IMG/VR virus record: IMGVR_UViG_3300031466_000001
Coordinates: 128,001-192,000 of that record
DNA length: 64,000 nt
Direction: 5' to 3' (one strand)
DNA from: a virus
Taxonomy: Duplodnaviria; Caudoviricetes
Part shown: piece after piece, positions 1 through 64,000 of the stretch
Position numbering within the stretch: position 1 is the first letter of the stretch
Layout of the letters: each line of letters starts with the position of its first letter
Translations under genes and position numbers: made by a program
Notes under the pieces: generated by a model
The model's database searches: none
What the model was told of the DNA's origin: nothing
Seen by the model: the letters and a program-made list of their open reading frames with translations, nothing else

Positions 1-690
1 GATAGATTTATCATCGATATCCTTTTCGCGGAACCCAGATACCTTGGCTACAACGAGTCGACCGGGAGTATTGAGAATCTTCCACGAGTCTCTTTCGTCG
101 ATGCTCGTGTATGGCGTGGTATATTGGTAATCACCACGGATAATTGCAATGTCCTCAACGATTTCCCGGTTCACTTCATGGAACATTTCGCTACGGGTCT
201 TATGCGCCCGCTTCTCGTTGTCATACAGCATGAAAGTCGGATTGATTTGCTTGATTTCTTTCATGTATTCGATCGTATTTTGTTGTGCAGCAACCGACTC
301 TTTCAGTGGTGGGAGAATTCCGACCGGGATGAACTTTTTATTCGGAAAATACCCACTGAGAATGTGAGTAAGTACCGGTCCAATGGCCGACCCACTTCCG
401 CCACCGGTCGATCCGGGAATGAAGATGACATTGTTCTCCTCAATGACTCGGAGCATGACATCCATACTGAGCAACTTCTTCATGTTGTCACGAAGAAATT
501 GCTTTGCGATCGTCCGATCTTTACCGGCACCTTTCTCGTCGCCGATGCAGATCACATCGATGTTCTTGATTGTTGAAATGTCGTCATTTGAGGTATTGAG
601 AGCCACTCCATCAATACCAAAATCTTTTTTTCCTTGGTCCGCAGTTTGCCCACCTGCGTTTCCAACACCGATAATTCCAACTTTTTGCAT
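1..690 (-). CDS. phuZ: Tubulin/FtsZ-family GTPase (PhuZ/TubZ-like), 3' end outside window
   Basis: Manual translation from ATG at 690: MQKVGIIGVGNAGGQ...ALNTS..D...EKGAGKDR...GSTGGGSGS (tubulin T1, T3 and signature loops). Frame open to position 1, RBS AAGGAG, early promoter at 738-747. Not in the ORF track; the + strand ORFs here are shadows. Confidence 0.9.
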   Translation of the reverse strand, partial: MQKVGIIGVGNAGGQTADQGKKDFGIDGVALNTSNDDISTIKNIDVICIGDEKGAGKDRTIAKQFLRDNMKKLLSMDVMLRVIEENNVIFIPGSTGGGSGSAIGPVLTHILSGYFPNKKFIPVGILPPLKESVAAQQNTIEYMKEIKQINPTFMLYDNEKRAHKTRSEMFHEVNREIVEDIAIIRGDYQYTTPYTSIDERDSWKILNTPGRLVVAKVSGFREKDIDDKSI

Positions 691-737
691 TCGTTGATCT
701 CTCCTTACCATAGAATATTATTATTTTAGACTTGATG

Positions 738-747
738 ATAATATATA
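738..747 (-). promoter_or_regulatory. Putative early (virion RNAP) promoter TATATATTAT upstream of phuZ
   Basis: One of 15 exact intergenic copies, each oriented toward the adjacent gene. Confidence 0.75.
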
Positions 748-790
748 TTTGTTTTGGGGTTTATATTTTTTCAGAGATCGCTAGAATTAA

Positions 791-1009
791 CTAGTTCTTT
801 TTATATAAAAACCATCTTCTAAATAAAAAACGAGCGATGTCTGCAGTAAATCCAACTGTTATGAAAATTATAAGATATGTGAAGGCCAGAAATATAATAT
901 CGACAAGATTATTGGTTCTTATTTTAAACGAATCCATCATATGATTTATAAAAAGCAGCAGACCAGTGAGTATGGAGCCTGTAAACAACCGCTCCTTTAT
1001 ATACGTCAT
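791..1009 (-). CDS. Small membrane protein, two hydrophobic segments
   Basis: ORF 791..1063; RBS GGAGTGGGAG favours ATG at 1009. Confidence 0.6.
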   Translation of the reverse strand: MTYIKERLFTGSILTGLLLFINHMMDSFKIRTNNLVDIIFLAFTYLIIFITVGFTADIARFLFRRWFLYKKN

Positions 1010-1081
1010 ATCTCCCACTCCTTTTAGAATAAAAAAATGAAGTACAGTGAGTTTATACCTCACTGTACCTCCTTAGGCGTC

Positions 1082-1252
1082 CTATTTTCGTCCAGAAAGA
1101 TTTTTAAGATTGCTTTGAGTTGATTCCATGATCAATTCATCAATATCCTCATTCTTTTTATTTACTTTTTTTCTTGTAGGATCTTCGATATTCAAATCAC
1201 CGAAGACACCTACTTCGGTAACAATTTCAAATTCCTGACCTTTGTCTGCCAT
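1082..1252 (-). CDS. Hypothetical 56-aa protein (MADKGQEFEIV...)
   Basis: Manual translation; RBS AGGAGGGG; AACA-N6-TA motif at 1279-1290; below ORF-track cutoff. Confidence 0.65.
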   Translation of the reverse strand: MADKGQEFEIVTEVGVFGDLNIEDPTRKKVNKKNEDIDELIMESTQSNLKNLSGRK

Positions 1253-1439
1253 TTTAGAGGCACCCCTCCTTTTTTTATTATTTCTATGTTCCGTGAAAAT
1301 AAATAATAGACCCGATGATTTTTGACACTAGATCAGATTATAAATTTAAAGTTACATTACTGATTTATTAGAATAGTTAACCTTCTTACTCGATTTATAT
1401 ATTATAAATTTGATACGTAATAGAGGGGAGAGATTTTCA

Positions 1440-1712
1440 TTGTATCAGAAAACATGGCGGGCTATTATCCATTATGGTCATTATGGGAATAGCAAGGTTA
1501 GATTTGCTTTTGTTGATGATGAAGAAAAAAATCTTTTGGATCGAGCAATCGTCGAAGAAATTCCGGTTAAAATCGAATATGTTGATGGATCTGAAATTAC
1601 TGTAAACAGTGGTTTCGTCCAGGAAATCGAGTTCGAGCCAATAAGTAAATCTATCAACGAAACGAGTAGTGAATGGTCTACTACTACGAAAAAAGTCTAT
1701 TTTCTTAAATAA
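1440..1712 (+). CDS. Hypothetical early protein
   Basis: ORF 1410..1712; TATATATTAT at 1396-1405, RBS GAGGGGAG, probable TTG start at 1440. Confidence 0.65.
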   Translation: MYQKTWRAIIHYGHYGNSKVRFAFVDDEEKNLLDRAIVEEIPVKIEYVDGSEITVNSGFVQEIEFEPISKSINETSSEWSTTTKKVYFLK

Positions 1713-1723
1713 GTGATAAAAAA

Positions 1724-1761
1724 TAACGGGATGACTTAGAGACGTCATCCCCTTATTTTTT
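1724..1761. terminator. Bidirectional intrinsic terminator
   Basis: gggatgac...gtcatccc hairpin with A/T tails between convergent genes. Confidence 0.7.
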
Positions 1762-2483
1762 TATTTGTTCATTGTTTTCTTAAGAACCAGACCTTGAGTT
1801 ACGAGGTCAGATTTAAGACCCATACCAATAAGATATACATCAAGAGTATTAAGTGTAACTTTATTTTCAAGTTTATTTGTCAATTCTTCCAATGATACAA
1901 ATTCTTTTTGAGCAATAGCTGCATACATTTCACTCTTCATAACCATATCGTCAGCTCTCGGCCCCATAAATTCTCTCAGGGTATTAACTGCATTGAGGGT
2001 TACAAGACCGAAGTTCTCAGCATCAGAATCGCGTGCATTTTTATCTCGTCCCACAACTTGCCCAGTGAGAGCAGAACGTGCAGAAATTTCTGTTGATGTC
2101 GTATTCTTTTTAACTACCATCTGCTGTGCCCGTTTCAGGTGAACATAACCTACAGGTACGGGATATTGAGTGACAACAGGATTTTCTTTATTCATATCGA
2201 CATGGGGCATAGCAACATGTTCGAATAATGGAACACCCAGAATTTTTGCGGCTTTTTCAACATTTTCAATCGTAAGATTTCTTTCGTAGTCAACAACGTC
2301 CAATACTAAATATTGATTTTCATCTTTGAAGAATTCCGAAAAGAATTTATCGAATTGGTCATCGCTCATAGGCTCAAACATAGCTCTATACTTAGCACTA
2401 TTTGTTTTAGTTGGATCAAGAGCATCAAAAACTCTATATATCAATTCTTCCATTTCTCTTCTTTTCTCTTTTGTAATAGCCAA
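1761..2483 (-). CDS. rpoB: Split RNA polymerase beta subunit, C-terminal fragment (probably virion RNAP)
   Basis: VGYVHLKR..Q...K...RS.LTGQ......R.SD.E...L......LREF...RADD aligns with the RpoB C-terminus; a stand-alone ~240-aa piece is typical of phiKZ-related virion RNAPs. Confidence 0.85.
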   Translation of the reverse strand: MAITKEKRREMEELIYRVFDALDPTKTNSAKYRAMFEPMSDDQFDKFFSEFFKDENQYLVLDVVDYERNLTIENVEKAAKILGVPLFEHVAMPHVDMNKENPVVTQYPVPVGYVHLKRAQQMVVKKNTTSTEISARSALTGQVVGRDKNARDSDAENFGLVTLNAVNTLREFMGPRADDMVMKSEMYAAIAQKEFVSLEELTNKLENKVTLNTLDVYLIGMGLKSDLVTQGLVLKKTMNK

Positions 2484-2587
2484 TTAAAATCACTCCGATC
2501 TTGTAATTAGTATTTTTACTATTGATAATTATATATCATAACAATGTATACTCCAAATAATTTTCAACTATCTGGATAAAGGAGAGC

Positions 2588-2818
2588 GTGTCGATGGAGT
2601 TTATGGTAGTCAATATTGTCAATGGGTTGAAAATACTTCAAGGTGTGCTAACAATTGACAAAACACCCCTGTATATTCTCATTTCGGTTGCACCGGACAC
2701 CAACGCCATTCTTAGCCTGAAAGCTCAGATCGTCAATGAGCAGACCGGTGAGTTTGAAGAAGCGTTGGTTGATGAAAAGGTTCTTAGGGAAAAAATCACT
2801 AAAGCCTTTTTGATCTAA
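2588..2818 (+). CDS. Hypothetical protein
   Basis: ORF with RBS AAGGAG; early-like motif TATATATCAT at 2530-2539. Confidence 0.6.
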   Translation: MSMEFMVVNIVNGLKILQGVLTIDKTPLYILISVAPDTNAILSLKAQIVNEQTGEFEEALVDEKVLREKITKAFLI

Positions 2819-3008
2819 GCCCTAAGCAGCCTTAAATTATTACAAAAATGGAGTATACACGTTGTAAGTCGTTTGTTCTATTTGTCAGTTGTTTGAAGAG
2901 TGTTCGTCTATTTGGTGGTTGTTTTGTCGTGTAGTACATATATAAAATTCAACTCCACACAACATTCTCGAAGGCACCGTTGCATTTAACGGCCTTTCTT
3001 TTTTTGTA

Positions 3009-4178
3009 TTAATATGTGGTTTGAATACTAAGAACGAAAAACAGGAAAAGAGCCCGCCTAAAACTGTTAATAGTTGCAAATCGCTGGGTCTTTTTATAGG
3101 TGCCAAGATTCTCAAGCCATTTATCCAATATTTTCTTTATCCTAATAATATTTTTATCGGTGGTATTAGATTTCTTATATGTCTCCATACAATACATAAG
3201 GAATTTGTTACTATTGACTTCTTGAATTGTGTTTTGTGAATCGAAAATATACAAAAAGAGAATACTTTCGACAATTGCTCGAATATCCTCTCTGTTCTCG
3301 CTGACAACCATCGTATTAACATAGTTTCTGAGCTCAGAAACGCTTACTTTACACAAATTTGCCGCAACTGTAACAAGCCTCATATTTGGTCCTTCCACCA
3401 CAAGTTTCAGAACCACGTTATTCGTTAATCTTTCCACAGCAAAAGTATTGCTATCTGCCTCATGATAGTTTTCTTCTTCTAGGTTATCACTATCTAAGTT
3501 CATATACTTTCCTAGCTCACTATTTCTATAAAATTCATTTGCGATTTTTTTCAGAAGACTGTTAAGTCTGGTCTTTTCATCCATAATGAAATCGACGATA
3601 TCTTTATCTGTACCTCTAATAAGTTTATCGGTATTTGTCCTATAGCAAACCTGCGTGGTATCAACAAGGGCATGATATACTGTGCCGGTTTGCTTAATCT
3701 TAAATTTATTCGAAAGGTTATTGATGGTGTAATTCATTATCTGCTCATTTGGCTCATGTTTAAAATACTTAAAATGCAACGAAGGATACATGGATAAAGT
3801 AAGATAGACCAACGTTGCATTGACCATTTCCTGATTCTTTTTGATTGTAAAATAACGAATGATCATAGCAATAGTTGGGTTAAATATGTTATTCATAATT
3901 TTCCATTGGCTCTTGATAGTGGGAGATCCCTGTACAATTCGTTTAATTTCCGCAGGATCTACTTCTATAGCCTCATAGAGTTTATTCATGTCCGAATCGG
4001 AAAAAATCGTTCTATAAACTGGTCCCGGTGTGGTAAGTCTATCCATGTTTCTATCTAAATAATCAGTTACCGCTCGTTTAATCTTATTTACATTGGTAGG
4101 ATTGCTCAGAGCTTTTTCAACCAATGGATAAAGCTCGTCGACGAGCACACTATTAGAGGATTTTGTCGCGGTAGCCAT
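3009..4178 (-). CDS. Conserved jumbo-phage protein, possibly virion-RNAP associated
   Basis: ~390-aa ORF, RBS GAGGAG, late motif at 4209-4220, near the RNAP beta-C gene; function inferred only from context. Confidence 0.55.
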   Translation of the reverse strand: MATATKSSNSVLVDELYPLVEKALSNPTNVNKIKRAVTDYLDRNMDRLTTPGPVYRTIFSDSDMNKLYEAIEVDPAEIKRIVQGSPTIKSQWKIMNNIFNPTIAMIIRYFTIKKNQEMVNATLVYLTLSMYPSLHFKYFKHEPNEQIMNYTINNLSNKFKIKQTGTVYHALVDTTQVCYRTNTDKLIRGTDKDIVDFIMDEKTRLNSLLKKIANEFYRNSELGKYMNLDSDNLEEENYHEADSNTFAVERLTNNVVLKLVVEGPNMRLVTVAANLCKVSVSELRNYVNTMVVSENREDIRAIVESILFLYIFDSQNTIQEVNSNKFLMYCMETYKKSNTTDKNIIRIKKILDKWLENLGTYKKTQRFATINSFRRALFLFFVLSIQTTY

Positions 4179-4294
4179 ATTTATCAACACTCTCCTCAAT
4201 CATTCTATTAAATAACTGTTTTGGATTTGATTAGATAGTCGGTTTTATGGGTTGTACATTATTCTAAAAAAATAAAAGCAGGGAGGACTCCCTT

Positions 4295-5524
4295 ATGTCT
4301 ATTCTTGGTGGTGGCTCCGCCTATTTATTTTCATATTCGTCAACCGACGATTGTATCTTACTCGAAAAGTTTGTAGGTAGGAACTTTAAAGAATTTAAGC
4401 TCGTGGAAGATGAACTTCGTAAAATTATTAAAATTATTAAAAATAATTCAAATGAATATAAAACCAGCCTAGATATATCTGAAATAAATAATTCTGATCA
4501 CAATAGAGCCATAGAAAGGGCTCTCAAGCATTTTTTCAACGTAAAAGAGGTTAAGATAACTTGGACAGAGGCAACTGTGCCCAATGCGTTTACAGTATGT
4601 AAGACCTACATGGTTTTCGATAGCAACTATAAAACCGATGAAAAAACGAATAGAAAAAGTAATGAAAATCTATTTGTTGGTGTGATTTTACATACAGGTA
4701 TTGTTACCATAGCGAATCTAAATGAAAAAGAAATTTTAGCTATTATTTTACACGAAATTGGTCATAATTTCTACAATAGTATTTTCCATGTTCTTAGTAT
4801 GACTGGGGTCAGCATTGGTAAAATGATCGCATCAGGTATCATGGATGCTATTAATTTAAATAAATTTTACATTAATTTCTCTGATTTTGTTAATAATTTT
4901 GCTTCCAAACATATTAGACCGTTGTACCTTTTAATAACAAACGCTGAGAGAATTCTATTCCAAATAACTTCAATCTTCGGAAAATCCCTTTTCTCGGCAG
5001 TTACAAATTTACCGAGAATTATAAAGAGTTTTTTAACATTGGAAATTTTATCAAGATACAATGTTGAAAAACATGCGGATAGTTTTGCGGTAGATCATGG
5101 TTATGGTAAAGAACTGGCGTCCGCACTGAATAAAATGGAACGAATGGAAAAATCCTTAGGTAATAAAATTTATAATTATGCACCTATTGCATGGTTTTAT
5201 GATCTTATCGATCTTCAATTTGAAATTATTTTCGGACTTCTTGGACCATATCCAAGCACACAAAATCGTATTCGCTCTGGCTTAGATAGATTGAAGCGGG
5301 ATATGAAAAGAACCGATCTTAGTCCGGCTCTTAGAAAAGAGCTGGAACAACAAATAAAAGAATATGAAGATTTCTATAATAACTATTACCTTAATATCGA
5401 ACAGAATCAAAATAGGAATCGTATTTTTACTTGGCTCTATAGAAAATTCGTTGAAGCAATTTTTAGAGGTAAATTGGATATTCGTGAACTTATTTATAGT
5501 TTGGATAGAACTAAATACAACTAA
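4295..5524 (+). CDS. Zinc metallopeptidase (M48-like)
   Basis: HEIGH (HExxH), EKHAD.FA...GYG..LASAL.K and YPS..NRI motifs. Confidence 0.75.
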   Translation: MSILGGGSAYLFSYSSTDDCILLEKFVGRNFKEFKLVEDELRKIIKIIKNNSNEYKTSLDISEINNSDHNRAIERALKHFFNVKEVKITWTEATVPNAFTVCKTYMVFDSNYKTDEKTNRKSNENLFVGVILHTGIVTIANLNEKEILAIILHEIGHNFYNSIFHVLSMTGVSIGKMIASGIMDAINLNKFYINFSDFVNNFASKHIRPLYLLITNAERILFQITSIFGKSLFSAVTNLPRIIKSFLTLEILSRYNVEKHADSFAVDHGYGKELASALNKMERMEKSLGNKIYNYAPIAWFYDLIDLQFEIIFGLLGPYPSTQNRIRSGLDRLKRDMKRTDLSPALRKELEQQIKEYEDFYNNYYLNIEQNQNRNRIFTWLYRKFVEAIFRGKLDIRELIYSLDRTKYN

Positions 5525-5637
5525 AAACATCATAAGGGATGCTGTAAATATGGCATCCCTTATACTTATTGATTCTGGGAACATTTTTAATAATCAAGGA
5601 TCATACAAAATGGTCTGTTAAGGGAGGAAAAAATAAA

Positions 5638-6237
5638 ATGAGCGCTATTAACTCTAAGGAATACTGGGATTATCGTTTCGAGAACGATTGGGAGAAACGA
5701 GGAGGACTCATTCAAACAAGGGCATTTATCCAACTCATGATTAATCATCTTCCCGATAGTGTAATCGACTATCTTGATAGTCGGCGGGTAACAGTACTTG
5801 ATTGGGGTTGCGGAATCGGTGTAGGAGTTAAAGAATTTGCAGAAAGATTTAAGAAGGCGTCTGTAGCGGGATTAGATTTTTCGGACGTTGCGATTGAAAA
5901 ATCGAAAGAATTGTTCCCACAGTTTGAATTTATTGCTGGCAGTTTAGATACCCACAGGAAGAGATATGACGTGATTTATAGCAGTAACTGTCTCGAACAC
6001 TTTAAAGATCCGTATCCGTGGATGAAACAAATCCTTTCCTATACTAACAAGTATGCTATTTTCCTTGTTCCATATAATGAAAAAATCAAAGAATATGATG
6101 AGCATATGTTCTCTTTCACCGAAAAATCTTTCTATCCCAAATTCTATGGGTTCAATAAGATCTTTGAAAAAGTTATTGATGAATGTCCTAACTGCTGGGC
6201 GGGTCAACAAATTCTCGTTATCTATAAAAAGCATTAA
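5638..6237 (+). CDS. Class I SAM-dependent methyltransferase
   Basis: VLDWGCGIG, GLDFS, YDVI....CLEH...P motifs; RBS GGAGG before ATG 5638. Confidence 0.85.
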   Translation: MSAINSKEYWDYRFENDWEKRGGLIQTRAFIQLMINHLPDSVIDYLDSRRVTVLDWGCGIGVGVKEFAERFKKASVAGLDFSDVAIEKSKELFPQFEFIAGSLDTHRKRYDVIYSSNCLEHFKDPYPWMKQILSYTNKYAIFLVPYNEKIKEYDEHMFSFTEKSFYPKFYGFNKIFEKVIDECPNCWAGQQILVIYKKH

Positions 6238-6286
6238 AAATATGCACATGGGTATTTTATGAACACCCATGTGCATATTTTTTTGA

Positions 6287-6697
6287 TTACTTGAAAATAC
6301 GTTTATATATGCTTTTAAACCAGGAACATGATTCCTTGGTTTCTTCTGCTGTCCCACTTTCAGCATTTCCTTTCTTAGTACGCGAGGGATAGAAGAATTT
6401 GATACCTTTGATTTTACCACCATGAAGAAGTAACCATCTACGTCTCATTTCGATAGAAATCTGCATGTTTTCTTCATAAGTGTCAGTGATAAATCCTTTT
6501 TGGCGAGCAAGCCTAAGGTATTTATAGTAGGTGGTTTTACCGATGTCCAAAGCTGCAGAAATAATTTCAGCAATCTCAACAGGATAATATCCTTTGTCTT
6601 TCCACTCCTGATAAGCATTTGCAAAATTTCTGAGCTTGTCTTCATTGTCGATAACCTTGATGTTCCTTCCTATTTTTTTAGCCGTTTCGTTTACCAA
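6287..6697 (-). CDS. Putative helix-turn-helix DNA-binding protein
   Basis: EIA....ALDIGKTTYYKYLRLARQKG HTH-like segment; late motif at 6732-6743. Confidence 0.55.
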   Translation of the reverse strand: MVNETAKKIGRNIKVIDNEDKLRNFANAYQEWKDKGYYPVEIAEIISAALDIGKTTYYKYLRLARQKGFITDTYEENMQISIEMRRRWLLLHGGKIKGIKFFYPSRTKKGNAESGTAEETKESCSWFKSIYKRIFK

Positions 6698-6819
6698 CCC
6701 ATATCACCTCCTTCCCCTCAAACGCATTTGTTATTAATCTGTTTATGTTGGTTCTTATTTCCAATAAATGAAATCAAAAAAATAAAGGTATGGGAGTAAT
6801 TATTACTCCCATACCTAAG

Positions 6820-7101
6820 TCACAATTTGAACATGTAACCTTTTTCCACATGTTCACTATCACCATAGAAGAGAATTCCTGCATCAACAAGATTATCTAA
6901 TGCCTTAGAAACTTCTTTCTTGTCCATAAGAAGCTCTCTGGCGATTTGTTTTTTGTCAACTTTCTTTGGACGAAGACTGTCCAGATGGGACATCAAAAAT
7001 AACAAGACGCGATAGTCTCTCTTTTTAAGAGTGTCGATTTTAGCCAGACCCTGTAACGATGAAAGGCTAATTGTTGCCATAACTTTATGAATTTGCAGCA
7101 T
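6820..7101 (-). CDS. Winged-helix DNA-binding protein (RepL/MarR-like)
   Basis: YRVLLFL...KKQIAREL.MDKKEVSKAL..LVDAGIL pattern. Confidence 0.65.
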   Translation of the reverse strand: MLQIHKVMATISLSSLQGLAKIDTLKKRDYRVLLFLMSHLDSLRPKKVDKKQIARELLMDKKEVSKALDNLVDAGILFYGDSEHVEKGYMFKL

Positions 7102-7164
7102 TTATTCTTACCTCCAATTATTTAAGATGGCTCTCTTGGTATCAACACAAGAGAGCCATCTTTC

Positions 7165-9567
7165 TTATTTTACTTCCTTAATGTCAATGATAACATTACC
7201 CTTTGCAACAGGAACCAATTTTCTTCCTTTGGAAAGTCGAGGGAGTTCAGGTACTTTTTCAACATCGATTTCTTCGATGCTGTTTTTCAGAAATACTTTG
7301 AACTTTTCTTTACCTTTAACCGTTCTCATGATAATGGCCTCTTCACCATCTTCGAGTGAGATGATCCTGAGGGATTTACCTGCACGTTCCATCGTAGGGA
7401 ACGTTTCGAGTGTGGATCGTTTTCCTGTACCCTTATTAGTCAGAACAAAGATGCTTGTATCTTTCTCGTTGACGATATCCATACCAATAACGAATTCGTC
7501 CTCGGTAAGATCAATCGCCTTCACACCGATGGACATCCTATTCGTCTCTTTAACGGCATCAGACGAGAATCTGATACCGAAACCTTTGTTGGTATATACG
7601 AGAATGTCCTTAGTTCCGATAAGCATCTTTACAGATTGAAGTTCGTCTCCCTCTTTAACGATCATGGCCATCAAGTCATTTTTGATGTTCATGTAACTCT
7701 TCAAGAGAGTTTTCTTGATGATACCATTCTTTGTTACCATCAGAAGATAAATTGGTGCCTTGAACGCATCAATAGACTCCATAGTAGGCTTCCTAATAAT
7801 CGATGTAATCCTACCGGTCAAATTGCAATACTTACTGATACTTTCTCCTCCAGAGCTGAGTTCGGTATTAGGAATAGCATGGAGAGAAAGCTTAGAGATC
7901 ATTCCCCGACTATCGAAGAAGAGGATGTCTGTAAGATTACTAACATCCGTCAAAATCTCTGTCGGATAATCCCCTTGATTGATATGACCAATCGTTGTCA
8001 CGTCATGAGGGAGTTTCTTAATCATGTTATCTTTAGTGACAACGACGATGTGTCTGGTGTCACGAATTTTCCTAGTCCCATCAATGGTAATGATTTTACT
8101 TTTCCGTTCACCACCAAAAAGACGAATTCCTTCTTCAAGTTCGGCTTTGATGATTTTATCAATCATTTTATTCGACTTGATGATCTTTCTATATTCTTCA
8201 ACTTTCCTGTCGATATCTTCTTTTTCGGCCATATATCTTTTGATGGAATCCTTGGTAAATGCAGAAAGTTTCATTTCCGCAATTTGCTCAGCTTGCAGGG
8301 AGCTGATTTTGAATTCATCCATCAAATATTCACGAATTTCAGCCTTCGACTCAGCACTTTTGATAACCGACAGTGCTTTCTCTGCATTTTTTCCTGTAAA
8401 GATCATCAGTAACGTATCCAAAATGTGCTGACGTTCCTTGGCTTTGATATACATATGATTGAACACACGACGTTTAAAATCCCGTCTATAATCAAGCCAA
8501 GTGAGTATTACAGATCTTACATTAAATTTCTTATCTTGATAGTCATCGATCAGTCTGAAATTAACTGGGATTGTGATCTGCATACGAACTCTGTTATTCG
8601 TATACAGAGTATCCACGATCGTATAAGGATCTACTTCTTTCTTCAGCACGATACGCATCTCAAACCCAGATGGATTTTTGGTTTCTTTCGCCGAAGATTC
8701 TTTAAAGTCAAGAATACCGCTAATCTTTCCTTCTTCTTGAAGTGTAATAATGGCTTCCTTGACTTTATTGGGGGATACTTGAAGCGGGACCGATTTGATG
8801 ATAATTATGTTATTTTCTTCGTCAACCTCAATTTCCCCGCGCATCTTAAATTGACCTACTCCAGTTTCCGACAGCTCTTTAAACTGTCCTTCATCGACAA
8901 TATGGGCATACGTCGGACTGTCTGGAATAAGTGTGACATTTTCATAATTGGGATCTTCCAGCAATTTGATTGTCAGTTCGAGAACTTCTTTGGTGTTATA
9001 TGTTGGGAGACCTGTTGCCACACCATAACCAATACCGAAGGTGTTATTGATGAGCACATTCGGATACCGACTATGGAGAAACTCCGGTTCTTCTTCGTCT
9101 CCAAGATAATTAAGCTTCGTATCACTATAACGCAAATCAAATTCTTCAAAGAAACATTTATATGCATATTGACTCATTCTAACCTCTGTATACCGGCTAG
9201 CGGCTGCAGAGTCGCCCATCGGTGTACCGAAGTTACCTTGACCGTCAATCAATACCTGATTGTTGTTCCAAGGTTGAGCCAGCCTTACAATCGTATCATA
9301 GATCGGACTATCACCGTGCGGGTGATATTGGATTGCTTCACCTACAGCAGTATTAGATTTTTTATGGTTTTCATATGGGAACAGTTTTCGCAAATACATT
9401 GCATACATGATACGGCGTTCCCCCGGTTTAAGTCCATCAACTACACCAGGGATGTAACGCATGAATTTTACGTTTGCTCCGTAGATTTGCATTACATCCA
9501 TGCAGAGATCACTGATATTTCGGACCTCTATATTTCTATCCTCAGGGATAACTTTTTGTTTCTTCAT
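7165..9567 (-). CDS. gyrA: Type IIA topoisomerase subunit A (GyrA/ParC-like)
   Basis: DGLKPGERR, YHPHGDS, DGQGNFG, AAASRYTE (catalytic Tyr), GIGYG.AT, C-terminal beta-pinwheel repeats. Confidence 0.95.
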   Translation of the reverse strand: MKKQKVIPEDRNIEVRNISDLCMDVMQIYGANVKFMRYIPGVVDGLKPGERRIMYAMYLRKLFPYENHKKSNTAVGEAIQYHPHGDSPIYDTIVRLAQPWNNNQVLIDGQGNFGTPMGDSAAASRYTEVRMSQYAYKCFFEEFDLRYSDTKLNYLGDEEEPEFLHSRYPNVLINNTFGIGYGVATGLPTYNTKEVLELTIKLLEDPNYENVTLIPDSPTYAHIVDEGQFKELSETGVGQFKMRGEIEVDEENNIIIIKSVPLQVSPNKVKEAIITLQEEGKISGILDFKESSAKETKNPSGFEMRIVLKKEVDPYTIVDTLYTNNRVRMQITIPVNFRLIDDYQDKKFNVRSVILTWLDYRRDFKRRVFNHMYIKAKERQHILDTLLMIFTGKNAEKALSVIKSAESKAEIREYLMDEFKISSLQAEQIAEMKLSAFTKDSIKRYMAEKEDIDRKVEEYRKIIKSNKMIDKIIKAELEEGIRLFGGERKSKIITIDGTRKIRDTRHIVVVTKDNMIKKLPHDVTTIGHINQGDYPTEILTDVSNLTDILFFDSRGMISKLSLHAIPNTELSSGGESISKYCNLTGRITSIIRKPTMESIDAFKAPIYLLMVTKNGIIKKTLLKSYMNIKNDLMAMIVKEGDELQSVKMLIGTKDILVYTNKGFGIRFSSDAVKETNRMSIGVKAIDLTEDEFVIGMDIVNEKDTSIFVLTNKGTGKRSTLETFPTMERAGKSLRIISLEDGEEAIIMRTVKGKEKFKVFLKNSIEEIDVEKVPELPRLSKGRKLVPVAKGNVIIDIKEVK

Positions 9568-9622
9568 GCTTAATTACTCCTTTTCCATCATTTCTCTTGT
9601 ATAAATAATATATAAATGCAAA

Positions 9623-9838
9623 TTAGGTGTGCTCCCCAATAAAAATCATATCTGTTTCTTGACATGTGGATTTTGGACAAATTGGAGCCGCCATATGTTC
9701 GCCTGGCTCAGTCGTATAAAGCTCAGAACAGCCTTGACATTCATAAATACCAACAAGATTGGGATTTGCAAGATCTACTCCAAATTCAACATTACTACGA
9801 TCAAAGGAATCGAGCTGGAATCCTTTTTCTTTTTCCAT
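9623..9838 (-). CDS. Small zinc-ribbon protein
   Basis: CQGC...CPKSTC motifs; lies between gyrB and gyrA. Confidence 0.6.
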   Translation of the reverse strand: MEKEKGFQLDSFDRSNVEFGVDLANPNLVGIYECQGCSELYTTEPGEHMAAPICPKSTCQETDMIFIGEHT

Positions 9839-9840
9839 GA

Positions 9841-10084
9841 TCAAAACCATCCTTTCCTCTTTTTAAAACGTACGAATAATTCTTCAACTTCGTACTCACA
9901 TCCACAATCAGAGCACGTGTATCTGCTTATTTTAACAAGTTTACGCTTTAAAAATCCTTTGCGCACGAAATAATCATATCCATATTGAAGGAGCCGAGCA
10001 AGCTGGACATGAAGTCTTATCCATGTCCAGCTTGTTTTCCGATTTAGGAAGTCTTCCATTTCGCAAAATTCTTACCTTTGCCAT
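9841..10084 (-). pseudogene. Frameshifted zinc-ribbon gene
   Basis: RBS GGAGAGGGG and ATG 10084 give MAKVRIL...CPAC...stop (9974); the second CxxC (CSDCGC) is in the +1 frame (ORF 9841..10059). Confidence 0.55.
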
Positions 10085-10102
10085 ATAAAGACCCCTCTCC
10101 CA

Positions 10103-12535
10103 TTAATTATCGAGATCCTCTCGATTGAGTTTGTAGTTGGACAGGAATTCTACACGGTCATCTCTCGACTTTGCACCACCGTGCAAAATCTCCATCTTAC
10201 GGAGTTCCTCTTTCAGATCATTGATGGTTAGTTGAATCAGCATCCGATTATTCGGGTCCATAGTGGTCATGCCCAATTGATCATGGTTGAGTTCACCAAG
10301 TCCCTTAAACCGCTTTGTGATTGCCGGTCTAAATTTCTGACAATGAACCATGATATCCCCGATGGTCATAACACCACGGTCGATATAACCGTTCTTAGTC
10401 TTCTCATGCAAACGGTAGTAGATTTTACCCTTATTTACATCGAAGATCAAATCTTTTAACGTTTGAATCTTCTTGAAAAGAAGTTTGTCAAGGTTCAGAA
10501 TTTGATAGCGGCCTTCATGAATACCTTCGAGTATATTATCCTCGATAGTGATTTCCGGAAATCTCTTCTTCAAAAGAGTTTTGAAATTGACATCTTCCCC
10601 GTGTACCGCCACAAATTCCATAATTTGCGGATGGATACCGTAGTGCTTCGAAGCACGTTGGAGTTCTTCAAGATAATCCCGATTGTTCATCAGGAAATCT
10701 TTGAATTTCTCTTCTTTCATGACAACGTTCGTCTTAGGATCAATAAGAACGATGTTGTCACCGATTCTTTCCTCGAAGAGTTCAATATACTGACGTTTGT
10801 TCATTACATATTTCTTTTTCTTGTCATTTGTTTCATACAACGGCGCAACGGCTTTATACAGATAACCTTCTTCAACCACCTTAGGCAGATGGTATACGAA
10901 GAACGCACACAAAAGCGAGAAAATAAAGAAACCGTCTGCGTCGCTATCTGTCATGATAATAATTTTCTTGTAATGCAACTTACTTAAATCGAATCTTGGT
11001 CCGATATTACATCTAAGGATCGTCACCAGATCACGCAGCTCATTATTCTGCAGGACCACATCAGGACTAACCCCAAATACGTTTTTACCATAACCGCGAA
11101 CCCCGAATACTGCTTGGAAGTCTGCCGAATATCGACCTTGTTTTGCCGGACCGAATGCGGACTCCCCTTCTACGATGAACAATTCGCGGTAATCGTTTTT
11201 ACCCTTGTTATTAGCCGGACAGAAAAGATTGATTCCATGTTCAGAGAGATTGTTAGACTCTCCTCGAATTGCCGAGTTTCTCACTTTTGTAGATTCATAA
11301 CGAGCTTTTGCATTAGCTTTTATATAATCAACGATCTTTTTCAGCTCTCTCGGATTGCGTTTGAAATACTCGTCGAGACCACGATAAGTCATTTCACGCA
11401 ACGGTCTGAAGAAAGCTTGGTTGTTGAGTTTCTCTTTTGTCTGACCGCCAAACTCCGGTGTCATGTCAGTTGCAAGATACACACAGAGAACCAGACCATT
11501 GACAATATCGTTCGGCGTGATCTCAATTTTCTTAGCTTCTTTCTCCGAAAGAGCCTCACGCGCTTGTTTTCCAAAGTAATTAATAATACCAGCACGAACA
11601 CCATTAACGTGCTCGCCATGGTCAGTAGTCGTTACAAAGTTACAGAACGACTTAACTTTCATCTCTGCTACATGTGAAGATTCATACGTGAGAGCAAATT
11701 CTAATCCGATGAACCGCTGGATATTCTCCGGTTTGTATTCTCCAGTTTTTTCATCCCGGACTTGAACTATCTCAGTCAGCTTCATATCCCTTAAAATATG
11801 GATCGGATCTAAAATTGGCTTCTCCGCAAACTTCTTACACATCGTATAGAGACCATCTTTATTTCTAAACTTCCTTGTCATTACTGATTCTTTACCCTTG
11901 CGAGACACACTGAAGTTAATGCTAATATGACTAGGAGTTAAACAAATAATGTCTTCCAACCAAGCAATAACGTCATTGGGATCAATTTTACAATTTTCAC
12001 CCAGAAATCTTTTGCTCGGAATAAATTTAACAGTAGTTCCGTGTTTTACGCTCGCATCATCTTCGATCTTTACGTCTTGAACAAGCTTACCTTCACGGAA
12101 TTTTATACTTGCTCTCTTACCATAACGATAAGAAATAATCTCAAATGATTCAGACAAAGCATTTTCGACAGTGATACCCACCCCGTTCTGCCCAGCGGTA
12201 GTCCCTACTCCTTCACGTTTAAACTTACCACTAGACTGAAGAGTAGTACATACTATCTTAAGTTTATCGAACGGAATACCCCTACCGTTATCCGAAACGA
12301 TAATTTCATTCTCACTTTCATCAAGAAAGATCGAGATTTCATTACCAGGGGAATTCGGATTGATACATTCGTCAATCGCGTTATTAATGCCTTCCTTTGA
12401 CAGATGGAAGGCTCCCCTAGCTCCAGAATATCCGATATACATATGAGATGCTTCTTGAACTTTTTCAATGTCATTCTCTAGGTGCACAATATTATCATCT
12501 TCAAAAAGTTTTTCTTCTGTGATATTAACTGCCAT
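10103..12535 (-). CDS. gyrB: Type IIA topoisomerase subunit B (GyrB/ParE-like)
   Basis: MYIG, E.INNAIDE, SDNGRGIP, GQNGVG, GQTKEKL, EGESA, MTDSDADG (TOPRIM), RFKGLGE. Confidence 0.95.
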   Translation of the reverse strand: MAVNITEEKLFEDDNIVHLENDIEKVQEASHMYIGYSGARGAFHLSKEGINNAIDECINPNSPGNEISIFLDESENEIIVSDNGRGIPFDKLKIVCTTLQSSGKFKREGVGTTAGQNGVGITVENALSESFEIISYRYGKRASIKFREGKLVQDVKIEDDASVKHGTTVKFIPSKRFLGENCKIDPNDVIAWLEDIICLTPSHISINFSVSRKGKESVMTRKFRNKDGLYTMCKKFAEKPILDPIHILRDMKLTEIVQVRDEKTGEYKPENIQRFIGLEFALTYESSHVAEMKVKSFCNFVTTTDHGEHVNGVRAGIINYFGKQAREALSEKEAKKIEITPNDIVNGLVLCVYLATDMTPEFGGQTKEKLNNQAFFRPLREMTYRGLDEYFKRNPRELKKIVDYIKANAKARYESTKVRNSAIRGESNNLSEHGINLFCPANNKGKNDYRELFIVEGESAFGPAKQGRYSADFQAVFGVRGYGKNVFGVSPDVVLQNNELRDLVTILRCNIGPRFDLSKLHYKKIIIMTDSDADGFFIFSLLCAFFVYHLPKVVEEGYLYKAVAPLYETNDKKKKYVMNKRQYIELFEERIGDNIVLIDPKTNVVMKEEKFKDFLMNNRDYLEELQRASKHYGIHPQIMEFVAVHGEDVNFKTLLKKRFPEITIEDNILEGIHEGRYQILNLDKLLFKKIQTLKDLIFDVNKGKIYYRLHEKTKNGYIDRGVMTIGDIMVHCQKFRPAITKRFKGLGELNHDQLGMTTMDPNNRMLIQLTINDLKEELRKMEILHGGAKSRDDRVEFLSNYKLNREDLDN

Positions 12536-12647
12536 GACTAGCCTACCTCCTTTTTCTATCTATATGTTTAGCCATTTTTAAAAATATAAAATCTACGTCG
12601 CGGAATACAGATACATAGAAAAAATAATTTTTTCATTTTCAAAAGTA

Positions 12648-12723
12648 AAAGTGTGTATACGATAGAATGGTCTGCAAACCCCCCATTGAGGGAGTTTGAG
12701 ACCATTCCTCATATACACACTTT
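12648..12723. terminator. Long (~30-bp) imperfect hairpin: terminator or processing site
   Basis: aaagtgtgtata/tatacacacttt, gaatggtct/agaccattc and caaac/gtttg stacked stems. Confidence 0.6.
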
Positions 12724-12729
12724 CAGATA

Positions 12730-13014
12730 TTAATTTACGATCAGTTCGGATTCAAGGCGTCTAACGACGTCCTGATAACAACCGATGATTTCCTTCGCGT
12801 CCAGCTTAGCACCGAGTCTGAATTTGTAAACGATTATGCCAGTCTTATGACTGATGACGTTTACATCGAGGGTTCCTTTGATGCGATGGAACCAATAGTC
12901 GCCGACCCGCAAACCTTTCTTCGCGTTGTTGTCATCGGCACCTTCAGCCTCAATGAGAGCGGTTTCGTTTTCAACAGTTCCCGGCTCTTGAACAAAGATT
13001 TCAGCTTCGGTCAT
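12730..13014 (-). CDS. Hypothetical protein
   Basis: ORF with RBS GGAGGGTG. Confidence 0.7.
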   Translation of the reverse strand: MTEAEIFVQEPGTVENETALIEAEGADDNNAKKGLRVGDYWFHRIKGTLDVNVISHKTGIIVYKFRLGAKLDAKEIIGCYQDVVRRLESELIVN

Positions 13015-13144
13015 TAGGAATCACCCTCCGTTTTATGATGACAATAAAAATCGATGATTAATTTAATATATTTCGAGGGAAATAAAGTAGGGGACGCGAG
13101 TACTTACTCACATCCCCTACAGAATGATCAATGCTGGACGTTAG

Positions 13145-13657
13145 TTAAAGGTAGTAGCTATGCTTCTTCTTTTCTTTCTTGCCACCTTCGTAGCTGAACG
13201 AAAGTGCACCGAAACCGCCGAACGGCTCGCGCTCGCGTTCTTCACGGCCTTCGAAACGATCATCCCGGTCTCCATGATCTTCGCTGTTCTTCCGGACGAT
13301 CCGTTCATACAGTTCAGCAGCTTCCTTGATATCGAAATTCAGAATACCAAGAGCTTCGCTGATGCGCACGTCGCGCTCTCTGTCCGGGTCCGTAAGGCAG
13401 CGAATTTGGTTGATCATGTCGTGAACGACGCGCAGAGCGTTGCTGATGTCGCGGCCCGGAATTTGTTCCATGGAAAAGGTTTCGCCGCAACGTTTGCACT
13501 CAAAGCGACCATCAGACAGAACACGAAGAGCAAGCTTGCCGCTTTTCTTGCGGTGGCTGCAACGAGATACAATGCGCTTTTCTTTCTCACGGAGTTGACG
13601 ACGCAGTTCGTAAAGATCGTTTCTTTCTTTGTCGAATTCTTTGTTTTTCTTACCCAT
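13145..13657 (-). CDS. Hypothetical zinc-finger protein, probably highly expressed
   Basis: CSH...CKRC; strong RBS AAGGAGG; codon usage rich in AAC/TTC/CGT/GAC. Confidence 0.75.
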   Translation of the reverse strand: MGKKNKEFDKERNDLYELRRQLREKEKRIVSRCSHRKKSGKLALRVLSDGRFECKRCGETFSMEQIPGRDISNALRVVHDMINQIRCLTDPDRERDVRISEALGILNFDIKEAAELYERIVRKNSEDHGDRDDRFEGREEREREPFGGFGALSFSYEGGKKEKKKHSYYL

Positions 13658-13886
13658 CTAGTATTCCTCCTTAATTTGGTTATTTTTTTGTTTTCTCCAA
13701 AGTAAGTTTTAATTAAACTTACTCTTGAGACCTTAATAATTAGTTTCGCAAATAATAAAATACTGCAATTTTTCTACGATCCGCTAGGTGAAATTAATCG
13801 ATATTAATCTCTCCTTTACAGAATATTATTTATTTTCTTTCTGGCCTTATAATATAGATTCGAAATATTTATTAATTTTTTTCGGT

Positions 13887-13922
13887 TAAAAGATCCTACG
13901 GAATATTCCGTAGGATCTTTTA
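13887..13922. terminator. Perfect 36-bp palindrome, terminator
   Basis: taaaagatcctacggaat|attccgtaggatctttta directly after the 13923 stop codon. Confidence 0.75.
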
Positions 13923-14204
13923 TTAAAAACCAATGAAACGGCTATTAACGGTATCCCAGTCACTTTCACTTTTTACAATAACTATTGTTTGGATATGACC
14001 AATATGTTTAGCCACCCTAACCTTAGTTCCTTTAGGATCTTCAACTTCAAAGACGAGATGCTGAATACTTGGTATATAATTTTTGGCAAGTGAAAATCTA
14101 TTATTTTTAGTAAAAAGATGGCGTGCAGAGTTGTCAAACACGAAACCAAGAATATTTTCTTCCCCAAAATATGCCACAGTTGCAAGAAAAATATCTTCTT
14201 CCAT
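13923..14204 (-). CDS. Hypothetical protein
   Basis: ORF with RBS GAGGAGG; TAATG overlap with upstream small ORF. Confidence 0.7.
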   Translation of the reverse strand: MEEDIFLATVAYFGEENILGFVFDNSARHLFTKNNRFSLAKNYIPSIQHLVFEVEDPKGTKVRVAKHIGHIQTIVIVKSESDWDTVNSRFIGF

Positions 14205-14368
14205 TACTTTTTCCTCCTCTTCTTTTTACGCTTACCTTTACCATGATGTAGGTTAAATTTCTTTTTTATTTCAGCTATTTTTTGCTCTCTTGTTTTATAA
14301 GGTTTAGGTTTAGCTTTAGGTAGCGCTTCCCCTATTTTTTCAAGTGCAAAAGGTACTTTTGGTAGCAT
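14204..14368 (-). CDS. 54-aa very basic protein (...HHGKGKRKKKRRKK)
   Basis: Manual translation; RBS AAGGAG; stop overlaps the next ATG. Confidence 0.6.
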   Translation of the reverse strand: MLPKVPFALEKIGEALPKAKPKPYKTREQKIAEIKKKFNLHHGKGKRKKKRRKK

Positions 14369-14441
14369 TAGTATTACTCCTTCCTACGTTTATATATTAT
14401 TTAAGTGAAGTGTAATAAATAATCTAAAAGGAGTGTTTTAA

Positions 14442-14618
14442 ATGGGTAAAATGGAAGAAAAAATCTACGAAACACGGGCACGGCTCCATATGCACACTGA
14501 GAGTGCAGCAAGGAAAGTTCGCAGCACAACGAACAAAATCATTCCGATTCACCCCAACCCGTACCATTTCGCGGTGAATATCAAAGATGGTATCCGCCGC
14601 ATCTTCAAAAAATATTAA
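14442..14618 (+). CDS. 58-aa early protein (MGKMEEKIYETRARLH...)
   Basis: TATATATTAT at 14391-14400, RBS AAAGGAG; below ORF-track cutoff. Confidence 0.6.
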   Translation: MGKMEEKIYETRARLHMHTESAARKVRSTTNKIIPIHPNPYHFAVNIKDGIRRIFKKY

Positions 14619-14692
14619 AATTGCCCTCCGGCGACCACTCATGGTCGATTTTGTCCCAGGCCTTGTCGATAACGACAAGGCCCTATTTTTTT

Positions 14693-15940
14693 CTATGCGA
14701 CTTTATCAAATACATTTGATTTTTTTGTGGGTGATCTGAAAACTGGCTGCTTAGCCAAAATCAGACCCTTAACTGCACGAGTAATGGATGTATAAAGCCA
14801 CTTATTATAGTACTCTTGGTCACCAATACGTTCGTCATATACGAAAACGTTATCGTACTGGGAACCTTGAGCCAAGTGTGCGGTAATTACATAACCAAAC
14901 TGAAATTTATTATAGTTATTGAATTTAGACATGATATTTTCATTCTTAGCGGCTTCTGCCATGTCTGTGAAAAGATATCGATAATCTATTTCTACCTGTT
15001 CAAATATTTCTTCAGTTTTAAACTCGGGTCGAAAATCTATCTTAATAGATCTTCTATTATAACTTTCTAGGTCCATATCGTCGACATATCCAATCAACCC
15101 ATTAATTAAACAAATTCCATTATCAATAGATAGATTCCAATTATTTTGTCTGCAAATAAGCTTTTCTCCCAAAACAAGAGTGTCTTTCTGTTTGACTCCA
15201 ATGATGTTTTGTCTATAATACTCTGTCATTCGTTGACGAGTAGAATTTTTCCCACAGATTATAATGTCTGCCTTTGAAAGCATTTGGTCTGTTATCATTT
15301 CCTTAGGAATGACAAAACACCTATCGCCATATTTACCAATAGGTATTTCTTCTCCCTTTATAGCCATCTGACTAAGAATAACAATGGGATCATTCTTAGC
15401 CTGACGCATGACCTCAGTGAGAATGAAATCTGGCTTAATAAGAAATGCAGGCTTACCGAATACTGGCGGTAACTGATTGAGATCCCCTAAAACAATCACA
15501 GGTAAACCAAAACTAAGTATGTCATTCTTAATCTGCTCATTTATCATAGAACCTTCATCGACAACCAAAAGTTTAATATAAGGAGGAAGAAATTTTTTTC
15601 TCTCAAACCCCTTATATTTAACGACTCTATTGTTCTTAATAACTTCATTTCCGTCTTCATCATAAAGAGTTTTATAGACTATGTCATAAAGGGATGCATG
15701 TATGGTTTTGGCTATATTACCACGGAGAGTTAACATCATCGCCGCTTTCCCGACATAGGCCATATATAAAACCTCATGGGGTTCAAGACCTATTCTTTCA
15801 ATCATTAGTTCAATGATACTTGTTTTACCTGAACCAGCTGGTCCAGATATCTCATATGTCTGCTTGTATTGCGTTAACCACCATTTAGTACAGTCATTGA
15901 GCAATTCTTTTTGTTGTTCATTCAAATCAGCATAATCCAC
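14693..15940 (-). CDS. SF1 helicase (Dda/RecD-like)
   Basis: GPAGSGKT, TIH, VDEGSM, GDLNQLPPV, RQ, FGYVITAHLAQGSQY, LYTSITRA. Confidence 0.92.
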   Translation of the reverse strand: MDYADLNEQQKELLNDCTKWWLTQYKQTYEISGPAGSGKTSIIELMIERIGLEPHEVLYMAYVGKAAMMLTLRGNIAKTIHASLYDIVYKTLYDEDGNEVIKNNRVVKYKGFERKKFLPPYIKLLVVDEGSMINEQIKNDILSFGLPVIVLGDLNQLPPVFGKPAFLIKPDFILTEVMRQAKNDPIVILSQMAIKGEEIPIGKYGDRCFVIPKEMITDQMLSKADIIICGKNSTRQRMTEYYRQNIIGVKQKDTLVLGEKLICRQNNWNLSIDNGICLINGLIGYVDDMDLESYNRRSIKIDFRPEFKTEEIFEQVEIDYRYLFTDMAEAAKNENIMSKFNNYNKFQFGYVITAHLAQGSQYDNVFVYDERIGDQEYYNKWLYTSITRAVKGLILAKQPVFRSPTKKSNVFDKVA

Positions 15941-16050
15941 GGGGACAAGTACTCCCCCTTTCTCGAAAAAATAATTTATAAGAATGTATTTCCTTTTTTA
16001 ACATGCTACATTAATTTAATACTGCGAATATAGAGGTAGGTGGTAATTTT

Positions 16051-16419
16051 ATGATTGAAACGTTGGAAGATCTTAAACTTGAATCATTCGAATATGCATA
16101 CTTGGTTGAAGATACATCCTATACAGCGGATTCATTTCCTCTCTGGATGCCGAAGCTTCTTCCGTTAACAAATGGCTCGGCCAAGAGAGAAAATACCGTT
16201 GTTATAAACAACAATATTTTCATCAATGAAGTTAAACCAGAAACACCCTCATCCGTTTCTGCTAGAAATTATATTAGAATTCCAAAATACAGAAAGGCAG
16301 ATTTTCTTTATAAGGTAGATAATTATCCTCATAACACATCCATTAAAAGAGGGGCGTCCTTTTTGGTAAATGTGTTAAATAGTAATATTCAGACTATGTA
16401 CGTTACAGATAATATTTAA
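16051..16419 (+). CDS. Putative baseplate/virion protein
   Basis: RBS GAGGTAGG, late-type TACA-N6-TA at 16007-16018, paired with the gp53-like gene. Confidence 0.5.
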   Translation: MIETLEDLKLESFEYAYLVEDTSYTADSFPLWMPKLLPLTNGSAKRENTVVINNNIFINEVKPETPSSVSARNYIRIPKYRKADFLYKVDNYPHNTSIKRGASFLVNVLNSNIQTMYVTDNI

Positions 16420-16436
16420 TAAAGGAGAATGGTATT

Positions 16437-16871
16437 ATGCCACCTTTAGGTATACCGGATTACGGGTCAATGCAAGGCCTTATAGATTACAGTAAGAGTC
16501 TTGATATTTCTCATGCTAAACTCCATTTCAAAACCCTCATACAATCTGAACAAAATAAACTTATCATCAATACGATGTCTATAATCGATAAATATTATGA
16601 CGTTATAAAAGCAAATACAGTTGACTATCAAATGACAGATGCCGAATTAATAAAATATAAATTTCAACCCAAGTATCTCTCTTTTGATCTTTATGGTACG
16701 ACCGAACTCTGGTCTCTTATCTTAAAGGTTAATAATATGCTTAGTGCTACCCAATTCACGAGAAGGAATATAAAGATCCTCACGAATAATATATTCTCTG
16801 TATTGAATGAGATTCTAATTCTTGAGGATAAAGAAATTAAAGAAAATAATTTGTTGGTATATAGGAAATAA
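16437..16871 (+). CDS. Baseplate wedge protein (T4 gp53/LysM-like)
   Basis: YKFQPKYLSFDLYGTTELWSLILKVNN matches the P..LS..LYG...LW.IL..N motif. Confidence 0.7.
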   Translation: MPPLGIPDYGSMQGLIDYSKSLDISHAKLHFKTLIQSEQNKLIINTMSIIDKYYDVIKANTVDYQMTDAELIKYKFQPKYLSFDLYGTTELWSLILKVNNMLSATQFTRRNIKILTNNIFSVLNEILILEDKEIKENNLLVYRK

Positions 16872-16969
16872 AGGAAGAGGTCAATTCCTCTTCCTTTATT
16901 TTTTTTTTCTTAGTAATCTCACTCACCAGATTTATATATTATAGATCTGGAAAGGGGTGAGAAACGTCT

Positions 16970-17338
16970 ATGAAAACATTCAAAATTGAAGTATTGCATG
17001 TTCCTTCTTATATTGCATCTAGATGTGTCTCACAAATACCCCAAAAGATGTCAATTGCGGCAAAAGATAGCTTCGAAGCAATTAATTTATTTCTCACAAA
17101 TGCAGTAAAAAGCATGGGAAATATCATTCATGAAATAGCATCATATTTACAAGGTCCTTCCTTCATCATTAAAGACAATCATATCGAACTCGGAAAATAT
17201 GTAATCTATATGAGAAGGAGCGCAGATAAGAGCGGGACTATTGTTACAGTAAAAGACTATCGCGGGATTACAGTACCCAATCTCGGCATTTATGTAAAAA
17301 GGGAAATCGAAGAACAAGAAAAATACTTCGTATGGTGA
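16970..17338 (+). CDS. Hypothetical early protein
   Basis: TATATATTAT at 16933-16942; RBS AGGGGTG. Confidence 0.7.
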   Translation: MKTFKIEVLHVPSYIASRCVSQIPQKMSIAAKDSFEAINLFLTNAVKSMGNIIHEIASYLQGPSFIIKDNHIELGKYVIYMRRSADKSGTIVTVKDYRGITVPNLGIYVKREIEEQEKYFVW

Positions 17339-17396
17339 AATAAAAAATAAACGGCTATGGATTTATACCATAGCCGTTTATTTTTTTTATTAGAAC

Positions 17397-19082
17397 CTAT
17401 GATGCCTTCTTATTGATAGCTGTGCTGAAATCAAATACACTGTCAAAATCATCAGAGTCATCGACAACTTCTCTTTCAGTTGCATTTCTTTTACCTTTCT
17501 TAGCAACGAGATCAACAATTCCTTCAAAGTCAGAAGCAAGACTTTCTTCAGACAACGATGTTTCAAGATGAATATCATCAATAAGTCTAACTCTATTTCC
17601 GATTTCGAACGGATGGTTGAAATAACCAAGTTCATTTGGATTCGGATCTTTATAACGAAGTTTAACCCGCTTAAATGTAAGATAGAATTGATCAGTTCCA
17701 CGTTTCTTTTCAACGTTGATAATACAACACCAGTCGCTATTCTCGATAACTTCCCAGGCACTACCGACATTAGATCGACCGACAAACCTAGCGAGGTCCT
17801 CTTTATTCGCGGTCATAGCCGAGTCAATTGTAGTTGCGGCTTCCCGGTTCAGTTGGTGAGCTGTAATAACCGGAATGTCTTTATCTGTTGCCAGATTCTT
17901 GAGTTCGTTCGTAATATTTTTGAGTTCTTCTTTTTCATCCTTACCGCGCTCCGCTGGACGGATACGCTTAATATAATCAAGAACGAGAGCGATTACTTCT
18001 CCTCCCTCATCTTCGATATCTTCAATAATCGTATAAAGATCTGCTGTACTAATCGATCTATTCGGATAATATTTGATTATGATGTTAATATCATCTTCGT
18101 CATCAATACGAAGCTCACCTTTAGTTTTCATCAACTTAACGATTTCTTTAGCCGTATAATTCCTAATATTTTCCGAAGATACACTCATATTGAATAAACG
18201 TTCCACAGACTCTTCAAGAGAGTTTTCCATAGTCAACATAAGTACTGTCTTACGTTTACCTGCTTTTTTCGAAGGAACATCTTTATTATATTTCTTAATA
18301 TCCCTCGCTGTCTTCAGAAGGATACCAGATTTAAAACCTGCTGGGAGACCGAGATACATATAAAGACGTTTGGAGAAGTATCCCCCACCAAGTATAGCAT
18401 TCAATTTTTTGATACCGCTTTTCAAAATTCTCGAAGGATCAATCAACCTGATAGCAATATCTTCGAGCGTTAAATCAAAGTTTTCATCAGCCAGATTTAA
18501 CGTATCGACATCATCCAAGACCTGAGTCTTTCGAGTCTCCGCCAGGAGATCTCTTACCAAAGATAAAAGCTCTTCATTAATTTCCTTAAACGAATCATAA
18601 TCTCCCGAATCAATTCTCTCGATAAGTTCATAAAGTTCATCCTTATAATGGAAAATGAAAAAGTATTTAAGACGTTCTTGAATCGCTTTATTGATAAATT
18701 GAATTTCGTTGTAATTAATCTTTCGATAATGGTCAAGATTGTTAATAATTTCATCGATTTCTTTATTCTGGGAATCGCTATCGCTTCGGCAATAGTTGAT
18801 AATGATATTTTCGTTCTCCATTCCCTCAATAAGTTTTGCATGAAGAGCACGTTTGATAAAATGAATTCTAGCTTCCATCTTTTCATTACCTTCATAAGCT
18901 CTTTCATCCAATACATCAAATAGCTTTTTCATATTACTTAAGGCTTTTTTAGTCACTTGTCTTTTTGGAGTAAATATGTAACCGATAAACATGTTAAGCA
19001 TAGATATGTCAAACTTAAGGAATATTTTTTTATCCTCATAAACTTTCTGTTTTTTATTATAACCCCAAGCCAATATTATCAC
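17397..19082 (-). CDS. dnaB: DnaB-like replicative helicase
   Basis: SGIKKLNAILGGG, Walker A GLPAGFKS, TMEN, LDYI, ITAHQLNR. Confidence 0.88.
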   Translation of the reverse strand: MIILAWGYNKKQKVYEDKKIFLKFDISMLNMFIGYIFTPKRQVTKKALSNMKKLFDVLDERAYEGNEKMEARIHFIKRALHAKLIEGMENENIIINYCRSDSDSQNKEIDEIINNLDHYRKINYNEIQFINKAIQERLKYFFIFHYKDELYELIERIDSGDYDSFKEINEELLSLVRDLLAETRKTQVLDDVDTLNLADENFDLTLEDIAIRLIDPSRILKSGIKKLNAILGGGYFSKRLYMYLGLPAGFKSGILLKTARDIKKYNKDVPSKKAGKRKTVLMLTMENSLEESVERLFNMSVSSENIRNYTAKEIVKLMKTKGELRIDDEDDINIIIKYYPNRSISTADLYTIIEDIEDEGGEVIALVLDYIKRIRPAERGKDEKEELKNITNELKNLATDKDIPVITAHQLNREAATTIDSAMTANKEDLARFVGRSNVGSAWEVIENSDWCCIINVEKKRGTDQFYLTFKRVKLRYKDPNPNELGYFNHPFEIGNRVRLIDDIHLETSLSEESLASDFEGIVDLVAKKGKRNATEREVVDDSDDFDSVFDFSTAINKKAS

Positions 19083-20260
19083 TCCCCAGATAAATACCTA
19101 TCAAACAGGTATTCTCTCATTTTCTCTATCGAAATGTTTTTCTGATATTTCTCTTTAATATAACGCGAAATCTTTTCTTCTACGGGTATTTTCTTATCAA
19201 ATATGAACCCATATCTTTCCAGAAGTATATTAATTTTTCTTTCCATCTCTTTATTCTTAACTACTTTGCCGTTGTTGTTAATTTTCAATTTAAACTTCTT
19301 ATACTTGCTGAATACACTGTTAAGCATTGATGTTAACAATGAAGGATTTGGATGATTTTCAGGTATATTAACTTCTAAACGTAAATAATCCCTGTTATCT
19401 GCCAAATTGTCTACTAGTTTAACAAGATAATCTATCTGATCTTCAATTGAATTATCTGGGTTGCAATCAACTTCCATAGTTTCAAATTTTCTAGCGGTTT
19501 TATTTACAATAAATTCGGTTTTAAATTCAGATGTGATTGGCGAATAGCAAAATAAATAATATCCTTTATCCTCTTCTTCTCCAAATGCCCATCTTGAAAA
19601 AGAATTAGTGTAGAAAAATCTATTTTTGATCACTATTTTTTTATGGATATGACCGAAAAAGATCGGACCTTTACAAATTTCGATAAGCTCATCGACTTTG
19701 AAGACCGGTGCTTTAGGCATAGTCATTTCACTTTCTTGTGTTGCTGCCATATGTAATGCTTCTTGAATGAGTCCATGACCGAAAATACTATCATATTGCT
19801 TAGAAAAATAATCTTTATAGTATTCATTTTTATCTTCGATATATTCTTCTGGTATATACAACACATGATAATCTTCAAATAACCACTCAGATTCTACATT
19901 TTGGATAATTTTTACATCACAATCGGCATTTGTAAGTAATGCCTCGATTATTTCCAGTTGATTGTTATCATGAGATTCTGTACCTTTAACGATTCTCAGT
20001 TTAGAATTCTTTTTCGAGCAAATTTTTACTAATCTATTGAGAAATAATGCCAAATATTTAGCGTGACTTGAGTTAAAAGATATTTTATTATTAAGAGTAT
20101 CCCCACAAAGGATAATAAAATCAAGAACCGGCATATTTTCAGCCGGTTCTAGAAGAGATTTTTCAATTTCATGAAACCAAATGTCAGCTTCAAAAGCTCC
20201 ACAATGTAAATCTCCTACAGCTATCCCAACATATGCAGGATTTTTTATTTCAACCTTCAA
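19079..20260 (-). CDS. sbcD: SbcD/Mre11-like nuclease (metallophosphoesterase)
   Basis: GDLH, GD, GTESHD, GHG and GHIH motifs; probable TTG start at 20260 (ORF extends to 20296). Confidence 0.85.
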   Translation of the reverse strand: MKVEIKNPAYVGIAVGDLHCGAFEADIWFHEIEKSLLEPAENMPVLDFIILCGDTLNNKISFNSSHAKYLALFLNRLVKICSKKNSKLRIVKGTESHDNNQLEIIEALLTNADCDVKIIQNVESEWLFEDYHVLYIPEEYIEDKNEYYKDYFSKQYDSIFGHGLIQEALHMAATQESEMTMPKAPVFKVDELIEICKGPIFFGHIHKKIVIKNRFFYTNSFSRWAFGEEEDKGYYLFCYSPITSEFKTEFIVNKTARKFETMEVDCNPDNSIEDQIDYLVKLVDNLADNRDYLRLEVNIPENHPNPSLLTSMLNSVFSKYKKFKLKINNNGKVVKNKEMERKINILLERYGFIFDKKIPVEEKISRYIKEKYQKNISIEKMREYLFDRYLSGE

Positions 20261-20927
20261 GGATATTCCCCCATCCATCTCTAATATTAAGATCATACCA
20301 TGTATGAAATAAGTCCAAAAGTTTTTTAAACGCTTCTATATATGGTTCTAGTTCAGTTCTTTGTATAAATTTAGGCTCTGCTTCTCCTTTATTTTTCAAA
20401 AGCAAAATAGCAACCTGATCAACTTGTTTACCTTGTGATTCAAGTATCATACAATAAGCTGCTAGTTGTAAGAACATGGTTGCATAAAATCTCTTAGAGG
20501 TTTTATAATCCAAAATCGTATATTTATCATTTATAAGTCCATAGAAATCACAAGTGCCACCAAATCTATCCGAAACTAAAATTTGCTCAGTAAAAATAGG
20601 TTCTACTTTATTTTTCTTATACCATGAAAGAAATGAATCAAAATACCTAATTACTGTTTGCTTATCTGAATAATCACCAATCCATATGTAATAGTATTTC
20701 ATTACAAAAGCTCTGACTATACCATGAACTAATGTACCAATTCGTGATGTTTCTTCGAGTACATTATCTACATTTATACCCCTAAAGCCCATAATATTGG
20801 CCCATTTAGTTAGAAAAGGTTTATTTAATATCTTCAAAATAGTTGTCACACTTGGAACCTCTATACCATCTTGATTAACATAGATGGTATGATCTTTACT
20901 ATATTTCATTCTACTCATCCTCTTCAA
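20250..20927 (-). CDS. PD-(D/E)XK exonuclease
   Basis: PSVTTIL, GTLVH, GTCD...ILDYKTS, LQLAAY. Confidence 0.85.
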   Translation of the reverse strand: MKRMSRMKYSKDHTIYVNQDGIEVPSVTTILKILNKPFLTKWANIMGFRGINVDNVLEETSRIGTLVHGIVRAFVMKYYYIWIGDYSDKQTVIRYFDSFLSWYKKNKVEPIFTEQILVSDRFGGTCDFYGLINDKYTILDYKTSKRFYATMFLQLAAYCMILESQGKQVDQVAILLLKNKGEAEPKFIQRTELEPYIEAFKKLLDLFHTWYDLNIRDGWGNILEG

Positions 20928-21064
20928 ACTGATCTACTTTTATCCTTATTATTATCTGTAGTATACGGGTTCGGATTTGTCTTTTTACAGTAGTAACAAC
21001 CATAGCTCTTAACATATGGGTTATTTTTTAAACATCTTTCATTGATGAATGGATTCTTTACCAT
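20924..21064 (-). CDS. 46-aa hypothetical protein
   Basis: Manual translation MVKNPFINERC...CYYC...; RBS GAGGTG; fills the operon gap. Confidence 0.5.
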   Translation of the reverse strand: MVKNPFINERCLKNNPYVKSYGCYYCKKTNPNPYTTDNNKDKSRSV

Positions 21065-21078
21065 TTTTGACACCTCAA

Positions 21079-21538
21079 TTATAGTATAACATTCAATATT
21101 CTCAACGACTTCTTCTTAACGTCTTCGTTAATTTTTTTAGTATGATCGCACCAAGCAAGATTTGTATATGTAAACTCACCCATATATTGGTTATCGTCTA
21201 TTATGACAAAATTCTTTACAATGTTTTTATTCTGATCCAACCATTGGCGTATTTCAATAGGTCGAATAGTTTTATCCATTTCTTGAACTAAAATAGGCGT
21301 ACAGCCTATAAATTTATCAACAAGTCCATATTTTCCCAATTCTTCTTTAATTGCCTCTATTGCCCATTCAAAATGGCGCCAATTGGACGAAATAACTATC
21401 CTAGCATCAGCTTCATGTACTATTTCTTTCAAATATTTCATAGCATGTTGTTCGAATGTAATATATCCTCTCTTGTTGGGCGATAGCATCATTTATCACC
21501 CCGTCTATATCCAAAAATATTATATTCAATCTATCCAT
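21079..21538 (-). pseudogene. Frameshifted HAD phosphatase (Swiss-Army-knife RNA-repair type)
   Basis: Motif I (MDRLNIIFLDIDGVIN) from ATG 21538 is out of frame with IVISSNWR...FVIIDD (ORF 21079..21492). Confidence 0.75.
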
Positions 21539-21672
21539 TTTCTCCACCGACTCTCTATGTCGACTCCATAAAGTAACCTTACAATAAAGTTGAGAATAAA
21601 ATTTATTAGTAGAAATTTTAATATCAAAATCTTATAACCCATGTGGGAGAATTAATAACTACGGTCTTCTTT

Positions 21673-21684
21673 AACAATCTATTA
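21673..21684 (+). promoter_or_regulatory. Late promoter AACA-N6-TA (AR9-like)
   Basis: AACAATCTATTA upstream of 21715; same motif at 1279, 4209, 6732, 12557, 28097, 32622, 58226, 61630. Confidence 0.7.
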
Positions 21685-21714
21685 ATATTAATCTGAGAAA
21701 GGTGGCTTAAAAGG

Positions 21715-22665
21715 ATGGCGACAAAATCTGCCGAATCAACCTTTGTATACAGGAATCTCAATTCCGGTGATGCCCTTAGTTTGGCAGTCTTAAATATTAT
21801 TCAAAACGGTATTCCTCTTACAAAAATTAATCTTGAAGAAGCATTTATCATTATCAATAAAAACTTCAAGTATCCTCTGAAACTTAAGGTTTTAGAAGCG
21901 GTTGAAGATGGTACTATTCGTCTTATCTACTCTCCAACAAAAACCAGAGTCCCGACATGTCTTCCGTTTTTCTTAACTAAAGATCAAAGTGGTAAAATTG
22001 TGGCCTTTGTCCTCGTTGACCTCTACGGAAGACTTAACCCGGATACGATGGTTGTAAATATTGATCCGAAAAAGCTTTATACTATTATGGAGGCCGCTCT
22101 GTTAGCCATTACCTACCATCAAAGACATAGGGAAATTTCTAAACGTAACATTATCATCACCAATGGTGCCTTGATTTATTCTAACATGTTTGCTAGGGTC
22201 CTTAATAAGAAATATGCACTCAATGCAGACAAAAGTAGGTTACACAAAGTCCAGTTCCTTGCTTCTAAATTCTATATGCTTAACGTTCTTGGATTGGAAG
22301 ACAATGATATTACTCTTAACTATGCTCTCAAAAGTGTACCAAACGGTAATGTTTTCCAACTGAGAGAAGTTAACTCTGCTTTTGATGACAAAAACTATGA
22401 GGATCTGGGGACTTTTATTAAAGGTCTTACTGATCCTAATCTGAATCTTGGTCTCAAGGACCTTACAGTTAGAGGTTATCTTGAGGCATTCATCACGATG
22501 TACGACGGATCTGCTTTATTTGCTCTCGAACTCTTCCCGTACTTTGTATACACAGTTAATTCCGTAATAAATGGTGCATACCTCAATAATCAATATGTGC
22601 TTGAAGACATTGTTGATAAACATGGTGCTAAAATTTATGTCGATCTTATCGACTTTGTCCGCTAA
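21715..22665 (+). CDS. Putative virion structural protein
   Basis: 316-aa ORF with late promoter at the start of the + strand late cluster. Confidence 0.6.
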   Translation: MATKSAESTFVYRNLNSGDALSLAVLNIIQNGIPLTKINLEEAFIIINKNFKYPLKLKVLEAVEDGTIRLIYSPTKTRVPTCLPFFLTKDQSGKIVAFVLVDLYGRLNPDTMVVNIDPKKLYTIMEAALLAITYHQRHREISKRNIIITNGALIYSNMFARVLNKKYALNADKSRLHKVQFLASKFYMLNVLGLEDNDITLNYALKSVPNGNVFQLREVNSAFDDKNYEDLGTFIKGLTDPNLNLGLKDLTVRGYLEAFITMYDGSALFALELFPYFVYTVNSVINGAYLNNQYVLEDIVDKHGAKIYVDLIDFVR

Positions 22666-22909
22666 ATAAAGGAAATGTGCATAAGGACAAGGGCTTAGAG
22701 TCATTATAGCCCGTCCTTATGCACATCTTTTTTGTACATTTACGTAATAAAAAAAAGTATAACTATATTTTTCATTTTATTTTTTAATAAGAAAGGGGAG
22801 GTTGAAAATGAAAAAATAATTATTTAGTCCCCCTATAATAAATAATTATTCCATGTAGCCCCCAGATTACCCTCGGGAGGTGCAGGAATTAAAGTACATG
22901 TAATAATGA

Positions 22910-23266
22910 TTGAAGCCTATGGACATGTACAGAGAGAAAAAAATGTCGGAGGGGAGCGCGAGTGTTATGGTCGATCCATCAACTGTCGGGGGCTGGGCTG
23001 AACTCATCGACAAGTATGGTTTTGTCTTAATTTTTGCAATCGTAAGTGGTGTGATCAACCTTTATTTTGTAACTCAAATTATACGAGGAAAACTTGTTCC
23101 TTATAGTATCCATAAGAGAAGTCTAGAGGAAGCTGATAGACTTCAAAAATCCATGGAAAAAGAACGTGCTCAGTACATGTCTAAATTGTTAGAATTTATG
23201 GGCGGACTTAAGCCTCATAAGGGGGACCCAAACAATGATGGAAAATATAGTGAGAGGTCAAAATGA
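22910..23266 (+). CDS. Membrane protein, holin-like (lysis cassette)
   Basis: One TM segment after LIDKYGF plus coiled C-terminus; true start probably 22967. Confidence 0.55.
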   Translation: MKPMDMYREKKMSEGSASVMVDPSTVGGWAELIDKYGFVLIFAIVSGVINLYFVTQIIRGKLVPYSIHKRSLEEADRLQKSMEKERAQYMSKLLEFMGGLKPHKGDPNNDGKYSERSK

Positions 23267-23453
23267 AAGTTTTCTCACTAGACTTCTACTTAAATTCTCA
23301 CCAGGACTGGCTAGGGAGAAACAAAAGGTAGATAGTATGTGTCATAAATCAGATATTATCATTAAGCAGTATTCTGAATTGAGTAAAGAAATTAGAGACG
23401 AGGTTGATAGAAACCACTTTTCGACATTGCTCAATTACGAAAAGAGAGCATAG
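23235..23453 (+). CDS. Hypothetical protein in lysis cassette
   Basis: ORF with RBS AGGGGG, overlaps the previous gene. Confidence 0.55.
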   Translation: MMENIVRGQNESFLTRLLLKFSPGLAREKQKVDSMCHKSDIIIKQYSELSKEIRDEVDRNHFSTLLNYEKRA

Positions 23454-23464
23454 TCATCTTCTAA

Positions 23465-23881
23465 ATGGGGGAGAAATACATGTTCCTACTTATTCCTGAA
23501 GAATTTCTACCCCTAATGTTGTTAATCTACACCATAGAGTTTGCTCTAATAATTGCAGCATTAGTGTTTTTAATTGATCATCTAATAATGAAATACAAAA
23601 AAGGTTTTATTAGTGTCTTTATGGGCACATTAGCAATTCATTTCATATCTTTGGGTATATCTACCCTATCTGCTTTTCTTATCAATATTAGCGAGGAAAA
23701 CAATTTTTCAGACAATATATTATTTCTTATCTGGTTACTGTTAATTTTATCGAACATTGTTATGAGTATAACTTTTCTTATTATGATCTTTTTCTTTATT
23801 ACAAAAAGATTTGACATCTACATCACTAAATTGAGGAATGTAAATACATTAAAGGAGGATGAGAAGGATGTTGACAAATGA
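23465..23881 (+). CDS. Three-TM membrane protein
   Basis: Three long hydrophobic segments; upstream of holin and endolysin. Confidence 0.65.
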   Translation: MGEKYMFLLIPEEFLPLMLLIYTIEFALIIAALVFLIDHLIMKYKKGFISVFMGTLAIHFISLGISTLSAFLINISEENNFSDNILFLIWLLLILSNIVMSITFLIMIFFFITKRFDIYITKLRNVNTLKEDEKDVDK

Positions 23882-24161
23882 GTACAACGATCTCATTACG
23901 CTGATCGCAGAGAATCCCGATCTTGCTCTGATCCCTATTGCTTTGCTCATCGGTAAAGCGGTAAAAATGAGCAAGATTAAGGACGAATTTATTCCGATCA
24001 TCGTACTCGTAATTTCTTCGATCATTGGGTTTTTGATCGGAGGAGCGGATACCATTGCTGCTATCAAAGGTCTTGTCGCTGGTTTTGTTGCAGTTGGCGG
24101 CACTAGTGCTCTCAAACAACTTAACAAAGCTTCTTCCAATAGAAAAAATAATTCTGGATAG
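23859..24161 (+). CDS. Holin
   Basis: LIGKAVK...IKDEFIPII....G......AIKGLVAG..AVG pattern of Firmicute phage holins; precedes the endolysin. Confidence 0.8.
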   Translation: MRRMLTNEYNDLITLIAENPDLALIPIALLIGKAVKMSKIKDEFIPIIVLVISSIIGFLIGGADTIAAIKGLVAGFVAVGGTSALKQLNKASSNRKNNSG

Positions 24162-24261
24162 GAATAACACAATATAAGATGGATGGTCTCTGCTCTAATT
24201 GCGATCATCCATCTTATAAATAATTTTTTAACACATAATACTAAAAGAGGGAGGGATAAAA

Positions 24262-25287
24262 TTGGCAAATTATAAAGCAAAAGTTGCTTGGGATGCCGGA
24301 CATCTTGAAGATACCTTCGAGGTGGAAGGTGGAAAAGGCGTTATTGTCAATGGTGAAAAATTTGAAGAACATTGGTTCAATCTTGCAGTAGCTAAGAAAG
24401 CTGCCGAACTTGGCAAATATAATGGTATTGAACCGGTGTTAACACATGAAGCTCTTGCTGGTAAATCTAAAGATAATCTAACGACTCGCACCAATAAAGC
24501 TAAATCTGAGAAAGTTGACCTCTTGTTCAGTATTCACGCTGATGCCAGCGGTAACGCAAATGCTAAAGGTCACTGGGTCTTCTACTGGCACGCTGATACC
24601 AAAGCCAAAAAGTTAGCTGAAATTTGGGATAAGTGGGCTGACAAACTTCTTCCCAATAACGACAGAAATACCGTAGCTTGTTCTCCTAATTCGTGGGCAA
24701 ACTTCCACATGTGTCGTGTTCCCGCTTCCTACGGTATTCCTGCAATCCTTATTGAACATGCATTTATGACAAACCTTGAAGATCTTGCTTATCTTAAAAG
24801 TGAGGAATTTCGTGATCTCTGTGCTGAAGCTGCAGTTCGTGCTGCTTGTGAGTATCTTGGTATTCCTTTTAGTAAACCTCCTGCATCTGCACCTACGAAA
24901 CCTTTTGAAAAAGATCCGAGTGTCAAGTTCATTGACGTCCCCAAAGGTCATTGGGCAGTAAACGCTATCAAACTGGTTTCGGATGAAAGTATTATTAATG
25001 GTTTCACTGACGGGCGCTTCGGTATTGGTGAAGATGTGACCCGTGAACAACTGGCAGTTGTCATCTGCAATTTGATCACTAGTAGAAAGGTTAAGGTGAT
25101 TAACATGGGTAAACCCACCAAATTCACGGATGTCCCCGACAATCACTGGGCAAAAACTTCTATTGACGTTGTAAGTGCTGCTGGTATCATGGAGGGTTAT
25201 CCCGACGGCCGTTTCGGTCTCGGCAATACCGTGAAACGCGAAGAACTTGCTGTGGTTGTTTCGAGACTTATTGATACTAAAAAATAA
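24262..25287 (+). CDS. Endolysin: N-acetylmuramoyl-L-alanine amidase (Amidase_3) with two SLH domains
   Basis: WDAGH, E, FSIHAD, ILIEHAF; two repeats F.DVP..HWA..I.......GF/YPDG.FG....VTRE.LA. Confidence 0.92.
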   Translation: MANYKAKVAWDAGHLEDTFEVEGGKGVIVNGEKFEEHWFNLAVAKKAAELGKYNGIEPVLTHEALAGKSKDNLTTRTNKAKSEKVDLLFSIHADASGNANAKGHWVFYWHADTKAKKLAEIWDKWADKLLPNNDRNTVACSPNSWANFHMCRVPASYGIPAILIEHAFMTNLEDLAYLKSEEFRDLCAEAAVRAACEYLGIPFSKPPASAPTKPFEKDPSVKFIDVPKGHWAVNAIKLVSDESIINGFTDGRFGIGEDVTREQLAVVICNLITSRKVKVINMGKPTKFTDVPDNHWAKTSIDVVSAAGIMEGYPDGRFGLGNTVKREELAVVVSRLIDTKK

Positions 25288-25389
25288 TAAAATAAAGGAT
25301 ATCGCCATAAGGTGATATCCTTTATTTTTTTCTAATCTTCTGTTTAGTAGAACTTTATAGTAAATATGTTTTATAGGAGGTCGGAAAAT

Positions 25390-28038
25390 ATGAGCGGACA
25401 ATATACTGGTCCAGATGAAATATTATATAAAGATGCAATGACATATGACACTTTTGAAGTAAAAGCTATGGAAGAAGCTCTCCATGATCTGAAGATAAAT
25501 GCATTTAAATATCTTTATGATGCACAGAAAGATCTGGCTGATGTGCATCGGTTTGATCTTAAGATGAGCGATCTGGTAAGGACAAAGGTAAAGAAAACTG
25601 ATACCGGTTTCAATTCTTACGTAGGTTTCTTGAATAGAAATTTCATTACCGAAAAACAAAGACACGCTTTTAAACAATCTCAATTCTACAACAGCGAAAT
25701 TAGTATCCATGATACTGCAGCCAACCCAAGTTTATTTGCTTATACGTTTCTCGTGTTCATAAACGGGAAATTCTATGATAATATAAAGATTTTTTGTGAT
25801 GAAGATAAAACCTATCTAGTCTTCAATGTCATCACCAGTGGTACAGATGGAATACCTAAGGATCTTTTTGATAGTCTTCTTGCTGAAGATGCCAACATTA
25901 CCGTATTTTTTGTCCCCAACTGTGCTTACGGTATCTATACAACTAATAGATACGTTTTGCTTAAATATAAAGATAATCTTGCCTTGAATAGATTCAATAT
26001 TGAAAACAGCTTAGGTACTGAACAATCGTACCTGACTTTCATCAATGATAATGATCTTCTCTTCGAGGGTGTAGTAGTAAATACTGTAAAATCAGGAGAT
26101 ATGCTTAGATTTACTGATGAAAATATCAACGACTTCCAGAATAGATATGTGCATCTCAATATTTTTGGTTTTAGGCATTTACTTGATCAAATTGATTTAC
26201 CGGGAACCCAAAAATTCTTCTCATTACCTGTAATGGATATGCCGATACCTGTTGAAAATATGATTATCTTTAAAAACACGCCTGATGGAAAGAAAGTATT
26301 CGCGCATGATATTGAAACAAAGATGTATTATCCCAACGTGTATGAAATTTTAAATAATGACGATGATGAAGATCTTACTATCTATGTTTTTTATTTCGAT
26401 GACACTCCAGTATCCGGAGGTTATCCTAAATATAAAGATGAAATTGCTCTCTACCGGGCAACTATGAATCTGACAGCGGACGATTACCCACTTAACGTTC
26501 CGGAAATTATCAAAAATTATGATCCTGAGTCATTGATCTATGGTATTAAAGATTTTATCAATTCTGAAGACCATCCTAATCATTTGACGTATAAAGTAAA
26601 TAAACTTAAGGAATGGATTAGAAAAGATCCATCAAGAATGGTCTCATATCTTATAAAGCAAGTTAATACTTCCAATTCGTTCTACATTGATTGCTCGGAT
26701 ATAAATCTGGCTGAAAAATATAGGACGAATAACTACAGTGAAGTTAAATATGAATATGAAAAGAAAGAATTTAATGAGCCTAGGTATGTTTTTGTCCTTC
26801 GGAGATATTATAATATCGATGAAATTTATTATCGATTCTTTATTGATGGTAATAACTATTATCCTGATGAGGTTTATGTCGATGATTTTTATGAATACTA
26901 TTATATTCCTATTACTCTTATTACCAACACAAGTCTTATTGAAGTTGAGAAATTTGAAACCTTTGATCTTCATCAGGATATAGTATTTGATGAAGTTGAT
27001 GAGAAAAAAGAAGTCGATCTCAATAAGAATATTCAAATTTATGCAAGCGATATCTTCTTTGTTAATTCTGAAACACAAGAATTTATTGATAAATCGAAAT
27101 TTAAAATATCGTATGTAGACGTTTTTGAAATAGAATTACCTACAAATTCATTCAAAAAGATACCAACTAAATTTTATGTGACTCTATTAGATCCATCCCT
27201 TGAAGGAGTTAATATTACTGTAAGAGTCAAGCAGTTCTTCCAGATTAAACACTATAAAATTAATAATGAAGAAGATAAAGGTGAAGCGTTCAATCTTATA
27301 ATTGCAGCAGAAAACGATAAATCTAATATTAGAGTGTTTAAGAATGGGCGTCTTCTTCCCAATAACTATATTCATTTCTATCCATCTCTCACTTACGGTG
27401 GAACCAGCGTCGTTTTACCTGGTATTACTAGAGAAATTGGGGAAGAATATGTAGTGGACTACACACCGTATAAATATGAAGTCGTTTATAGTGCTAACAC
27501 TATACCCAATACTGGACTTATTGATCTGAGCGGTCTCATTGATAAACCGTTTGATCTGAAATGGTTTGATGTCTACGTCAATGGCAGAAAATTAACTAAA
27601 GATAATATTGAGATTATTTCATCGACGATTATTCTTGTGAAAAATGTACAAAGTGTAAAGAATTTTTATATCTATCAAAAGAACAGAGGTGCAGAATATT
27701 TTACCTTCGATATAAGTACTAATCCCGGATTTGATAATTTTATTTGGACAACTATTGAAGATTTTCGAGATGCATTTATGGAAGGTAAACCTCTTCTCGA
27801 TGACATTGAGCAAGATATTATCAGTGATATCGTTGATATTATATCCATTGAAAGATCTGCGTTCTTTGAAGAATTTATAAAAGCTATTAAAATAATTAAT
27901 CCTGATTTATATCAGATTCCTGATATATATAAGACCAGATATTCGTCTATCTTTCAAGGTAACGTCGCTGTCTTAAATCCTGATGATAGTGATCCAATGG
28001 CTACCGGTCTTAAAGTTTTCCCCGATGAGGATTTATAA
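25390..28038 (+). CDS. Large virion structural (baseplate/tail) protein
   Basis: ~880-aa beta-rich ORF with repeated VF(I/K)NG motifs; AACT-N6-TA at 25351-25362. Confidence 0.65.
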   Translation: MSGQYTGPDEILYKDAMTYDTFEVKAMEEALHDLKINAFKYLYDAQKDLADVHRFDLKMSDLVRTKVKKTDTGFNSYVGFLNRNFITEKQRHAFKQSQFYNSEISIHDTAANPSLFAYTFLVFINGKFYDNIKIFCDEDKTYLVFNVITSGTDGIPKDLFDSLLAEDANITVFFVPNCAYGIYTTNRYVLLKYKDNLALNRFNIENSLGTEQSYLTFINDNDLLFEGVVVNTVKSGDMLRFTDENINDFQNRYVHLNIFGFRHLLDQIDLPGTQKFFSLPVMDMPIPVENMIIFKNTPDGKKVFAHDIETKMYYPNVYEILNNDDDEDLTIYVFYFDDTPVSGGYPKYKDEIALYRATMNLTADDYPLNVPEIIKNYDPESLIYGIKDFINSEDHPNHLTYKVNKLKEWIRKDPSRMVSYLIKQVNTSNSFYIDCSDINLAEKYRTNNYSEVKYEYEKKEFNEPRYVFVLRRYYNIDEIYYRFFIDGNNYYPDEVYVDDFYEYYYIPITLITNTSLIEVEKFETFDLHQDIVFDEVDEKKEVDLNKNIQIYASDIFFVNSETQEFIDKSKFKISYVDVFEIELPTNSFKKIPTKFYVTLLDPSLEGVNITVRVKQFFQIKHYKINNEEDKGEAFNLIIAAENDKSNIRVFKNGRLLPNNYIHFYPSLTYGGTSVVLPGITREIGEEYVVDYTPYKYEVVYSANTIPNTGLIDLSGLIDKPFDLKWFDVYVNGRKLTKDNIEIISSTIILVKNVQSVKNFYIYQKNRGAEYFTFDISTNPGFDNFIWTTIEDFRDAFMEGKPLLDDIEQDIISDIVDIISIERSAFFEEFIKAIKIINPDLYQIPDIYKTRYSSIFQGNVAVLNPDDSDPMATGLKVFPDEDL

Positions 28039-28143
28039 TAAAGAAATAAGAGATCCCCTATACAAGTCTTTTGTATGGGGGGTTCTCTTTTTTGAAAACA
28101 TTATAATAAATTATTGGATGTCTGTGTAAAGGAGGATACAGTC

Positions 28144-28764
28144 ATGGCTGATATGAATAGGTTTGCTGTTTCTGCTCTTAGTAGAGACAGAAAGGCAGAA
28201 GCATTGCCTGAAGAACTATTAGTTCATAAACCGACAGGTCAAATGCTGATTAAAAGACCGGATGGTCGTATTATATCATATGATAAAATTTCACGTCTTA
28301 AAACTCATATAGATTTTTTAGAATCCAGTCATAGTATTATTGGTATCGATGGTGATCTCTGTCTGTTGGAATTGGATCACATAGAACTACCGAATACTGT
28401 ACAATATGAATCTAATATACTTGACAACCCTCTTACTTTAGGCGATTCACCTGTATCGAAAATTTTAATATCCATGGATATTGATTGTATGGAATTTGTA
28501 AATGGGGAAGCTTTTATCTTAAGAGATCTTCCAAGCATCAGGTTCGAATTCGAATTTGTTGATGAAAATGATCAAACTCATTCTGTAACTAAAACTGTAC
28601 CTCTAAATAAACTATCGACAAATATTTTTAATGTATTGAATTACAGTCCTAATTCTACGCCTATGAATGCAACACTAAATGGTATTTACATTGAAGAAAA
28701 TCCTTCTAACGTTGGTAAGGTTTTGGAAAATATACTGCATAGTATATTAATTATTTTAGAATAA
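28144..28764 (+). CDS. Putative tail-associated protein
   Basis: Late promoter at 28097-28108, RBS AAGGAGG. Confidence 0.6.
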   Translation: MADMNRFAVSALSRDRKAEALPEELLVHKPTGQMLIKRPDGRIISYDKISRLKTHIDFLESSHSIIGIDGDLCLLELDHIELPNTVQYESNILDNPLTLGDSPVSKILISMDIDCMEFVNGEAFILRDLPSIRFEFEFVDENDQTHSVTKTVPLNKLSTNIFNVLNYSPNSTPMNATLNGIYIEENPSNVGKVLENILHSILIILE

Positions 28765-28783
28765 AAAGGCGGGTGATTTTTAT

Positions 28784-29218
28784 ATGGCAACTTTAAGAAA
28801 ATTAAAAAACTTCAGCGAAAATAACCTAACAACATTGGATAAAATTATCGCTATAACTCTCGGAGATTCCGATATAGATTGGTATGATGAAACCAAAATT
28901 TATAATGCCGATGATTTAATTATTAGGGTAAATCCTTCTACTGGGAAGAAGGAGATTTTATCTTGTAAAAAATCCGGGGCGACTGGTCCATTTGATATTA
29001 ATGATTGGCAAGTTGTAAACATGACCAATATTTCATCAACTAGCGTAATCCCAGTATCTGAAGAAGAACCTCCGAATCCAAAACCGAATATGATTTGGTT
29101 TAAAAATATGGGGGAGTCACCAGATTTCGGTGACAACATTATAATAATTATAGGTAATGTTAGTCTCGACGGAACAACCGAATTTTGGTTTGATTCCAAT
29201 AACAGAGACGGCGAATAG
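28784..29218 (+). CDS. Putative tail-fibre adaptor protein
   Basis: W/Y-rich carbohydrate-binding-like segment and a VSEEEPPNPKPNMIWF adaptor motif. Confidence 0.55.
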   Translation: MATLRKLKNFSENNLTTLDKIIAITLGDSDIDWYDETKIYNADDLIIRVNPSTGKKEILSCKKSGATGPFDINDWQVVNMTNISSTSVIPVSEEEPPNPKPNMIWFKNMGESPDFGDNIIIIIGNVSLDGTTEFWFDSNNRDGE

Positions 29219-29251
29219 AAAAACAGTAAAAGAAAGGGGGTAAGATGAGAA

Positions 29252-31405
29252 ATGAGCAGTAAAAACATTCAGATTCGTCACAAGAATGGTAGTGAATGGG
29301 ATAATTTATACCCAAAAACAAAAGCGGAATTAGTAGAAGGTCTTGATGAGCAACTTGCCGGAAAGGTTGATAAAGAAGAAGGTAAAGGTCTTTCTACTGA
29401 AGATTATACTACAGAAGAAAAGAATAAACTTGCGGGCATTGAGGAAGGAGCCAACAAATACGTTCATCCAACTAGTGCTGGTAATAAACATATTCCTTCT
29501 GGCGGTGCGCCTAACCAGGTACTTAAATATGGCGGTTCGTCAGGAACCGCAACATGGGGTGCTCTGACATCTGCAGATATTCCTACATTGGCTCTTAGTA
29601 AGATTTCCGATGCAGGTACAGCAGCTTCCAGAGATATCGGTACTTCTGCTGGTAATGTGCCTGTATTGGATAGCAATGGTAAACTTGATGTTAATGTCCT
29701 TCCTGCAATTGCTATTTCGGATACTTTCGTTGTCGGAAGCGAAGGAGAAATGCTGGGTCTTACTGCGGAAGTTGGTGATATCGCGGTACGATCGGATATC
29801 AACAAAACATTCATTTTGAGAGCAGAACCTGCATCCGTAGTTGGCAACTGGCAAGAACTTTTGACTCCGACTTCCCCTGTACAATCTGTTGCAGGTAAAA
29901 CCGGTGCAGTTACACTGGTTAAAGGTGACGTGGGACTCGGAAACGTCCAAAACTATGGAATAGCAACACAGGAAGAAGCAGAAGCCGGAACGTCCGATAC
30001 CGCGTACATGACGCCGCTTAAAACAGCGCAGGCGATTGCTGCACTTGCACCCGCGCCGGATGCTTCGGAAGTTTCGCTTAGTTCACCGAATTTCACTTCT
30101 ACCAACGTCCGGGATGGAATGGATGAACTTTTTCAATCTGTCAGTGATGGGAAAAATCAGATCGCTTCCGCCATCACTGACATGGGACAGTCTGCTTCAG
30201 GAGGCGACACGTTTGCGCAGTTGTCAAGCAAAATTCGGGACATCTCCAAGGACGCGAACGCGGCTGTTGGGGATGTTTTGACCGGTAAGACGTTTTATCA
30301 GGGCGGAGTAAAGCGCACCGGCACGATGCCCAATAACGGATCGGTTTCCCAAACGCTGACATCACAAGGCGAAGAATACACGATCCCGGAGGGATACCAC
30401 GACGGCACCGGCACGGTCACGACCGACATCGTGAATCTGTCCGCAGGAAATATCCGAGCCGGTGCGACGGTAGGCGGCGTTGATGGTACGTTCACTAGCG
30501 ACGCGACAGCCACGGCTGGTCAAATCTTGTCTGGCCGGACGGCGTATGTTAACGGCTCGAAGGTAACCGGCAGCATGATCAACAATGGAGCCGTCAGTCA
30601 AACCTTGACCACGCAGGGGGCGTCGTACACAATCCCGGCAGGTTATCACAATGGCAGCGGCACAGTCACGGCCAATATCACCAACTTGACGGCGGCCAAT
30701 ATCAAGGCTGGTACGACGGTCGGCGGCGTATCTGGAACATTCACAAGCGACGCAACCGCAACAGCCGCACAAATCTTGTCTGGCCGGACGGCGTATGTTA
30801 ACGGCTCGAAGGTAACCGGCACGATGCCAGTCAAAACAAATGATTATGGCGCACCGCGTACAGGCCAAACTGGGCGTCTGTATGTGACACCGGAAGCAGG
30901 ATACCATGACGGGACTGTAAGGGTCTATACGGACGACGCTAATTTTAATGCTGCCAATATCAAGTCTGGGGTTACGCTGTTCGGAATAACCGGTACGTAT
31001 GCGCCGATTTCCGTAGGTAGTACAACCCTGACATTTAACCGATCCGGCTCCGGTAACAATGTTACGTCGATTATCTATTATGCGAATTACACGCCGCCCA
31101 AGACAAACTTTTTGGGGTCGTTCCAAATACCCGTTACGTTCACAATCGGGAACATTGAATATAAAGGAGACCCGTTTAACAGCATCACGATCGGATATCC
31201 GACAAACCTAATCTTCGGCTATGGTTTGTACATTGTCGACCCGACCGTTAATGCAGAAATACAAATCAGCGCCATTTATAATAGTAGCACTGGCCGTATT
31301 CAACTACAGATTGGTAACCCGTCCACAGCAAGTCCTAAAGCGTTGTTTACCAATATCAGCACCAATAGCTTTACAGCGGGTTTACGGTATGTTTCATGGG
31401 AGTGA
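29252..31405 (+). CDS. Tail fibre protein (chimeric: phage-like N-terminus, foreign GC-rich C-terminus)
   Basis: W..LYPKT N-motif, KLAGIEEGANKY.HP, VQSVAGKTGAVTL, 83-aa TSDATAT...IPAGYH repeats; base composition changes at ~29932. Confidence 0.85.
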   Translation: MSSKNIQIRHKNGSEWDNLYPKTKAELVEGLDEQLAGKVDKEEGKGLSTEDYTTEEKNKLAGIEEGANKYVHPTSAGNKHIPSGGAPNQVLKYGGSSGTATWGALTSADIPTLALSKISDAGTAASRDIGTSAGNVPVLDSNGKLDVNVLPAIAISDTFVVGSEGEMLGLTAEVGDIAVRSDINKTFILRAEPASVVGNWQELLTPTSPVQSVAGKTGAVTLVKGDVGLGNVQNYGIATQEEAEAGTSDTAYMTPLKTAQAIAALAPAPDASEVSLSSPNFTSTNVRDGMDELFQSVSDGKNQIASAITDMGQSASGGDTFAQLSSKIRDISKDANAAVGDVLTGKTFYQGGVKRTGTMPNNGSVSQTLTSQGEEYTIPEGYHDGTGTVTTDIVNLSAGNIRAGATVGGVDGTFTSDATATAGQILSGRTAYVNGSKVTGSMINNGAVSQTLTTQGASYTIPAGYHNGSGTVTANITNLTAANIKAGTTVGGVSGTFTSDATATAAQILSGRTAYVNGSKVTGTMPVKTNDYGAPRTGQTGRLYVTPEAGYHDGTVRVYTDDANFNAANIKSGVTLFGITGTYAPISVGSTTLTFNRSGSGNNVTSIIYYANYTPPKTNFLGSFQIPVTFTIGNIEYKGDPFNSITIGYPTNLIFGYGLYIVDPTVNAEIQISAIYNSSTGRIQLQIGNPSTASPKALFTNISTNSFTAGLRYVSWE
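29857..29931 (+). repeat. 75-bp perfect direct repeat, copy 1
   Basis: acttttgactcc...aaaggtgacgt, identical to 31889-31963. Confidence 0.95.
30242..30826 (+). repeat. Tandem 249-bp (83-aa) fibre repeats, about 2.3 copies
   Basis: ttcactagcgacgc at 30491 and ttcacaagcgacgc at 30740; shared caaatcttgtctggccggacggcgtatgttaacggctcgaaggtaaccggca. Confidence 0.8.
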
Positions 31406-31455
31406 AATCGTGATGACGAGAGAGGACTCATTATACAGATCGCATCGGCGGCCAA

Positions 31456-31608
31456 GCCGAGCAATATAAACAAATCACCGGATTTGATTATGAAGCGTAA
31501 GGCTCCGCCGAATAGGCGGGGCCTCATAATCTGCACAGTGTGGTACAATTAGACGCTATGACGGCAGAAGAATATGAGCAGATTACGAGCGAGCCGTACA
31601 CACCCTAA
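31456..31608 (+). pseudogene. Two XkdX-like C-terminal remnants
   Basis: AEQYKQITGFDYEA* (31456-31500) and VVQLDAMTAEEYEQITSEPYTP* (to 31608), each followed by a hairpin. Confidence 0.6.
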
Positions 31609-31805
31609 TTAGGCGCAGAGACGTGTAATTAGACCCTGCTTAATGCGGGGTCTTTTTGTTGACTTCGTAGTGACAAAAGGGAAATTTTATACGATAATAG
31701 TGTTAAAGTACTCGTAAAGTACGATTACGTTACCGTCGCTGGAAGGGGTGGAAAAGTTCCGATGGACTTTACGAGCCTTGGAGAGTACGGCGTAGGAATC
31801 GCGTC

Positions 31806-32483
31806 ATGACTTCTCCCGATGGTATAAACTGGACGATTCGTTCAACTCCGGCGGATAACAACTGGTATTCCGTCACTTATGGCAACGGACTTTTGACTCC
31901 GACTTCCCCTGTACAATCTGTTGCAGGTAAAACCGGTGCAGTTACACTGGTTAAAGGTGACGTTGGTCTTGATAATGTTGAAAACTACGGTATCGCTTCT
32001 CAAGCTGATGCTGAAGCCGGAACAGCAAATAATAAATACATGACCCCTGCGAGAGTTAAGCAAGCAATTGATGCGTTTGCTGCTCCTAAAGAGCATCAAC
32101 ATGTCGCTTCGGATATCACTCAAGATTCGACTCACCGTTTTGTAACTGATGCAGAAAAAGCTGCATGGAATGCAAAAGCAGACAAAACGGTAGCTACTAC
32201 CAGCAATAACGGCTTGATGTCGTCCGCTGATAAAGCAAAACTCGATGGAATCGAAGCTGGCGCCAATAAGTACGTACATCCGACTGGCGATGGTAATCTC
32301 CATGTGCCTCCAACTGGAACCAGCAACAACAATAAAGTGCTGAAAGCAGGGGCTACTGCTGGAAGCCTTTCCTGGGGTTATGTTAATTGGAATGAAGTAG
32401 ATGGTAAACCTGTTAACCTTGCATCTATTGTGGTTTCTGGTACTGAACCTACAAATGCTGATTTCTGGTATCAGGAAATTTAA
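31806..32483 (+). CDS. Displaced C-terminal half of the original tail-fibre gene
   Basis: Resumes LLTPTSPVQSVAGKTG in the same translation as the 29252 gene; no clear RBS; ends in VVSGTEPTNADFWYQEI. Confidence 0.65.
   Translation: MTSPDGINWTIRSTPADNNWYSVTYGNGLLTPTSPVQSVAGKTGAVTLVKGDVGLDNVENYGIASQADAEAGTANNKYMTPARVKQAIDAFAAPKEHQHVASDITQDSTHRFVTDAEKAAWNAKADKTVATTSNNGLMSSADKAKLDGIEAGANKYVHPTGDGNLHVPPTGTSNNNKVLKAGATAGSLSWGYVNWNEVDGKPVNLASIVVSGTEPTNADFWYQEI
31889..31963 (+). repeat. 75-bp perfect direct repeat, copy 2
   Basis: Identical to 29857-29931. Confidence 0.95.
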
Positions 32484-32700
32484 TTTAATCTATTTGTGAA
32501 TAGTCTATAAATTAAATGAAAAAACACTTTTTGGGGTCGGATGGATTAAAAAGTCCATCCGACCGCCAAGTTTCTATTATAATATAGACAGACAACTATA
32601 TTTACCAAAATTTAAATGGAAAACAAAAATGTAATAAATATTTATTCTATCTGTATTTATAAGGAGAATTAACAAAATATAAAGAACGGAGGTATTTTAA

Positions 32701-33450
32701 ATGGCAAAAAATATACTACAGAAACAATACGTACCTGGTGTCGGATGGGTTGAGCTTCATCCAATTACTAAAGCGTCCAATATTATAGATTCAAACGGTC
32801 TTAGTGTACAAGAGCATATTGATGCTAAAAATCCACATGGAACTGATAAAAGTGATGTAGGTCTTGGTAATGTTGAAAACTATGGTATTGCATCTAAAAC
32901 TGAAGCCGAAGCCGGAACTGCAAGTAACAAGTACATGACACCACAAAGAACTTCCCAGGCAATTGCAGCTTTGTCGCCTGTGAAGTCGGTTGCTGGTAAG
33001 ACGGGTGCAGTGACTCTCGTAAAGGGAGATGTAGGTCTCGGAAACGTTGAGAACTATGGCATTGCATCTAAAACTGAAGCCGAAGAGGGAACTGCAAGTA
33101 ATAAGTATATGACTCCTGAGAGAACATCTCAGGCGATTGCTGTTCAAGCCCAGGCTATTGCAGATGAAGTTGAAAACAGATCAAAAGAGTATGCTGATCT
33201 GTTGATGGAACAGAAGATTATTGAAATTCCTTCTAGGTCAGGTAAAGACGAGAATGGAATTTTCACGATCGTTGAATATTACAGACCAAATAATACATTA
33301 GCACGAAAAACCGAACTTAGCGGTGGGTCGTCTCCGAATTATACAACAAGAACCATAACCTTCTATGCAGAAGACGGTATGACTGTGACAAAAACAGTCA
33401 CAAGAACCTTAATTTATGATGAGGATGGAGATTTCCTGCGAGAAGAATAA
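32701..33450 (+). CDS. Tail fibre/adaptor protein
   Basis: W.ELHP.TKA N-motif, NPHG..KSDVGLGNVENY, two GIAS..EAE.GT..NKYMTP repeats; late promoter at 32622-32633. Confidence 0.8.
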   Translation: MAKNILQKQYVPGVGWVELHPITKASNIIDSNGLSVQEHIDAKNPHGTDKSDVGLGNVENYGIASKTEAEAGTASNKYMTPQRTSQAIAALSPVKSVAGKTGAVTLVKGDVGLGNVENYGIASKTEAEEGTASNKYMTPERTSQAIAVQAQAIADEVENRSKEYADLLMEQKIIEIPSRSGKDENGIFTIVEYYRPNNTLARKTELSGGSSPNYTTRTITFYAEDGMTVTKTVTRTLIYDEDGDFLREE

Positions 33451-33741
33451 AAATAAGGGATAAGGTATTTAACCTTATCCTTTATTTTTTTACATTGAAA
33501 TTCACTTCAAAAATATCATCCTAATTACAGTTATTTTTCCATCGTTAATAGAGATTAATAAAAATAAGAATTTCGTGACAAAAACAGATACATAATAAGA
33601 TAAAAAATATCCTTAAATGTCATATGATTAATTCTATTTCATCATAACCAAAAAATTGTGAGATCTCAAATCTCGGGAACTCAAATTGTAATTGAGTTTG
33701 TGAGTAAAATTATAGATTAATAAAAAATTGGGGTGAAAGAA

Positions 33742-35871
33742 GTGAACGATTTAATTTATCATGGGTTAATTGGGAAAAAAATTGATTCTGTAGAGGTGCT
33801 AAATAATGAATTTATTGCTACAGATGACAATGTGGAGCTGGCTAGTTCATATAATTTACCTAATACTGGACGCTCTGTCTCATTCTCTCCCGATGGTCAA
33901 TATATAGCTGTAGGACATAGTGGTTCTCCTTATTTTACTCTATTAAAAAGAAATGGAGATAATGTAAAACTAGCTAGTAATTATATATTACCTAGTACTG
34001 GCTATGGTGTATCATTCTCTCCCGATGGTCAATATATAGCTGTAGCACATACTGCTTCTCCTAATTTTACTTTACTAAAAAGAAATGGAGATAATGTAGA
34101 ATTAGCTAGTACTTATACATTACCTGGCAATGGAAACTCTGTATCATTCTCTCCTGATGGTCAATATATAGCTGTAGGATATGATCTTTCTCCTCGTTTT
34201 ACTTTACTAAAAAGAAATGGAGATAATGTAGAATTAGCTAGTAATTATATATTACCTGGTATTGGACGTTCTGTCTCATTCTCTCCCGATGGTCAATATA
34301 TAGCTGTAGGGCATTATGCTTCTCCTTATTTTACTCTATTAAAAAGAAATGGAGATACTGTAGAACTAGCTAGTACTTATACATTACCTAGTGATGGCTT
34401 AGGTGTATCATTCTCTCCTGATGGTCAATATATAGCTGTAGCACATAATGGTTCTCCTTATTTTACTTTACTAAAAAGAAATGGAGATAATGTAGAATTA
34501 GCTAGTACTTATACACTATCTAACTATGGCTTTGGTGTATCATTCTCTCCCGATGGTCAATATATAGCTGTAGGATATTATGGTTCTCCTTATTTTACTT
34601 TACTAAAAAGAAATGGAGATAATGTAGAATTAGCTAGTACTTATACATTACCTGGCAATGGCACGGGTGTATCATTCTCTCCCGATGGTCAATATATAGC
34701 TGTAGGACATTTTAGTTCTCCTTATTTTACTCTATTAAAAAGAAATGGAGTACAAGAAGCCATCGAAATTAAAACTAAAGTAAATGTTATTAAAGAAATT
34801 GATGGTCAGTTAAAAGAGGTTAAAAGTAATAAGATATTTAGAGATGTAAAAGAATTAGTTTATAAGAATAATTATGAAAAAGTACTACTAGCTGATACTT
34901 ATACATTACCCAATATCGCCACGGGTGTATCATTTTCTCCCGATGGTCAATATATAGCTGTAGGACATTATGATTCTCCTTATTTTACTTTACTAAAAAG
35001 AAATGGAGATAATGTAGAATTAGCTAGTAATTATACATTAACTGGTAATGCTGGAGGTGTATCATTCTCTCCTGATGGTAAATATATAGCTGTAGCATAT
35101 TATGGTTCTCCTTATTTTACTCTATTAAAAAGAAATGGAGATAATGTAGAACTAGCTAGTACTTATACATTACCTAGTTATGGCCATGGTGTATTATTCT
35201 CTCCCGATGGTCAATATATAGCTGTAGCACATTGGGGTTCTCCTCATTTTACTTTACTAAAAAGAAATGGAGATAATGTAGAACTAGCTAGTAATTATAC
35301 ATTACCTGATATTGGCTTGAGAGTATCATTCTCTCCCGATGGTCAATATATAGCTGTAGGACATTATGGTTCTCCTTATTTTACTCTATTAAAAAGAAAT
35401 GGAGATACTGTAGAACTAGCTAGTACTTATACATTACCTGGTGCTACCGAAAATGTATCATTCTCTCCCGATGGTCAATATATAGCTGTAGGATATTATG
35501 GTTCTCCTTATTTTACTCTATTAAAAAGAAATGGGGATACTGTAGAATTAGCTAGTAATTATACATTACCTAATATTGGATACTCTGCCCCATTCTCTCC
35601 CGATGGTCAATATATAGCTGTAGCACATAATGGTTCTCCTTATTTTACTTTACTAAAAAGAAATGGAGATAATGTAGAATTAGCTAGTACTTATACATTA
35701 CCTGGTGATGGCTATAGTGTATCATTCTCTCCTGATGGTCAATATATAGCTGTAGGACATAATGGTTCTCCTTATTTTACTTTACTAAAAGCAGGAGGAA
35801 CTTTTTCAAAAACCCCTCCAATCTTTATTGAATATAGAGGTAAAAGATATAAGATGCGTACAATTAATTGA
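33742..35871 (+). CDS. Double 7-bladed beta-propeller (WD40-like) protein A, putative receptor-binding protein
   Basis: 14 x 44-aa repeats ...VSFSPDGQYIAV..SPYFTLLKRNGDNVEL in two blocks of 7 joined by a linker; probable GTG start at 33742. Confidence 0.9.
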   Translation: MNDLIYHGLIGKKIDSVEVLNNEFIATDDNVELASSYNLPNTGRSVSFSPDGQYIAVGHSGSPYFTLLKRNGDNVKLASNYILPSTGYGVSFSPDGQYIAVAHTASPNFTLLKRNGDNVELASTYTLPGNGNSVSFSPDGQYIAVGYDLSPRFTLLKRNGDNVELASNYILPGIGRSVSFSPDGQYIAVGHYASPYFTLLKRNGDTVELASTYTLPSDGLGVSFSPDGQYIAVAHNGSPYFTLLKRNGDNVELASTYTLSNYGFGVSFSPDGQYIAVGYYGSPYFTLLKRNGDNVELASTYTLPGNGTGVSFSPDGQYIAVGHFSSPYFTLLKRNGVQEAIEIKTKVNVIKEIDGQLKEVKSNKIFRDVKELVYKNNYEKVLLADTYTLPNIATGVSFSPDGQYIAVGHYDSPYFTLLKRNGDNVELASNYTLTGNAGGVSFSPDGKYIAVAYYGSPYFTLLKRNGDNVELASTYTLPSYGHGVLFSPDGQYIAVAHWGSPHFTLLKRNGDNVELASNYTLPDIGLRVSFSPDGQYIAVGHYGSPYFTLLKRNGDTVELASTYTLPGATENVSFSPDGQYIAVGYYGSPYFTLLKRNGDTVELASNYTLPNIGYSAPFSPDGQYIAVAHNGSPYFTLLKRNGDNVELASTYTLPGDGYSVSFSPDGQYIAVGHNGSPYFTLLKAGGTFSKTPPIFIEYRGKRYKMRTIN
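33841..35790 (+). repeat. 14 x 132-bp blade repeats (7+7)
   Basis: Period 132 bp (gctagt at 33841, 33973...); second block starts at 34891. Confidence 0.95.
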
Positions 35872-36167
35872 TATGGGGATTTAAAATAAAAGATTTATAT
35901 TTACATGAAATAATAAAAAGACATGCTTCAGCAAAAATACTAAAAAAAAATAAATTCAATTATACTGATGATGGACTAAATCTTATAAGATCATATATTT
36001 CATCATATATTGTATATGATGTGTCATTTCCCCCTTTGGTCAATTTATTCACGGTTCGTGACACGCTTTTCACCTTATTAAAGGCTAGTGATATATTTAA
36101 ATCAAACCCCTTCCCAACTATTGTCGAATGTAGAGGGAGAAAATATAGAGTTAGGGAAAAATCTTAA
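35868..36167 (+). CDS. Short paralog of the propeller proteins lacking the repeat array
   Basis: DLYLHEII...KIL.KNKF..TDD matches the N-cap; FTLLKA..IF.S.P..IVE.RG.KY matches the C-cap; one degenerate blade. Confidence 0.6.
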   Translation: MIWGFKIKDLYLHEIIKRHASAKILKKNKFNYTDDGLNLIRSYISSYIVYDVSFPPLVNLFTVRDTLFTLLKASDIFKSNPFPTIVECRGRKYRVREKS

Positions 36168-36184
36168 TAAAGGAGGTAAGTAAT

Positions 36185-38308
36185 TTGGAAGAGCTTTATT
36201 TTCACGAATTGCTACGACAAGGCGTTTCAGTAAATATTCTAAATAATAAATTTATTGCTACAGATGACAATGTGGAGCCGGCTAGTTCATATAAATTGCC
36301 TAACTATGGCTATAGTGTTTCATTCTCTCCCGATGGTCAATATATAGCTGTAGGACATGTTGGTTCTCCTCGTTTTACTTTACTAAAAAGAAATGGAGAT
36401 AATGTAGAATTAGCTAGTACTTATACATTATCCGATACTGGACGCTCTATCTCATTCTCTCCCGATGGTCAATATATAGCTATAGGACATAGCGGTTCTC
36501 CTGGTTTTACTTTACTAAAAAGAAATGGAGATAATGTAGAACTAGCTACTAAATATACATTACCTGATGTTGGATATGGTACGGCATTCTCTCCCGATGG
36601 TCAATATATAGCTGTGGGACATAATGGTTCTCCTTATTTTACTCTATTAAAAAGAAATGGAGATAATGTAGAACTAGCTAGTACTTATACATTATCCGCT
36701 ACTGGACGTTCTGTCTCATTCTCTCCCGATGGTCAATATATAGCTGTAGCACATGCTGGTTCTCCTCGTTTTACTTTACTAAAAAGAAATGGAGATAATG
36801 TAGAACTAGCTAGTACTTATACATTACCTAGTGATAGCTTTGATGCATCATTCTCTCCTGATGGTCAATATATAGCTGTAGCACATTATGTTTCTCCTCA
36901 TTTTACTCTATTAAAAAGAAATGGAGATAATGTAGAACTAGCTAGTACTTATACATTACCTAGTACTGGCTTGGGTGTATCATTCTCTCCCGATGGTCGA
37001 TATATAGCTGTAGCACATTATGGTTCTCCTTATTTTACTTTACTAAAAAGAAATGGAGATAATGTAGAACTAGCTAGTACTTATACATTACCTAGTGTCG
37101 CCATGGATGTATCATTCTCTCCCGATGGTCAATATATAGCTGTAGGATATATTAATTCTCCTCCTTATTTTACTCTATTAAAAAGAAATGGAGTACAAGA
37201 AGCCATCGAAATTAAAACTAAAGTAAATGTTATTAAAGAAATTGATGGTCAGTTAGAAGAGGTTAAAGGTAATAAGATATTTAGAGATGTAAAAGAATTA
37301 GTTTATAAGAATAATTATGAAAAAGTATTACTAGCTAGTACTTATACATTACCTTTTACTAGCTTGGATGTATCATTCTCTCCCGATGGTCAATATATAG
37401 CTGTAGAACATAATAGTTCTCCTTATTTTACTTTACTAAAAAGAAATGGAGATAATGTAGAACTAGCTAGTACTTATACATTACCTGGTGGTGCCGAAGG
37501 TATATCATTCTCTCCCGATGGCAAATATATAGCTGTAGCACATTATGGTTCTCCTTATTTTACTTTACTAAAAAGAAATGGAGATAATGTAGAATTAGCT
37601 AGTACTTATACATTATCTGACGGTGGCTATGGTGTATCATTCTCTCCCGATGGTCAATATATAGCTGTAGGACATCATGGTTCTCCTTATTTTACTCTAT
37701 TAAAAAGAAATGGAGATAATGTAGAACTAGCTAGTAATTATACATTACCTAGTAATGGCTTGGGTGTATCATTTTCTCCCGATGGTCAATATATAGCTGT
37801 AGGATATAATGGTTTTCCTTATTTTACTTTACTAAAAAGAAATGGAGATAATGTAGAATTAGCTAGTACTTATACATTACCTGGTACTAGCTATGGTGTA
37901 TCATTCTCTCCCGATGGTCAATATATAGCAGTGGGACATTTTGGTTCTCCTTATTTTACTCTATTAAAAAGAAATGGAGATAATGTAGAATTAGCTAGTA
38001 CTTATACATTACCTGGTAATGCCGAAGATGTATCATTCTCTCCCGATGGTCAATATATAGCTGTAGGACATTGGGGTTCTCCTTGTTTTACTCTATTAAA
38101 AAGAAATGGAGATAATGTAGAACTAGCTAGTAATTATACATTACCTGGTACTAGCTATGGTGTATCATTCTCTCCCGATGGTCAATATATAGCAGTGGGA
38201 CATAGCGATTCTCCTTATTTTACCCTATTAAAAGCAGGAGGAACTTTTTCATCACAAAATCCTATTATTATAAAATATAGAGATGTCGAATACGAACTTG
38301 TGTGGTAA
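36185..38308 (+). CDS. Double 7-bladed beta-propeller (WD40-like) protein B
   Basis: Same 14 x 44-aa architecture and near-identical linker to protein A; RBS AGGAGG, TTG start. Confidence 0.9.
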   Translation: MEELYFHELLRQGVSVNILNNKFIATDDNVEPASSYKLPNYGYSVSFSPDGQYIAVGHVGSPRFTLLKRNGDNVELASTYTLSDTGRSISFSPDGQYIAIGHSGSPGFTLLKRNGDNVELATKYTLPDVGYGTAFSPDGQYIAVGHNGSPYFTLLKRNGDNVELASTYTLSATGRSVSFSPDGQYIAVAHAGSPRFTLLKRNGDNVELASTYTLPSDSFDASFSPDGQYIAVAHYVSPHFTLLKRNGDNVELASTYTLPSTGLGVSFSPDGRYIAVAHYGSPYFTLLKRNGDNVELASTYTLPSVAMDVSFSPDGQYIAVGYINSPPYFTLLKRNGVQEAIEIKTKVNVIKEIDGQLEEVKGNKIFRDVKELVYKNNYEKVLLASTYTLPFTSLDVSFSPDGQYIAVEHNSSPYFTLLKRNGDNVELASTYTLPGGAEGISFSPDGKYIAVAHYGSPYFTLLKRNGDNVELASTYTLSDGGYGVSFSPDGQYIAVGHHGSPYFTLLKRNGDNVELASNYTLPSNGLGVSFSPDGQYIAVGYNGFPYFTLLKRNGDNVELASTYTLPGTSYGVSFSPDGQYIAVGHFGSPYFTLLKRNGDNVELASTYTLPGNAEDVSFSPDGQYIAVGHWGSPCFTLLKRNGDNVELASNYTLPGTSYGVSFSPDGQYIAVGHSDSPYFTLLKAGGTFSSQNPIIIKYRDVEYELVW
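36281..38233 (+). repeat. 14 x 132-bp blade repeats (7+7)
   Basis: Same unit as 33841-35790; second block starts at 37334; blade 7 has a one-codon insertion (SPPY). Confidence 0.95.
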
Positions 38309-38385
38309 AAAAATACTACATCTACATTTTAATAAATAAATTATAAAAAAACATCTATTAAAATCTAAATGGGAGGTATACATTT

Positions 38386-38685
38386 ATGCCAATCGTAAGT
38401 GGTGAACAAATCGCCCCTGATAAAATCCGGGTGAGGTCGATAACTTATACAACGAACACTCCACCGAACGACAATTGGTATTCGGTTCCATCAGTACCCG
38501 AATGGCCAGAGGTTGAAATCGGGAAGCGACCTGAGATGTATTTTAATCCACAGACAAAGGAGTTCAGCTTTGAGATTGTTGATGCTCCTTTGACTCCGGA
38601 ACAAGAAAAAGATCTCGAAATTCAACGTCTGAACCAGCTTCTTGACGATGCTACAAGCTTATTATTAGAAAACGAGGTGTTGTAA
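38386..38685 (+). CDS. Putative tail-fibre assembly chaperone
   Basis: PEVEIGK.PEMYFNP.T.EF..E..D.PLTPEQ followed by a coiled coil, typical of genes after Firmicute fibre genes. Confidence 0.6.
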   Translation: MPIVSGEQIAPDKIRVRSITYTTNTPPNDNWYSVPSVPEWPEVEIGKRPEMYFNPQTKEFSFEIVDAPLTPEQEKDLEIQRLNQLLDDATSLLLENEVL

Positions 38686-38686
38686 T

Positions 38687-38818
38687 ATGAGCGGAATTGA
38701 TCAAAGAAAGCTTAATCTTTACAAGTGGATGCTGGAAAAGGGTAAAATTCAGTACAACGAAATTCCAGAGAATTATCGTAGCCAGATCAATCCTCCGCAG
38801 GAACAGTCTGAGGAGTAA
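38687..38818 (+). CDS. 43-aa fibre-chaperone partner (XkdX/CD1375-like)
   Basis: MSGIDQRKLNLYKWMLEKGKIQYNEIPENYRSQI...; RBS GAGGTG; followed by a terminator hairpin. Confidence 0.6.
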   Translation: MSGIDQRKLNLYKWMLEKGKIQYNEIPENYRSQINPPQEQSEE

Positions 38819-38894
38819 TAAACAAACGCTGCAAGGAACTATCCTTGCAGCGTTTTTACTGCTTTTTTCACAAAAAAATAAAGAGCAAGAGGTG

Positions 38895-41024
38895 TTATTT
38901 CCTCTTGCTCTTCAGAGACATAATCGGCATACTGCGTAATTTGAAACTCTTGACAGCCTGCTCCATAAAATACTCTTGGACATTGAATGGAACAGGACTT
39001 TTCAAAAGTTCGTACTGATTGTCTTTATTGAGAATGTAGGTGTTGAATGTGTCGCGGAAATACATTTTCAAAATAGACAAGAGTTTATTTCTGGAATTTT
39101 CGTCCGTAATCGGAACCAGAAGTTCAACCCGTCTGTCCAAATTCCGCGTCAACATATCAGCACTTGAAATGAAAATATCTGACTTTCCATTATTGTAGAA
39201 GAAGTAAATTCTACTATGCTCTAGAAATCTACCAACAACACTCTTGATGCTGATGTTCGAATTGATTTTCTTCATCGAGCATATACCTCTACAGATAATG
39301 GATATCTTGACACCCTGCTCAGAGGCCTCATACAGCTTCTTGATAATACCCAGATCAGAAAGGGAGTTAAGCTTCAACGTAATGAAAGCTTGTCTACCCT
39401 TTTGAGCATTCTCGATCTCTCGATCGATAAGCTGATACAATCTCAATCTCAGATTGTACGGAGCATAGAAAATTTTGCTCACTTCGTCTCTGGGATCGGA
39501 GAAACCTGACAAGACATTAAATATCGTCAACAGGTCATCCGCTATTTTGCTGCTGGATGTGAAGTAGGAAATATCGGTATAGATTGACGCAGTCTTGTCG
39601 TTGTAATTTCCTGTACCGATATGGCAATACGTTTTGAGATTTTTCTTTCCTTTCCTCACAACCAATATAAATTTACAATGTGTTTTCAACTCCTCAATAC
39701 CATAGATCAATTTACAGCCGGATACTTTTAGTTTTTCTATCAACGACATATTTCTATTCTCATCAAACCTTGCTTTAATTTCGAGAAGAACACTTACCTG
39801 CTTTCCTCTTTCAGCAGCCCTACACAACGCCTCGACAATCGGGGACTCCGCAGAAGATACTCTATACAGAGTCAATTTGATTGCCAAGACATCATTATCC
39901 TCGGCCGCATGTTCGAGGAATTTGATAACCGGTGTGAACGACTCGTAAGGGTGATGAAGAATGAGATCGCCGTTGTCGATAGCAGTAAACATATCGTGCT
40001 CGCCGATCAGATCTTCTGGATACTGAGGGTTGAACGGGTCGTACTCGTAAGCCGCATTTCTTATCGGCTTACTTAAGAGAAACGACATGTCTACGATGTT
40101 TTCACATTTAAACACTTGCCTCTTGTCAATGTCGAAGATTTTGGTCAGAAGTTTGAGGGTTTCCTTAGGAACATCACTGTCGATATCCATGAAGATGGGT
40201 TTACTAAACTCCCGTTTAATGAGAGTTTCCCTCATTCGGTCGACAATATAAATATCCCGTCTTCCCTCAATTTCAATATCCGCCTCACGAATGATTCTCA
40301 TACATCCCCTATAGATGATACTCTTGTTGATAAATACCTTGTGGAGAAAATTAAAGATAATATCCTCCAACAAGATATATCGTTCTTCATCGCTCTCGTC
40401 AGTCTCAATCTTGTACAAACGATCAAGACCATGGAGTGGGATGATGGACATTACATTCAGATTTGGATTTTTCTTGTCCCCTAGAGAAGCTATTATGCAT
40501 AGCTGCTTAGATTTAATAAGGGGAAATTCTTTGGTTGAGTCAAAGGTGATCGGGGTCAGCAACGGATAAATGTTTCTTTCGAAAAGCTTTCTTACATAAT
40601 CAACTTCCTTTTCACTGAGATGCTTGAACTTACAAATCGTGAAATTGTTTTTACGCAGTTTCTTTCTCAGTTTTTCAAAGCTTTCTTGCTGGATTTCTTT
40701 GAAAGAAATAATTTCCCGGAGCAAGAGTTCATATTCTTGCTCCGGGAGAAGACCAGCAATATCCGTTTCTGTATACCCCAATCTGAGTTTATTAAGGATA
40801 GATGAAAATCTAACCATAATAAACTCATCCAGGTTCGATTCCGTGATACCCAAGAACTTAAGTCTCTCCAAAAGAGGAACCTCAGTTCTCATAGTTTGAT
40901 GGAGAACCCTTTTATTGAACTCCATCCAACTCAATTCACGATTCATATAGAATCCTGGATTATTAAACTTTGACCTAATCCTATCTCTTTCAACGTCGAA
41001 GAGATCACTAAGATTGTTAGTCAT
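38895..41024 (-). CDS. ppk1: Polyphosphate kinase 1
   Basis: NRELSW..FN.RVL, LLERLKFLGI..SNLDEF.MVR, HHPYESF, K.TLYR, EIKARFDE..N, LKTHCK, GTGNYN, RFLEHSR, SSAD...RNLDRRVE. Confidence 0.95.
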   Translation of the reverse strand: MTNNLSDLFDVERDRIRSKFNNPGFYMNRELSWMEFNKRVLHQTMRTEVPLLERLKFLGITESNLDEFIMVRFSSILNKLRLGYTETDIAGLLPEQEYELLLREIISFKEIQQESFEKLRKKLRKNNFTICKFKHLSEKEVDYVRKLFERNIYPLLTPITFDSTKEFPLIKSKQLCIIASLGDKKNPNLNVMSIIPLHGLDRLYKIETDESDEERYILLEDIIFNFLHKVFINKSIIYRGCMRIIREADIEIEGRRDIYIVDRMRETLIKREFSKPIFMDIDSDVPKETLKLLTKIFDIDKRQVFKCENIVDMSFLLSKPIRNAAYEYDPFNPQYPEDLIGEHDMFTAIDNGDLILHHPYESFTPVIKFLEHAAEDNDVLAIKLTLYRVSSAESPIVEALCRAAERGKQVSVLLEIKARFDENRNMSLIEKLKVSGCKLIYGIEELKTHCKFILVVRKGKKNLKTYCHIGTGNYNDKTASIYTDISYFTSSSKIADDLLTIFNVLSGFSDPRDEVSKIFYAPYNLRLRLYQLIDREIENAQKGRQAFITLKLNSLSDLGIIKKLYEASEQGVKISIICRGICSMKKINSNISIKSVVGRFLEHSRIYFFYNNGKSDIFISSADMLTRNLDRRVELLVPITDENSRNKLLSILKMYFRDTFNTYILNKDNQYELLKSPVPFNVQEYFMEQAVKSFKLRSMPIMSLKSKRK

Positions 41025-41096
41025 TATTTTTTACCTCCACAAGGTTCGAATCTTATTACGCTAATAATATATATTTTAACCTACTTTTATTATTTA

Positions 41097-41663
41097 TTAC
41101 CAATATGCTATTTCATTTCTCCACTCAGGAAATTCTTCGGTTAAAATTCTTTCTGCCTCCATACATAATCCTTCGTAGAGTTTATCCATCATTGTGTCCC
41201 AATTAAATACCAATGTTTGTACTTCATCATATGGAAGAATTTTCGCTATATCAATCTCAAAAGACGTCTCAATTGACTTTTTACCAGCATCAGTAAAATG
41301 CATAATGACTCTAGGGATAGCACCATCTTTCCGTATAATTTCCAACTGATAATTAAACCTTTTAAGAAATTTTATGCTGTTTTCTTTTGTGTTGATTTCA
41401 GCCCTAATTCTTCCAAAAGCATCAACCAATTCCTCAGTATGTTTACCAGTTTTAACATGAATCCATCTTTCAGGTAATAGCACTTCGGCAGTCTTATTAT
41501 TTAAGGAAAGCACTTTAAAATCGTTCATTATTAATATAGTAAAAAATCTCTCATTTGCTGGTTGACTAGGAATTACAGTTTTAAAGTTCAATATATGCCT
41601 ATTCTCCATTCTATTGAAAGCAATCTCATAACTGCCCAATATTTTAAGAGTTTCTTCTTTCAT
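41097..41663 (-). CDS. Hypothetical protein (paralog of 41744-42298)
   Basis: LPERW...LVDAFGRIR...FPEWRN.IAYW; RBS GGAGG. Confidence 0.7.
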   Translation of the reverse strand: MKEETLKILGSYEIAFNRMENRHILNFKTVIPSQPANERFFTILIMNDFKVLSLNNKTAEVLLPERWIHVKTGKHTEELVDAFGRIRAEINTKENSIKFLKRFNYQLEIIRKDGAIPRVIMHFTDAGKKSIETSFEIDIAKILPYDEVQTLVFNWDTMMDKLYEGLCMEAERILTEEFPEWRNEIAYW

Positions 41664-41743
41664 AGTTTTTATACCTCCAATTTCCATTTGGAAAAATAAA
41701 AAAAAAATAGATATGTATTCACTCATACATATCTAACTAATTA

Positions 41744-42298
41744 TTATTTCCAATATTTTAATGGATTTTTCCAATTGGGATATTTTACATTCATTATACC
41801 CTCCGCGTGTATCTTAAGGGAATTCATGAAATTTGCTCCTCTGTTGGCATTAATATTATACGAATATGCTTTAAAATTGATAAGATCATTAAGGGAAATA
41901 GACTCTAAGCAAGTATTGTTATCACAATTTATACTAATGATTTTCATCATAATATTAGTAGGTTCCACTGTTTTTCTATCTTTATCATAAGTGTAATCTA
42001 CTATGATTCTATAGCTATAGTATGGTAAAATCTTTACCTGACGTCTTTTATGCTCAATGAGTAATCTCGGTCTACCTTCATTATCTAAAATACAATCCTC
42101 ATAATCAGTGATTTTGCTATATGTCCACCCGTCGGGAAGACCCAAATATACACCCAAGTTATATTTACCAAGTACATTAAAACCATTGTCGATGATAAAT
42201 TTATCAAATGACCCAGAATCTACGACCATTTCATCTGAGCCAAATATTATGTAGTTAGGTATATTTATCCTTTGTTCGTCTCCTGATAAAGTATTCAT
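41744..42298 (-). CDS. Hypothetical protein (paralog of 41097-41663)
   Basis: LPDGW...ILDNEGRPR...YPNWKNPLKYW. Confidence 0.7.
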   Translation of the reverse strand: MNTLSGDEQRINIPNYIIFGSDEMVVDSGSFDKFIIDNGFNVLGKYNLGVYLGLPDGWTYSKITDYEDCILDNEGRPRLLIEHKRRQVKILPYYSYRIIVDYTYDKDRKTVEPTNIMMKIISINCDNNTCLESISLNDLINFKAYSYNINANRGANFMNSLKIHAEGIMNVKYPNWKNPLKYWK

Positions 42299-42397
42299 GA
42301 AGCGCTATCTCCTTCCGGAAAATACCCTATTAGTTTTCTGTAATTTAAAAAATAAAAATATACGTGCTAGCTTATGGACGCGCTAGCACGTATATTT

Positions 42398-43624
42398 TTA
42401 TTTTTCTTCGTCGATCTTGTGAATCCTGGCAATTAAATCATTGATAAGGAAAAGATTAATATACATCAACATCCTATAGGTAGACACTGTGTTAGTCTTA
42501 TTTACAGTAAGGATGAGATTTTCGTAATCAAAACTGTAGTCGGTTTCATTATCAAGAACATCATTATCTTTGAAAACAAAAACTTTTATAAGTGAATCCA
42601 TAGAAATACCTTGTTTAAGATAATATTTAATGCAATTCTTAATTCCATCATTGATTAAATGTGAAACATCCAACGTGTCGGGAGTTCTATTTGTCGAAAC
42701 CTTAAATAGTGGTGCAATATAGAGCTCCCACCCCGCAGGAGGTTCGACTAGATTGTAAAGATTATTTATAGTGAAAATGGGAATGATCTTATTGTCGTTC
42801 TCAATATCGAATTCAATTTGCTCAATAATATCCTTTCTTTCAGTAAAGAAATAATACAAACCGGATGTATTGAATTCAGTGGTAACGGTGAAATTAATTG
42901 CATAGGAGTCGGCAACAAATCCCCTCTTAGATCCATCATCCATAGAAAGACCGGTGAACATAGCATCGACTGTAGCAGGATAATATCTGAAAAACTCATC
43001 ATTTCCTGTAGAATTCTTCATCTTATAGGTAAGAGGATATAAAGAGCATTTATTGAAATAGTCCAAAATGGATTTAATATCATCTCTATCTATTCCGGCA
43101 ACACATGCCACACCTTTGATCAAATTTCTATGGATGTTACTTTCGAGAAATGTATTTATATAGAATGGATGCTCATGCCTTATCACGTTTTTCAAATAAA
43201 AATATTGATTAATTTGTTCCATTTGCTGTTCAACTATAATTGTACAATCAAAATTCATTCTCATACGATTCATTAAGAATTTAATATGAGTATTATTGTC
43301 TTTATCTTCAAAGAATGGTTGCAGGTTTCCATAATCCAAGTCAATATAATTATCGGTTATTCTAGATGTAAGGAGGGTTCCTGCAAGAAAAGCATCATCA
43401 TTAGATTCAATTCTAGGTCTTACAATAAGCATTGGTTTTCTTCTCTTAATAAATTCTTTATTGGTGTTATCGAAAATATTGAAATATCTAAACGCTGCTG
43501 TCGAGGATATGTTCACCGTATTGAAATAGTTCTTAGGAAATAATTTTTTAATATATTCCGTTATAAAAGCGGTCATATTGCCGAATGTATGAGCAAGTGA
43601 CATGTGAGCTACCGCTATCTCCAT
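42398..43624 (-). CDS. Conserved hypothetical protein, possibly structural
   Basis: ~408-aa ORF, RBS AGGAGTG. Confidence 0.6.
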   Translation of the reverse strand: MEIAVAHMSLAHTFGNMTAFITEYIKKLFPKNYFNTVNISSTAAFRYFNIFDNTNKEFIKRRKPMLIVRPRIESNDDAFLAGTLLTSRITDNYIDLDYGNLQPFFEDKDNNTHIKFLMNRMRMNFDCTIIVEQQMEQINQYFYLKNVIRHEHPFYINTFLESNIHRNLIKGVACVAGIDRDDIKSILDYFNKCSLYPLTYKMKNSTGNDEFFRYYPATVDAMFTGLSMDDGSKRGFVADSYAINFTVTTEFNTSGLYYFFTERKDIIEQIEFDIENDNKIIPIFTINNLYNLVEPPAGWELYIAPLFKVSTNRTPDTLDVSHLINDGIKNCIKYYLKQGISMDSLIKVFVFKDNDVLDNETDYSFDYENLILTVNKTNTVSTYRMLMYINLFLINDLIARIHKIDEEK

Positions 43625-43705
43625 TTCGATCACTCCTTTTAAATATTGTTTTTGTGAGTTAAAAGAAAAAAACAAACCTTACCCATCAGGTAAGGTTTGT
43701 TTATC

Positions 43706-44266
43706 TTATTTAAAGAATTGAACGATACCTTTCTCTGTCATAATGCCTCCAATACGCATACCAAAGTGATCCTTTTTCATGATGACCACTTCAAATCCAG
43801 CCTCTTCCAGCGTCTGTAAAGCTTTAGGATGAGCCAATCCCTGATAAGTGAAAATTGCTTCGCAGCATAAGTCATTCAATTCACCATCAGGATCTTCGAT
43901 GAGATTGGCTTTGGAGACGATATTATCATCTGTTTCAATTTCTTTCAGCCGCCTGATAAGATTTTGGACTTTTTCGGCTTTATAATACAATAGTTCTATA
44001 GCGAGATTGAATGGGACTCTAGCTATAGCCCTAACACCGATTGAATACAAATATCTGAAAATTTCTTCTCGTTGGGTCGAAGTTGTATCGAACGTTTTGT
44101 TAACATGAATGCCACCATAGAAGATAGAATCTAAATTTTCTCTGCGATGGCTTTGCAATTCTTCGAGAACGAATATTCCATTCTCATCATTATATTCAAT
44201 GAGTATAAAAGCTCCCTTAAAACGATCTTTATAATAAATAGGTTTTTCAATTTTAATAATTCCCAT
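43706..44266 (-). CDS. Hypothetical early protein
   Basis: Early motif at 44313-44322; RBS AGGAGG. Confidence 0.7.
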   Translation of the reverse strand: MGIIKIEKPIYYKDRFKGAFILIEYNDENGIFVLEELQSHRRENLDSIFYGGIHVNKTFDTTSTQREEIFRYLYSIGVRAIARVPFNLAIELLYYKAEKVQNLIRRLKEIETDDNIVSKANLIEDPDGELNDLCCEAIFTYQGLAHPKALQTLEEAGFEVVIMKKDHFGMRIGGIMTEKGIVQFFK

Positions 44267-44353
44267 GAAGATTTTCCTCCTAAGAATTTATTTATTATTG
44301 ATATTCACGTTTATAATATATATTTTTATAAACTAAATTTACAAAAAAACACT

Positions 44354-44385
44354 AAAAAAATCACTAACGCTTCAACGTTAGTGAT
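44354..44385 (-). terminator. Intrinsic terminator of the putative ncRNA
   Basis: atcactaacg/cgttagtgat stem with a U7 tail on the - strand. Confidence 0.75.
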
Positions 44386-44592
44386 CAAAGTTTTAATCGA
44401 CCAGGCGGCCACCGGAAACCGTCCATCGCGCCCGTCTATGCGCACGAGGTCGCAGCAAAAATAGCCGTCAGGAAAGCGGGTCGCAGGGCAGCGACCGATC
44501 CCCGCTAACCCAGACAGCTCCGGGAAGTGCCGCAATACCGCATGAGGGCTTCGCTCGGCCATCCGCCGAAACACCCGGTGACCGTCCTGGTT
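44354..44592 (-). ncRNA. Structured rod-like non-coding RNA (6S-like candidate)
   Basis: 190-nt core is 66% GC (126/190 counted) in an AT-rich context; 5' and 3' ends pair; AACT-N6-TA promoter (44592-44603) ends right at the stem; own terminator. Confidence 0.7.
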
Positions 44593-44641
44593 ACTAAATA
44601 GTTCCATAAATAATAAAAAAATTATATAATTTTTTTATTAT

Positions 44642-45169
44642 TTATGAAGTTTTTTGTGCTTGATATTTTCTATAATAGTCATCTTTAGTATACAGGGTAT
44701 CCATAAACTTTCCATCTCTCCAAAACTCAACACCTTCGCATCCGGTTCTACTTTCATAGATATCGAAAGCACTATCGATATCCGGGCCATTATATAAAAC
44801 AACAGCCTCACCACGCGAAGATCTGAAGACAAGGAAGAGATCGTTTGCTTTAACATCCATTTTTGTTTTGAGGAACTCTTTTGCCATCATATCACGTGCA
44901 TCCAGTATCTGCTTCTTGATCCTGAATGCATAAAAATCTTTGTCATCGTAAAGATTAATAAATTTTGTGCGTTCTCTTTCTTCTTTATTTTGCATCAGAT
45001 CGATATAGACAATCGAATCCGTATCGATCACAAACCACTTGTCATTGGGATATTTGAATCTGAGATACAGGGACCAGAACTCATTGTGGCTCTGATCATG
45101 AAGATAGCAAACTTTCCTCGTCTTGGAGTAAAGGGCATAGATTTTATACATGTTTGCCATGTTTATCAT
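44642..45169 (-). CDS. Hypothetical protein
   Basis: ORF with RBS, operon context. Confidence 0.65.
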   Translation of the reverse strand: MINMANMYKIYALYSKTRKVCYLHDQSHNEFWSLYLRFKYPNDKWFVIDTDSIVYIDLMQNKEERERTKFINLYDDKDFYAFRIKKQILDARDMMAKEFLKTKMDVKANDLFLVFRSSRGEAVVLYNGPDIDSAFDIYESRTGCEGVEFWRDGKFMDTLYTKDDYYRKYQAQKTS

Positions 45170-45189
45170 CTTCCCTTCATTAAAAATAG

Positions 45190-45909
45190 TTAATTATTAT
45201 TAAATTTATCTTTGAATTCTTTTATGCTGTTAAGATTAAATGAAGAATGTAATTTATCTGCTACCCAAACATCCAACTGGGGTTTTTCTTTCTTATGACG
45301 ATTAAATGCTTTAAGTGCCTTTTCTGAATCAACACCGTTGTACACCGTGGTCATTACGAGATTGGGCATAATTGTAACTTGAAAGATTGGGGCCATTTTA
45401 TTACCAAACAAATTAGTTCCGGGAATTATTTTGAAGTTATTGATATCCTTAAGACTAAGCGTATAAACCGTCTCACGTTTATCAATAACCTCAATCGTGC
45501 CAGGATAATCTTTGGGTACTTTATAACGCTTTTTCAACCACCTGAGATTTTCTTCAACCAATTCCTCTCTGGTATTAAACACTAACCCATAAAAGTTTAT
45601 AACGAGCCAGTTTTGTCCCTCTCCCTTTGCAAACAATTCTGCCGCACTAGGAGGAAGCCCTAAGGCTTCTCCTATTGCCATATTCATATCGAAAGCTCTA
45701 CCTTTCTTTCGACCTTCTCTCATCTTATTTTCAAACTCGATCATCATATCACGAGTTTGAAAAAAGATCATGAATCCCCTATCCAACTTGATAAAAGGAA
45801 AGCCTTTCTCTCTTAAACTGTTAACAAATTCTTTCTCATTATTCTTGAATATAATTGCTGGCTTAAAACCGTCAAGAAAGAATTTAAGTGAGGCATATTG
45901 TGGCTGCAT
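45190..45909 (-). CDS. Hypothetical protein
   Basis: ORF with RBS AAGGAG. Confidence 0.7.
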   Translation of the reverse strand: MQPQYASLKFFLDGFKPAIIFKNNEKEFVNSLREKGFPFIKLDRGFMIFFQTRDMMIEFENKMREGRKKGRAFDMNMAIGEALGLPPSAAELFAKGEGQNWLVINFYGLVFNTREELVEENLRWLKKRYKVPKDYPGTIEVIDKRETVYTLSLKDINNFKIIPGTNLFGNKMAPIFQVTIMPNLVMTTVYNGVDSEKALKAFNRHKKEKPQLDVWVADKLHSSFNLNSIKEFKDKFNNN

Positions 45910-45933
45910 ATAAATCGGCTCCTTATTTATTAA

Positions 45934-46155
45934 TTAATTAATTACTTTTTCTTCAATAATAACACCATATTTATCCAGAACTTCCTTCACACCATTGACA
46001 GAAAACAGTTCTTCGATAAATAATTTGGCCGTATTATGCATATCTTCCAATGTACCGGTTGCAGGTAATTTCAAATTAATATTGCCAATTCCAATAACGA
46101 TGTAGCCAGGCTCTGTATTAATTGAAAGGATTTTCTCTTCAGTAGCTTCCATCAT
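45934..46155 (-). CDS. Hypothetical protein
   Basis: ORF with RBS. Confidence 0.6.
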   Translation of the reverse strand: MMEATEEKILSINTEPGYIVIGIGNINLKLPATGTLEDMHNTAKLFIEELFSVNGVKEVLDKYGVIIEEKVIN

Positions 46156-46214
46156 GTCTTACCACCCATAGTTTTTATTTTTTACCATATTGTACCTGTA
46201 AAAATTAATTGAAA

Positions 46215-46260
46215 AAATGATGATGAGAAGTAGAGTTTTCTCTACTTCTCATCATCATTT
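46215..46260. terminator. 21-bp perfect-stem terminator
   Basis: aaatgatgatgagaagtagag-tttt-ctctacttctcatcatcattt. Confidence 0.75.
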
Positions 46261-47639
46261 TATTCATCGTCGTCGTCATCATCGTAACCGTACGCGCCGG
46301 AGTGGGTCTCTTCAGGAGAAGACATACGATATTTATTGACAAACCTCATTGCAGAGTCGGAACGATTCTTAAACATTTTCAAATGTGCTTCTCTACTAGA
46401 GATTAAGATCTCCCTTGCTTTCTCAAGAGCCTCTTCTATAGTCAACTCTTGATTACCGGCCAAAATATATCGGACTGTCGTCATGAGCTCTTTCAGAGAT
46501 GCCATAGGGAAACCTTCGCTATATTTCACGAAAAGTTCAACCACACCATCATCGCTGTCTGGAATGTTATCATTTTTGAAAGTTTTGTATTCAGCGAGGA
46601 TGTCCCCGATTTTACGGCTTTCAAAGTAATATCTCCGGGTTAATTCCGACGGATTGTCGATCTTATAAGTACGGTCGAAACGACCGGACCTATTCATAAA
46701 TGCTGGGTCAATTTTATCAGGGTAATTAGTAGTTCCGATGAAGAATATGCCAGATTTAACTTCAATACCGTCAAGAATATTCAGTAATTCGGATCGATTA
46801 CGTTCATTGACAAACGAATCAAAGTCTTCGATGATAATGATTGCTTTCTTTCCATCTAACGCTTTCACTAAAGAAGACAAAATCTTCGGAAGATTTCTAA
46901 CTCGAGTAATAACAATTTTAGTGATTTTGGGCAAGCGTCTAATGATTTCACGAATAGTTGCGCTCTTCCCATTACCAGGGTCGCCATAGAGGATGATTCC
47001 TCGCTTATATGGAATCTGCATTTTTTCATAAATTCTCTTAGTTTCGTCCCTGAAAAAGATCTCAATATCATTCATGACTTCACTAAGAGGGGAGTTTTCC
47101 TCAAATACAAGATTTTCATCCGCTACTTTTTTCTTAATTGCAGCAACTGGTCTAATGGGCTCATCGTCATTATCAGTAATTTCGATATACTCACCAGCAC
47201 TACACTTGAAATCGATATCCTTAAATAAGTTCTTGGTTGAATCTTGCCTAAGAAGTTTCTTGATATTTTTAGAAAATTTCCTAAGATAATCTGTATCTAC
47301 TAAAAACACACAATAGATCGAAAAGTTCTTAGTTGTATAGAAGAGAATTGAATTTATCTTTTTGGATACTGCAATACGATGAAAGTTATCGAAATTGATC
47401 GACATGTCAAAAATGTTAACTTCGCTAGGCTGTGGAAGCGTATCGGCATATTTATAAACGTTACCTATATCCTTAAATTTGAATTTTTTCATAATTTCTT
47501 TCATTATTTCTTCTCGATGAACATAAAATTCAATTCTTTGATATTCGCCTTTTTCAAGACAAACTTCATATTCAGGATGTACCTCGTTCACCAACTTGAG
47601 TAACGACTGTTCCATTGAATAACTGAAATCAGATGCCAT
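46260..47639 (-). CDS. AAA+ ATPase
   Basis: IPYKRGIILYGDPGNGKS, IIIEDFD, LNILDG, GTTNYPDKIDPA...RSGRFD. Confidence 0.9.
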   Translation of the reverse strand: MASDFSYSMEQSLLKLVNEVHPEYEVCLEKGEYQRIEFYVHREEIMKEIMKKFKFKDIGNVYKYADTLPQPSEVNIFDMSINFDNFHRIAVSKKINSILFYTTKNFSIYCVFLVDTDYLRKFSKNIKKLLRQDSTKNLFKDIDFKCSAGEYIEITDNDDEPIRPVAAIKKKVADENLVFEENSPLSEVMNDIEIFFRDETKRIYEKMQIPYKRGIILYGDPGNGKSATIREIIRRLPKITKIVITRVRNLPKILSSLVKALDGKKAIIIIEDFDSFVNERNRSELLNILDGIEVKSGIFFIGTTNYPDKIDPAFMNRSGRFDRTYKIDNPSELTRRYYFESRKIGDILAEYKTFKNDNIPDSDDGVVELFVKYSEGFPMASLKELMTTVRYILAGNQELTIEEALEKAREILISSREAHLKMFKNRSDSAMRFVNKYRMSSPEETHSGAYGYDDDDDDE

Positions 47640-47659
47640 TGTACTATATCCTCCTATGT

Positions 47660-48091
47660 TTATTCTGGTCTTTTTTCGCCCACCAACATTTGTAGAGCAA
47701 TGGAATATTTATTTAATCTTTTCAGATCTTTTTCAGTAATTTCTTTCAAACGCTTAGTAATCATATTGTCTTCAATATCAAAAATTTTTATTTTAGTAGC
47801 TAATTCGTTGGTTTTCACTCTCATAATAAAGTCATCGTAAGATTCGTTAGGTCTTCTCGTGAGACAATCAATTGCGTTAATAACTTCCTCAGAAAAACCA
47901 TATTCTCTGAGATTATCAATGGTTATATTAGTATCTTCAACGACATCATGTAAAAGAGCAACGATTCTTTCTTCATCAGTATCACATTTTGTCATAACTC
48001 TAATTGGATGGAGAATATATTGCTCTCCACCTTTATCAACCTGTCCTTTATGAGCATTTGCTGCTATTATAAGAGCTTCCGTCAAGTCCAT
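47660..48091 (-). CDS. HD-domain hydrolase, RelA/SpoT hydrolase-like (small alarmone hydrolase candidate)
   Basis: A..AHKGQVDK.G..YI.HP..V, ALLHDVVED, K..D..DN. Confidence 0.85.
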   Translation of the reverse strand: MDLTEALIIAANAHKGQVDKGGEQYILHPIRVMTKCDTDEERIVALLHDVVEDTNITIDNLREYGFSEEVINAIDCLTRRPNESYDDFIMRVKTNELATKIKIFDIEDNMITKRLKEITEKDLKRLNKYSIALQMLVGEKRPE

Positions 48092-48148
48092 TTTTTTCTC
48101 CCTTCAAAATAATAGGATAAAAAAGAGGATAAGAGAAAACTCTTATCC

Positions 48149-49564
48149 TCAAATATTATTGAACTCGTAAAGACCAATCAATTGGTCTTTAAGAAGATTG
48201 AATTCATTGTTAAACAACCCGTCGTTCCTAGAAATGAACATATTAAGTCTCGGATTAAATGCCCTGAACGCCTTTTTCAGTTCTTTCGTTTTCAGTGACA
48301 CAATATTGAGAACGTCACCATCGAAGTCCGCGTTCAAGACAGTGAGAACTTGAATCGGAATCGACATGGTATAATCCTCTTCGTGTGCACGTTTAATGTC
48401 AATAACTTTCATACAGAGTACCGATCCATAGTTAATGGTTGGATTCCGGTTAATGATCATAGCCGGTTTCCATTTCTTAACGATGTACATCATCACTTCA
48501 TAGATCTTAGGGTCGAAGTTTATTGTTGCCTTATACCATTCCTCATATGCTTCGTTATGAGTAATTCTCTCCATTTTGGCCAGAAGAGCAATTATCTCAT
48601 ATTTGTACAATTCGAGGAACGTTAAATACCCCAGACGAATTTCATCTGCTCTCAAAGTTGGATCGGGGATAACAACGTTTCTTGCAGAAAAGTTGATTCG
48701 ACCACCAAGAAGCTGATACCTGATATGCCCATCTTTTTGGTTAACTTGATTGAATACAAGTTGCCAAAGTTCATTAACTTTCTTTTGAATTACAGACAAG
48801 GTTACAGCTTCTCCGAGTTTTTCTTTCTTTTTCCTCTGACGAGTCGTCAGGAGAGACTCATCATGAAGAAGTCTACTTAATGCAAAGATCGTTTCATATT
48901 TTCTATCAAAGCTACTAAAGAAGAAGTTTTCACCTCTAAACGAGACCGGTCGAAGAACCGACGAGTATACCGGGATACAAGATGCAAAAACTTTGTCCTT
49001 ATCCCTCATAATCTCATCGAAAAGTTCCGTTTGTTTATTCTTCTTCTTTTCGTAGAAATAATCCATAATCTCTTCGAATCTTTCACGAAACTCGATCAAC
49101 CCAATACCTTTAAATGGACTTTTTCCTTTCTTGCTAATAATTTCACCATCTCTGGTGATTTCTTTGTCGTATTCAATGATTTCACTGAAAGCTTTATCGC
49201 CAATGGCGACTTTAAGCATTCTATAGAACAACGGTTGAATAATAGCATAATCGCCGAGTTTAATCCAACCGGTAACTTTCATATTCACGTCACGAAAGAT
49301 TACTTTATGTCCACAAATTTTACATACCTCGCCTTCGTATACACGACCTTTAAGTTCCTTACATCTACAGCTATATCTTTCCGAGAATGCATCTTCGTCT
49401 TCCCAATCGGTCGCAAACCTAGGCGATTGAATACCATTGAATGATTTTTCTTCTTTATTTTTTATGAATGCGTAATCCGTAACTTCAAAACCGTTTCCGG
49501 TAATAAAACTAATTTCACATTGTTCATCCCAACTAATTTTCTTCAATTGTACAGTTTTACCCAT
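48149..49564 (-). CDS. rpoC: Split RNA polymerase beta' subunit, N-terminal catalytic part (probably non-virion RNAP)
   Basis: Zn finger CRC...CKIC, GGRINFSARNVV.PD, INRNPTI, NADFDGD; early promoter at 49641-49650. Confidence 0.93.
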   Translation of the reverse strand: MGKTVQLKKISWDEQCEISFITGNGFEVTDYAFIKNKEEKSFNGIQSPRFATDWEDEDAFSERYSCRCKELKGRVYEGEVCKICGHKVIFRDVNMKVTGWIKLGDYAIIQPLFYRMLKVAIGDKAFSEIIEYDKEITRDGEIISKKGKSPFKGIGLIEFRERFEEIMDYFYEKKKNKQTELFDEIMRDKDKVFASCIPVYSSVLRPVSFRGENFFFSSFDRKYETIFALSRLLHDESLLTTRQRKKKEKLGEAVTLSVIQKKVNELWQLVFNQVNQKDGHIRYQLLGGRINFSARNVVIPDPTLRADEIRLGYLTFLELYKYEIIALLAKMERITHNEAYEEWYKATINFDPKIYEVMMYIVKKWKPAMIINRNPTINYGSVLCMKVIDIKRAHEEDYTMSIPIQVLTVLNADFDGDVLNIVSLKTKELKKAFRAFNPRLNMFISRNDGLFNNEFNLLKDQLIGLYEFNNI

Positions 49565-49699
49565 CTAACCATTCCTCCCTCTGACACATCTCTTAATGTA
49601 CAGTTAAGCAGGTTTTATTATTTAATTTCTAGACCTTGAAATAATATATAAACGATTAAAAGATAAAAAAAGTTAGGGGGGTGGTTTGTCCCACCCCAC

Positions 49700-50242
49700 C
49701 TAGAAAATAAGACCTTCGTTAACAGGTTTTTCCGAATCAAAGAGAAAATTAGCTAGATCACTGGGGATTTTTTCTCTACGACCGAAAAACCTTCTATCGC
49801 TATCGAGATCTTTGATGAAATATCTGTTACACGTCCAAACATGTCCACAACTATCTATAACGGTAACCCAGAAAAGACTTTTAGAATCGACAATGATAAC
49901 GTACTTCAATATCTTCTCTCTATGAAACCGCAGGAATTCATCATGGATCTCATATAATTGACGTGGTTTGAAACCAAATATTTTCCAACGCTTAAGTAGA
50001 GATATGTATTTTTCCTTCAGAAACTCCGGATCGGGTTGAAGATGTTTGACGGAACATACAAAAACCTCTCCGGTTTCCAATGATTCGACTCTTGCCATTG
50101 GTCCATTTATAGATCCGGTAAGGATATTTTTAACCACCACGGTTTTGGTTCCTTCATGTACGCCTCTGAGATTATTTCCAACATCCCAGTGATACACTTT
50201 ATACTTTTCGATTTTAAGAAGCTTTTCGAAATTCATTACCAT
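49700..50242 (-). CDS. Hypothetical early protein (paralog of 50344-50889)
   Basis: Shared LLK.E...YHWDV...H.GTK...ES.ETGEVF.C....LQ.DPE; early motif at 50281-50290. Confidence 0.7.
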   Translation of the reverse strand: MVMNFEKLLKIEKYKVYHWDVGNNLRGVHEGTKTVVVKNILTGSINGPMARVESLETGEVFVCSVKHLQPDPEFLKEKYISLLKRWKIFGFKPRQLYEIHDEFLRFHREKILKYVIIVDSKSLFWVTVIDSCGHVWTCNRYFIKDLDSDRRFFGRREKIPSDLANFLFDSEKPVNEGLIF

Positions 50243-50343
50243 TCACCCTCCAATGTTGCTATTATTTATTGACTATAATGATAATATATAAACATATGTG
50301 ACGAAAAAACAAAAAAAATGTGGGGTTGAATCCCCCCCACATT

Positions 50344-50889
50344 TTAATCTTTAAGAATGAGATCATATTCGTAATCGTCGGGCTCGGGAATGTGGTCTAC
50401 TTCTTCCTTCAAAGCGTCCAAATGTTGCTCAACAGACCATTTATCTTCCAGGCCCTTTATGTTTAAGACATTGATATAATCAACAATTCCGTCGTTATTA
50501 ATAGCTTTAACAAGATTTCGTTGTTCCGGTGTTGGATCGGGAACGAGCACATATTTAGACCTTTTCCCTATACTTACCGTCCTTAGTAAATCCGACAGTT
50601 CATAAATATATGATGGTTTTACCCTAGTGCGTTTCCAATAACGCATAGTGGCCCGATATTTCTTTTTCAAAATTTCTGGATCTTGCTGAAGCCATGCCGG
50701 ATCACATTCAAATACTTCCCCAGTTTCAATAGATTTCACTTCTGCCAGGGGATATTCTCTATAGGGTCGTTCAACGAAACCAAGGAGTTTGACCTTTTTA
50801 GTCCCTCTATGAAGGGAGTGCAGAATTTTTCTAACGTCCCAATAATAAATTTTCCCTTCCTCGACTTTGAGAAGATTTTTACAGTTCAT
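50344..50889 (-). CDS. Hypothetical early protein (paralog of 49700-50242)
   Basis: As above; early motif at 50927-50936; RBS AGGAGG. Confidence 0.7.
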   Translation of the reverse strand: MNCKNLLKVEEGKIYYWDVRKILHSLHRGTKKVKLLGFVERPYREYPLAEVKSIETGEVFECDPAWLQQDPEILKKKYRATMRYWKRTRVKPSYIYELSDLLRTVSIGKRSKYVLVPDPTPEQRNLVKAINNDGIVDYINVLNIKGLEDKWSVEQHLDALKEEVDHIPEPDDYEYDLILKD

Positions 50890-51000
50890 TTTTTTGATAC
50901 CTCCTAATTTATTTACTATCAAATTAATAATATATAATCATATCTTCCGAATTGACTGCGATTATAAAAAAAATAAATGAGTGAGAGATCTCTCACTCAT

Positions 51001-51249
51001 TTACTTAAAGAATACCGTGACTCCTTTATCATAATCTTTTATGATTATTTGTACCTCTGTTACGAGATGCTTTAAACTTGCCAACCCACTCCGCACTTCA
51101 ACAACCGCATCATAATCCCTCATTTCTTCTTCTGTTATTTCCTTCTTTTCTTCTTCGTTATCAGGATCAATAATTTTAATGTTTAAATTATGAATATTTT
51201 CTTCAATATTTACGATTCCATTTCTAACAGATATGATTATCCTTTCCAT
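51001..51249 (-). CDS. Hypothetical protein with internal duplication
   Basis: ISVRNGIV...IKIIDPD and VEVRSGLA...IIIKDYD halves; early motif at 51289-51298. Confidence 0.65.
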   Translation of the reverse strand: MERIIISVRNGIVNIEENIHNLNIKIIDPDNEEEKKEITEEEMRDYDAVVEVRSGLASLKHLVTEVQIIIKDYDKGVTVFFK

Positions 51250-51352
51250 ATCTTTCAACCCCTTATTTTTCCATTTACGATTAGTTTAATAATATATACT
51301 CATATCTTGAAATATAAAAACCAAATTAAAAAAATGTAAACGAGCGAGAAAA

Positions 51353-51817
51353 CTAACTTCTCGCTCGTTTATTCAAAATGCGCCTTATTTTCCATGTGTA
51401 TTTTTCTGTCAATCCCGTTTTTCTATCACACTTTACAAGATTTTCTTTAACCAAGCCCAAATCGAAGTCGTCATCGTCGATTACAACATAGCCCGTTATA
51501 AGTACCATTTTAGTAATTGTTTCGAGGAAAGCCTTGATTTCAAGATCCCGTCGACCCAACTCATCAGTTTTTCCAATTATTCTATCAGCAATAACGTTGT
51601 TGTAGTGTCTGAATATGTTTCTAAGCTCCTCCACGGTACGACCTATTCTCCAAGAAGAACTCACTATAATCCACGCATTATTTTCAACAAGAATATTTCT
51701 TAGAGTTCTAATTGCTCTTGGAGACATTTCAAGACCAAAATGTACTTCTGGATCGGATGGGTATGGATGATCTTCACAATTCATTACTCCGTCTATGTCC
51801 AAAAATATAAGTTTCAT
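51353..51817 (-). CDS. HAD phosphatase (Swiss-Army-knife RNA-repair type)
   Basis: LIFLDIDGVMN, IVSSSWR, R..EI, YVVIDDD. Confidence 0.85.
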   Translation of the reverse strand: MKLIFLDIDGVMNCEDHPYPSDPEVHFGLEMSPRAIRTLRNILVENNAWIIVSSSWRIGRTVEELRNIFRHYNNVIADRIIGKTDELGRRDLEIKAFLETITKMVLITGYVVIDDDDFDLGLVKENLVKCDRKTGLTEKYTWKIRRILNKRARS

Positions 51818-51841
51818 TTTTTATCATCTCCTTATCATTTT

Positions 51842-52357
51842 TTATTTCTTTTTCTGAATTTTTCTCCACATGGTCTTATTTGAATATTTCTTCTTGCCAG
51901 TAATTTCCTTTCCAAACCATTCCGGAGCAATAAAATTTTTCATTTCAATAAGATTTCTGAATTCGACTTCTACAACTATAGTGTTAAAATCACGATACTC
52001 GTCAATTTCCAAAAGATAGTCATCCATTTCAAGAGTTGTGCGCTTTTTGACTAATGGTTTAAAACCACTAGACTTCAGCAATTTATTATAAATTTCTTTA
52101 CTGATTTCTATTTCGTTTTCTACACGATAACCCGATTCTATATCTTTCTTGACTGTAAGGACAAATTTATCTTTAGGAGCAGATTCGTTTTTCGGAAAAA
52201 GATTTGTAATATGACGAATTCTAACTTCTTCATCTTTAGTAATAGCTATATAGCTTTGCTTAATCCTTTCCACAGAGACTTTTTGAATATTCCCTTTTTC
52301 AATTATCTTCTTAGGGAACCTTTCCAAAAGAAATTTCCTTTCAATCTCGAAACTCAT
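51842..52357 (-). CDS. CYTH / triphosphate tunnel metalloenzyme
   Basis: EIERKFL, Q.YI...EVRIR, LT.K, R.E.E.EI, K.R, EID, VEVEF, P.WFG.EIT...YSN. Confidence 0.9.
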   Translation of the reverse strand: MSFEIERKFLLERFPKKIIEKGNIQKVSVERIKQSYIAITKDEEVRIRHITNLFPKNESAPKDKFVLTVKKDIESGYRVENEIEISKEIYNKLLKSSGFKPLVKKRTTLEMDDYLLEIDEYRDFNTIVVEVEFRNLIEMKNFIAPEWFGKEITGKKKYSNKTMWRKIQKKK

Positions 52358-52455
52358 ACACCAATCACTTCCTTTACTCAAATAAATGATTTATTTTTTA
52401 CTTAAAAAAATAATATATAATCGTAAACTTATAAAAAAATAAAGAAGGCCTGTGA

Positions 52456-53280
52456 TTACCACAGGCCTTCTTTTTCCCATTTTTCAATGTTCTTGGCCAA
52501 AATAGCCTGAACTTCCTTGGGACATTTTTTGATTTTCGACACACTAATCATATCGCTTGCGCCGACAAGGTTCGGATTTTCTTTCGTATCAGCGTAGTCG
52601 ACGAACCATACATGTGCATCTCTTGGCCAAATCGGCATAAACTCGAAATGACTCTCGATGCTCCTGATGGTCATGATAAAACCTTGTCGCACATCTTGAC
52701 TGAAATTGAGACCTTCAAGAATGTCGATCCACGGCCCTCTATTCAATCGACACTTCTCCACTTTTTGGATGGCGTCTTTGAGTTCGTCCGTAAGGACGAT
52801 ATCCTCATAGCCGGCACCCTCAATCCATTTCGAAGGAACGAAAACTTTTTCCACTGGCTTGGTGTATTTGAAGAACCCGTAAAGATTGGCATCGTTGATA
52901 CCGAACTTATTTCCATACGAGGTTCCCCACACCAAAAGTCCTTTTGCGGAATGGTAGTAGAGAATAGCTTCCTCGATAGAGGGCTTACAATAATCACTCT
53001 CGATAATGTAATCGTATCTGAGAGCTTCTTTGAAACCTTCGACCTGCAAGATTTTCTTGAAGTTCTCCCAGGACGTGCCGGTACGCGTATCACCGATCGA
53101 AGCCAACACACGCTCTTTAATTTCGTTGACATATGCAGAAACTCCCAGGAGTTTCATTTTTTCGGGATCGGTGAACTCGCCGAATGATTTCTTGACCATT
53201 TCCTCGGTAATTTCCATCGGATCGATGTTCATAACATCTCTTACGAAATTCAAATATGCTTCGCTCAGCGTCTTTGCCAT
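52456..53280 (-). CDS. Hypothetical early protein
   Basis: Early motif at 53324-53333; RBS AAGGAG. Confidence 0.7.
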   Translation of the reverse strand: MAKTLSEAYLNFVRDVMNIDPMEITEEMVKKSFGEFTDPEKMKLLGVSAYVNEIKERVLASIGDTRTGTSWENFKKILQVEGFKEALRYDYIIESDYCKPSIEEAILYYHSAKGLLVWGTSYGNKFGINDANLYGFFKYTKPVEKVFVPSKWIEGAGYEDIVLTDELKDAIQKVEKCRLNRGPWIDILEGLNFSQDVRQGFIMTIRSIESHFEFMPIWPRDAHVWFVDYADTKENPNLVGASDMISVSKIKKCPKEVQAILAKNIEKWEKEGLW

Positions 53281-53385
53281 ATTTAATTCATCTCCTTGGT
53301 AATTATTTACTATAATCATGGATATAATATATAAATATAAGTTAGAAATTTTCTAAAATAAAATTATCGCGGAATCTGACCATCA

Positions 53386-54309
53386 CTAGATTTTACTTAG
53401 ATCTAATTTGATATCAAAAATACTTTCCAAAGGAAAACCTGCTCGTTTTTCCCTTCCTCCACCGCCAAGTGTCGCGGCAATTTCATTAAGTTTGATATCG
53501 TCTTTCATTGTACGAATGGAAGCTCTTCCAGTACTTAAAGAGCAAACCATTGCGATATCAATATCACTATTATACTTACAAATTTGAGATGCGATCGTAG
53601 AAATATGTTGTTCGGCAAAAACAACACCAATGCGATAGCCGGATCTGCTTGTGTAAGTTTTCATTTCCCGTCTTTTACCATCTACATATCTTCTTATTCT
53701 GAACTTTTCTTCTTTAAGAAGAATTTTTTCTTCAGATGTCCATTCCGTTTCAATATTTTCAGTAAATCTTTCAATGAACCTTTCCTTCCCTTTAATAGAC
53801 AAAAGAAGGTTAAGTTCATTGGCCTTCTCATTATGAAGACGCATCCATTCAAATGTGTCCCATTGACGAACTAATTCAGAAAATGCTACTATCTCGTCTT
53901 CTTTATCTATGAAACCTTGTTCTAATAAATAATCAGACCACAAGGAAGTGCCACATGTTTTAACCATGCGTCCTTTAACTTCCTTTTCCTTTGATACAAA
54001 TGCCCATGTATATTGGTTAAGCCACATTGCACGCTCATGATGGTCGAGAAGTATAAATTTCGTATTAGGTAATTCTTTATCTGCTTTTTCTATGAGTTTT
54101 GCTGTATTTTCATCAACGCTTATATCAGTTATAACAACCATGCTATAAGAAAAGTAACCTCGTAGAAGCGATCCGACGAAATCAGAAACTCGCCTATTGA
54201 TATTCTCATAATCACATAGATCATACGAGACTGAGGGAAAAGTTCTTTGGGAAATTACTACTGCTCCTATCCCATCAGTATCTATATGAGAAAAATGTTT
54301 GATAATCAT
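53386..54309 (-). CDS. DHH/DHHA1 phosphoesterase (NrnB-like)
   Basis: SHIDTDG, ITD, LDHH, GGGGR..RAG. Confidence 0.88.
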   Translation of the reverse strand: MIIKHFSHIDTDGIGAVVISQRTFPSVSYDLCDYENINRRVSDFVGSLLRGYFSYSMVVITDISVDENTAKLIEKADKELPNTKFILLDHHERAMWLNQYTWAFVSKEKEVKGRMVKTCGTSLWSDYLLEQGFIDKEDEIVAFSELVRQWDTFEWMRLHNEKANELNLLLSIKGKERFIERFTENIETEWTSEEKILLKEEKFRIRRYVDGKRREMKTYTSRSGYRIGVVFAEQHISTIASQICKYNSDIDIAMVCSLSTGRASIRTMKDDIKLNEIAATLGGGGREKRAGFPLESIFDIKLDLSKI

Positions 54310-54326
54310 TACAATACCACCCCAAT

Positions 54327-54830
54327 TTATTCATTATCGGTCTGACTCCTTGGTTTAAAAATTCTCTCCGATTCATTGTCGTTATTAAATCTACGAACGG
54401 TATTTTCAATAACGCACATAAGTGCATGTGGAATGTTGAATCGTTTAGAGTTATGAATAAGACTAGCATAAATATCCCCGTCAACATGCCTTTTAACTGC
54501 GGCCATCCAGTCAGCTACCATCTCGATAAGATCCAAAAGATCCATATCTTGAACACCGTTCTCATAATGCTCGGGATGATGGCTATTGGAAGCATAATGA
54601 TTTTCAAGGGCCGGTTTCAATTCTTCCAAGAGTGTTTTATATTCAGGAGAACCATAGGTTGTATTTCTAAGACGCGAAATAACCCTATCAAAATACGGCG
54701 CTTCTTTTTCACTGAATTTAGAAAAATCATGAACGACGGCACGTTTGGTTAATTCAGAAATGAAATGTGCCATATTTTCGCCTACTGCCTTCTTATGGTC
54801 GAGAGTTTGCAAAATATGTTCCGTGGTCAT
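54327..54830 (-). CDS. HD-related protein (DUF5662-like)
   Basis: HDFSKFS..E, HY..NSHHPEHY, M...DL.EM.ADW.AA. Confidence 0.75.
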   Translation of the reverse strand: MTTEHILQTLDHKKAVGENMAHFISELTKRAVVHDFSKFSEKEAPYFDRVISRLRNTTYGSPEYKTLLEELKPALENHYASNSHHPEHYENGVQDMDLLDLIEMVADWMAAVKRHVDGDIYASLIHNSKRFNIPHALMCVIENTVRRFNNDNESERIFKPRSQTDNE

Positions 54831-54943
54831 ATGACATACCTCCAAAAAAAATAATAATTTAATGGTTTGTTTTTAAGCAAATAAATATACACTAGCAGGC
54901 ATTAACGACCTGCTAGTGTATATTTTCTTATATAATTCAGTTT

Positions 54944-56296
54944 TCAATCTTCGTAATCAGCCGGAGAGATAGAAAATCCAATGGGAGCCGCTCTGTTAAT
55001 GTGATGCATAAAATCACCCTTCTTTTGGCTCGCATCAACCTTTTCAATCTCTTTCATGACTTTCGATATATCTACTGAACCAGTTTGATATTTATAAAGT
55101 GCGCAGGAAATAAAGATTTCATTGAGAGTTGCCATGGGCATACCTTTGGTTCTAGAAATGATTTCTTCAAGTTGCTCTTCAGTTATAATATCGAGAATAT
55201 TCCTATCGATAAGATATTGTCTTCTAATTTCAGCAGAAGGTTGTTTAATTTCATAAGATCTATCAAAACGACCAGCTCGGTTCATCAAACCCGGATCAAT
55301 TTTATCCGGATAGTTTGTTGTTCCGATAATAAATACCCCTTCATTTACAGAAATGCCGTCAAGCATATTGAGAAAAGTCGATCTGCAGCTTTGGGGCATA
55401 GAATCAATGTCTTCGATTATCAAAAGAGAAGATAACGCGCTTTGTTTGATTTCTGAGAATATCAAGTAGATTGATTCACTGGTTGTGTATTCGGTTACCT
55501 GCCAATAGTAAATCGGAACTTTACCAGCAATCGATTTAATCAATGAACGTATTAACGTAGTTTTCCCATTACCAGGTCTACCATAGAGAAGTATTCCACG
55601 ACGATACGGGATGTTATATTTTTGATAGAAATCTTTTCCTTCGTGGTCAAAAAATTGATTCACAAACATGAAAATTTGTTCTTTCAAATCATCGTCGAGA
55701 TAAATTCTTTCATCTCTGATAGCTGTATCAACTATTTCATTTCTACGCTCCATTCCGGACCGGGTATCCATAATAAAGCGAATATGACGCAATTTCTTTT
55801 CTCTTAGTGCTTGCATAGAATGTAATATGTAACTTTTAACATTAGCAGCATTTTCTCCGAAGAACAACGTATATTCTTCCATCCTACCATTACCTATAAT
55901 ATATACAAACGTTGCAATAAATACGTTAAACTTTTCATGATACATTAATGTATTTGAAAAATTGACATCTGCACCATGAGATCCTTCTTGGGCACCCTCT
56001 AAGCTATATACAACTAAATCAATACCTTTATTAATTTCTTCATGAGAAATATCTAACGGAATACTGATCACATCACTTATGATTGCAACTCTCTTCAGTT
56101 CCCCATTCTTAATCTGATCAGATATTACGTCCAAACACTCATAGAAAGTTGTATATAATTTTACATCGGTTCCAAAAGTGTTTTTAATATATTCTCGAAT
56201 TTTCCTCACATGAAAAGTATATTCGATACTTCTAGGAATATCTACTTTTGTAAGACCTTCTGTTTCTACCACAACGTTACTTTCAAATTTTTCCAT
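54944..56296 (-). CDS. AAA+ ATPase (paralog of 46260-47639)
   Basis: IPYRRGILLYGRPGNGKT, IIEDID, FLNMLDG, GTTNYPDKIDP...RAGRFD; early motif at 56337-56346. Confidence 0.9.
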   Translation of the reverse strand: MEKFESNVVVETEGLTKVDIPRSIEYTFHVRKIREYIKNTFGTDVKLYTTFYECLDVISDQIKNGELKRVAIISDVISIPLDISHEEINKGIDLVVYSLEGAQEGSHGADVNFSNTLMYHEKFNVFIATFVYIIGNGRMEEYTLFFGENAANVKSYILHSMQALREKKLRHIRFIMDTRSGMERRNEIVDTAIRDERIYLDDDLKEQIFMFVNQFFDHEGKDFYQKYNIPYRRGILLYGRPGNGKTTLIRSLIKSIAGKVPIYYWQVTEYTTSESIYLIFSEIKQSALSSLLIIEDIDSMPQSCRSTFLNMLDGISVNEGVFIIGTTNYPDKIDPGLMNRAGRFDRSYEIKQPSAEIRRQYLIDRNILDIITEEQLEEIISRTKGMPMATLNEIFISCALYKYQTGSVDISKVMKEIEKVDASQKKGDFMHHINRAAPIGFSISPADYED

Positions 56297-56402
56297 TCTC
56301 TCTTAACTCTCCTCTCTTATTAATTATTCGGTAAAAATAATATATAAAAAACTCCAGTGGAGTTTATATCCACTGGAGTCTTGTTTATTCTAATTTTGAA
56401 AA

Positions 56403-56969
56403 TTAAGAATCGAAAAGCGGCTTAAAGCATTGATATACCTTACAGTCATGCTGTGGTGTAGGGCAACCTGAACCAGGAGATGGTGTGGGGCAATCTGGTT
56501 CATAAGGGGTTGGGCAGCCGTCAACCGGTGTGATTGGTGTAGGACAACCACAGTCACCAGGGTCATCCGGTTCACAATCAGTATATCTTGTAATGATATC
56601 ATGGCTGAAAATATCATTAATATGTAAACCTGTTCTAAATCTAAAATTCGGTGACTGGATGGGAGAATTCATAAGTGTATATATCCTTAGGGTTTCAACA
56701 CTAATGTCAGCCATGAAACCGTCATATTTACCTTTGGAAAGAATATCTGCCTCAGTATACCAAGCCACGGTACATCCTGCAAGATTATTTAAATGAAATG
56801 CTCGTTCACGTGTTGCAAAAATAGGAATACCAGTTTGCCTTGCAACTTCTACAAACGCCATATCTCTACTCATATGGTTAACATCTTTATCAATCAAAAT
56901 AAGTTTTCCGCTATCAAGATTATCTATAATTATCATTTTAATAGAATTCTTACTTGGTTGGATTAACAT
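56403..56969 (-). CDS. Hypothetical protein with Cys/Pro-rich CPTP-repeat tail
   Basis: RBS GAAGGGAAGG; four CPTP units at the C-terminus; directly downstream of the beta' gene. Confidence 0.7.
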   Translation of the reverse strand: MLIQPSKNSIKMIIIDNLDSGKLILIDKDVNHMSRDMAFVEVARQTGIPIFATRERAFHLNNLAGCTVAWYTEADILSKGKYDGFMADISVETLRIYTLMNSPIQSPNFRFRTGLHINDIFSHDIITRYTDCEPDDPGDCGCPTPITPVDGCPTPYEPDCPTPSPGSGCPTPQHDCKVYQCFKPLFDS

Positions 56970-56987
56970 TCCTCATCCTTCCCTTCC

Positions 56988-58199
56988 TCAAAGAATCAAC
57001 GTTTCAGGTTTAACTTCGGTAATTTTAGCCGTACTATTATGGAATTTTTTCATTGAAAGATTGAGCAAGGATGATGAAACCCGTGCTGCTGTAAGGCCGA
57101 TATTGTCAATTTTAAGTTTATCATACATTGCCCCTGCACATACCCGACAAAGCTTTTTGCTTACGCAATACAACGGGGAACGCATTTTGACAATTTGTCC
57201 AACGAATTTATTCATGTTGGATTCATCAAGGAGGACAAGTTTACCATTCTGAATAATATAACGATACAAGAAATCATTAATATTTTTATCTGTAAGAAGA
57301 ACGGTCATATATCCTTTACTACCACAATCGCTACCTGGTTTATCAAGTACAACAGCCTGTAGAGCAGCAATGATTTGCTTACTGAAATAACCCGAGACAG
57401 CAGTTCCGATAGCTTTAGGATATGCACCTGTAATAATCGCATTCGCATAAACTGGAAGATCTTCTTTCTTAATACCTTCCATAAGATTAGTTTCAACAAT
57501 ATCAAATTCACCAGTGGAAGGATTAAATACTGGTCCCTTCATAACACTGATATTTTTAAAGTTGTTATCAAAGGAACCGCGAGCACCAGATTTATACAAA
57601 TCAAGACCATGGTCCCCTTCCAACTCTTTAGCTGCAACATCTAGAAGTTCTTTTTCGATTTTAACAGCAGTAATAACATCACCCTTTTTGAGTTTATCTT
57701 TATTTTCCTTAATAAGTTCATCCCGTCTTTTGATAACTTTGGGATGTGGTTTCAGTGTACCCATAGTGAAAGAGCCACTAATTACAGAGTGAAATTGCAT
57801 TCCGAGCCATTGGGTTCGATTGAGATAATCGACCATTGAAGGGACGTCAATTTCATCGTTCAAGAGAGCTTTAGCAAGCTTATCTTCGATTTTATTCACC
57901 GCGGCAGAATTAAGTGGAGTGTTAATATATCCAAGAACTTTTTGGAATTTTTCCTCCACGATAAGTTTATTATAAATAAACAAACCTGCGTTTGTTGTAA
58001 CCTTAGTTGTATTAAAATATTCTCCGGGATTGAGGTCAAATTCATCGCTGGTTTTCATACGGGGAGGAATAATCTTAAATTTTCCATTTTCAACAACTGA
58101 TCTTGATGCAAATAGTGAAAGAAGTAGAGAAAATGTTATATCTTCTCTTTTTAAAGAGAGTAAATATTCTTTATCTTTTTGGGATAATTTTCTACCCAT
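56988..58199 (-). CDS. rpoC: Split RNA polymerase beta' subunit, middle/C part (probably virion RNAP)
   Basis: SGARGS, L.EG, KAIGTA.SGY..K, DCGS, RSPLYC....CRVCAG, NIG......SMKKFH; late motif at 58226-58237. Confidence 0.9.
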   Translation of the reverse strand: MGRKLSQKDKEYLLSLKREDITFSLLLSLFASRSVVENGKFKIIPPRMKTSDEFDLNPGEYFNTTKVTTNAGLFIYNKLIVEEKFQKVLGYINTPLNSAAVNKIEDKLAKALLNDEIDVPSMVDYLNRTQWLGMQFHSVISGSFTMGTLKPHPKVIKRRDELIKENKDKLKKGDVITAVKIEKELLDVAAKELEGDHGLDLYKSGARGSFDNNFKNISVMKGPVFNPSTGEFDIVETNLMEGIKKEDLPVYANAIITGAYPKAIGTAVSGYFSKQIIAALQAVVLDKPGSDCGSKGYMTVLLTDKNINDFLYRYIIQNGKLVLLDESNMNKFVGQIVKMRSPLYCVSKKLCRVCAGAMYDKLKIDNIGLTAARVSSSLLNLSMKKFHNSTAKITEVKPETLIL

Positions 58200-58281
58200 C
58201 CTAATCACCTCTAGCCGTTATTAATTATAAATCTGTTGTTATAACCAAAAAAAAGAAGACCCCCTTGCGATTATCTATATA

Positions 58282-58752
58282 TTAATGAAAAACTTTATTT
58301 AGGCTTCTGAAGAAAGCCCTATCTATTCTCTTCTCCGGAAGAATATCGTTTGTCGAAACGATGACACGCCTAAGGTTGAATATACTACCTGCAATTTTTA
58401 TTCTGTCTATCATAGTTTGCATAGGCAAACCAACAAAAATTTCCGTCCATACAAGTTCTTTCTCTTTAAAAAATACATATCCAGCTTTTGTTTTTATAGA
58501 ACTGTCTTCGAATTTAGCGTGGGAAACAAGAACGGCTGCGGGCTCCACCTTAAGATACCATTCGACAAAATTGATGAGGAACAGCGAATCAGACTTATGA
58601 TGATACAAAAACTGTAGATCACAAAGCAGATTTGAACAAGAGTTGACTGCGATGTTCGTATTTGTGTAAAGCGTCTTTTTAGCTCGTCCTCCACAAAACG
58701 CACAAGAATTAACAGCTTTACCGTAATTGCTTATTGTTTGTAATACTGCCAT
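58282..58752 (-). CDS. Zinc-finger protein (paralog of 58780-59295)
   Basis: CAFCG..A...CSNLLC...HH; V.PA...KAG. Confidence 0.65.
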   Translation of the reverse strand: MAVLQTISNYGKAVNSCAFCGGRAKKTLYTNTNIAVNSCSNLLCDLQFLYHHKSDSLFLINFVEWYLKVEPAAVLVSHAKFEDSSIKTKAGYVFFKEKELVWTEIFVGLPMQTMIDRIKIAGSIFNLRRVIVSTNDILPEKRIDRAFFRSLNKVFH

Positions 58753-58779
58753 TTTTTATTCACTCCTTATATTTTTTTA

Positions 58780-59295
58780 TTAATAGATCAATCGTTCAAT
58801 TACTTCCCTCGGTATATATGACATGAGAACTCTGTCGAGTATAATGATTTTTCGCCCTTTTATATCAAATTCCTTGAATAAGCGTTTAGTTAGTTCATCG
58901 ATCGTTGTGTCCACAAGAATCGTTGTCCATATGTAACCTCCTTTATCGGAAGGGACAATGAACCCTGCTTTAGTTAACTCTTTAATTCCACTTTGCTTAT
59001 ATCGCATTTTTCCAATCAAAATACCAGCAGGTTGCACTCCGAGTTCTTTCTCCAAAATGCCTATGATCCTACTATTCGGGTGGCTAATATAATTATGAAG
59101 TAGCTCGCATTTGATACTATCACAAATACTTTTTTCACATTTAACCACAGAAATATCACCGCAAAAATATGTGGCTTGCTTACCGCATATAACACATTTA
59201 AACCTAGAGTGGTATTTGCAAACTATATTTCCTTTAAGAGCGTCATTAAAACAAACTGAGCCTTGTGAATCAACAAATATACATTTTTGCTCCAA
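58780..59295 (-). CDS. Zinc-finger protein (paralog of 58282-58752)
   Basis: CVICGKQA...CDSIKC..H...H; V.PA...KAG. Confidence 0.65.
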   Translation of the reverse strand: MEQKCIFVDSQGSVCFNDALKGNIVCKYHSRFKCVICGKQATYFCGDISVVKCEKSICDSIKCELLHNYISHPNSRIIGILEKELGVQPAGILIGKMRYKQSGIKELTKAGFIVPSDKGGYIWTTILVDTTIDELTKRLFKEFDIKGRKIIILDRVLMSYIPREVIERLIY

Positions 59296-59542
59296 AAAAA
59301 CACACCTCGCCAAAAACCGGTATTATTTCTTTCAATTGAACTTGGACATATGACACAAATAATAAATAAAATTTTATTAATTAACCCTTTATTTATTAAC
59401 TCTGTCATATATCCAAGCATTATAATTATTTGAATTATCCATATTTATTATACCTCTCTATTTTATAATTTTTAATTATAAATACTTTATTCGTTATAAT
59501 GATAAAATAAAGGCGGGTGTTAAAAAGGTTTCACCTCCTTAA

Positions 59543-59902
59543 TTAAATAACGAACGAAAACATTTTCGGACTTAAAACCGAAAAGTCAAAATACCTTTGA
59601 CTGAGATTTGAGCGTTTGATGAAATTTACACACCCGCCTTTAATCTTTTTTACAGCCTTACGGATTTTGTCTTCGAGAGTAATTCCCAAGAGACGTTCAA
59701 AGAAATTTGGTGCTTCGACGATTACTTTATATCGTTCGGTGCAAATGTCGGCTCCAGGAAGTTCCCGGTACAAAGAAGCAAAGACTACTACTCCACCTTC
59801 AAGTTCTTCAAACTCTTGAATATTGAACCGTGCATAAAATTCCTCATTAATGATAACATGGCCTGCATCTTCATTGACACACCGCATTATCGCGTTATAC
59901 AC
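59543..59902 (-). CDS. Hypothetical protein
   Basis: RBS GAGGTG, GTG start. Confidence 0.6.
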   Translation of the reverse strand: MYNAIMRCVNEDAGHVIINEEFYARFNIQEFEELEGGVVVFASLYRELPGADICTERYKVIVEAPNFFERLLGITLEDKIRKAVKKIKGGCVNFIKRSNLSQRYFDFSVLSPKMFSFVI

Positions 59903-59914
59903 ATTATCACCTCT

Positions 59915-60529
59915 TTATTCTGTTTTCTTAGATTTATAGTGCTTCTCGATCAATAAGGCCGTTTCGATGAAATCCTTATTGATTGTTAAGATAACCTCCT
60001 TGTTATTGGTTATATTGAAATTCTTGACAAGAATATCCAAATCGAGTTTAGCTGCCTTATCGATCAATTCGCTGGTTTCGTCAATGTAATCTCCATTAAA
60101 CAGCTCAGGATTGACCTTGACAACGAACCTAGTTTCCAGAACTCCGCTTTCATTCCGAATGATGAATTGAATTTTTACGGGATCTTCAAATTCCCCTTTA
60201 TCGATGATCTTGACTTTAGGTTTGCTCAGAAGTTTCTTTATTTTGTTATACAAAATTCGCACATCCTTGGTAGTGCGAATGAGAGGCTGAACGAAAAGCG
60301 GAGTTATGATATACATTCCAGATTGTGATAATTCTTTCTTGTAAACGAAGTTACCGGACAGGCTTTTCCTTGTTACAGTAACTTTGGAATTTCCTCGTTC
60401 GCGGGAGAAGATGAGGATTCCATTAACGGCATTATACTCCTTATCGAAGTATAACCTTTCATTTTTGCCGTTGGTGCGGTTGAAGATGGAACCGCTTTTG
60501 GTGAGAAAAATAAACATATTATTTTTCAT
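59915..60529 (-). CDS. Hypothetical early protein
   Basis: Early motif at 60623-60632; RBS AGGGG. Confidence 0.65.
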   Translation of the reverse strand: MKNNMFIFLTKSGSIFNRTNGKNERLYFDKEYNAVNGILIFSRERGNSKVTVTRKSLSGNFVYKKELSQSGMYIITPLFVQPLIRTTKDVRILYNKIKKLLSKPKVKIIDKGEFEDPVKIQFIIRNESGVLETRFVVKVNPELFNGDYIDETSELIDKAAKLDLDILVKNFNITNNKEVILTINKDFIETALLIEKHYKSKKTE

Positions 60530-60717
60530 AAACTTTTGAATCCCCTAAGCCTTGGTAAAAGGAGATTCTTATGTCCACTCCCCTCTTTATAATTATTAAT
60601 TTTTTTTGATTGATTCACGATTATAATATATAATTTTCGCTGCTAAAATTACTAAAAAACATAAAAAAATGGCATAGATGGTGAGTTTTCAATCACCATC
60701 TATGCCATTATTTACCA

Positions 60718-61599
60718 TTAGGAAGTATAAATACGGTATACGATCGTCAGATCTTTGTTGGCGGTAAGCATTTCGTTGTTGATATTGATCTTCGAGAACA
60801 TTTTTACTTGCTTATAGTCCTCACTACCATCAGCAAGTTCACCTTTTACACCTGTAAACAGGCCGATGGAGTTAATCCGCGCTTTTTCGATTTCGCCAAT
60901 ATTTTCAAAATATTCGCGACAATCGAGTTTCGAGATCTTCAAAATCATTTCTACGAATGTTTCGATCGGGTCTGTGCGAGAGGTGTTATGAACATCCGGT
61001 TCAACTTCGGTTCCATCCTCGTCACCTTCGCCATCAGCCCAGAGGACTTTAATTACCGGATCTGTTTCAAACCTCTTCAGGAAGTAAGAGATTTTACCGT
61101 CACCTTCAGTGCGACGGAACCAATACTTGTCAACATCCGCAGCATCCAACGGTTGATCCGTTTGACGGAACGGAATCATGTCGTCGATTTCACGATCAAC
61201 AAAACGTACATCGTGCACTGAAGTAATCGTATCGCCAGCGCCACCAATACCAACACCGAAGAGGCATACACCATTTCCTTTGGGATATGTTTCAGTAATC
61301 GGCGGACCGTCGGTAGCAATACCCATGATATCGTTGAGATACGCTACAGTAAGCGGAGAAATAACGTTGAATACTTTCTCCAGAACGAAGAGAGCTCCGC
61401 CAAGGACGATCATGTTTTGATCATCGAACCGTTTCTCTTCGAACAAAACTTCACCCAGTTCATTCTGTCCAAGATAGCCATAACCGCCGATAACACGCGT
61501 CTTAAAAACAGATTTTCCGCTTCTGGCAATTTGATTTCCGATAACCTTATCATAGGAGTTAAGGGTATCATTAAGCGTTAAAATTTTCGGTTTACTCAT
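60718..61599 (-). CDS. Putative baseplate/tail structural protein
   Basis: N.IV..G, FGVG.GG and INSIGLF motifs resembling fibre-attachment/baseplate proteins; late motif at 61630-61641. Confidence 0.6.
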   Translation of the reverse strand: MSKPKILTLNDTLNSYDKVIGNQIARSGKSVFKTRVIGGYGYLGQNELGEVLFEEKRFDDQNMIVLGGALFVLEKVFNVISPLTVAYLNDIMGIATDGPPITETYPKGNGVCLFGVGIGGAGDTITSVHDVRFVDREIDDMIPFRQTDQPLDAADVDKYWFRRTEGDGKISYFLKRFETDPVIKVLWADGEGDEDGTEVEPDVHNTSRTDPIETFVEMILKISKLDCREYFENIGEIEKARINSIGLFTGVKGELADGSEDYKQVKMFSKININNEMLTANKDLTIVYRIYTS

Positions 61600-61642
61600 T
61601 CGTACATTCCACCCTTTCGATATTTTCATTATTAATATGTTT

Positions 61643-64000
61643 TTAGATTTCTCTTTGTATTATGATTTTGTCGCGCATATTTAACTGTGTTTTGTTAATA
61701 ATCTGTTTGTTTAATGAATGTATAATTGATTTGTATCTAAATGTAAAATCATCTATCAGCTTTTTATATGCGGTAATGGATTTAAGTTTATCGTGTGTAT
61801 TGAATGATTTGTCTTTACTGGTGAATGTAGCACTGAAACCTTGTTTTTCATAAAAACTTAAAATATCTCTAAATTCATCGCTAGTAATTATTTGATAAAG
61901 TTCATCTGCAATAACTTTGATTGATTCGTCTTTGAATAAAAAGTCCGATGTACTGCTCCTAAGTTTATCATAGATATTAAAGTCTTTATCCTTCAATGTA
62001 AACGATTCGCTGAATTTATATTTATCGGCAACATCTAAATCTTCGCTAAATTTATTCTCTACACTTAAACTGTGTAAATCATCATTAAGTACTTTCAACG
62101 TCGAGTCTTTTAATGTGAACCCTACATTCATAGATTTAATTATATCAAAAAAAGTCATCGGGTCTTTGTGCAAAATAGTACAGAGAAATTCTTGTCTTTC
62201 GTATGGGGATAAGATATCTTTTAAAAACATAGTGACAAATAATCCGATATTATCGTTCAATTTAAGAAGATTTTTAAATTGTGATCTAACTTCTATATCA
62301 TCTAAACCATCTTCCAACAATTGTTGGTCGGAGAGTTTAATATTAGAAGTCATATGAATAAAATCAAGTAATTCTAAGAAATCTTTTTCGCTCAATCCGG
62401 CACCAACCTTAACGCTATCTGCATATTTCATAATGAGACCTGTATCTGTTTGTGCAAAAGTTTTGGTCATCGATTTGATCTTACCGATAACTCTAATCAT
62501 ATTGAAATATCTGCTATCAAGAAGATAAAGAATATTAAAGGATGTTAAGTCTGTGGTATAAGATTTAAAGAATCTTATCAATGTAACTGCTGCATTTAAT
62601 AGCAAGCTATTAGATTCGTTGATAATATAGAGATATTTGAGGTCTGTTACCAATTGATTTAACCTGAAAAGAATATGCTCTACATATTCACCTATTAAAT
62701 CAGTTTCAACTTCTTCTACAAATTGGGCCATCATATGATCTCTATCCCACAAATATTCGATAAAAGTCTCAGCAACTTCTCCGTCACTTTTTCTAAACAA
62801 GTTTTCCATATGTTGAGTTACCATCAAAGTATCATATAATTTACGATAAGCATGATACTCTTCTATTGTCTGAACTGAACTTAGTTTTTCGACAAGAAAA
62901 TCGTTAAGATCTCGGATATTGGCATAGATTCTATTCACGTCTGCAGGAGTACTAATAGTTAGATTTTCCAAATATTTATTAATTTCAGAGTGGTCGAGAT
63001 ATTTATTGTTTCTGATTTCATTCCTAATAATACGAAAATCTAAGTTAAAATTAAAGCCCATAACTGTGAGGGTTTTGCTAGGAGTATGAATAATATTACC
63101 GGCCATATTTGTTTTCTTGGCTATGAGAGCACACAAAAGAACAGTTATATCGAAAAGATTTATATCCTTATCTTCGAACATTCGTGGGAGTTTAATAGTC
63201 ACAGTATTTAATTCGTCTTTTTTATCGATGAGCATATTGAAAATATAAGATATTTCAAAAAGCATTTCCGTTAATTTGTACATGACATTCATGCTTAAGT
63301 ATTTGGATTCGATAAAGTTAAATTCGCTCTCGTAGATAGTTTTCTTAAGCTCATCGTCTTCGTCCCACCAATAAGGGTCTTCAATAACAACCTGGGTGTA
63401 ATCCAGGATATTAGTATTATCTGACAAAGCTAAGGCGAGATTCCTTTCTCGCAGTTCTACAGATTGGAAGAAGAGTTTATACATAGTTTCATAATCGGGA
63501 ACAATTTTAACACCATCTTCGGTGACGATTTCTTTGGTTGCGAAAATAGGATTACCTTGGTCATCAAATCTATGCTCTTTAAACAAAAAGTATTTATAGA
63601 TCTTTATGTTATCTAATCCAAGGAGTGAGCAGATATCATAAAGGACTTTATCTGTACCCTTATAACGCAAAAGAGTATTAAGGTTGCGAATGAGAATTCT
63701 CTGATAGTCAATGGGTAGATTTTGAATAAACGGAACTCTATACGCATCAAAAATCATTTTAATAGAAGCAAGGTCATAGAAATCGTATTCAATACCATAT
63801 TTGAAGGTGTTTGAAATAAGTCTTTGGATGGTCATAACCATTATCATCATTGCGATAAAATTATCATAGTACTCATACTGCTTACCAAAGTTTCTATTAT
63901 AAATAACTGACATATAGTATTCCCGACATTGGTTATACGTGGTATTGAAATCCTCATTAAACGCATCAGGAATATCATTCGTCATACGCAGAATGGTGAA
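61643..64000 (-). CDS. Large baseplate-wedge-like structural protein, 5' end outside window
   Basis: Frame open to the window edge; RNLNTLLRYKGT motif and low-complexity repeats in the C-terminus. Confidence 0.65.
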   Translation of the reverse strand, partial: FTILRMTNDIPDAFNEDFNTTYNQCREYYMSVIYNRNFGKQYEYYDNFIAMMIMVMTIQRLISNTFKYGIEYDFYDLASIKMIFDAYRVPFIQNLPIDYQRILIRNLNTLLRYKGTDKVLYDICSLLGLDNIKIYKYFLFKEHRFDDQGNPIFATKEIVTEDGVKIVPDYETMYKLFFQSVELRERNLALALSDNTNILDYTQVVIEDPYWWDEDDELKKTIYESEFNFIESKYLSMNVMYKLTEMLFEISYIFNMLIDKKDELNTVTIKLPRMFEDKDINLFDITVLLCALIAKKTNMAGNIIHTPSKTLTVMGFNFNLDFRIIRNEIRNNKYLDHSEINKYLENLTISTPADVNRIYANIRDLNDFLVEKLSSVQTIEEYHAYRKLYDTLMVTQHMENLFRKSDGEVAETFIEYLWDRDHMMAQFVEEVETDLIGEYVEHILFRLNQLVTDLKYLYIINESNSLLLNAAVTLIRFFKSYTTDLTSFNILYLLDSRYFNMIRVIGKIKSMTKTFAQTDTGLIMKYADSVKVGAGLSEKDFLELLDFIHMTSNIKLSDQQLLEDGLDDIEVRSQFKNLLKLNDNIGLFVTMFLKDILSPYERQEFLCTILHKDPMTFFDIIKSMNVGFTLKDSTLKVLNDDLHSLSVENKFSEDLDVADKYKFSESFTLKDKDFNIYDKLRSSTSDFLFKDESIKVIADELYQIITSDEFRDILSFYEKQGFSATFTSKDKSFNTHDKLKSITAYKKLIDDFTFRYKSIIHSLNKQIINKTQLNMRDKIIIQREI

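What the first reader, a model, noticed from the sequence alone, without database searches (positions are those of the whole stretch)
29252..32483. Tail-fibre gene with an excisable foreign cassette: potential two-state host-range switch
Seen: 29857-29931 and 31889-31963 are identical over 75 bp and bracket ~1.96 kb of much higher GC and different codon usage. As assembled, the gene reads the native N-terminus plus a foreign C-terminus (717 aa). Recombination between the repeats removes 2032 bp and joins 29252-29931 to 31964-32483 in frame, giving a 399-aa fibre. Inference: a captured fibre tip has displaced the original C-terminus, which is kept intact as a silent reserve, so reversion is possible without a dedicated recombinase.
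Basis: partly seen in the sequence, partly recalled or inferred. Interest (0 to 1): 0.8.

Follow-up and report, generated by a model that had tools for sequence, protein, structure and literature searches.

The report
Tail-fibre gene split by captured tip
A large phage's ~400-residue tail-fibre gene was interrupted by about 2 kb of prophage DNA that gave it a new tip and left the old gene end stranded behind a 75-bp duplication; this is a clear snapshot of ordinary fibre mosaicism, with no evidence that it works as a switch.

Summary
The stretches 29857-29931 and 31889-31963 are identical over 75 bp. They bracket 1957 bp of 51% GC in a phage of about 34% GC. Joining the flanks gives an open 399-codon frame.

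The arrangement is real. At least 11 independently assembled metagenome contigs carry it, and in six of them a SNP tells the two copies apart.

The "captured tip, displaced end" inference is well supported:
- The predicted 399-aa product aligns end to end with natural 398-420-aa fibre proteins that share its C-terminal ...TEP....W[YF]QEI ending.
- The inserted block is a patchwork. It holds a fibre tip 96% identical to a PBSX-like, ~49%-GC phage, XkdX gene scraps, a terminator, and part of one propeller-repeat unit that supplies the ATG of the stranded 225-aa ORF.

The "two-state switch" is not supported:
- No deleted allele appears in protein searches that do find the 717-aa form.
- A deletion would be one-way.
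- The stranded ORF has a weak ribosome-binding site.
- Strain variation is concentrated in the captured tip, so that tip looks like the working one.

I rate this an ordinary mosaic tail fibre caught at an informative intermediate stage, of modest interest.

The parts
29252..31405 (+). Chimeric tail-fibre gene as it stands (717 aa, P0001), with a strong RBS (GGGGG) upstream.
   Evidence: PHROG tail and minor-tail hits on residues 100-260. The identical or near-identical gene occurs in many metagenome contigs.
29252..29856 (+). Native N-terminal module (virion-attachment end and shaft motifs).
   Evidence: GC3 is 0.27, like the phage. It is 40-68% identical to the N-termini of many fibres that carry different C-termini.
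29857..29931 (+). 75-bp direct repeat, copy A (encodes LLTPTSPVQSVAGKTGAVTLVKGDV).
   Evidence: GC3 is 0.23, native-like. A 29865C>T polymorphism (T205I) occurs in six contigs.
29932..30133 (+). Continuation of the conserved hinge motif plus a linker. It is foreign, from an unidentified fibre gene.
   Evidence: Identity to copy B's downstream flank falls to about 62%. GC3 rises to 0.32-0.44. It is absent from L002.
30134..31520 (+). Captured fibre tip: a linker, 83-aa internal repeats and a distal beta-rich domain of about 130 aa, plus 115 nt beyond the stop codon.
   Evidence: 96.4% identical over 1388 nt to L002, the 634-aa fibre of a ~49% GC PBSX-like tail module. GC3 is 0.57. Relatives at 41-67% identity occur in Paenibacillaceae genomes.
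31417..31608 (+). Two 3' fragments of XkdX-like genes (31417-31500 and 31516-31608), both without starts.
   Evidence: PF09693 scores 28.6 bits (cut-off 23.5) for 31516-31608, matching profile positions 17-40 of 40. The score for 31417-31500 is a weak 14.7 bits.
31631..31662 (+). Terminator-like hairpin with a T-run, brought in with the foreign DNA.
   Evidence: A 9-bp stem with 6 GC pairs, followed by TTTTTGTT. Fold energy is -22.8 kcal/mol, z = -2.9.
31670..31698 (+). Sigma-70-like promoter match (GTGACA-17-GATAAT). Function unproven.
   Evidence: 10 of 12 positions match. Such sites are only modestly enriched here (26 found against 15.9 expected).
31795..31888 (+). Fragment of one 126-nt unit of a 42-aa propeller (EPTP-like) repeat gene. 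It supplies the ATG at 31806.
   Evidence: 92.6% identical to units of L097/L098. The Met is the conserved internal Met of ...GNRVMTSPDGINWT.... P0006 hits PF03736.
31889..31963 (+). 75-bp direct repeat, copy B.
   Evidence: It is invariant in all the contigs examined.
31806..32483 (+). Stranded ORF (225 aa, P0003): propeller scrap, then the repeat, then the original fibre 3' end. Its RBS is weak (AGGA only).
   Evidence: It is a single identical sequence in 19 contigs.
31964..32483 (+). Displaced original 3' end of the ~400-aa fibre gene, ending ...VVSGTEPTNADFWYQEI.
   Evidence: GC3 is 0.31. The same C-terminal ending and collinearity are seen in P0015, P0038, P0050, P0055 and P0068.
32701..33450 (+). 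Next fibre-like gene (249 aa, P0002), carrying two further copies of the hinge motif. Included as context and as a marker of the original gene order.
   Evidence: P0010 shows a ~380-aa fibre fused directly to a P0002-like protein.
28361..32766 (+). Variable block that contains the whole feature. It is absent from 'type-1' relatives, which have 836 bp here and a 351/363-aa form of P0002.
   Evidence: L001, L179 and L180 break at the same two coordinates.

Best explanation
This is a mosaic tail-fibre locus caught at an intermediate stage. A ~400-aa fibre gene (N-terminal attachment and shaft module, a conserved hinge motif ...LLTPxSPVQSVAGKTGAVTLxKGDVGLGNVxNYGIA..., and a short C-terminal part ending TEP....WYQEI) was interrupted just after the first 75 nt of the hinge. 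The incoming DNA was about 1.96 kb of composite material from PBSX-like prophages or phages of Paenibacillaceae-type hosts. The left junction (29931/29932) lies inside the conserved motif, so it looks like homology-guided crossover or template switching. The right junction (31888/31889) joins a scrap of a propeller-repeat gene to the native sequence at a short, imperfect microhomology (TGGCAA..ACTTTT). In the native gene that right junction maps 75 nt upstream of the left one, so those 75 nt were duplicated. The result is a 717-aa fibre with a new receptor-binding tip, followed by its own stop and terminator. The old 3' end remains as a leftover ORF that happens to begin at an in-frame Met from the propeller scrap. 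The captured tip is the working part. Homologous recombination between the two 75-bp copies could delete 2032 bp and restore the 399-aa gene. That would be an occasional, irreversible by-product and not a regulated switch. Shown here: the repeat, the composition, the origins of the pieces, the in-frame join, the collinearity with the ~400-aa family, and the persistence across strains. Inferred: the order of events, the junction mechanism, and which protein is functional.
For: (1) The repeat, frame and composition are as stated. (2) The predicted 399-aa product aligns 1-399 against P0015 (1-413 of 413), P0050 (1-420 of 420), P0055 (1-398 of 399), P0038 and P0068. All of these end with the same ...[ST]..[EQ]P.....W[YF][QK]EI as P0003. 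The 717-aa protein matches them only to about residue 265. (3) P0010 shows a ~380-aa fibre ending VWFQEI, followed directly by a P0002-like protein. This is the same order as 31964-32483 followed by 32701-33450. (4) The pieces have distinct origins. 30134-31520 is 96% identical to L002, whose neighbours are YqbQ, Baseplate_J, Mu Gp48, XhlA and Amidase_3+SLH. There are XkdX fragments. 31795-31888 is 92.6% identical to one unit of the propeller-repeat protein of L097/L098. L098 comes from the same sample (3300033752) as the 133-kb contig that is 100% identical to the window. (5) The arrangement is real and persistent. It has the same layout in contigs from at least 11 samples, both JGI and ENA/SPAdes assemblies. 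29865C>T marks copy A only, in six contigs. The longest contig is 212 kb. (6) The tip is the evolving, presumably functional part. Between strains, 26 and 32 SNPs cluster in 30550-30829 and 30869-31376. Of these, 18/26 match the internal paralogous repeat (gene conversion) and 21/32 match the L002 allele (exchange with the donor pool), giving 18 amino-acid changes in residues 540-709. There are none in 31377-33014. (7) The remnant ORF has only AGGA as an RBS, while its neighbours have GGAGG-type sites. It lies behind a terminator-like hairpin. It also lacks the N-terminal motif (KNIQ/L..W..L.P.TKA) shared by P0001 and P0002.
Against: No relative with the uninterrupted 399-aa gene was found, so the ancestral state is inferred from distant homologs (34-44% identity) and not observed in this lineage. 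The nearest relatives (L001, L179, L180) lack the whole block 28361-32766. The interruption may therefore have happened in another phage before the block arrived here. Collinearity of N1+C2 with the family would also be expected if the two halves came from two paralogous genes. The microhomology at the right junction is short and imperfect. A promoter-like site and an ATG do exist, so expression of the 225-aa ORF cannot be excluded. The sources of 29932-30133 and 31609-31794 remain unidentified. The fold of the captured tip could not be assigned: mean pLDDT was 69, and no Foldseek match reached E<=0.001.
Confidence: 0.75

Rival explanations
1. One reading: a recombinase-free two-state host-range switch. 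The repeats are maintained so that the phage population toggles between the 717-aa fibre and the 399-aa fibre.
For: The join across the repeats is exactly in frame and gives a family-typical full-length fibre. The remnant carries no SNP in any strain. The phage encodes recombination and repair nucleases (an SbcD-like protein and a PD-(D/E)XK nuclease), so recombination over 75-bp homology is physically plausible (established knowledge).
Against: Deletion between direct repeats discards the insert, so there is no return path within a lineage. No deleted allele appears in a 5.8-billion-protein collection that does contain the 717-aa form and the 225-aa form from 19 contigs. Copy A has drifted to 74/75 in several strains, so identity is not strictly maintained. 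No site-specific recombinase was found among the ORFs tested in the window. The repeat is explained as a by-product of staggered junctions.
Confidence: 0.08
2. There were two formerly independent paralogous fibre genes in tandem. The first swapped its tip by ordinary replacement. The second lost its 5' part to incoming debris. The 75-bp identity is a gene-conversion tract between the paralogs, not a duplication made at insertion.
For: The hinge motif occurs four times in the locus, and its copy number varies between strains (P0002 is 249 or 307 aa), so motif-to-motif exchange does occur here. Gene conversion between internal repeats is seen in the tip. Collinearity of N1+C2 with the family does not distinguish this rival from the single-gene model.
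Against: No trace of a second N-terminus lies between 31406 and 31888; there is only foreign debris. The left end of the identity coincides exactly with the scrap/native junction, and the native sequence upstream of copy A shares microhomology with the scrap. The sizes fit one gene: 399 aa against 398-420 aa in the family. The conserved pairing is one ~400-aa fibre followed by a P0002-like gene.
Confidence: 0.12
3. Assembly artefact: a prophage-derived path was threaded through a shared 75-mer.
For: An exact repeat with foreign-GC content between the copies is the classic signature of such an artefact. All the data here come from metagenome assemblies.
Against: The layout is identical in contigs from at least 11 samples, two data centres and different assemblers. 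A SNP is specific to copy A. The non-homologous scrap/repeat junction must exist on real reads. The repeat is shorter than the larger k-mers and read lengths in common use (inference).
Confidence: 0.02
4. The 225-aa ORF is an expressed, functional accessory protein, for example a fibre subunit that co-assembles through the shared hinge. This is not exclusive of the main explanation.
For: The frame is intact, and there is a promoter-like site and an ATG with AGGA eight nt upstream. The sequence is identical in 19 contigs. It is 48/63 identical to P0001 across the hinge.
Against: It lacks the N-terminal attachment motif. Its first 27 residues are a broken blade of an unrelated repeat. Its RBS is weak relative to the neighbours. 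Its content is generic shaft repeats that lie mid-protein in long fibres.
Confidence: 0.1

Closest known systems
Tail-fibre mosaicism by recombination at conserved motifs. From my own knowledge: T-even gp37/gp38 'His-box' exchanges described by Tetart, Krisch and colleagues, and P2/Mu/lambda-type fibre exchange described by Haggard-Ljungquist and by Sandmeier. General statements that recombination in tail-fibre genes changes host range are in PMC11577772.
   Same: A conserved coding motif serves as the crossover point. The C-terminal receptor-binding part is exchanged between unrelated phages while the N-terminal part is kept.
   Different: Here the new tip was inserted rather than substituted, because the right junction is illegitimate. 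As a result the old 3' end and a 75-bp duplication remain. The donor is a PBSX-like prophage-type module and the recipient is a phage of at least 212 kb.
Invertible-segment host-range switches (Mu G segment with Gin, P1 C segment with Cin, e14 Pin). Own knowledge.
   Same: One constant N-terminal fibre part can be joined to either of two C-terminal parts stored in the genome.
   Different: Those systems use inverted repeats, oppositely oriented alternative ends and an adjacent serine invertase, and they are reversible. Here the repeats are direct, both ends have the same orientation, no recombinase was found, and the only possible event is an irreversible deletion.
A natural family of ~400-aa fibre proteins (P0015, P0038, P0050, P0055, P0068), unnamed in Pfam.
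   Same: The N-terminal module, the hinge motif and the C-terminal TEP....W[YF]QEI ending are all present in the window, in the same order.
   Different: In the window the gene is split: the first 226 codons are at 29252-29931 and the last 173 at 31964-32483.
PBSX-like prophage tail-fibre/XkdX/XhlA/amidase module, as in L002.
   Same: The tip is 96% identical to the L002 fibre. XkdX-like fragments and a terminator follow the stop, as expected for that gene order.
   Different: Only fragments were transferred. No complete XkdX, holin or lysin came with them.

Membership tests
~400-aa fibre family (P0015/P0050/P0055 type) | N-terminal module homologous over about the first 226-265 residues | tested here: met
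   One search gives 40-50% identity at 100% coverage to the 398-420-aa members. One search confirms this.
~400-aa fibre family (P0015/P0050/P0055 type) | C-terminal ending ...[ST]..[EQ]P.....W[YF][QK]EI at the very end of the protein | tested here: met
   P0003 ends VVSGTEPTNADFWYQEI. The members end in the same way. The 717-aa protein does not.
~400-aa fibre family (P0015/P0050/P0055 type) | One continuous gene of about 400 codons, collinear end to end | tested here: not met
   Only the join of 29252-29931 with 31964-32483 is collinear 1-399. As the window stands, the gene is interrupted.
Invertible-segment fibre switch (Gin/Cin/Pin type) | Inverted repeats flanking alternative C-terminal exons | tested here: not met
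   The repeats are direct. No matching inverted pair brackets the region.
Invertible-segment fibre switch (Gin/Cin/Pin type) | An adjacent site-specific recombinase gene | tested here: not met
   No recombinase family was found among the roughly 30 ORFs scanned against Pfam or PHROGs. Not every ORF in the window was scanned.
Diversity-generating retroelement | A template/variable repeat pair differing at adenines, plus a reverse transcriptase | tested here: not met
   The two copies are identical, or differ by a single C>T. No reverse transcriptase was seen among the scanned ORFs. The strain differences are explained by conversion or exchange tracts.
PBSX-like prophage fibre module (as the donor) | Fibre followed by XkdX, within a Baseplate_J/Gp48 tail module | tested here: met
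   L002 carries YqbQ, Baseplate_J, Mu Gp48, the fibre, XhlA and Amidase_3+SLH. The window fragment 31516-31608 hits PF09693 above its cut-off.
Pfam PF03406 phage tail fibre repeat | A Pfam hit on the hinge motif | tested here: not met
   P0001, P0002 and P0003 give no Pfam family at E<=0.01. Some homologs (P0010, P0021, P0086) do carry PF03406.

The most novel reading that the evidence does not exclude
The stranded 3' end and its 75-bp repeat act as a population-level reserve. Deletion revertants with the 399-aa fibre arise in every burst at an appreciable frequency and rescue the phage when hosts lose the receptor for the captured tip. This would be a recombinase-free, one-way bet-hedging device, which selection preserves by keeping the remnant intact.
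Probability: 0.08. Interest if true: 0.6.

Novelty: new member of a known kind. Interest (0 to 1): 0.3.

Why it matters
The locus is an unusually legible record of how a fibre tip moves between very different phages, from a PBSX-like prophage-type module to a phage of at least 212 kb. Both junctions, the passenger debris and the displaced gene end are still readable, and the captured tip is already diversifying among strains. It shows that module capture can happen by insertion with a target duplication, and not only by clean replacement. It also gives a ready natural test case for measuring how often short direct repeats revert such events. It does not reveal a new kind of host-range mechanism.

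Tried and rejected
- **Deletion-junction pattern scan.** I scanned for the left flank of copy A, 75 nt, then the right flank of copy B. There were 0 hits in metagenome contigs and in viral contigs. The positive control (left flank plus the repeat start) also gave 0 in metagenome contigs. Viral contigs showed no window-type locus at all.
- **GenBank phage collection.** There was no megablast match. The blastn hits were only short motif matches, and tblastn found only module-level relatives.
- **Whole genome.** No whole genome is held for this window.
- **L097's 634-aa ORF as a second donor fibre.** It is unrelated to L002's 634-aa fibre; the equal length is a coincidence.
- **The extra motif unit in the 307-aa P0002 variant.** I tested whether it is a recent copy of the 29873-30042 region. 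It is only 86% identical, so it is not evidence of recent ectopic exchange.
- **Structure of the captured tip.** Mean pLDDT was 69 and pTM 0.31. The distal part is beta-rich. No Foldseek PDB match reached E<=0.001, and there was no PDB sequence match. No fold was assigned.
- **Tandem Repeats Finder.** It reported nothing in 29200-33500, although blast shows 249-nt internal repeats at 78% identity.
Full report
**What is in the sequence**

The repeat finder and a direct string test show that 29857-29931 and 31889-31963 are identical 75-mers, 2032 nt apart. Flank-specific patterns hit each copy once. Identity is at the random level upstream of the repeat (8/30, 7/30) and 75/75 within it. It is about 62% for the next 120 nt and then random again.

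The repeat encodes part of a fibre 'hinge' motif, LLTPTSPVQSVAGKTGAVTLVKGDV followed by GLGNVxNYGIA...YMTP...AI. That motif occurs four times in the locus, and the other copies are only 65-86% alike. Exact identity over 75 nt is therefore a recent event and not simply conservation.

The ORFs are 29252-31405 (717 aa, P0001), 31806-32483 (225 aa, P0003) and 32701-33450 (249 aa, P0002). The bracketed 1957 bp has GC 0.507, against 0.34 in the surrounding phage. Third-position GC separates native-like parts from foreign ones:
- N-terminal module: 0.27
- the repeat: 0.23
- old 3' end: 0.31
- P0002: 0.29
- captured tip: 0.57
- propeller scrap: 0.52

Joining 29252-29931 to 31964-32483 gives 399 codons plus a stop.

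**The setting**

The window belongs to a large phage. It carries GyrA/GyrB, an RNA-polymerase beta-prime-like fragment, Dda- and DnaB-type helicases, SbcD-like and PD-(D/E)XK nucleases, an SLH-bearing amidase and a PPK1. The longest public contig carrying the same proteins is 212 kb.

**The arrangement is real**

An exact-protein look-up finds the 225-aa product on 19 contigs. The 10 displayed come from 10 different samples, JGI and ENA, including SPAdes NODE contigs. All have the 717-aa gene 400 nt upstream. A 133-kb contig is 100% identical to the window over 18 kb. In six contigs copy A carries 29865C>T while copy B does not, so the copies are separately resolved and the duplication predates strain divergence. 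I put misassembly at about 2%.

**What the insert is made of**

It is not one cassette.
1. 30134-31520 is 96.4% identical to L002, a ~49% GC contig. L002's 634-aa fibre sits in a PBSX-like tail module: YqbQ, Baseplate_J, Mu Gp48, the fibre, XhlA and Amidase_3+SLH.
2. Behind the stop codon lie two 3' fragments of XkdX-like genes. One scores above the Pfam cut-off. They are followed by a good terminator-like hairpin and a promoter-like site.
3. 31795-31888 is 92.6% identical to part of one 126-nt unit of a 42-aa propeller-repeat protein in L097/L098. The ATG of the 225-aa ORF is that repeat's conserved internal Met. L098 comes from the same sample as the 133-kb contig of this phage.
4. 29932-30133 continues the hinge motif but comes from an unidentified fibre gene.

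Homologs of the tip at 41-67% identity lie in Paenibacillus cisolokensis, P. flagellatus, P. alba, Gorillibacterium and an uncultured Bacillales genome. Only the L002 type shares the distal ~120 residues. The 83-aa internal repeats are widespread.

**Was there a 399-aa gene?**

A search with the N-terminal 226 residues finds many fibres that share this module but carry different C-termini. Among them is a set of 398-420-aa proteins covering the whole module. These proteins end in ...TEP/QP.....W[YF][QK]EI, exactly as P0003 does. The joined 399-aa product aligns 1-399 to P0015 (1-413 of 413), P0050 (1-420 of 420), P0055 (1-398 of 399), P0038 and P0068. The 717-aa protein aligns to them only as far as about residue 265.

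P0010 shows a ~380-aa fibre ending VWFQEI and running straight into a P0002-like protein. This is the same neighbour order as in the window. The stranded 3' end therefore looks like the original end of a ~400-aa fibre gene, still at its original position.

The rival is two paralogous genes plus a gene-conversion tract. It is not excluded, but three things count against it:
- There is no remnant of a second N-terminus.
- The left end of the identity coincides with the scrap/native junction.
- The sequence upstream of copy A (TGGCAAgaACTTTT) resembles the scrap's TGGCAAcggACTTTT.

**How it probably arose (inference)**

The left junction lies within the conserved motif, so it was probably homology-guided. 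The right junction is illegitimate and maps 75 nt upstream of the left one in the native gene. That offset duplicates the 75 nt. Template switching during replication, or two crossovers involving sister genomes, would both produce this.

**Which end is working**

Between strains the only dense variation lies in the captured tip.
- 26 SNPs fall in 30550-30829, and 18 of them match the paralogous internal repeat 249 nt upstream. That points to gene conversion.
- 32 SNPs fall in 30869-31376, and 21 of them match the L002 allele. That points to exchange with the donor pool. They give 18 amino-acid changes in residues 540-709.
- There are no SNPs in 31377-33014.

The 717-aa gene has a strong RBS. 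The 225-aa ORF has only AGGA and lies behind the terminator-like hairpin. It also lacks the N-terminal motif shared by P0001 and P0002. Its recognisable content is generic shaft repeats that sit mid-protein in longer fibres.

**The switch idea**

Recombination between 75-bp direct repeats is plausible in a phage with its own recombination nucleases. However, it deletes the insert, so it is one-way. No deleted allele was found:
- The N-terminal search returns the 717-aa cluster as the only hit at 90% identity or above within the 394-1255 aa range.
- The search for longer relatives of P0003 gives nothing above 83% identity over a small part.
- P0003's cluster holds a single sequence.

The DNA junction scans were uninformative because their positive control failed. 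Minor revertant subpopulations cannot be excluded without reads.

The nearest relatives (L001, L179, L180) lack the entire block 28361-32766, with the same boundaries in each. L179 co-occurs with a window-type contig in one sample. The whole block is therefore itself a polymorphism, and the interruption may predate its arrival in this lineage.

**Comparison and verdict**

This is tail-fibre mosaicism through a conserved motif, a long-known process (own knowledge; general statements in PMC11577772). The less common feature is that the exchange was an insertion, which left the old end and a duplication behind. It fails the defining features of invertible-segment switches and of DGRs (see the membership table).

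I rate it a new member of a known kind, with interest 0.3. It is a neat, well-documented intermediate and not a new mechanism. Earlier first-reader notes from this scan on the same stretch made the same observation. They also pointed to the XkdX scraps and to the microhomology; I tested the first and partly tested the second.

Noticed in passing
33733-38308: Two adjacent genes (712 and 707 aa) are each built of about 14 near-identical 44-aa propeller blades (SFSPDGQYIAVG...FTLLKRNGDNVELAS), with very low GC3 (0.10-0.11). Their size varies between strains: 712/707 aa here, 624 aa in L164, 665 aa in L179, and a single 316-aa gene in L180. Blade number is therefore polymorphic.
   Followed up: partly
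32701-33450: The next fibre-like gene exists as 249-aa (two hinge units), 307-aa (three units) and 351/363-aa (different N-terminus) forms in closely related contigs. This indicates unequal exchange at the same hinge motif.
   Followed up: partly
28361-32766: This whole block (the C-terminus of the 216-aa protein, the 144-aa gene, the split fibre and the N-terminus of P0002) is replaced by 836 bp in relatives L001, L179 and L180, with identical boundaries. Both locus types occur in one sample (3300025529), and contigs tend to break here.
   Followed up: partly
30377-30821: The captured tip contains internal 249-nt (83-aa) repeats, 78% alike. One strain group's SNP cluster (30550-30829) is mostly a conversion from the upstream unit.
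   Followed up: yes
38895-41024 (- strand): A full-length polyphosphate kinase 1 (PP_kinase N, middle and C domains by precomputed Pfam) is encoded convergently to the fibre cluster. It is conserved in all related contigs.
   Followed up: no
P0128 / P0132 (NCBI HEY8396537.1, HEY8396539.1): A 5.8-kb contig carrying this phage's 717-aa and 249-aa proteins is deposited in a MAG labelled Flavihumibacter sp. (Bacteroidota). It is most likely a mis-binned phage contig.
   Followed up: no
24262-25287 and L002:7915-8736: The recipient phage and the donor-type module L002 both encode an Amidase_3 lysin with SLH domain(s). This is compatible with hosts that have similar SLH-binding cell walls.
   Followed up: no
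7165-12535 and 48149-49564 (- strand): GyrA- and GyrB-like genes and an RNA-polymerase Rpb1-domain-2 fragment are present, typical of jumbo phages.
   Followed up: no
P0010 (Logan contig, 2.6 kb): A 728-aa protein looks like a ~380-aa fibre (ending VWFQEI) fused in frame to a P0002-like protein. It could be a natural fusion or a missed stop codon.
   Followed up: no

What the first reader, a model, noticed from the sequence alone, without database searches (positions are those of the whole stretch)
33742..38308. 28-blade hypervariable beta-propeller repertoire: candidate receptor-diversifying system
Seen: two adjacent genes each carry 14 copies (7+7) of a 132-bp unit with an almost invariant scaffold, even at silent sites. 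Amino-acid differences concentrate in two short loops: LP-xxGxx-V (NTGRS, STGYG, GNGNS, SDGLG, GATEN, DVGYG, FTSLD...) and (G/A)(H/Y)-xx-SP-x (SG, TA, DL, YA, WG, FG...). Binary markers (act tta cta vs act cta tta, gaa tta vs cta, ccc vs cct, T/N, G/A, H/Y) appear in mixed combinations across both genes. The ~140-bp inter-propeller linker is nearly identical in both. Known: such loops form the ligand-binding face of WD40-type propellers, and a homogenised scaffold with hypervariable loops is the pattern of fungal HNWD WD40 arrays. Inference: sitting between fibre genes and fibre chaperones, this is a recombination-shuffled multivalent receptor-binding library.
Basis: partly seen in the sequence, partly recalled or inferred. 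Interest (0 to 1): 0.9.

Follow-up and report, generated by a model that had tools for sequence, protein, structure and literature searches.

The report
Hypervariable-loop double beta-propellers in phage tail module
A giant phage carries two neighbouring genes, each encoding two seven-bladed propeller domains made of near-identical 44-residue blades whose surface loops all differ; they sit with the tail-fibre genes and change quickly between close strains, so they are probably fast-evolving host-binding parts, though binding itself is untested.

Summary
Genes A (33742-35871) and B (36185-38308) each hold 14 in-frame 132-bp units. Each folds as two 7-bladed WD40/PD40 propellers (pLDDT ~90). The closest solved structure is 2YMU, a "highly repetitive propeller".

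Variation sits in 8 of 44 codons, in the D-A and B-C loops, which lie on one face by topology. Loop dN is 0.70 against scaffold dS 0.17. An independent set of 30 blades gives the same excess (ratio 3.5, bootstrap 2.0-6.5).

No reverse transcriptase was found in the window's large ORFs or in two complete relatives, so this is not a DGR.

- A strain 0.6% diverged genome-wide has gene A blades 42% different at loop nucleotides and 5% at scaffold.
- A phage unrelated in its gyrase genes shares gene B with 1 mismatch in 2124 nt.
- Relatives fuse the same blades to LamG, cadherin-like and beta-helix fibre proteins inside tail modules.
- One relative shows a 203-nt exact out-of-register blade transfer between paralogs.

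Best reading (~0.6): virion-borne binding modules diversified by blade recombination plus selection, a phage analogue of fungal HNWD arrays. Virion location and ligand are inferred.

The scan had already noted this same stretch in another reading of this genome.

The parts
33742..35871 (+). Gene A: stand-alone double 7-bladed propeller. The ORF is open from GTG 33733; the likely start is GTG 33742. It is the variable member of the pair between strains.
   Evidence: 88.7% nt identity to the G002 orthologue; 10% nt divergence from near-identical strain G001
33829..34752 (+). Gene A, blades 1-7 (first propeller), 7 x 132 bp
34753..34878 (+). Gene A inter-propeller linker (42 aa, low pLDDT), nearly identical to the linker of gene B
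34879..35802 (+). Gene A, blades 8-14 (second propeller)
35868..36167 (+). 99-aa 'mini' paralog. It keeps the N-cap and C-cap of A/B around one decayed blade.
   Evidence: 100% identical in G002; absent between the G003 propeller genes; fold prediction uninformative
36185..38308 (+). Gene B: second stand-alone double 7-bladed propeller
   Evidence: 1 mismatch in 2124 nt versus G002
36269..37195 (+). Gene B, blades 1-7 (blade 7 has one extra Pro codon)
37196..37321 (+). Gene B inter-propeller linker
37322..38245 (+). Gene B, blades 8-14
38386..38685 (+). Conserved 99-aa ORF that follows the propeller genes. A 93-aa homologue sits in the same position in G003. A homologous stretch lies unannotated between the tail fibre and holin genes in phage D6E. 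Possible fibre-associated partner; function unknown.
   Evidence: no Pfam or PHROG family
35786..38500 (+). Block shared almost identically (1 mismatch) with G002, a phage otherwise unrelated at DNA level. Its left breakpoint is at the end of the gene A array.
29252..33450 (+). Upstream fibre-like genes on the same strand (717, 225 and 249 aa). Most of this stretch is replaced in the near-identical strain G001.
   Evidence: PHROG tail fibre / minor tail / virion structural matches; window 28302-32806 replaced by ~0.9 kb in G001

Best explanation
Genes A and B of this jumbo phage each encode two seven-bladed WD40/PD40-type beta-propellers joined by a 42-aa linker, with short conserved N- and C-terminal caps.

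The blades are kept nearly identical to one another within and between the two genes by recombination or gene conversion (concerted evolution). Eight codons per blade are driven apart by diversifying selection. These codons lie in the D-A and B-C loops, which together line one face of each propeller.

New specificities arise in three ways: point change in the loops, transfer or duplication of whole blades between non-homologous positions and between paralogous genes, and exchange of whole genes between phages. No dedicated mutator such as a reverse transcriptase is involved.

The proteins are most likely tail-fibre-associated binding modules that recognise a variable host-surface ligand, and so act as host-range determinants.

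Shown here: the fold, the loop positions, the dN excess, the turnover between strains, the lateral transfer, the tail-module context and the fusions in relatives.

Inferred: presence in the virion, receptor binding, and the nature of the ligand.
For: Fold:
- Pfam PD40 scores 141 bits (cut-off 20.9) and WD40 112 bits (cut-off 27).
- The AF2 model has pLDDT ~90 over two 7-bladed domains.
- The best PDB match is 2ymu_A, 'highly repetitive propeller', at 34% identity.

Loops:
- In the DSSP assignment, strands fall at unit positions 1-9, 14-19, 25-30 and 36-42. The variable codons 12-16 and 31-35 are therefore the D-A and B-C loops.

Selection:
- Loop dN is 0.70-0.72, against scaffold dS 0.17 and the loops' own dS 0.32-0.33.
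- In 30 independent blades from G001 and G002 the ratio is 3.5 (bootstrap 2.0-6.5).
- The same positions vary in the metagenomic relatives P0005, P0012, P0014 and P0019 and in locus L020.

No mutator:
- No RVT_1 match in G001, or in G002 and G003, which CheckV rates 100% complete.
- No reverse transcriptase among the window ORFs of 250 aa or more.

Turnover:
- G001 is 100% identical over 5.4 kb of gyrase genes and ~0.6% diverged over 17.5 kb.
- Yet its gene A blades 1-4 differ at 41.7% of loop nucleotides and 5.3% of scaffold nucleotides. At loop sites this equals the divergence of random blade pairs (42%); at scaffold sites it is somewhat below it (5.3% against 8.5%) but far above the genome baseline.
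- G002's gene A differs in the same way.
- In G002 gene A, blades 1 and 2 differ by only 2 nt, a recent duplication or conversion.
- L020 has a 203-nt exact tract shared out of register between two paralogous genes.

Concerted evolution:
- The 7+linker+7 architecture is conserved in G003, but positional orthology of blades is absent (diagonal 0.599 versus off-diagonal 0.595).

Tail context:
- Fibre-like genes lie upstream on the same strand.
- In G003 the propeller genes sit between a 'tail protein' and 'virion structural protein' PHROGs.
- P0005 (67% identical blades plus a beta-helix) lies between the tape measure gene and Dit/Tal.
- P0014 has a tail-fibre-type N-terminus (my recognition, not tested against a family), then LamG and a C-terminal propeller. 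It occurs as three tandem paralogs.
- G002 carries the same blades in a cadherin-like-repeat protein and in a LamG protein.

Precedent:
- Beta-propellers are established phage receptor-binding or depolymerase folds (PMC6795507; PMC12491483).
Against: - There is no virion proteomics, expression data or binding data.
- The stand-alone proteins have only ~30-aa and ~25-aa caps and no recognisable fibre-anchor or trimerisation domain.
- PHROG matches of the propeller itself are mostly 'unknown function'. One weak match is to a 'virion structural protein'.
- The gene cluster abuts a non-structural gene (PPK1) on the other strand.
- The within-blade mosaic could be recurrent mutation. The PHI-type test was not significant.
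- The loop codons were chosen by their variability, although the out-of-sample test mitigates this.
- The sharp difference between A and B across phages may reflect whole-allele replacement rather than in-situ shuffling.
Confidence: 0.6

Rival explanations
1. The propellers are not virion parts. They act inside the infected cell, or as released proteins, as binders of variable host proteins. For example they could be decoys or inhibitors of polymorphic defence or surface-assembly proteins. The hypervariable face would then track host protein variation.
For: - The proteins stand alone, with no anchor domain.
- WD40 top faces are classic protein-protein platforms, and the closest solved relative belongs to a cyanobacterial family linked to innate immunity (PMC9218822).
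- A non-structural gene (PPK1) is adjacent.
Against: - The genes sit in or next to tail or virion modules in several unrelated phages.
- The same blades are covalently fused to LamG, cadherin-like, beta-helix and tail-fibre-type N-terminal domains.
- Between near-identical strains they vary together with the fibre cassette.
Confidence: 0.15
2. This is ordinary recent amplification with neutral decay. The blades were amplified recently from one blade, as in many 'highly repetitive' propellers, and the loops differ only because they are unconstrained. No adaptive diversification is involved.
For: - Continuous amplification of propellers from single blades is well documented, viruses included (PMC9218822).
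- G003's orthologue looks like a more differentiated version, with within-array identity 0.52.
Against: - Loop dN exceeds synonymous divergence 2-4 fold, so the loops evolve faster than neutral.
- The same loop positions are hypervariable in independent lineages.
- Gene A's loops are rewritten between strains that are 0.6% diverged.
- The conserved 7+7 architecture without positional orthology argues for homogenisation rather than fresh amplification.
Confidence: 0.1
3. The propeller is an enzyme, such as a polysaccharide depolymerase, lyase or lactonase-type propeller, rather than a pure binding module.
For: - n-bladed propellers make up 18% of predicted Klebsiella prophage depolymerases (PMC12491483).
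- There is a Pfam Lactonase match.
- P0005 fuses the propeller to a beta-helix.
Against: - No conserved candidate catalytic residues sit on the variable face. The invariant residues are structural scaffold (SPDG, YIA, FTLLK).
- Every blade has different loop residues, which is atypical for a single active site.
- The Lactonase match covers the generic blade only.
Confidence: 0.08
4. The variation comes from targeted hypermutation by a diversity-generating retroelement or another dedicated mutator.
For: Variation is mostly at codon positions 1 and 2 with T kept at position 3 (NNT-like) in several loop codons. This superficially resembles DGR variable regions.
Against: - No RVT_1 in two complete relatives or in G001.
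- No reverse transcriptase among the window's large ORFs.
- No template-repeat copy of the unit exists outside the two genes in the window.
- 28 dispersed variable regions do not fit the one-template DGR architecture.
Confidence: 0.03
5. The arrays are an assembly artefact: a collapsed or chimeric repeat.
For: G001's contig ends inside gene A, which shows that the repeat can break assemblies.
Against: - Both ORFs are intact and in frame over 14 units.
- Gene B is reproduced with 1 mismatch in an independent contig.
- Gene A occurs as intact 14-blade alleles in G002 and G003.
- The longest exact repeat is 96 nt.
Confidence: 0.02

Closest known systems
Fungal HNWD / HET-D, HET-E WD-repeat arrays (Podospora anserina NLR-like proteins; PMC1805685, PMC2873952)
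   Same: - WD-type propeller repeats with very high internal identity.
- Concerted evolution within and between paralogous genes.
- A few codons per repeat under positive diversifying selection, on the interaction face.
- Repeat exchange as the source of new specificities.
   Different: - The host is a phage, not a fungus.
- There is no NACHT NTPase or effector domain: the proteins are stand-alone double propellers, or fibre fusions in relatives.
- The blade number is fixed at 7+7 in the three alleles seen, rather than variable.
- RIP is absent.
- The presumed ligand is the host surface, not an intracellular non-self protein.
Highly repetitive prokaryotic propellers (WRAP family; PDB 2YMU; PMC9218822)
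   Same: - Best structural and sequence match: 34% identity, 14 blades forming two 7-bladed propellers.
- Near-identical blades.
- Disrupted or decayed copies also occur (compare the 99-aa mini paralog).
   Different: - 44-aa PD40-like blades with an SPDG motif rather than canonical WD.
- Phage tail-module context rather than association with a STAND ATPase/TIR operon.
- The loop hypervariability and strain-level turnover documented here were not found in that paper: a search of its text found no 'hypervariable' and no 'phage'.
Beta-propeller receptor-binding or platform domains of phage tail fibres (e.g. S. aureus phage P68 five-bladed platform, PMC6795507; n-bladed propeller depolymerases, PMC12491483)
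   Same: - A propeller fold used at the business end of phage tail fibres.
- Located in tail modules.
- Relatives of the present blades are fused to fibre domains.
   Different: - Those propellers are 5- or n-bladed, with differentiated blades inside trimeric fibre proteins.
- Here the proteins are two stand-alone tandem 7-bladed propellers with homogenised blades and hypervariable loops.
- No structure or binding data exist for this family.
Diversity-generating retroelements targeting phage receptor-binding proteins (e.g. BPP-1 Mtd; tentaclins, PMC10743442)
   Same: The functional logic is the same: rapid diversification of a few surface residues on a constant scaffold in a tail-fibre protein.
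   Different: - There is no reverse transcriptase and no template repeat.
- Diversity is spread over 28 repeat units.
- It is generated by recombination and selection rather than adenine mutagenesis.

Membership tests
WD40/PD40 beta-propeller superfamily | Tandem ~40-46-aa repeats matching the family profiles above the curated cut-off | tested here: met
   PD40 scores 141 and 133 bits (cut-off 20.9). WD40 scores 112 and 101 bits (cut-off 27).
WD40/PD40 beta-propeller superfamily | Four-stranded antiparallel blades closed into a 7-bladed toroid | tested here: met
   The AF2 model has four strands per 44-aa unit, two 7-blade domains and pLDDT ~90. Foldseek finds 2ymu and double-propeller WD40 proteins at E<=1e-21. 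This is a prediction, not a solved structure.
Highly repetitive (recently amplified or homogenised) propellers | Very high sequence identity between blades of one protein | tested here: met
   Mean blade-to-blade aa identity is 0.75-0.78 within and between genes. Scaffold nt divergence is 8.5%.
HNWD-type hypervariable WD arrays | A few codons per repeat with dN above dS, on the interaction face | tested here: met
   Loop dN is 0.70 against scaffold dS 0.17. The out-of-sample ratio is 3.5 (2.0-6.5). The positions are the D-A and B-C loops. No likelihood site model could be run.
HNWD-type hypervariable WD arrays | Concerted evolution and repeat exchange within and between paralogs | tested here: met
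   - Blades do not cluster by gene and show no positional orthology to G003.
- In G002 gene A, blades 1 and 2 differ by 2 nt.
- L020 has a 203-nt out-of-register exact tract between paralogs.
- The intra-blade PHI-type test was not significant.
HNWD-type hypervariable WD arrays | N-terminal effector plus NACHT/STAND NTPase domain | tested here: not met
   Only ~30-aa and ~25-aa caps flank the propellers, and there are no NTPase Pfam matches. The arrays are an analogue of this family, not a member.
Diversity-generating retroelement target | Cognate reverse transcriptase and template repeat | tested here: not met
   No RVT_1 in G001-G003 or in the window's large ORFs. No extra unit copy elsewhere in the window. 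The window phage's full genome was not available.
Phage tail fibre / receptor-binding protein | Encoded in the tail or baseplate module | tested here: met
   Fibre-like genes lie upstream. Tail and virion PHROGs surround the G003 orthologues. P0005 lies between the tape measure gene and Dit/Tal.
Phage tail fibre / receptor-binding protein | N-terminal virion-attachment domain or fibre shaft | tested here: not met
   Absent from A and B. Present only in fused relatives (P0014, and the G002 1023-aa and 1685-aa proteins).
Phage tail fibre / receptor-binding protein | Physical presence in virions and binding to the host receptor | not testable with these tools
   This needs proteomics, cryo-EM or adsorption assays.

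The most novel reading that the evidence does not exclude
These jumbo phages may keep a genome-wide pool of interchangeable propeller blades. The window holds 28; sister phage G002 holds about 42 homogenised blades spread over four fibre-associated genes, one of them in inverted orientation, plus more diverged propellers in a fifth protein. The pool would work as a cassette library. Homologous recombination between the ~60-96-nt identical scaffold segments would move loop-bearing blades between positions and genes. The result would be a retroelement-independent host-range variation system, analogous to pilin or VlsE antigenic variation and to fungal HNWD repertoires, and possibly common in phage tail fibres.
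Probability: 0.3. Interest if true: 0.85.

Novelty: new variant of a known kind. Interest (0 to 1): 0.66.

Why it matters
Phage host range is set by receptor-binding proteins. The known fast routes to new specificities are DGR mutagenesis, invertible fibre segments and module swapping.

A propeller scaffold that is homogenised by recombination and carries selected hypervariable loops would be a further route. It would converge on the way fungal NLR-like proteins, and in logic lamprey VLRs, build recognition repertoires.

The pattern recurs in unrelated phages: a siphophage tail module, tandem LamG-propeller fibres, and jumbo phages. It may therefore be a widespread and so far undescribed class of receptor-binding module.

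The blades are nearly designer-like, with an invariant scaffold and eight variable positions. That makes them attractive for engineering binding specificity in laboratory phage-host systems and for predicting host range from sequence.

Tried and rejected
- DGR: rejected. No reverse transcriptase in G001-G003 or among the window's large ORFs.
- Assembly artefact: rejected.
- GenBank phages: no near DNA match. Only weak 25-35% tblastn matches to WD40 proteins of a few phages. The 890-aa upstream protein has no phage match.
- PHI-type permutation test for distance-dependent incompatibility within the 132-bp unit: not significant (p 0.38-0.72). Intra-blade recombination is therefore not demonstrated. 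The evidence for exchange is at whole-blade and gene level.
- Extra blade copies elsewhere in the 64-kb window: none.
- Complex prediction of gene B protein with the 99-aa downstream protein: verdict 'no answer'. This is not evidence either way.
- AF2 fold of the 99-aa mini paralog: pLDDT 41.6, uninformative.
The face assignment of the variable residues rests on DSSP plus propeller topology, not on measured distances.
Read-level heterogeneity, expression and Atlas look-alikes could not be examined, and read laying was therefore not used.
- Literature searches for hypervariable or repetitive WD40 propellers in phage fibres found no description of this family.
- My first attempt to align G001 with the window used a wrong anchor. 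It was corrected.

Full report
**1. What is there**

Tandem Repeats Finder reports two arrays of period 132 bp, with 14.6 and 14.5 copies and 80% matches, at 33876-35790 and 36307-38223. They lie in two intact + strand ORFs, 33733-35871 (712 aa) and 36185-38308 (707 aa).

The start of gene A is probably GTG 33742. It aligns with the ATG of the orthologue in a related contig.

Anchoring on the invariant SPDG motif gives 14 units per gene, spaced exactly 44 aa. One 42/43-aa linker follows unit 7, and blade 7 of gene B has one extra Pro codon.

Between the two genes lies a 99-aa ORF (35868-36167). It keeps the N- and C-terminal caps of its neighbours around one decayed blade. No further blade copies exist elsewhere in the window.

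**2. Fold**

Both proteins match PD40 and WD40 far above the Pfam cut-offs.

An AlphaFold2 model of protein A, built on a 10-sequence alignment, has mean pLDDT 84 and about 90 over residues ~30-340 and ~385-690. Each domain has seven four-stranded blades. The termini and linker are below 50.

Foldseek's best solved match is 2ymu_A, 'a highly repetitive propeller structure', at 34% identity. Eukaryotic tandem WD40 double propellers follow. BFVD holds many phage and giant-virus propeller proteins of similar fold.

**3. Where the variation is**

Per-codon statistics over the 28 blades show 20 of 44 codons with a single amino acid. Eight codons have 6-11 amino acids or high entropy:
- codons 12-16 (P-xx-G-xx);
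- codons 31, 32 and 35 ((G/A)(H/Y)-xx-SP-x).

In the model the strands fall at unit positions 1-9, 14-19, 25-30 and 36-42. The two variable segments are therefore the D-A loop (running into strand A) and the B-C loop.

In a four-stranded antiparallel meander, successive loops alternate faces. These two loops thus share a face, while the invariant SPDG (A-B) and NGD (C-D) loops lie on the other.

**4. Is it more than neutral?**

Nei-Gojobori pooling gives:

| Blade set | Loop dN | Loop dS | Scaffold dN | Scaffold dS |
|---|---|---|---|---|
| Window, all 28 blades | 0.72 | 0.33 | 0.066 | 0.17 |
| Window, 27 blades, blade B7 left out | 0.70 | 0.32 | 0.066 | 0.17 |

Because the loop codons were picked by their variability, I repeated the test with the same positions on 30 blades not used to define them. 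These came from G002 genes A, C and D and from G001 gene A. The result was dN(loop)/dS(scaffold) = 3.5, with bootstrap range 2.0-6.5.

The same positions are the variable ones in the metagenomic relatives P0005, P0012, P0014 and P0019. They are also variable in the tandem paralogs of locus L020 (loop dN 0.70 against scaffold dS 0.28).

The loops therefore change faster than synonymous sites. This means either diversifying selection or targeted mutation.

**5. Not a DGR, not an artefact**

No RVT_1 match exists in G001, or in G002 and G003, which CheckV rates 100% complete. None of the window's ORFs of 250 aa or more is a reverse transcriptase.

Gene B is reproduced with one mismatch in 2124 nt in an independent IMG/VR contig. 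The longest exact internal repeat is 96 nt. All alleles seen are intact 14-blade ORFs.

**6. Genomic setting**

The window is part of a jumbo phage. It encodes gyrase A and B, a DnaB-like helicase, an SF1 helicase, AAA ATPases and an RNA polymerase Rpb1-domain protein. It also has an Amidase_3+SLH endolysin and a full PPK1. The SLH domains point to an S-layer-bearing Bacillota host; this is an inference.

Upstream of gene A, on the same strand, lie three fibre-like genes that match tail fibre, minor tail and virion structural PHROGs.

Downstream lies a 99-aa ORF with no family match. It is conserved after the propeller genes of G003 at 37% identity. A similar stretch lies unannotated between the tail fibre and holin genes of thermophilic phage D6E.

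**7. Comparison between phages**

*G001 (71 kb, 29% complete).* It is the same phage at strain level:
- 100% identity over 5.4 kb of gyrase genes;
- about 0.6% divergence over 17.5 kb.

Yet window 28302-32806, the fibre cassette, is replaced by ~0.9 kb in G001. The first four blades of its gene A, where the contig ends, differ from the window as follows:
- 41.7% of loop nucleotides;
- 5.3% of scaffold nucleotides;
- only 1 of 96 nt in the N-cap.

Random blade pairs inside the window differ by 42% at loop nucleotides and 8.5% at scaffold nucleotides. Positional 'orthologues' are therefore as different at loop sites as random blades, and their scaffold divergence is about nine times the genome baseline.

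*G002 (207 kb, complete).* It has no DNA-level match to the window's gyrase genes. It nevertheless shares window 35786-38500 (the end of A, the mini gene and gene B) with a single mismatch. Its gene A is only 88.7% identical and has a different N-cap. Only 3 of the 14 window gene A blades have their positional counterpart in G002 as nearest neighbour.

The two genes thus behave differently. B has moved laterally as a block. A is a hot spot that varies together with the fibre cassette.

**8. Blade exchange**

Direct traces of whole-blade events are:
- in G002 gene A, blades 1 and 2 differ by 2 nt, and blades 3/6 and 11/12 by 5-7 nt;
- a blade of the G002 1685-aa protein is 5 nt from blade 6 of gene B;
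- in L020, a 203-nt exact tract joins blade 6 of one gene to blade 2 of the next paralog, out of register.

The 7+linker+7 architecture with caps is conserved in G003's 710-aa orthologue. Even so, there is no positional orthology of blades (0.599 on the diagonal against 0.595 off it), and blades do not cluster by gene. This fits concerted evolution rather than one-off amplification.

Within blades, 111 of 378 biallelic site pairs show four gametes. A PHI-type test found no dependence on distance, so intra-blade recombination is not shown.

**9. What relatives say about function**

The same homogenised blades occur in several fusion proteins and tail contexts:
- in G002, at the C-terminus of a 1023-aa protein with six cadherin-like beta-sandwich repeats, and in a 1685-aa protein with Laminin_G_3;
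- in P0014, after a tail-fibre-type N-terminus (my recognition, not tested against a family) and LamG, as three tandem paralogs each followed by a ~145-aa ORF;
- in P0005, at the N-terminus of a beta-helix (NosD/Beta_helix) protein encoded between the tape measure gene and Dit/Tal in a siphophage tail module;
- in G003, where the orthologues lie between a 'tail protein' and several 'virion structural protein' PHROGs.

Beta-propellers are established receptor-binding or depolymerase folds in phages (PMC6795507, PMC12491483).

All of this is circumstantial for A and B themselves. They lack any anchor domain and were not shown to be in virions.

**10. Interpretation**

The best-supported reading is that A and B are tail-fibre-associated binding modules. 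Their ligand-contacting face is diversified by selection, while recombination keeps the scaffold uniform and moves blades and whole genes around.

In mechanism this is the pattern described for fungal HNWD arrays: concerted evolution within and between paralogs, plus four selected codons on the interaction face (PMC1805685, PMC2873952). It is not a member of that family, because the NACHT and effector domains are absent.

Highly repetitive propellers, viral ones included, are known (PMC9218822). I found no description of hypervariable, homogenised propellers as phage fibre modules.

I rate it a new variant of a known kind.

**11. Limits**

- The complex prediction gave no answer.
- The mini-paralog fold was uninformative.
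- No likelihood codon model or read-level data could be used.
- The full genome of the window phage was not held.

Noticed in passing
window 28302-32806: Between the window phage and strain G001 (~0.6% diverged elsewhere), this 4.5-kb stretch of fibre-like genes is replaced by ~0.9 kb. It includes the GC-rich 717-aa fibre gene. The tail-fibre cassette is therefore a strain-level indel or replacement hot spot right next to the propeller genes.
   Followed up: partly
window 38895-41024 (- strand): A full-length polyphosphate kinase 1, with all four PPK domains, is encoded by the phage convergent to the propeller cluster. It is also present in G002.
   Followed up: partly
window, codons 38/39 of every blade (e.g. 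33940-33945): A synonymous dimorphism, TTA-CTA versus CTA-TTA (Leu-Leu), is in perfect linkage across all 28 blades (15 versus 13). There is no simple positional pattern. The reason for a coupled double synonymous change is unexplained.
   Followed up: no
L005:5874-8945 (+) versus L003:2408-6974 (same contig G002, opposite strands, ~12 kb apart): In G002 a blade-bearing fibre gene lies in inverted orientation relative to genes A and B. Homologous recombination between inverted blades could invert the intervening segment and swap propeller ends. This was not tested.
   Followed up: no
L003:7645-8652: G002 has an extra 335-aa ORF between the 99-aa ORF and PPK1 that the window lacks. It has a C-terminal hydrophobic segment and no family match.
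   Followed up: no
L022 (phage D6E NC_019544.1) 19960-20103: A stretch 50% identical to residues 41-88 of the 99-aa ORF lies in an unannotated gap between the tail fibre gene and the holin gene of Deep-sea thermophilic phage D6E. This suggests an unannotated small fibre-associated gene family.
   Followed up: partly
L020:1-885: An IS605 OrfB / Cas12f-like TnpB gene sits just upstream of the giant 1604-aa protein and the three tandem LamG-propeller fibre genes in the P0014 contig.
   Followed up: no
L018:2027-6967 (- strand, G002): A 1646-aa protein carries two more propellers, only 33-36% identical to the window's blades. It sits next to 998-aa and 1685-aa giant proteins at the contig start. 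The phage thus carries both homogenised and differentiated propellers.
   Followed up: partly

Follow-up and report, generated by a model that had tools for sequence, protein, structure and literature searches.

A block of GC-rich DNA in an AT-rich phage genome raises the question of whether it is the gene for an RNA and, if so, how that RNA is made and what it might do. The block lies in a stretch of 64,000 nt (64 kb; here "the window"), in which the 190-nt interval starting at 44398 has the highest GC content of all (0.663; mean 0.359, sd 0.061), 5 sd above the mean. A GC island had been claimed here by an earlier, sequence-only reading, and it is borne out as the GC maximum of the window, with 65.6% GC over the 192 nt of 44400-44591 and 17% and 22% in the flanks. 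That reading took the island for a stand-alone, rod-shaped RNA, possibly a 6S-like decoy for the host's RNA polymerase, with a new class of RNA as the fallback. On our analysis the island, in a jumbo phage distantly related to AR9, is best explained as a gene for a non-coding RNA that is stable and highly structured; the gene is specific to the lineage and was probably acquired horizontally. We hold this account, taken as a whole, at even chances. That the locus yields a real, expressed and structured non-coding RNA is quite probable in itself; the choice of a stable, trans-acting RNA over a cis element or junk is evenly poised.

The island sits in a spacer of 375 nt on the - strand, between a 175-aa ORF (45169-44642) and a 186-aa ORF (44266-43706). 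Read on that strand, the spacer holds an AT-only near-palindrome, the AACTATTTAGTA motif, the 192-nt block, a terminator, an early promoter and a Shine-Dalgarno sequence, followed by the 186-aa gene (Table 1). Several metagenome assemblies end within the near-palindrome. For the two flanking proteins we found no relatives beyond this lineage and no Pfam or PHROG function, and their single-sequence AlphaFold models (pLDDT 43 and 37) were too poor for a structure search. In one copy of the locus (L048, IMG 3300005281; 99.1% identical) the element is intact, and the 186-aa gene has its Shine-Dalgarno weakened from AGGAGG to AGAAGG (equivalent to 44279) and a premature TAA about ten codons in (equivalent to 44234), from which this early gene looks dispensable. 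Just 5′ of the RNA, TTATTTATGGAAC (13 bases; 44601-44622, - strand) matches CRISPR repeat family DR66 at its 3′ end (E 0.33), a likeness that is probably due to chance.

Table 1. Features of the locus, numbered from the first base of the window
Feature	Positions	Strand	Description and basis
AR9-type early promoter AAATATATATTAT	44313..44325	-	exact match to three annotated AR9 early promoters; precedes 186-aa gene
Intrinsic terminator	44352..44386	-	12-pair stem, 4-nt loop, T-run (stem-loop 44386-44359; terminator scan)
GC-rich structured RNA core	44400..44591	-	192 nt, 65.6% GC; first to last closing-helix base
Closing helix, 3′ arm CCGGTGGCCGCCTGGT	44400..44415	-	inverted-repeat search and fold
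Direct repeat, copy 2 GGACGGTTTCCGG	44412..44424	-	ends at 3′ boundary of inner unit
Inner unit, 163 nt, head-to-tail in contig L021	44412..44574	-	L021 1742-1898 repeat 1579-1735, period 163
Central long hairpin	44450..44535	-	common to minimum-energy and rod models; pair probabilities 0.5-0.96
Direct repeat, copy 1 GGACGGTCACCGG	44575..44587	-	ends at 5′ boundary of inner unit; 11/13 identical to copy 2
Closing helix, 5′ arm ACCAGGaCGGTCACCGG	44575..44591	-	pair probabilities 0.9-1.0
Late-promoter-like motif AACT-N6-TA, AACTATTTAGTA	44592..44603	-	T at -8, non-consensus vs AR9
AT-only near-palindrome, 60 bp	44596..44655		30-nt arms, 87% complementary; covers upstream-gene stop codon and promoter-like motif

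All the helices named in the sequence-only reading are present, and so is the strand preference that it drew from G-U pairs: the RNA of the - strand folds at -98.0 kcal/mol (z -2.95; one of 200 dinucleotide shuffles was equally good) and that of the + strand at -78.4 kcal/mol (z -2.13), about 20 kcal/mol weaker, because of the roughly ten G-U pairs of the former. The RNA ends before the intrinsic terminator, and a GC-rich helix (44591-44575 with 44415-44400) of 16 bp and one bulged A, with pair probabilities of 0.9-1.0, clamps both of its ends. Most of the excess stability comes from this closing helix; the inner 163 nt by themselves have a z of -0.6 and do no better than shuffles, in circular and linear form alike. 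The central hairpin, also robust, is made up of the helices UUGCGGCA/UGCUGCGA, AGCUGUC/GACGGCU, AGCGGG/CCCGCU and UCGC/GCGA. The rod that had been drawn by eye exists as a near-optimal alternative (-96.4 kcal/mol, with a biggest internal loop of 8x5 nt), but the minimum-energy fold, 1.6 kcal/mol lower at -98.0, is a four-way branch, the two models differing in the part between the closing helix and the central hairpin. High GC in the stems is expected of structural RNAs in thermophiles with AT-rich genomes.

The intrinsic terminator predicted 3′ of the element is present, stem-loop and T-run alike. The AACT-N6-TA motif that had been proposed as a late promoter is also found at the position claimed for it (44603-44592), but it carries a T for the A that is essential at -8 in AR9, where late promoters follow the consensus A(-11)ACA-N6-U-A/G(+1) and transcription in vitro is lost with any substitution from -11 to -8 (PMC5449584). 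On this comparison a private late promoter for the RNA is doubtful, although the mismatch is not decisive given the evolutionary distance: in the one structural protein compared, our phage and AR9 share only 21-24% identity, and the polymerase of our phage may differ. The idea of a stand-alone unit with its own late promoter is weakened both by the non-consensus -8 position and by the RNA-derived contig described below, which is continuous with the upstream genes. A sigma-70-like TTCATA-16-TATAAT also lies upstream (44648-44621), such matches numbering six in the scanned region against 6.1 in shuffles. Downstream, the transcription unit of the RNA is bounded by the AR9-type early promoter. A relative of 66% identity has a similar promoter and leader (L045, ~3260-3290), and from these sequence matches the promoter of the virion RNA polymerase seems to be conserved across very distant AR9-like phages. 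Further upstream, a hairpin with a T-run, recognised by eye, follows the AAA ATPase gene (46195-46262, - strand). The RNA-derived contig starts at 46158, a few bases past an AACT-N6 motif (46173-46164) like the one before the RNA, a position that may point to some use of AACT motifs by this phage.

That the element is transcribed was seen through an odd protein match. A phmmer search with the 93-aa ORF that crosses the island (44326-44607) returned a 100-aa variant (P0010) that switches frame, implying a rearranged template, and its source is a contig of 1,898 nt (L021) from IMG 3300003327, the metatranscriptome of a thermophilic compost community that degrades switchgrass, cultured with 1% ionic liquid (Wu et al. 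2016, mSystems, PMC5155067). The contig begins 3 nt before a 73-aa gene, spans the 73-aa, 239-aa and 169-aa genes and the AT palindrome, and enters the element. The element is thus transcribed on the - strand, at least as the read-through tail of the upstream operon; together with the fold (z -2.95) and a frame-shifted ORF (see below), this supports the reading of the island as a structured RNA of the - strand. Within the element L021 joins 44412 back to 44574 (...GATGGACGGTTTCCGG then GTGTTTCGGCGG...), re-entering 163 nt upstream, and 152 bases of a second round are read after the junction. In the paired metagenomes of the 1% and 0.5% ionic-liquid cultures (3300002541 and 3300002542; PMC5155067), by contrast, the locus is an ordinary linear single copy (L010 and L005). 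As L021 comes from a metatranscriptome and the paired metagenomes are linear, the join was made at the level of RNA or cDNA and not in the assembled DNA. The junction is known from this one contig, no second contig with it being found in the collections searched.

The junction falls within a palindromic CCGG, the top four pairs of the closing helix, so placed that the cut is ambiguous among five equivalent position pairs, and both boundaries of the unit share the motif GGACGGU-NN-CCGG; in L021, copy 2 (GGACGGTTTCCGG) is followed by GTGTTTCGG. Taking CCGG as given, being a palindrome, 7 of the 9 upstream bases are identical at the fixed register, for which our own post-hoc estimate of the probability is ~0.003. 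We consider it most likely that the locus encodes an accessory RNA, freed from the tail of the operon transcript at the clamp helix, stable, trans-acting and possibly circular. The clamp helix would be the processing signal, holding the two GGACGGU-NN-CCGG copies face to face; a site-specific endonuclease would cut after each copy, and a ligase would join the ends of the 163-nt piece to give exactly the junction seen in the RNA. Resistant to nucleases, the resulting RNA would bind a host or phage factor in trans, as a decoy or a scaffold. Whether the inner unit really forms a circle in vivo is a point on which we lean to doubt while taking the possibility seriously, and the full proposal of an intron-independent phage circular RNA, its 163-nt core cut at the two motif copies and ligated during infection of thermophilic bacilli, is put forward as tentative.

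RNase III and a ligase are a geometrically possible specific route to such a circle, the cut being ambiguous within CCGG. No RNA ligase, kinase partner or dedicated endonuclease was found in the 64-kb window. The one related gene lies some 7 kb from the element and encodes a 154-aa protein (51353-51817, - strand) with a phosphatase domain of RNA-repair type (PF18143, HAD_SAK_2, the HAD domain found in 'Swiss Army Knife' RNA-repair proteins; E 8e-22); a DHH phosphoesterase is encoded near it (53386-54309). Group I introns follow a 5′-exon U and end in a terminal G, and group II introns run from GUGYG to AY. A self-splicing intron or self-cleaving ribozyme was rejected because the boundary bases here break both of these rules and because neither the locus nor the permuted dimer of L021 matched Rfam, its group I, group II and small-ribozyme models included. 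An IS200/605 or integron circle was rejected because the junction is in RNA and not in the DNA assemblies, and a retron RNA because no reverse transcriptase is encoded nearby and, by our own reasoning, a head-to-tail junction is unlike branched msDNA.

Either the inner 163 nt were circularised or the head-to-tail join arose by reverse-transcriptase template switching at the helix, and the contig fits both: hardly any site could favour such a switch more than a palindromic CCGG on a very stable helix, next to a direct repeat matching at 11/13 positions. The 3300003327 library was made from fragmented RNA, as random-primed cDNA, with SuperScript II. This enzyme would stall at the closing helix during cDNA synthesis and, leaving its template at the CCGG of the 5′ arm, resume on the same four bases in the 3′ arm, by then freed, which would yield the same junction sequence. 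If so, the element could be a linear one that works in cis and has no trans function: it would form the 3′ end of the mRNA of the upstream operon and, before the terminator, block exonucleases or serve as an insulator. The continuity of L021, which runs from the upstream genes across the AT palindrome and on into the element, a promoter-like motif that is non-consensus at an essential position, the use of SuperScript II on fragmented RNA, and a junction seen in one contig only, in palindromic CCGG beside a direct repeat, would all fit. However, a 192-nt multi-helix structure with a separate canonical terminator far exceeds what the protection of a 3′ end needs, and the syntenic operon of the relatives ends with a plain terminator only. 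The assembler, moreover, took the junction over the linear exit, suggesting that junction reads were not rare in the sample. We therefore judge this cis-acting alternative rather unlikely, and keep to an accessory RNA released at the clamp helix as our preferred reading.

The distribution of the element bears on where it came from. The adjacent 425-aa protein (42398-43675) has homologues at 21-24% identity in AR9/PBS1, phiR1-37, the Staphylococcus S6 group and BpSp, and this homology, together with pieces of multisubunit RNA polymerases, places the phage among the jumbo phages as a distant relative of AR9. In metagenomes this protein has 241 homologues, on contigs of up to 270 kb, which make up a large uncultivated AR9-like jumbo-phage clade, far more diverse than the isolates. 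Among the 120 homologues listed of the 241, identity is 42-70%, the contigs are of 210-270 kb and the sources are compost, gut and other metagenomes; one homologue is labelled Romboutsia ilealis. The 1-2% ionic-liquid community is dominated by Bacillus (e.g. B. thermoamylovorans), Thermobacillus and Brevibacillus, and from this make-up we infer a host among the thermophilic compost bacilli.

The three closest relatives (L044-L046; 70, 66 and 62% identity) keep the order of RNA polymerase beta′, AAA ATPase, small genes, structural protein and polyphosphate kinase, with different small genes at the spot and no 150-nt window there above 49% GC. As an auxiliary gene of a jumbo phage, the polyphosphate kinase, full length with PPK1 domains (38895-41024, - strand) and syntenic in all three, is unusual. 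A covariance model of the element found nothing in these three relatives, in the complete genomes of AR9, phiR1-37, S6 and BpSp, or in the rest of the window, where the element occurs once; it also found nothing in a 98%-identical IMG/VR relative (G001), which stops at ~34.4 kb of the window, short of the locus. DNA similarity gave no match among 50,697 phage records and, for plasmids, only sub-significant matches of 30-50 nt. Exact and gapped pattern scans of IMG/VR found no copy (five matches were tandem repeats in GC-rich coding DNA), a pattern scan of a 185,579-species genome set likewise found none, and in JGI metagenome contigs 17 of 18 pattern matches were chance 20-mers in GC-rich genes. 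As the model finds nothing in the relatives, the element is best seen as a recent, lineage-specific addition of foreign composition to a variable region, and was probably acquired. That close relatives lack it is equally compatible with an accessory function and with a passenger that can be dispensed with.

Could it then be a passenger or a piece of selfish DNA, either MITE-like with 16-17-bp terminal inverted repeats or a captured GC-rich scrap, and transcribed merely by position? Its ends are indeed inverted repeats (16 bp and one bulge), its composition is foreign, and the nearest relatives carry different small genes at the spot, without the element. Other GC-rich foreign pieces occur in the same genome as well, for instance at 29.9-32 kb of the window. 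Against this, there is no target-site duplication (flanks ...TAGTA vs CGATT...), the element occurs once in the window and not at all in G001, and no related copy turned up, with the patterns tried, in phages, plasmids, IMG/VR, JGI contigs or the 185,579-species set. Nor does any frame resemble a gene fragment, and the G-U bias favours the transcribed strand, all of which leaves passenger DNA an unlikely explanation. As to the other GC-rich pieces themselves, 28361-32766 (4.4 kb, with a GC-rich tail-fibre cassette) corresponds to 836 nt in G001 (C1:68660-69495), so that the two phages, nearly identical, differ by an indel of this cassette. At 13145-13705 another GC-rich patch (52-57%) holds overlapping ORFs of 170 aa (-) and 181 aa (+), the former with no Pfam match and with an AACA-type late motif upstream (~13692).

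The RNA belongs to no described family. At gathering thresholds Rfam 15 gave no match in the 64-kb window, and at E<=10 nothing meaningful over 44250-44700, with 6S, SRP, Y RNA and phi29 pRNA all unmatched; ARAGORN found no tRNA or tmRNA. This bears directly on the function first proposed, in which an RNA that mimics an open promoter would sequester the host's sigma-A RNA polymerase during take-over. Like 6S RNA (RF00013; B. subtilis 6S-1 and 6S-2), ours is ~190 nt long, ends in a long helix and has a rod-like alternative fold (-96.4 vs -98.0), and the phage does carry multisubunit RNA polymerases of its own, as had been noted (beta pieces at 56988-58208, beta′ at 48149-49564). However, the Infernal search suggested for 6S and SRP returned nothing for the element, although the 6S model detects the control genomes of E. 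coli, B. subtilis and Lactococcus. The minimum-energy fold is branched, and the rod has no internal loop larger than 8x5 nt, which is small beside the large central bubble of 6S. Since the element is missing from AR9, phiR1-37, S6, BpSp and the three closer relatives, all of them two-polymerase phages, it is not part of a conserved take-over programme. A 6S-like target is hence very improbable, and a new RNA class, the fallback, stays a candidate.

Via the neighbouring proteins we collected about 20 near-identical copies from public metagenomes, 15 of them full-length. That the 93-aa ORF is a real protein gene can virtually be dismissed: one frame is open across the island, as chance alone leads one to expect at 66% GC, but a run of five U is shortened to four in 10 of the 15 full-length copies, shifting the frame, no Shine-Dalgarno precedes the ATG, and phmmer against 1.84 billion cluster representatives found no genuine homologue, returning only the ORF itself, P0010 and two spurious tandem-repeat proteins. 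There was likewise no PHROG match for this ORF and no Pfam match in any open frame of the island, and gene callers gave 93, 89 or 56 aa, or no gene, depending on the copy. On these grounds the island is non-coding.

The same copies have four variable sites in or beside the element, in five haplotypes. A44579G turns an A-U pair of the closing helix into G-U, pairing being kept on the - strand only, and C44440U turns C-G into U-G, again paired on the - strand; the U4/U5 indel at 44461 lies in the unpaired 3′ internal loop of the central hairpin, and C44399U just beyond the closing helix. All four variants are compatible with the modelled - strand structure, the two one-sided changes carrying no statistical weight. 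The covariation that had been suggested as a check is not there to be seen: among these copies we counted no compensatory pairs, no homologue was found elsewhere and the tested relatives lack the element, and a covariation test is impossible because the five haplotypes differ at just four sites. Polymorphism per 100 nt is 1.6 in the element, 1.1-1.6 in the flanking genes and 4-7 in the AT-rich spacers.

To our knowledge, the structured RNAs of jumbo phages are almost unexplored. If our proposal of a ligated 163-nt core is true, it would be the first such circular RNA in a bacteriophage, with a new processing signal, and would extend the recent non-intronic circular RNAs of Bacillus to phage. 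A real circle would also mean that a clamp helix and a repeated motif make a compact, sequence-defined signal for circularisation, which could reveal the bacterial machinery for it and might serve for making stable RNAs in bacteria. If the junction is artefactual, it would instead be a warning on calling circular RNAs from assembled metatranscriptomes. The paired public metagenome and metatranscriptome data make the question of the circle directly testable.

Among known systems, the packaging RNA of phi29 (RF00044) is likewise a structured RNA of a Bacillus phage, of ~170 nt, with a closing helix of its 5′ and 3′ ends and a multi-helix junction; our RNA, however, does not match its model, and we know of no use of packaging RNA by AR9-like myoviruses. 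Phage morons are inserts of promoter, gene and terminator with a foreign composition. Like them, the element is of foreign GC content, is inserted between two genes of a variable region, brings its own terminator and is missing in relatives; unlike them, its cargo is a structured RNA and not a protein gene, and its own promoter is doubtful. The Correia elements of Neisseria are transcribed MITE hairpins that are cleaved by RNase III. They too are of ~100-200 bp, intergenic and co-transcribed, with terminal inverted repeats that form a long RNA helix, whereas our element is single-copy, without target-site duplication, and no family of it was found. In archaea, circular RNAs arise at processing stems by bulge-helix-bulge cleavage and ligation by RtcB, and the likeness is a helix formed by the flanks, with circularisation of the inner RNA that is excised (a putative circle in our case). 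The phage element differs from these in having no bulge-helix-bulge, with one bulged A ten pairs below the junction, and in its bacterial host.

Our RNA also resembles, by description, DucS, a non-coding RNA of Bacillus altitudinis with dual linear and circular conformations, for which circles of ~165-200 nt are experimentally established, the mechanism being unknown (PMC10504365). Both are Bacillus-associated non-coding RNAs of ~200 nt, with permuted RNA reads and no intron features (PMC10504365). The circles of DucS were validated by RNase R and northern blots, and the phage junction comes from one assembled contig. A further likeness is a stem near the junction, which DucS needs for circles to form. 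The junction of DucS runs from the transcription start (or ~30 nt inside) to a fixed 3′ U at the terminator (PMC10504365), whereas in the phage element it lies atop the helix that clamps the 5′ and 3′ ends, between two copies of one motif.
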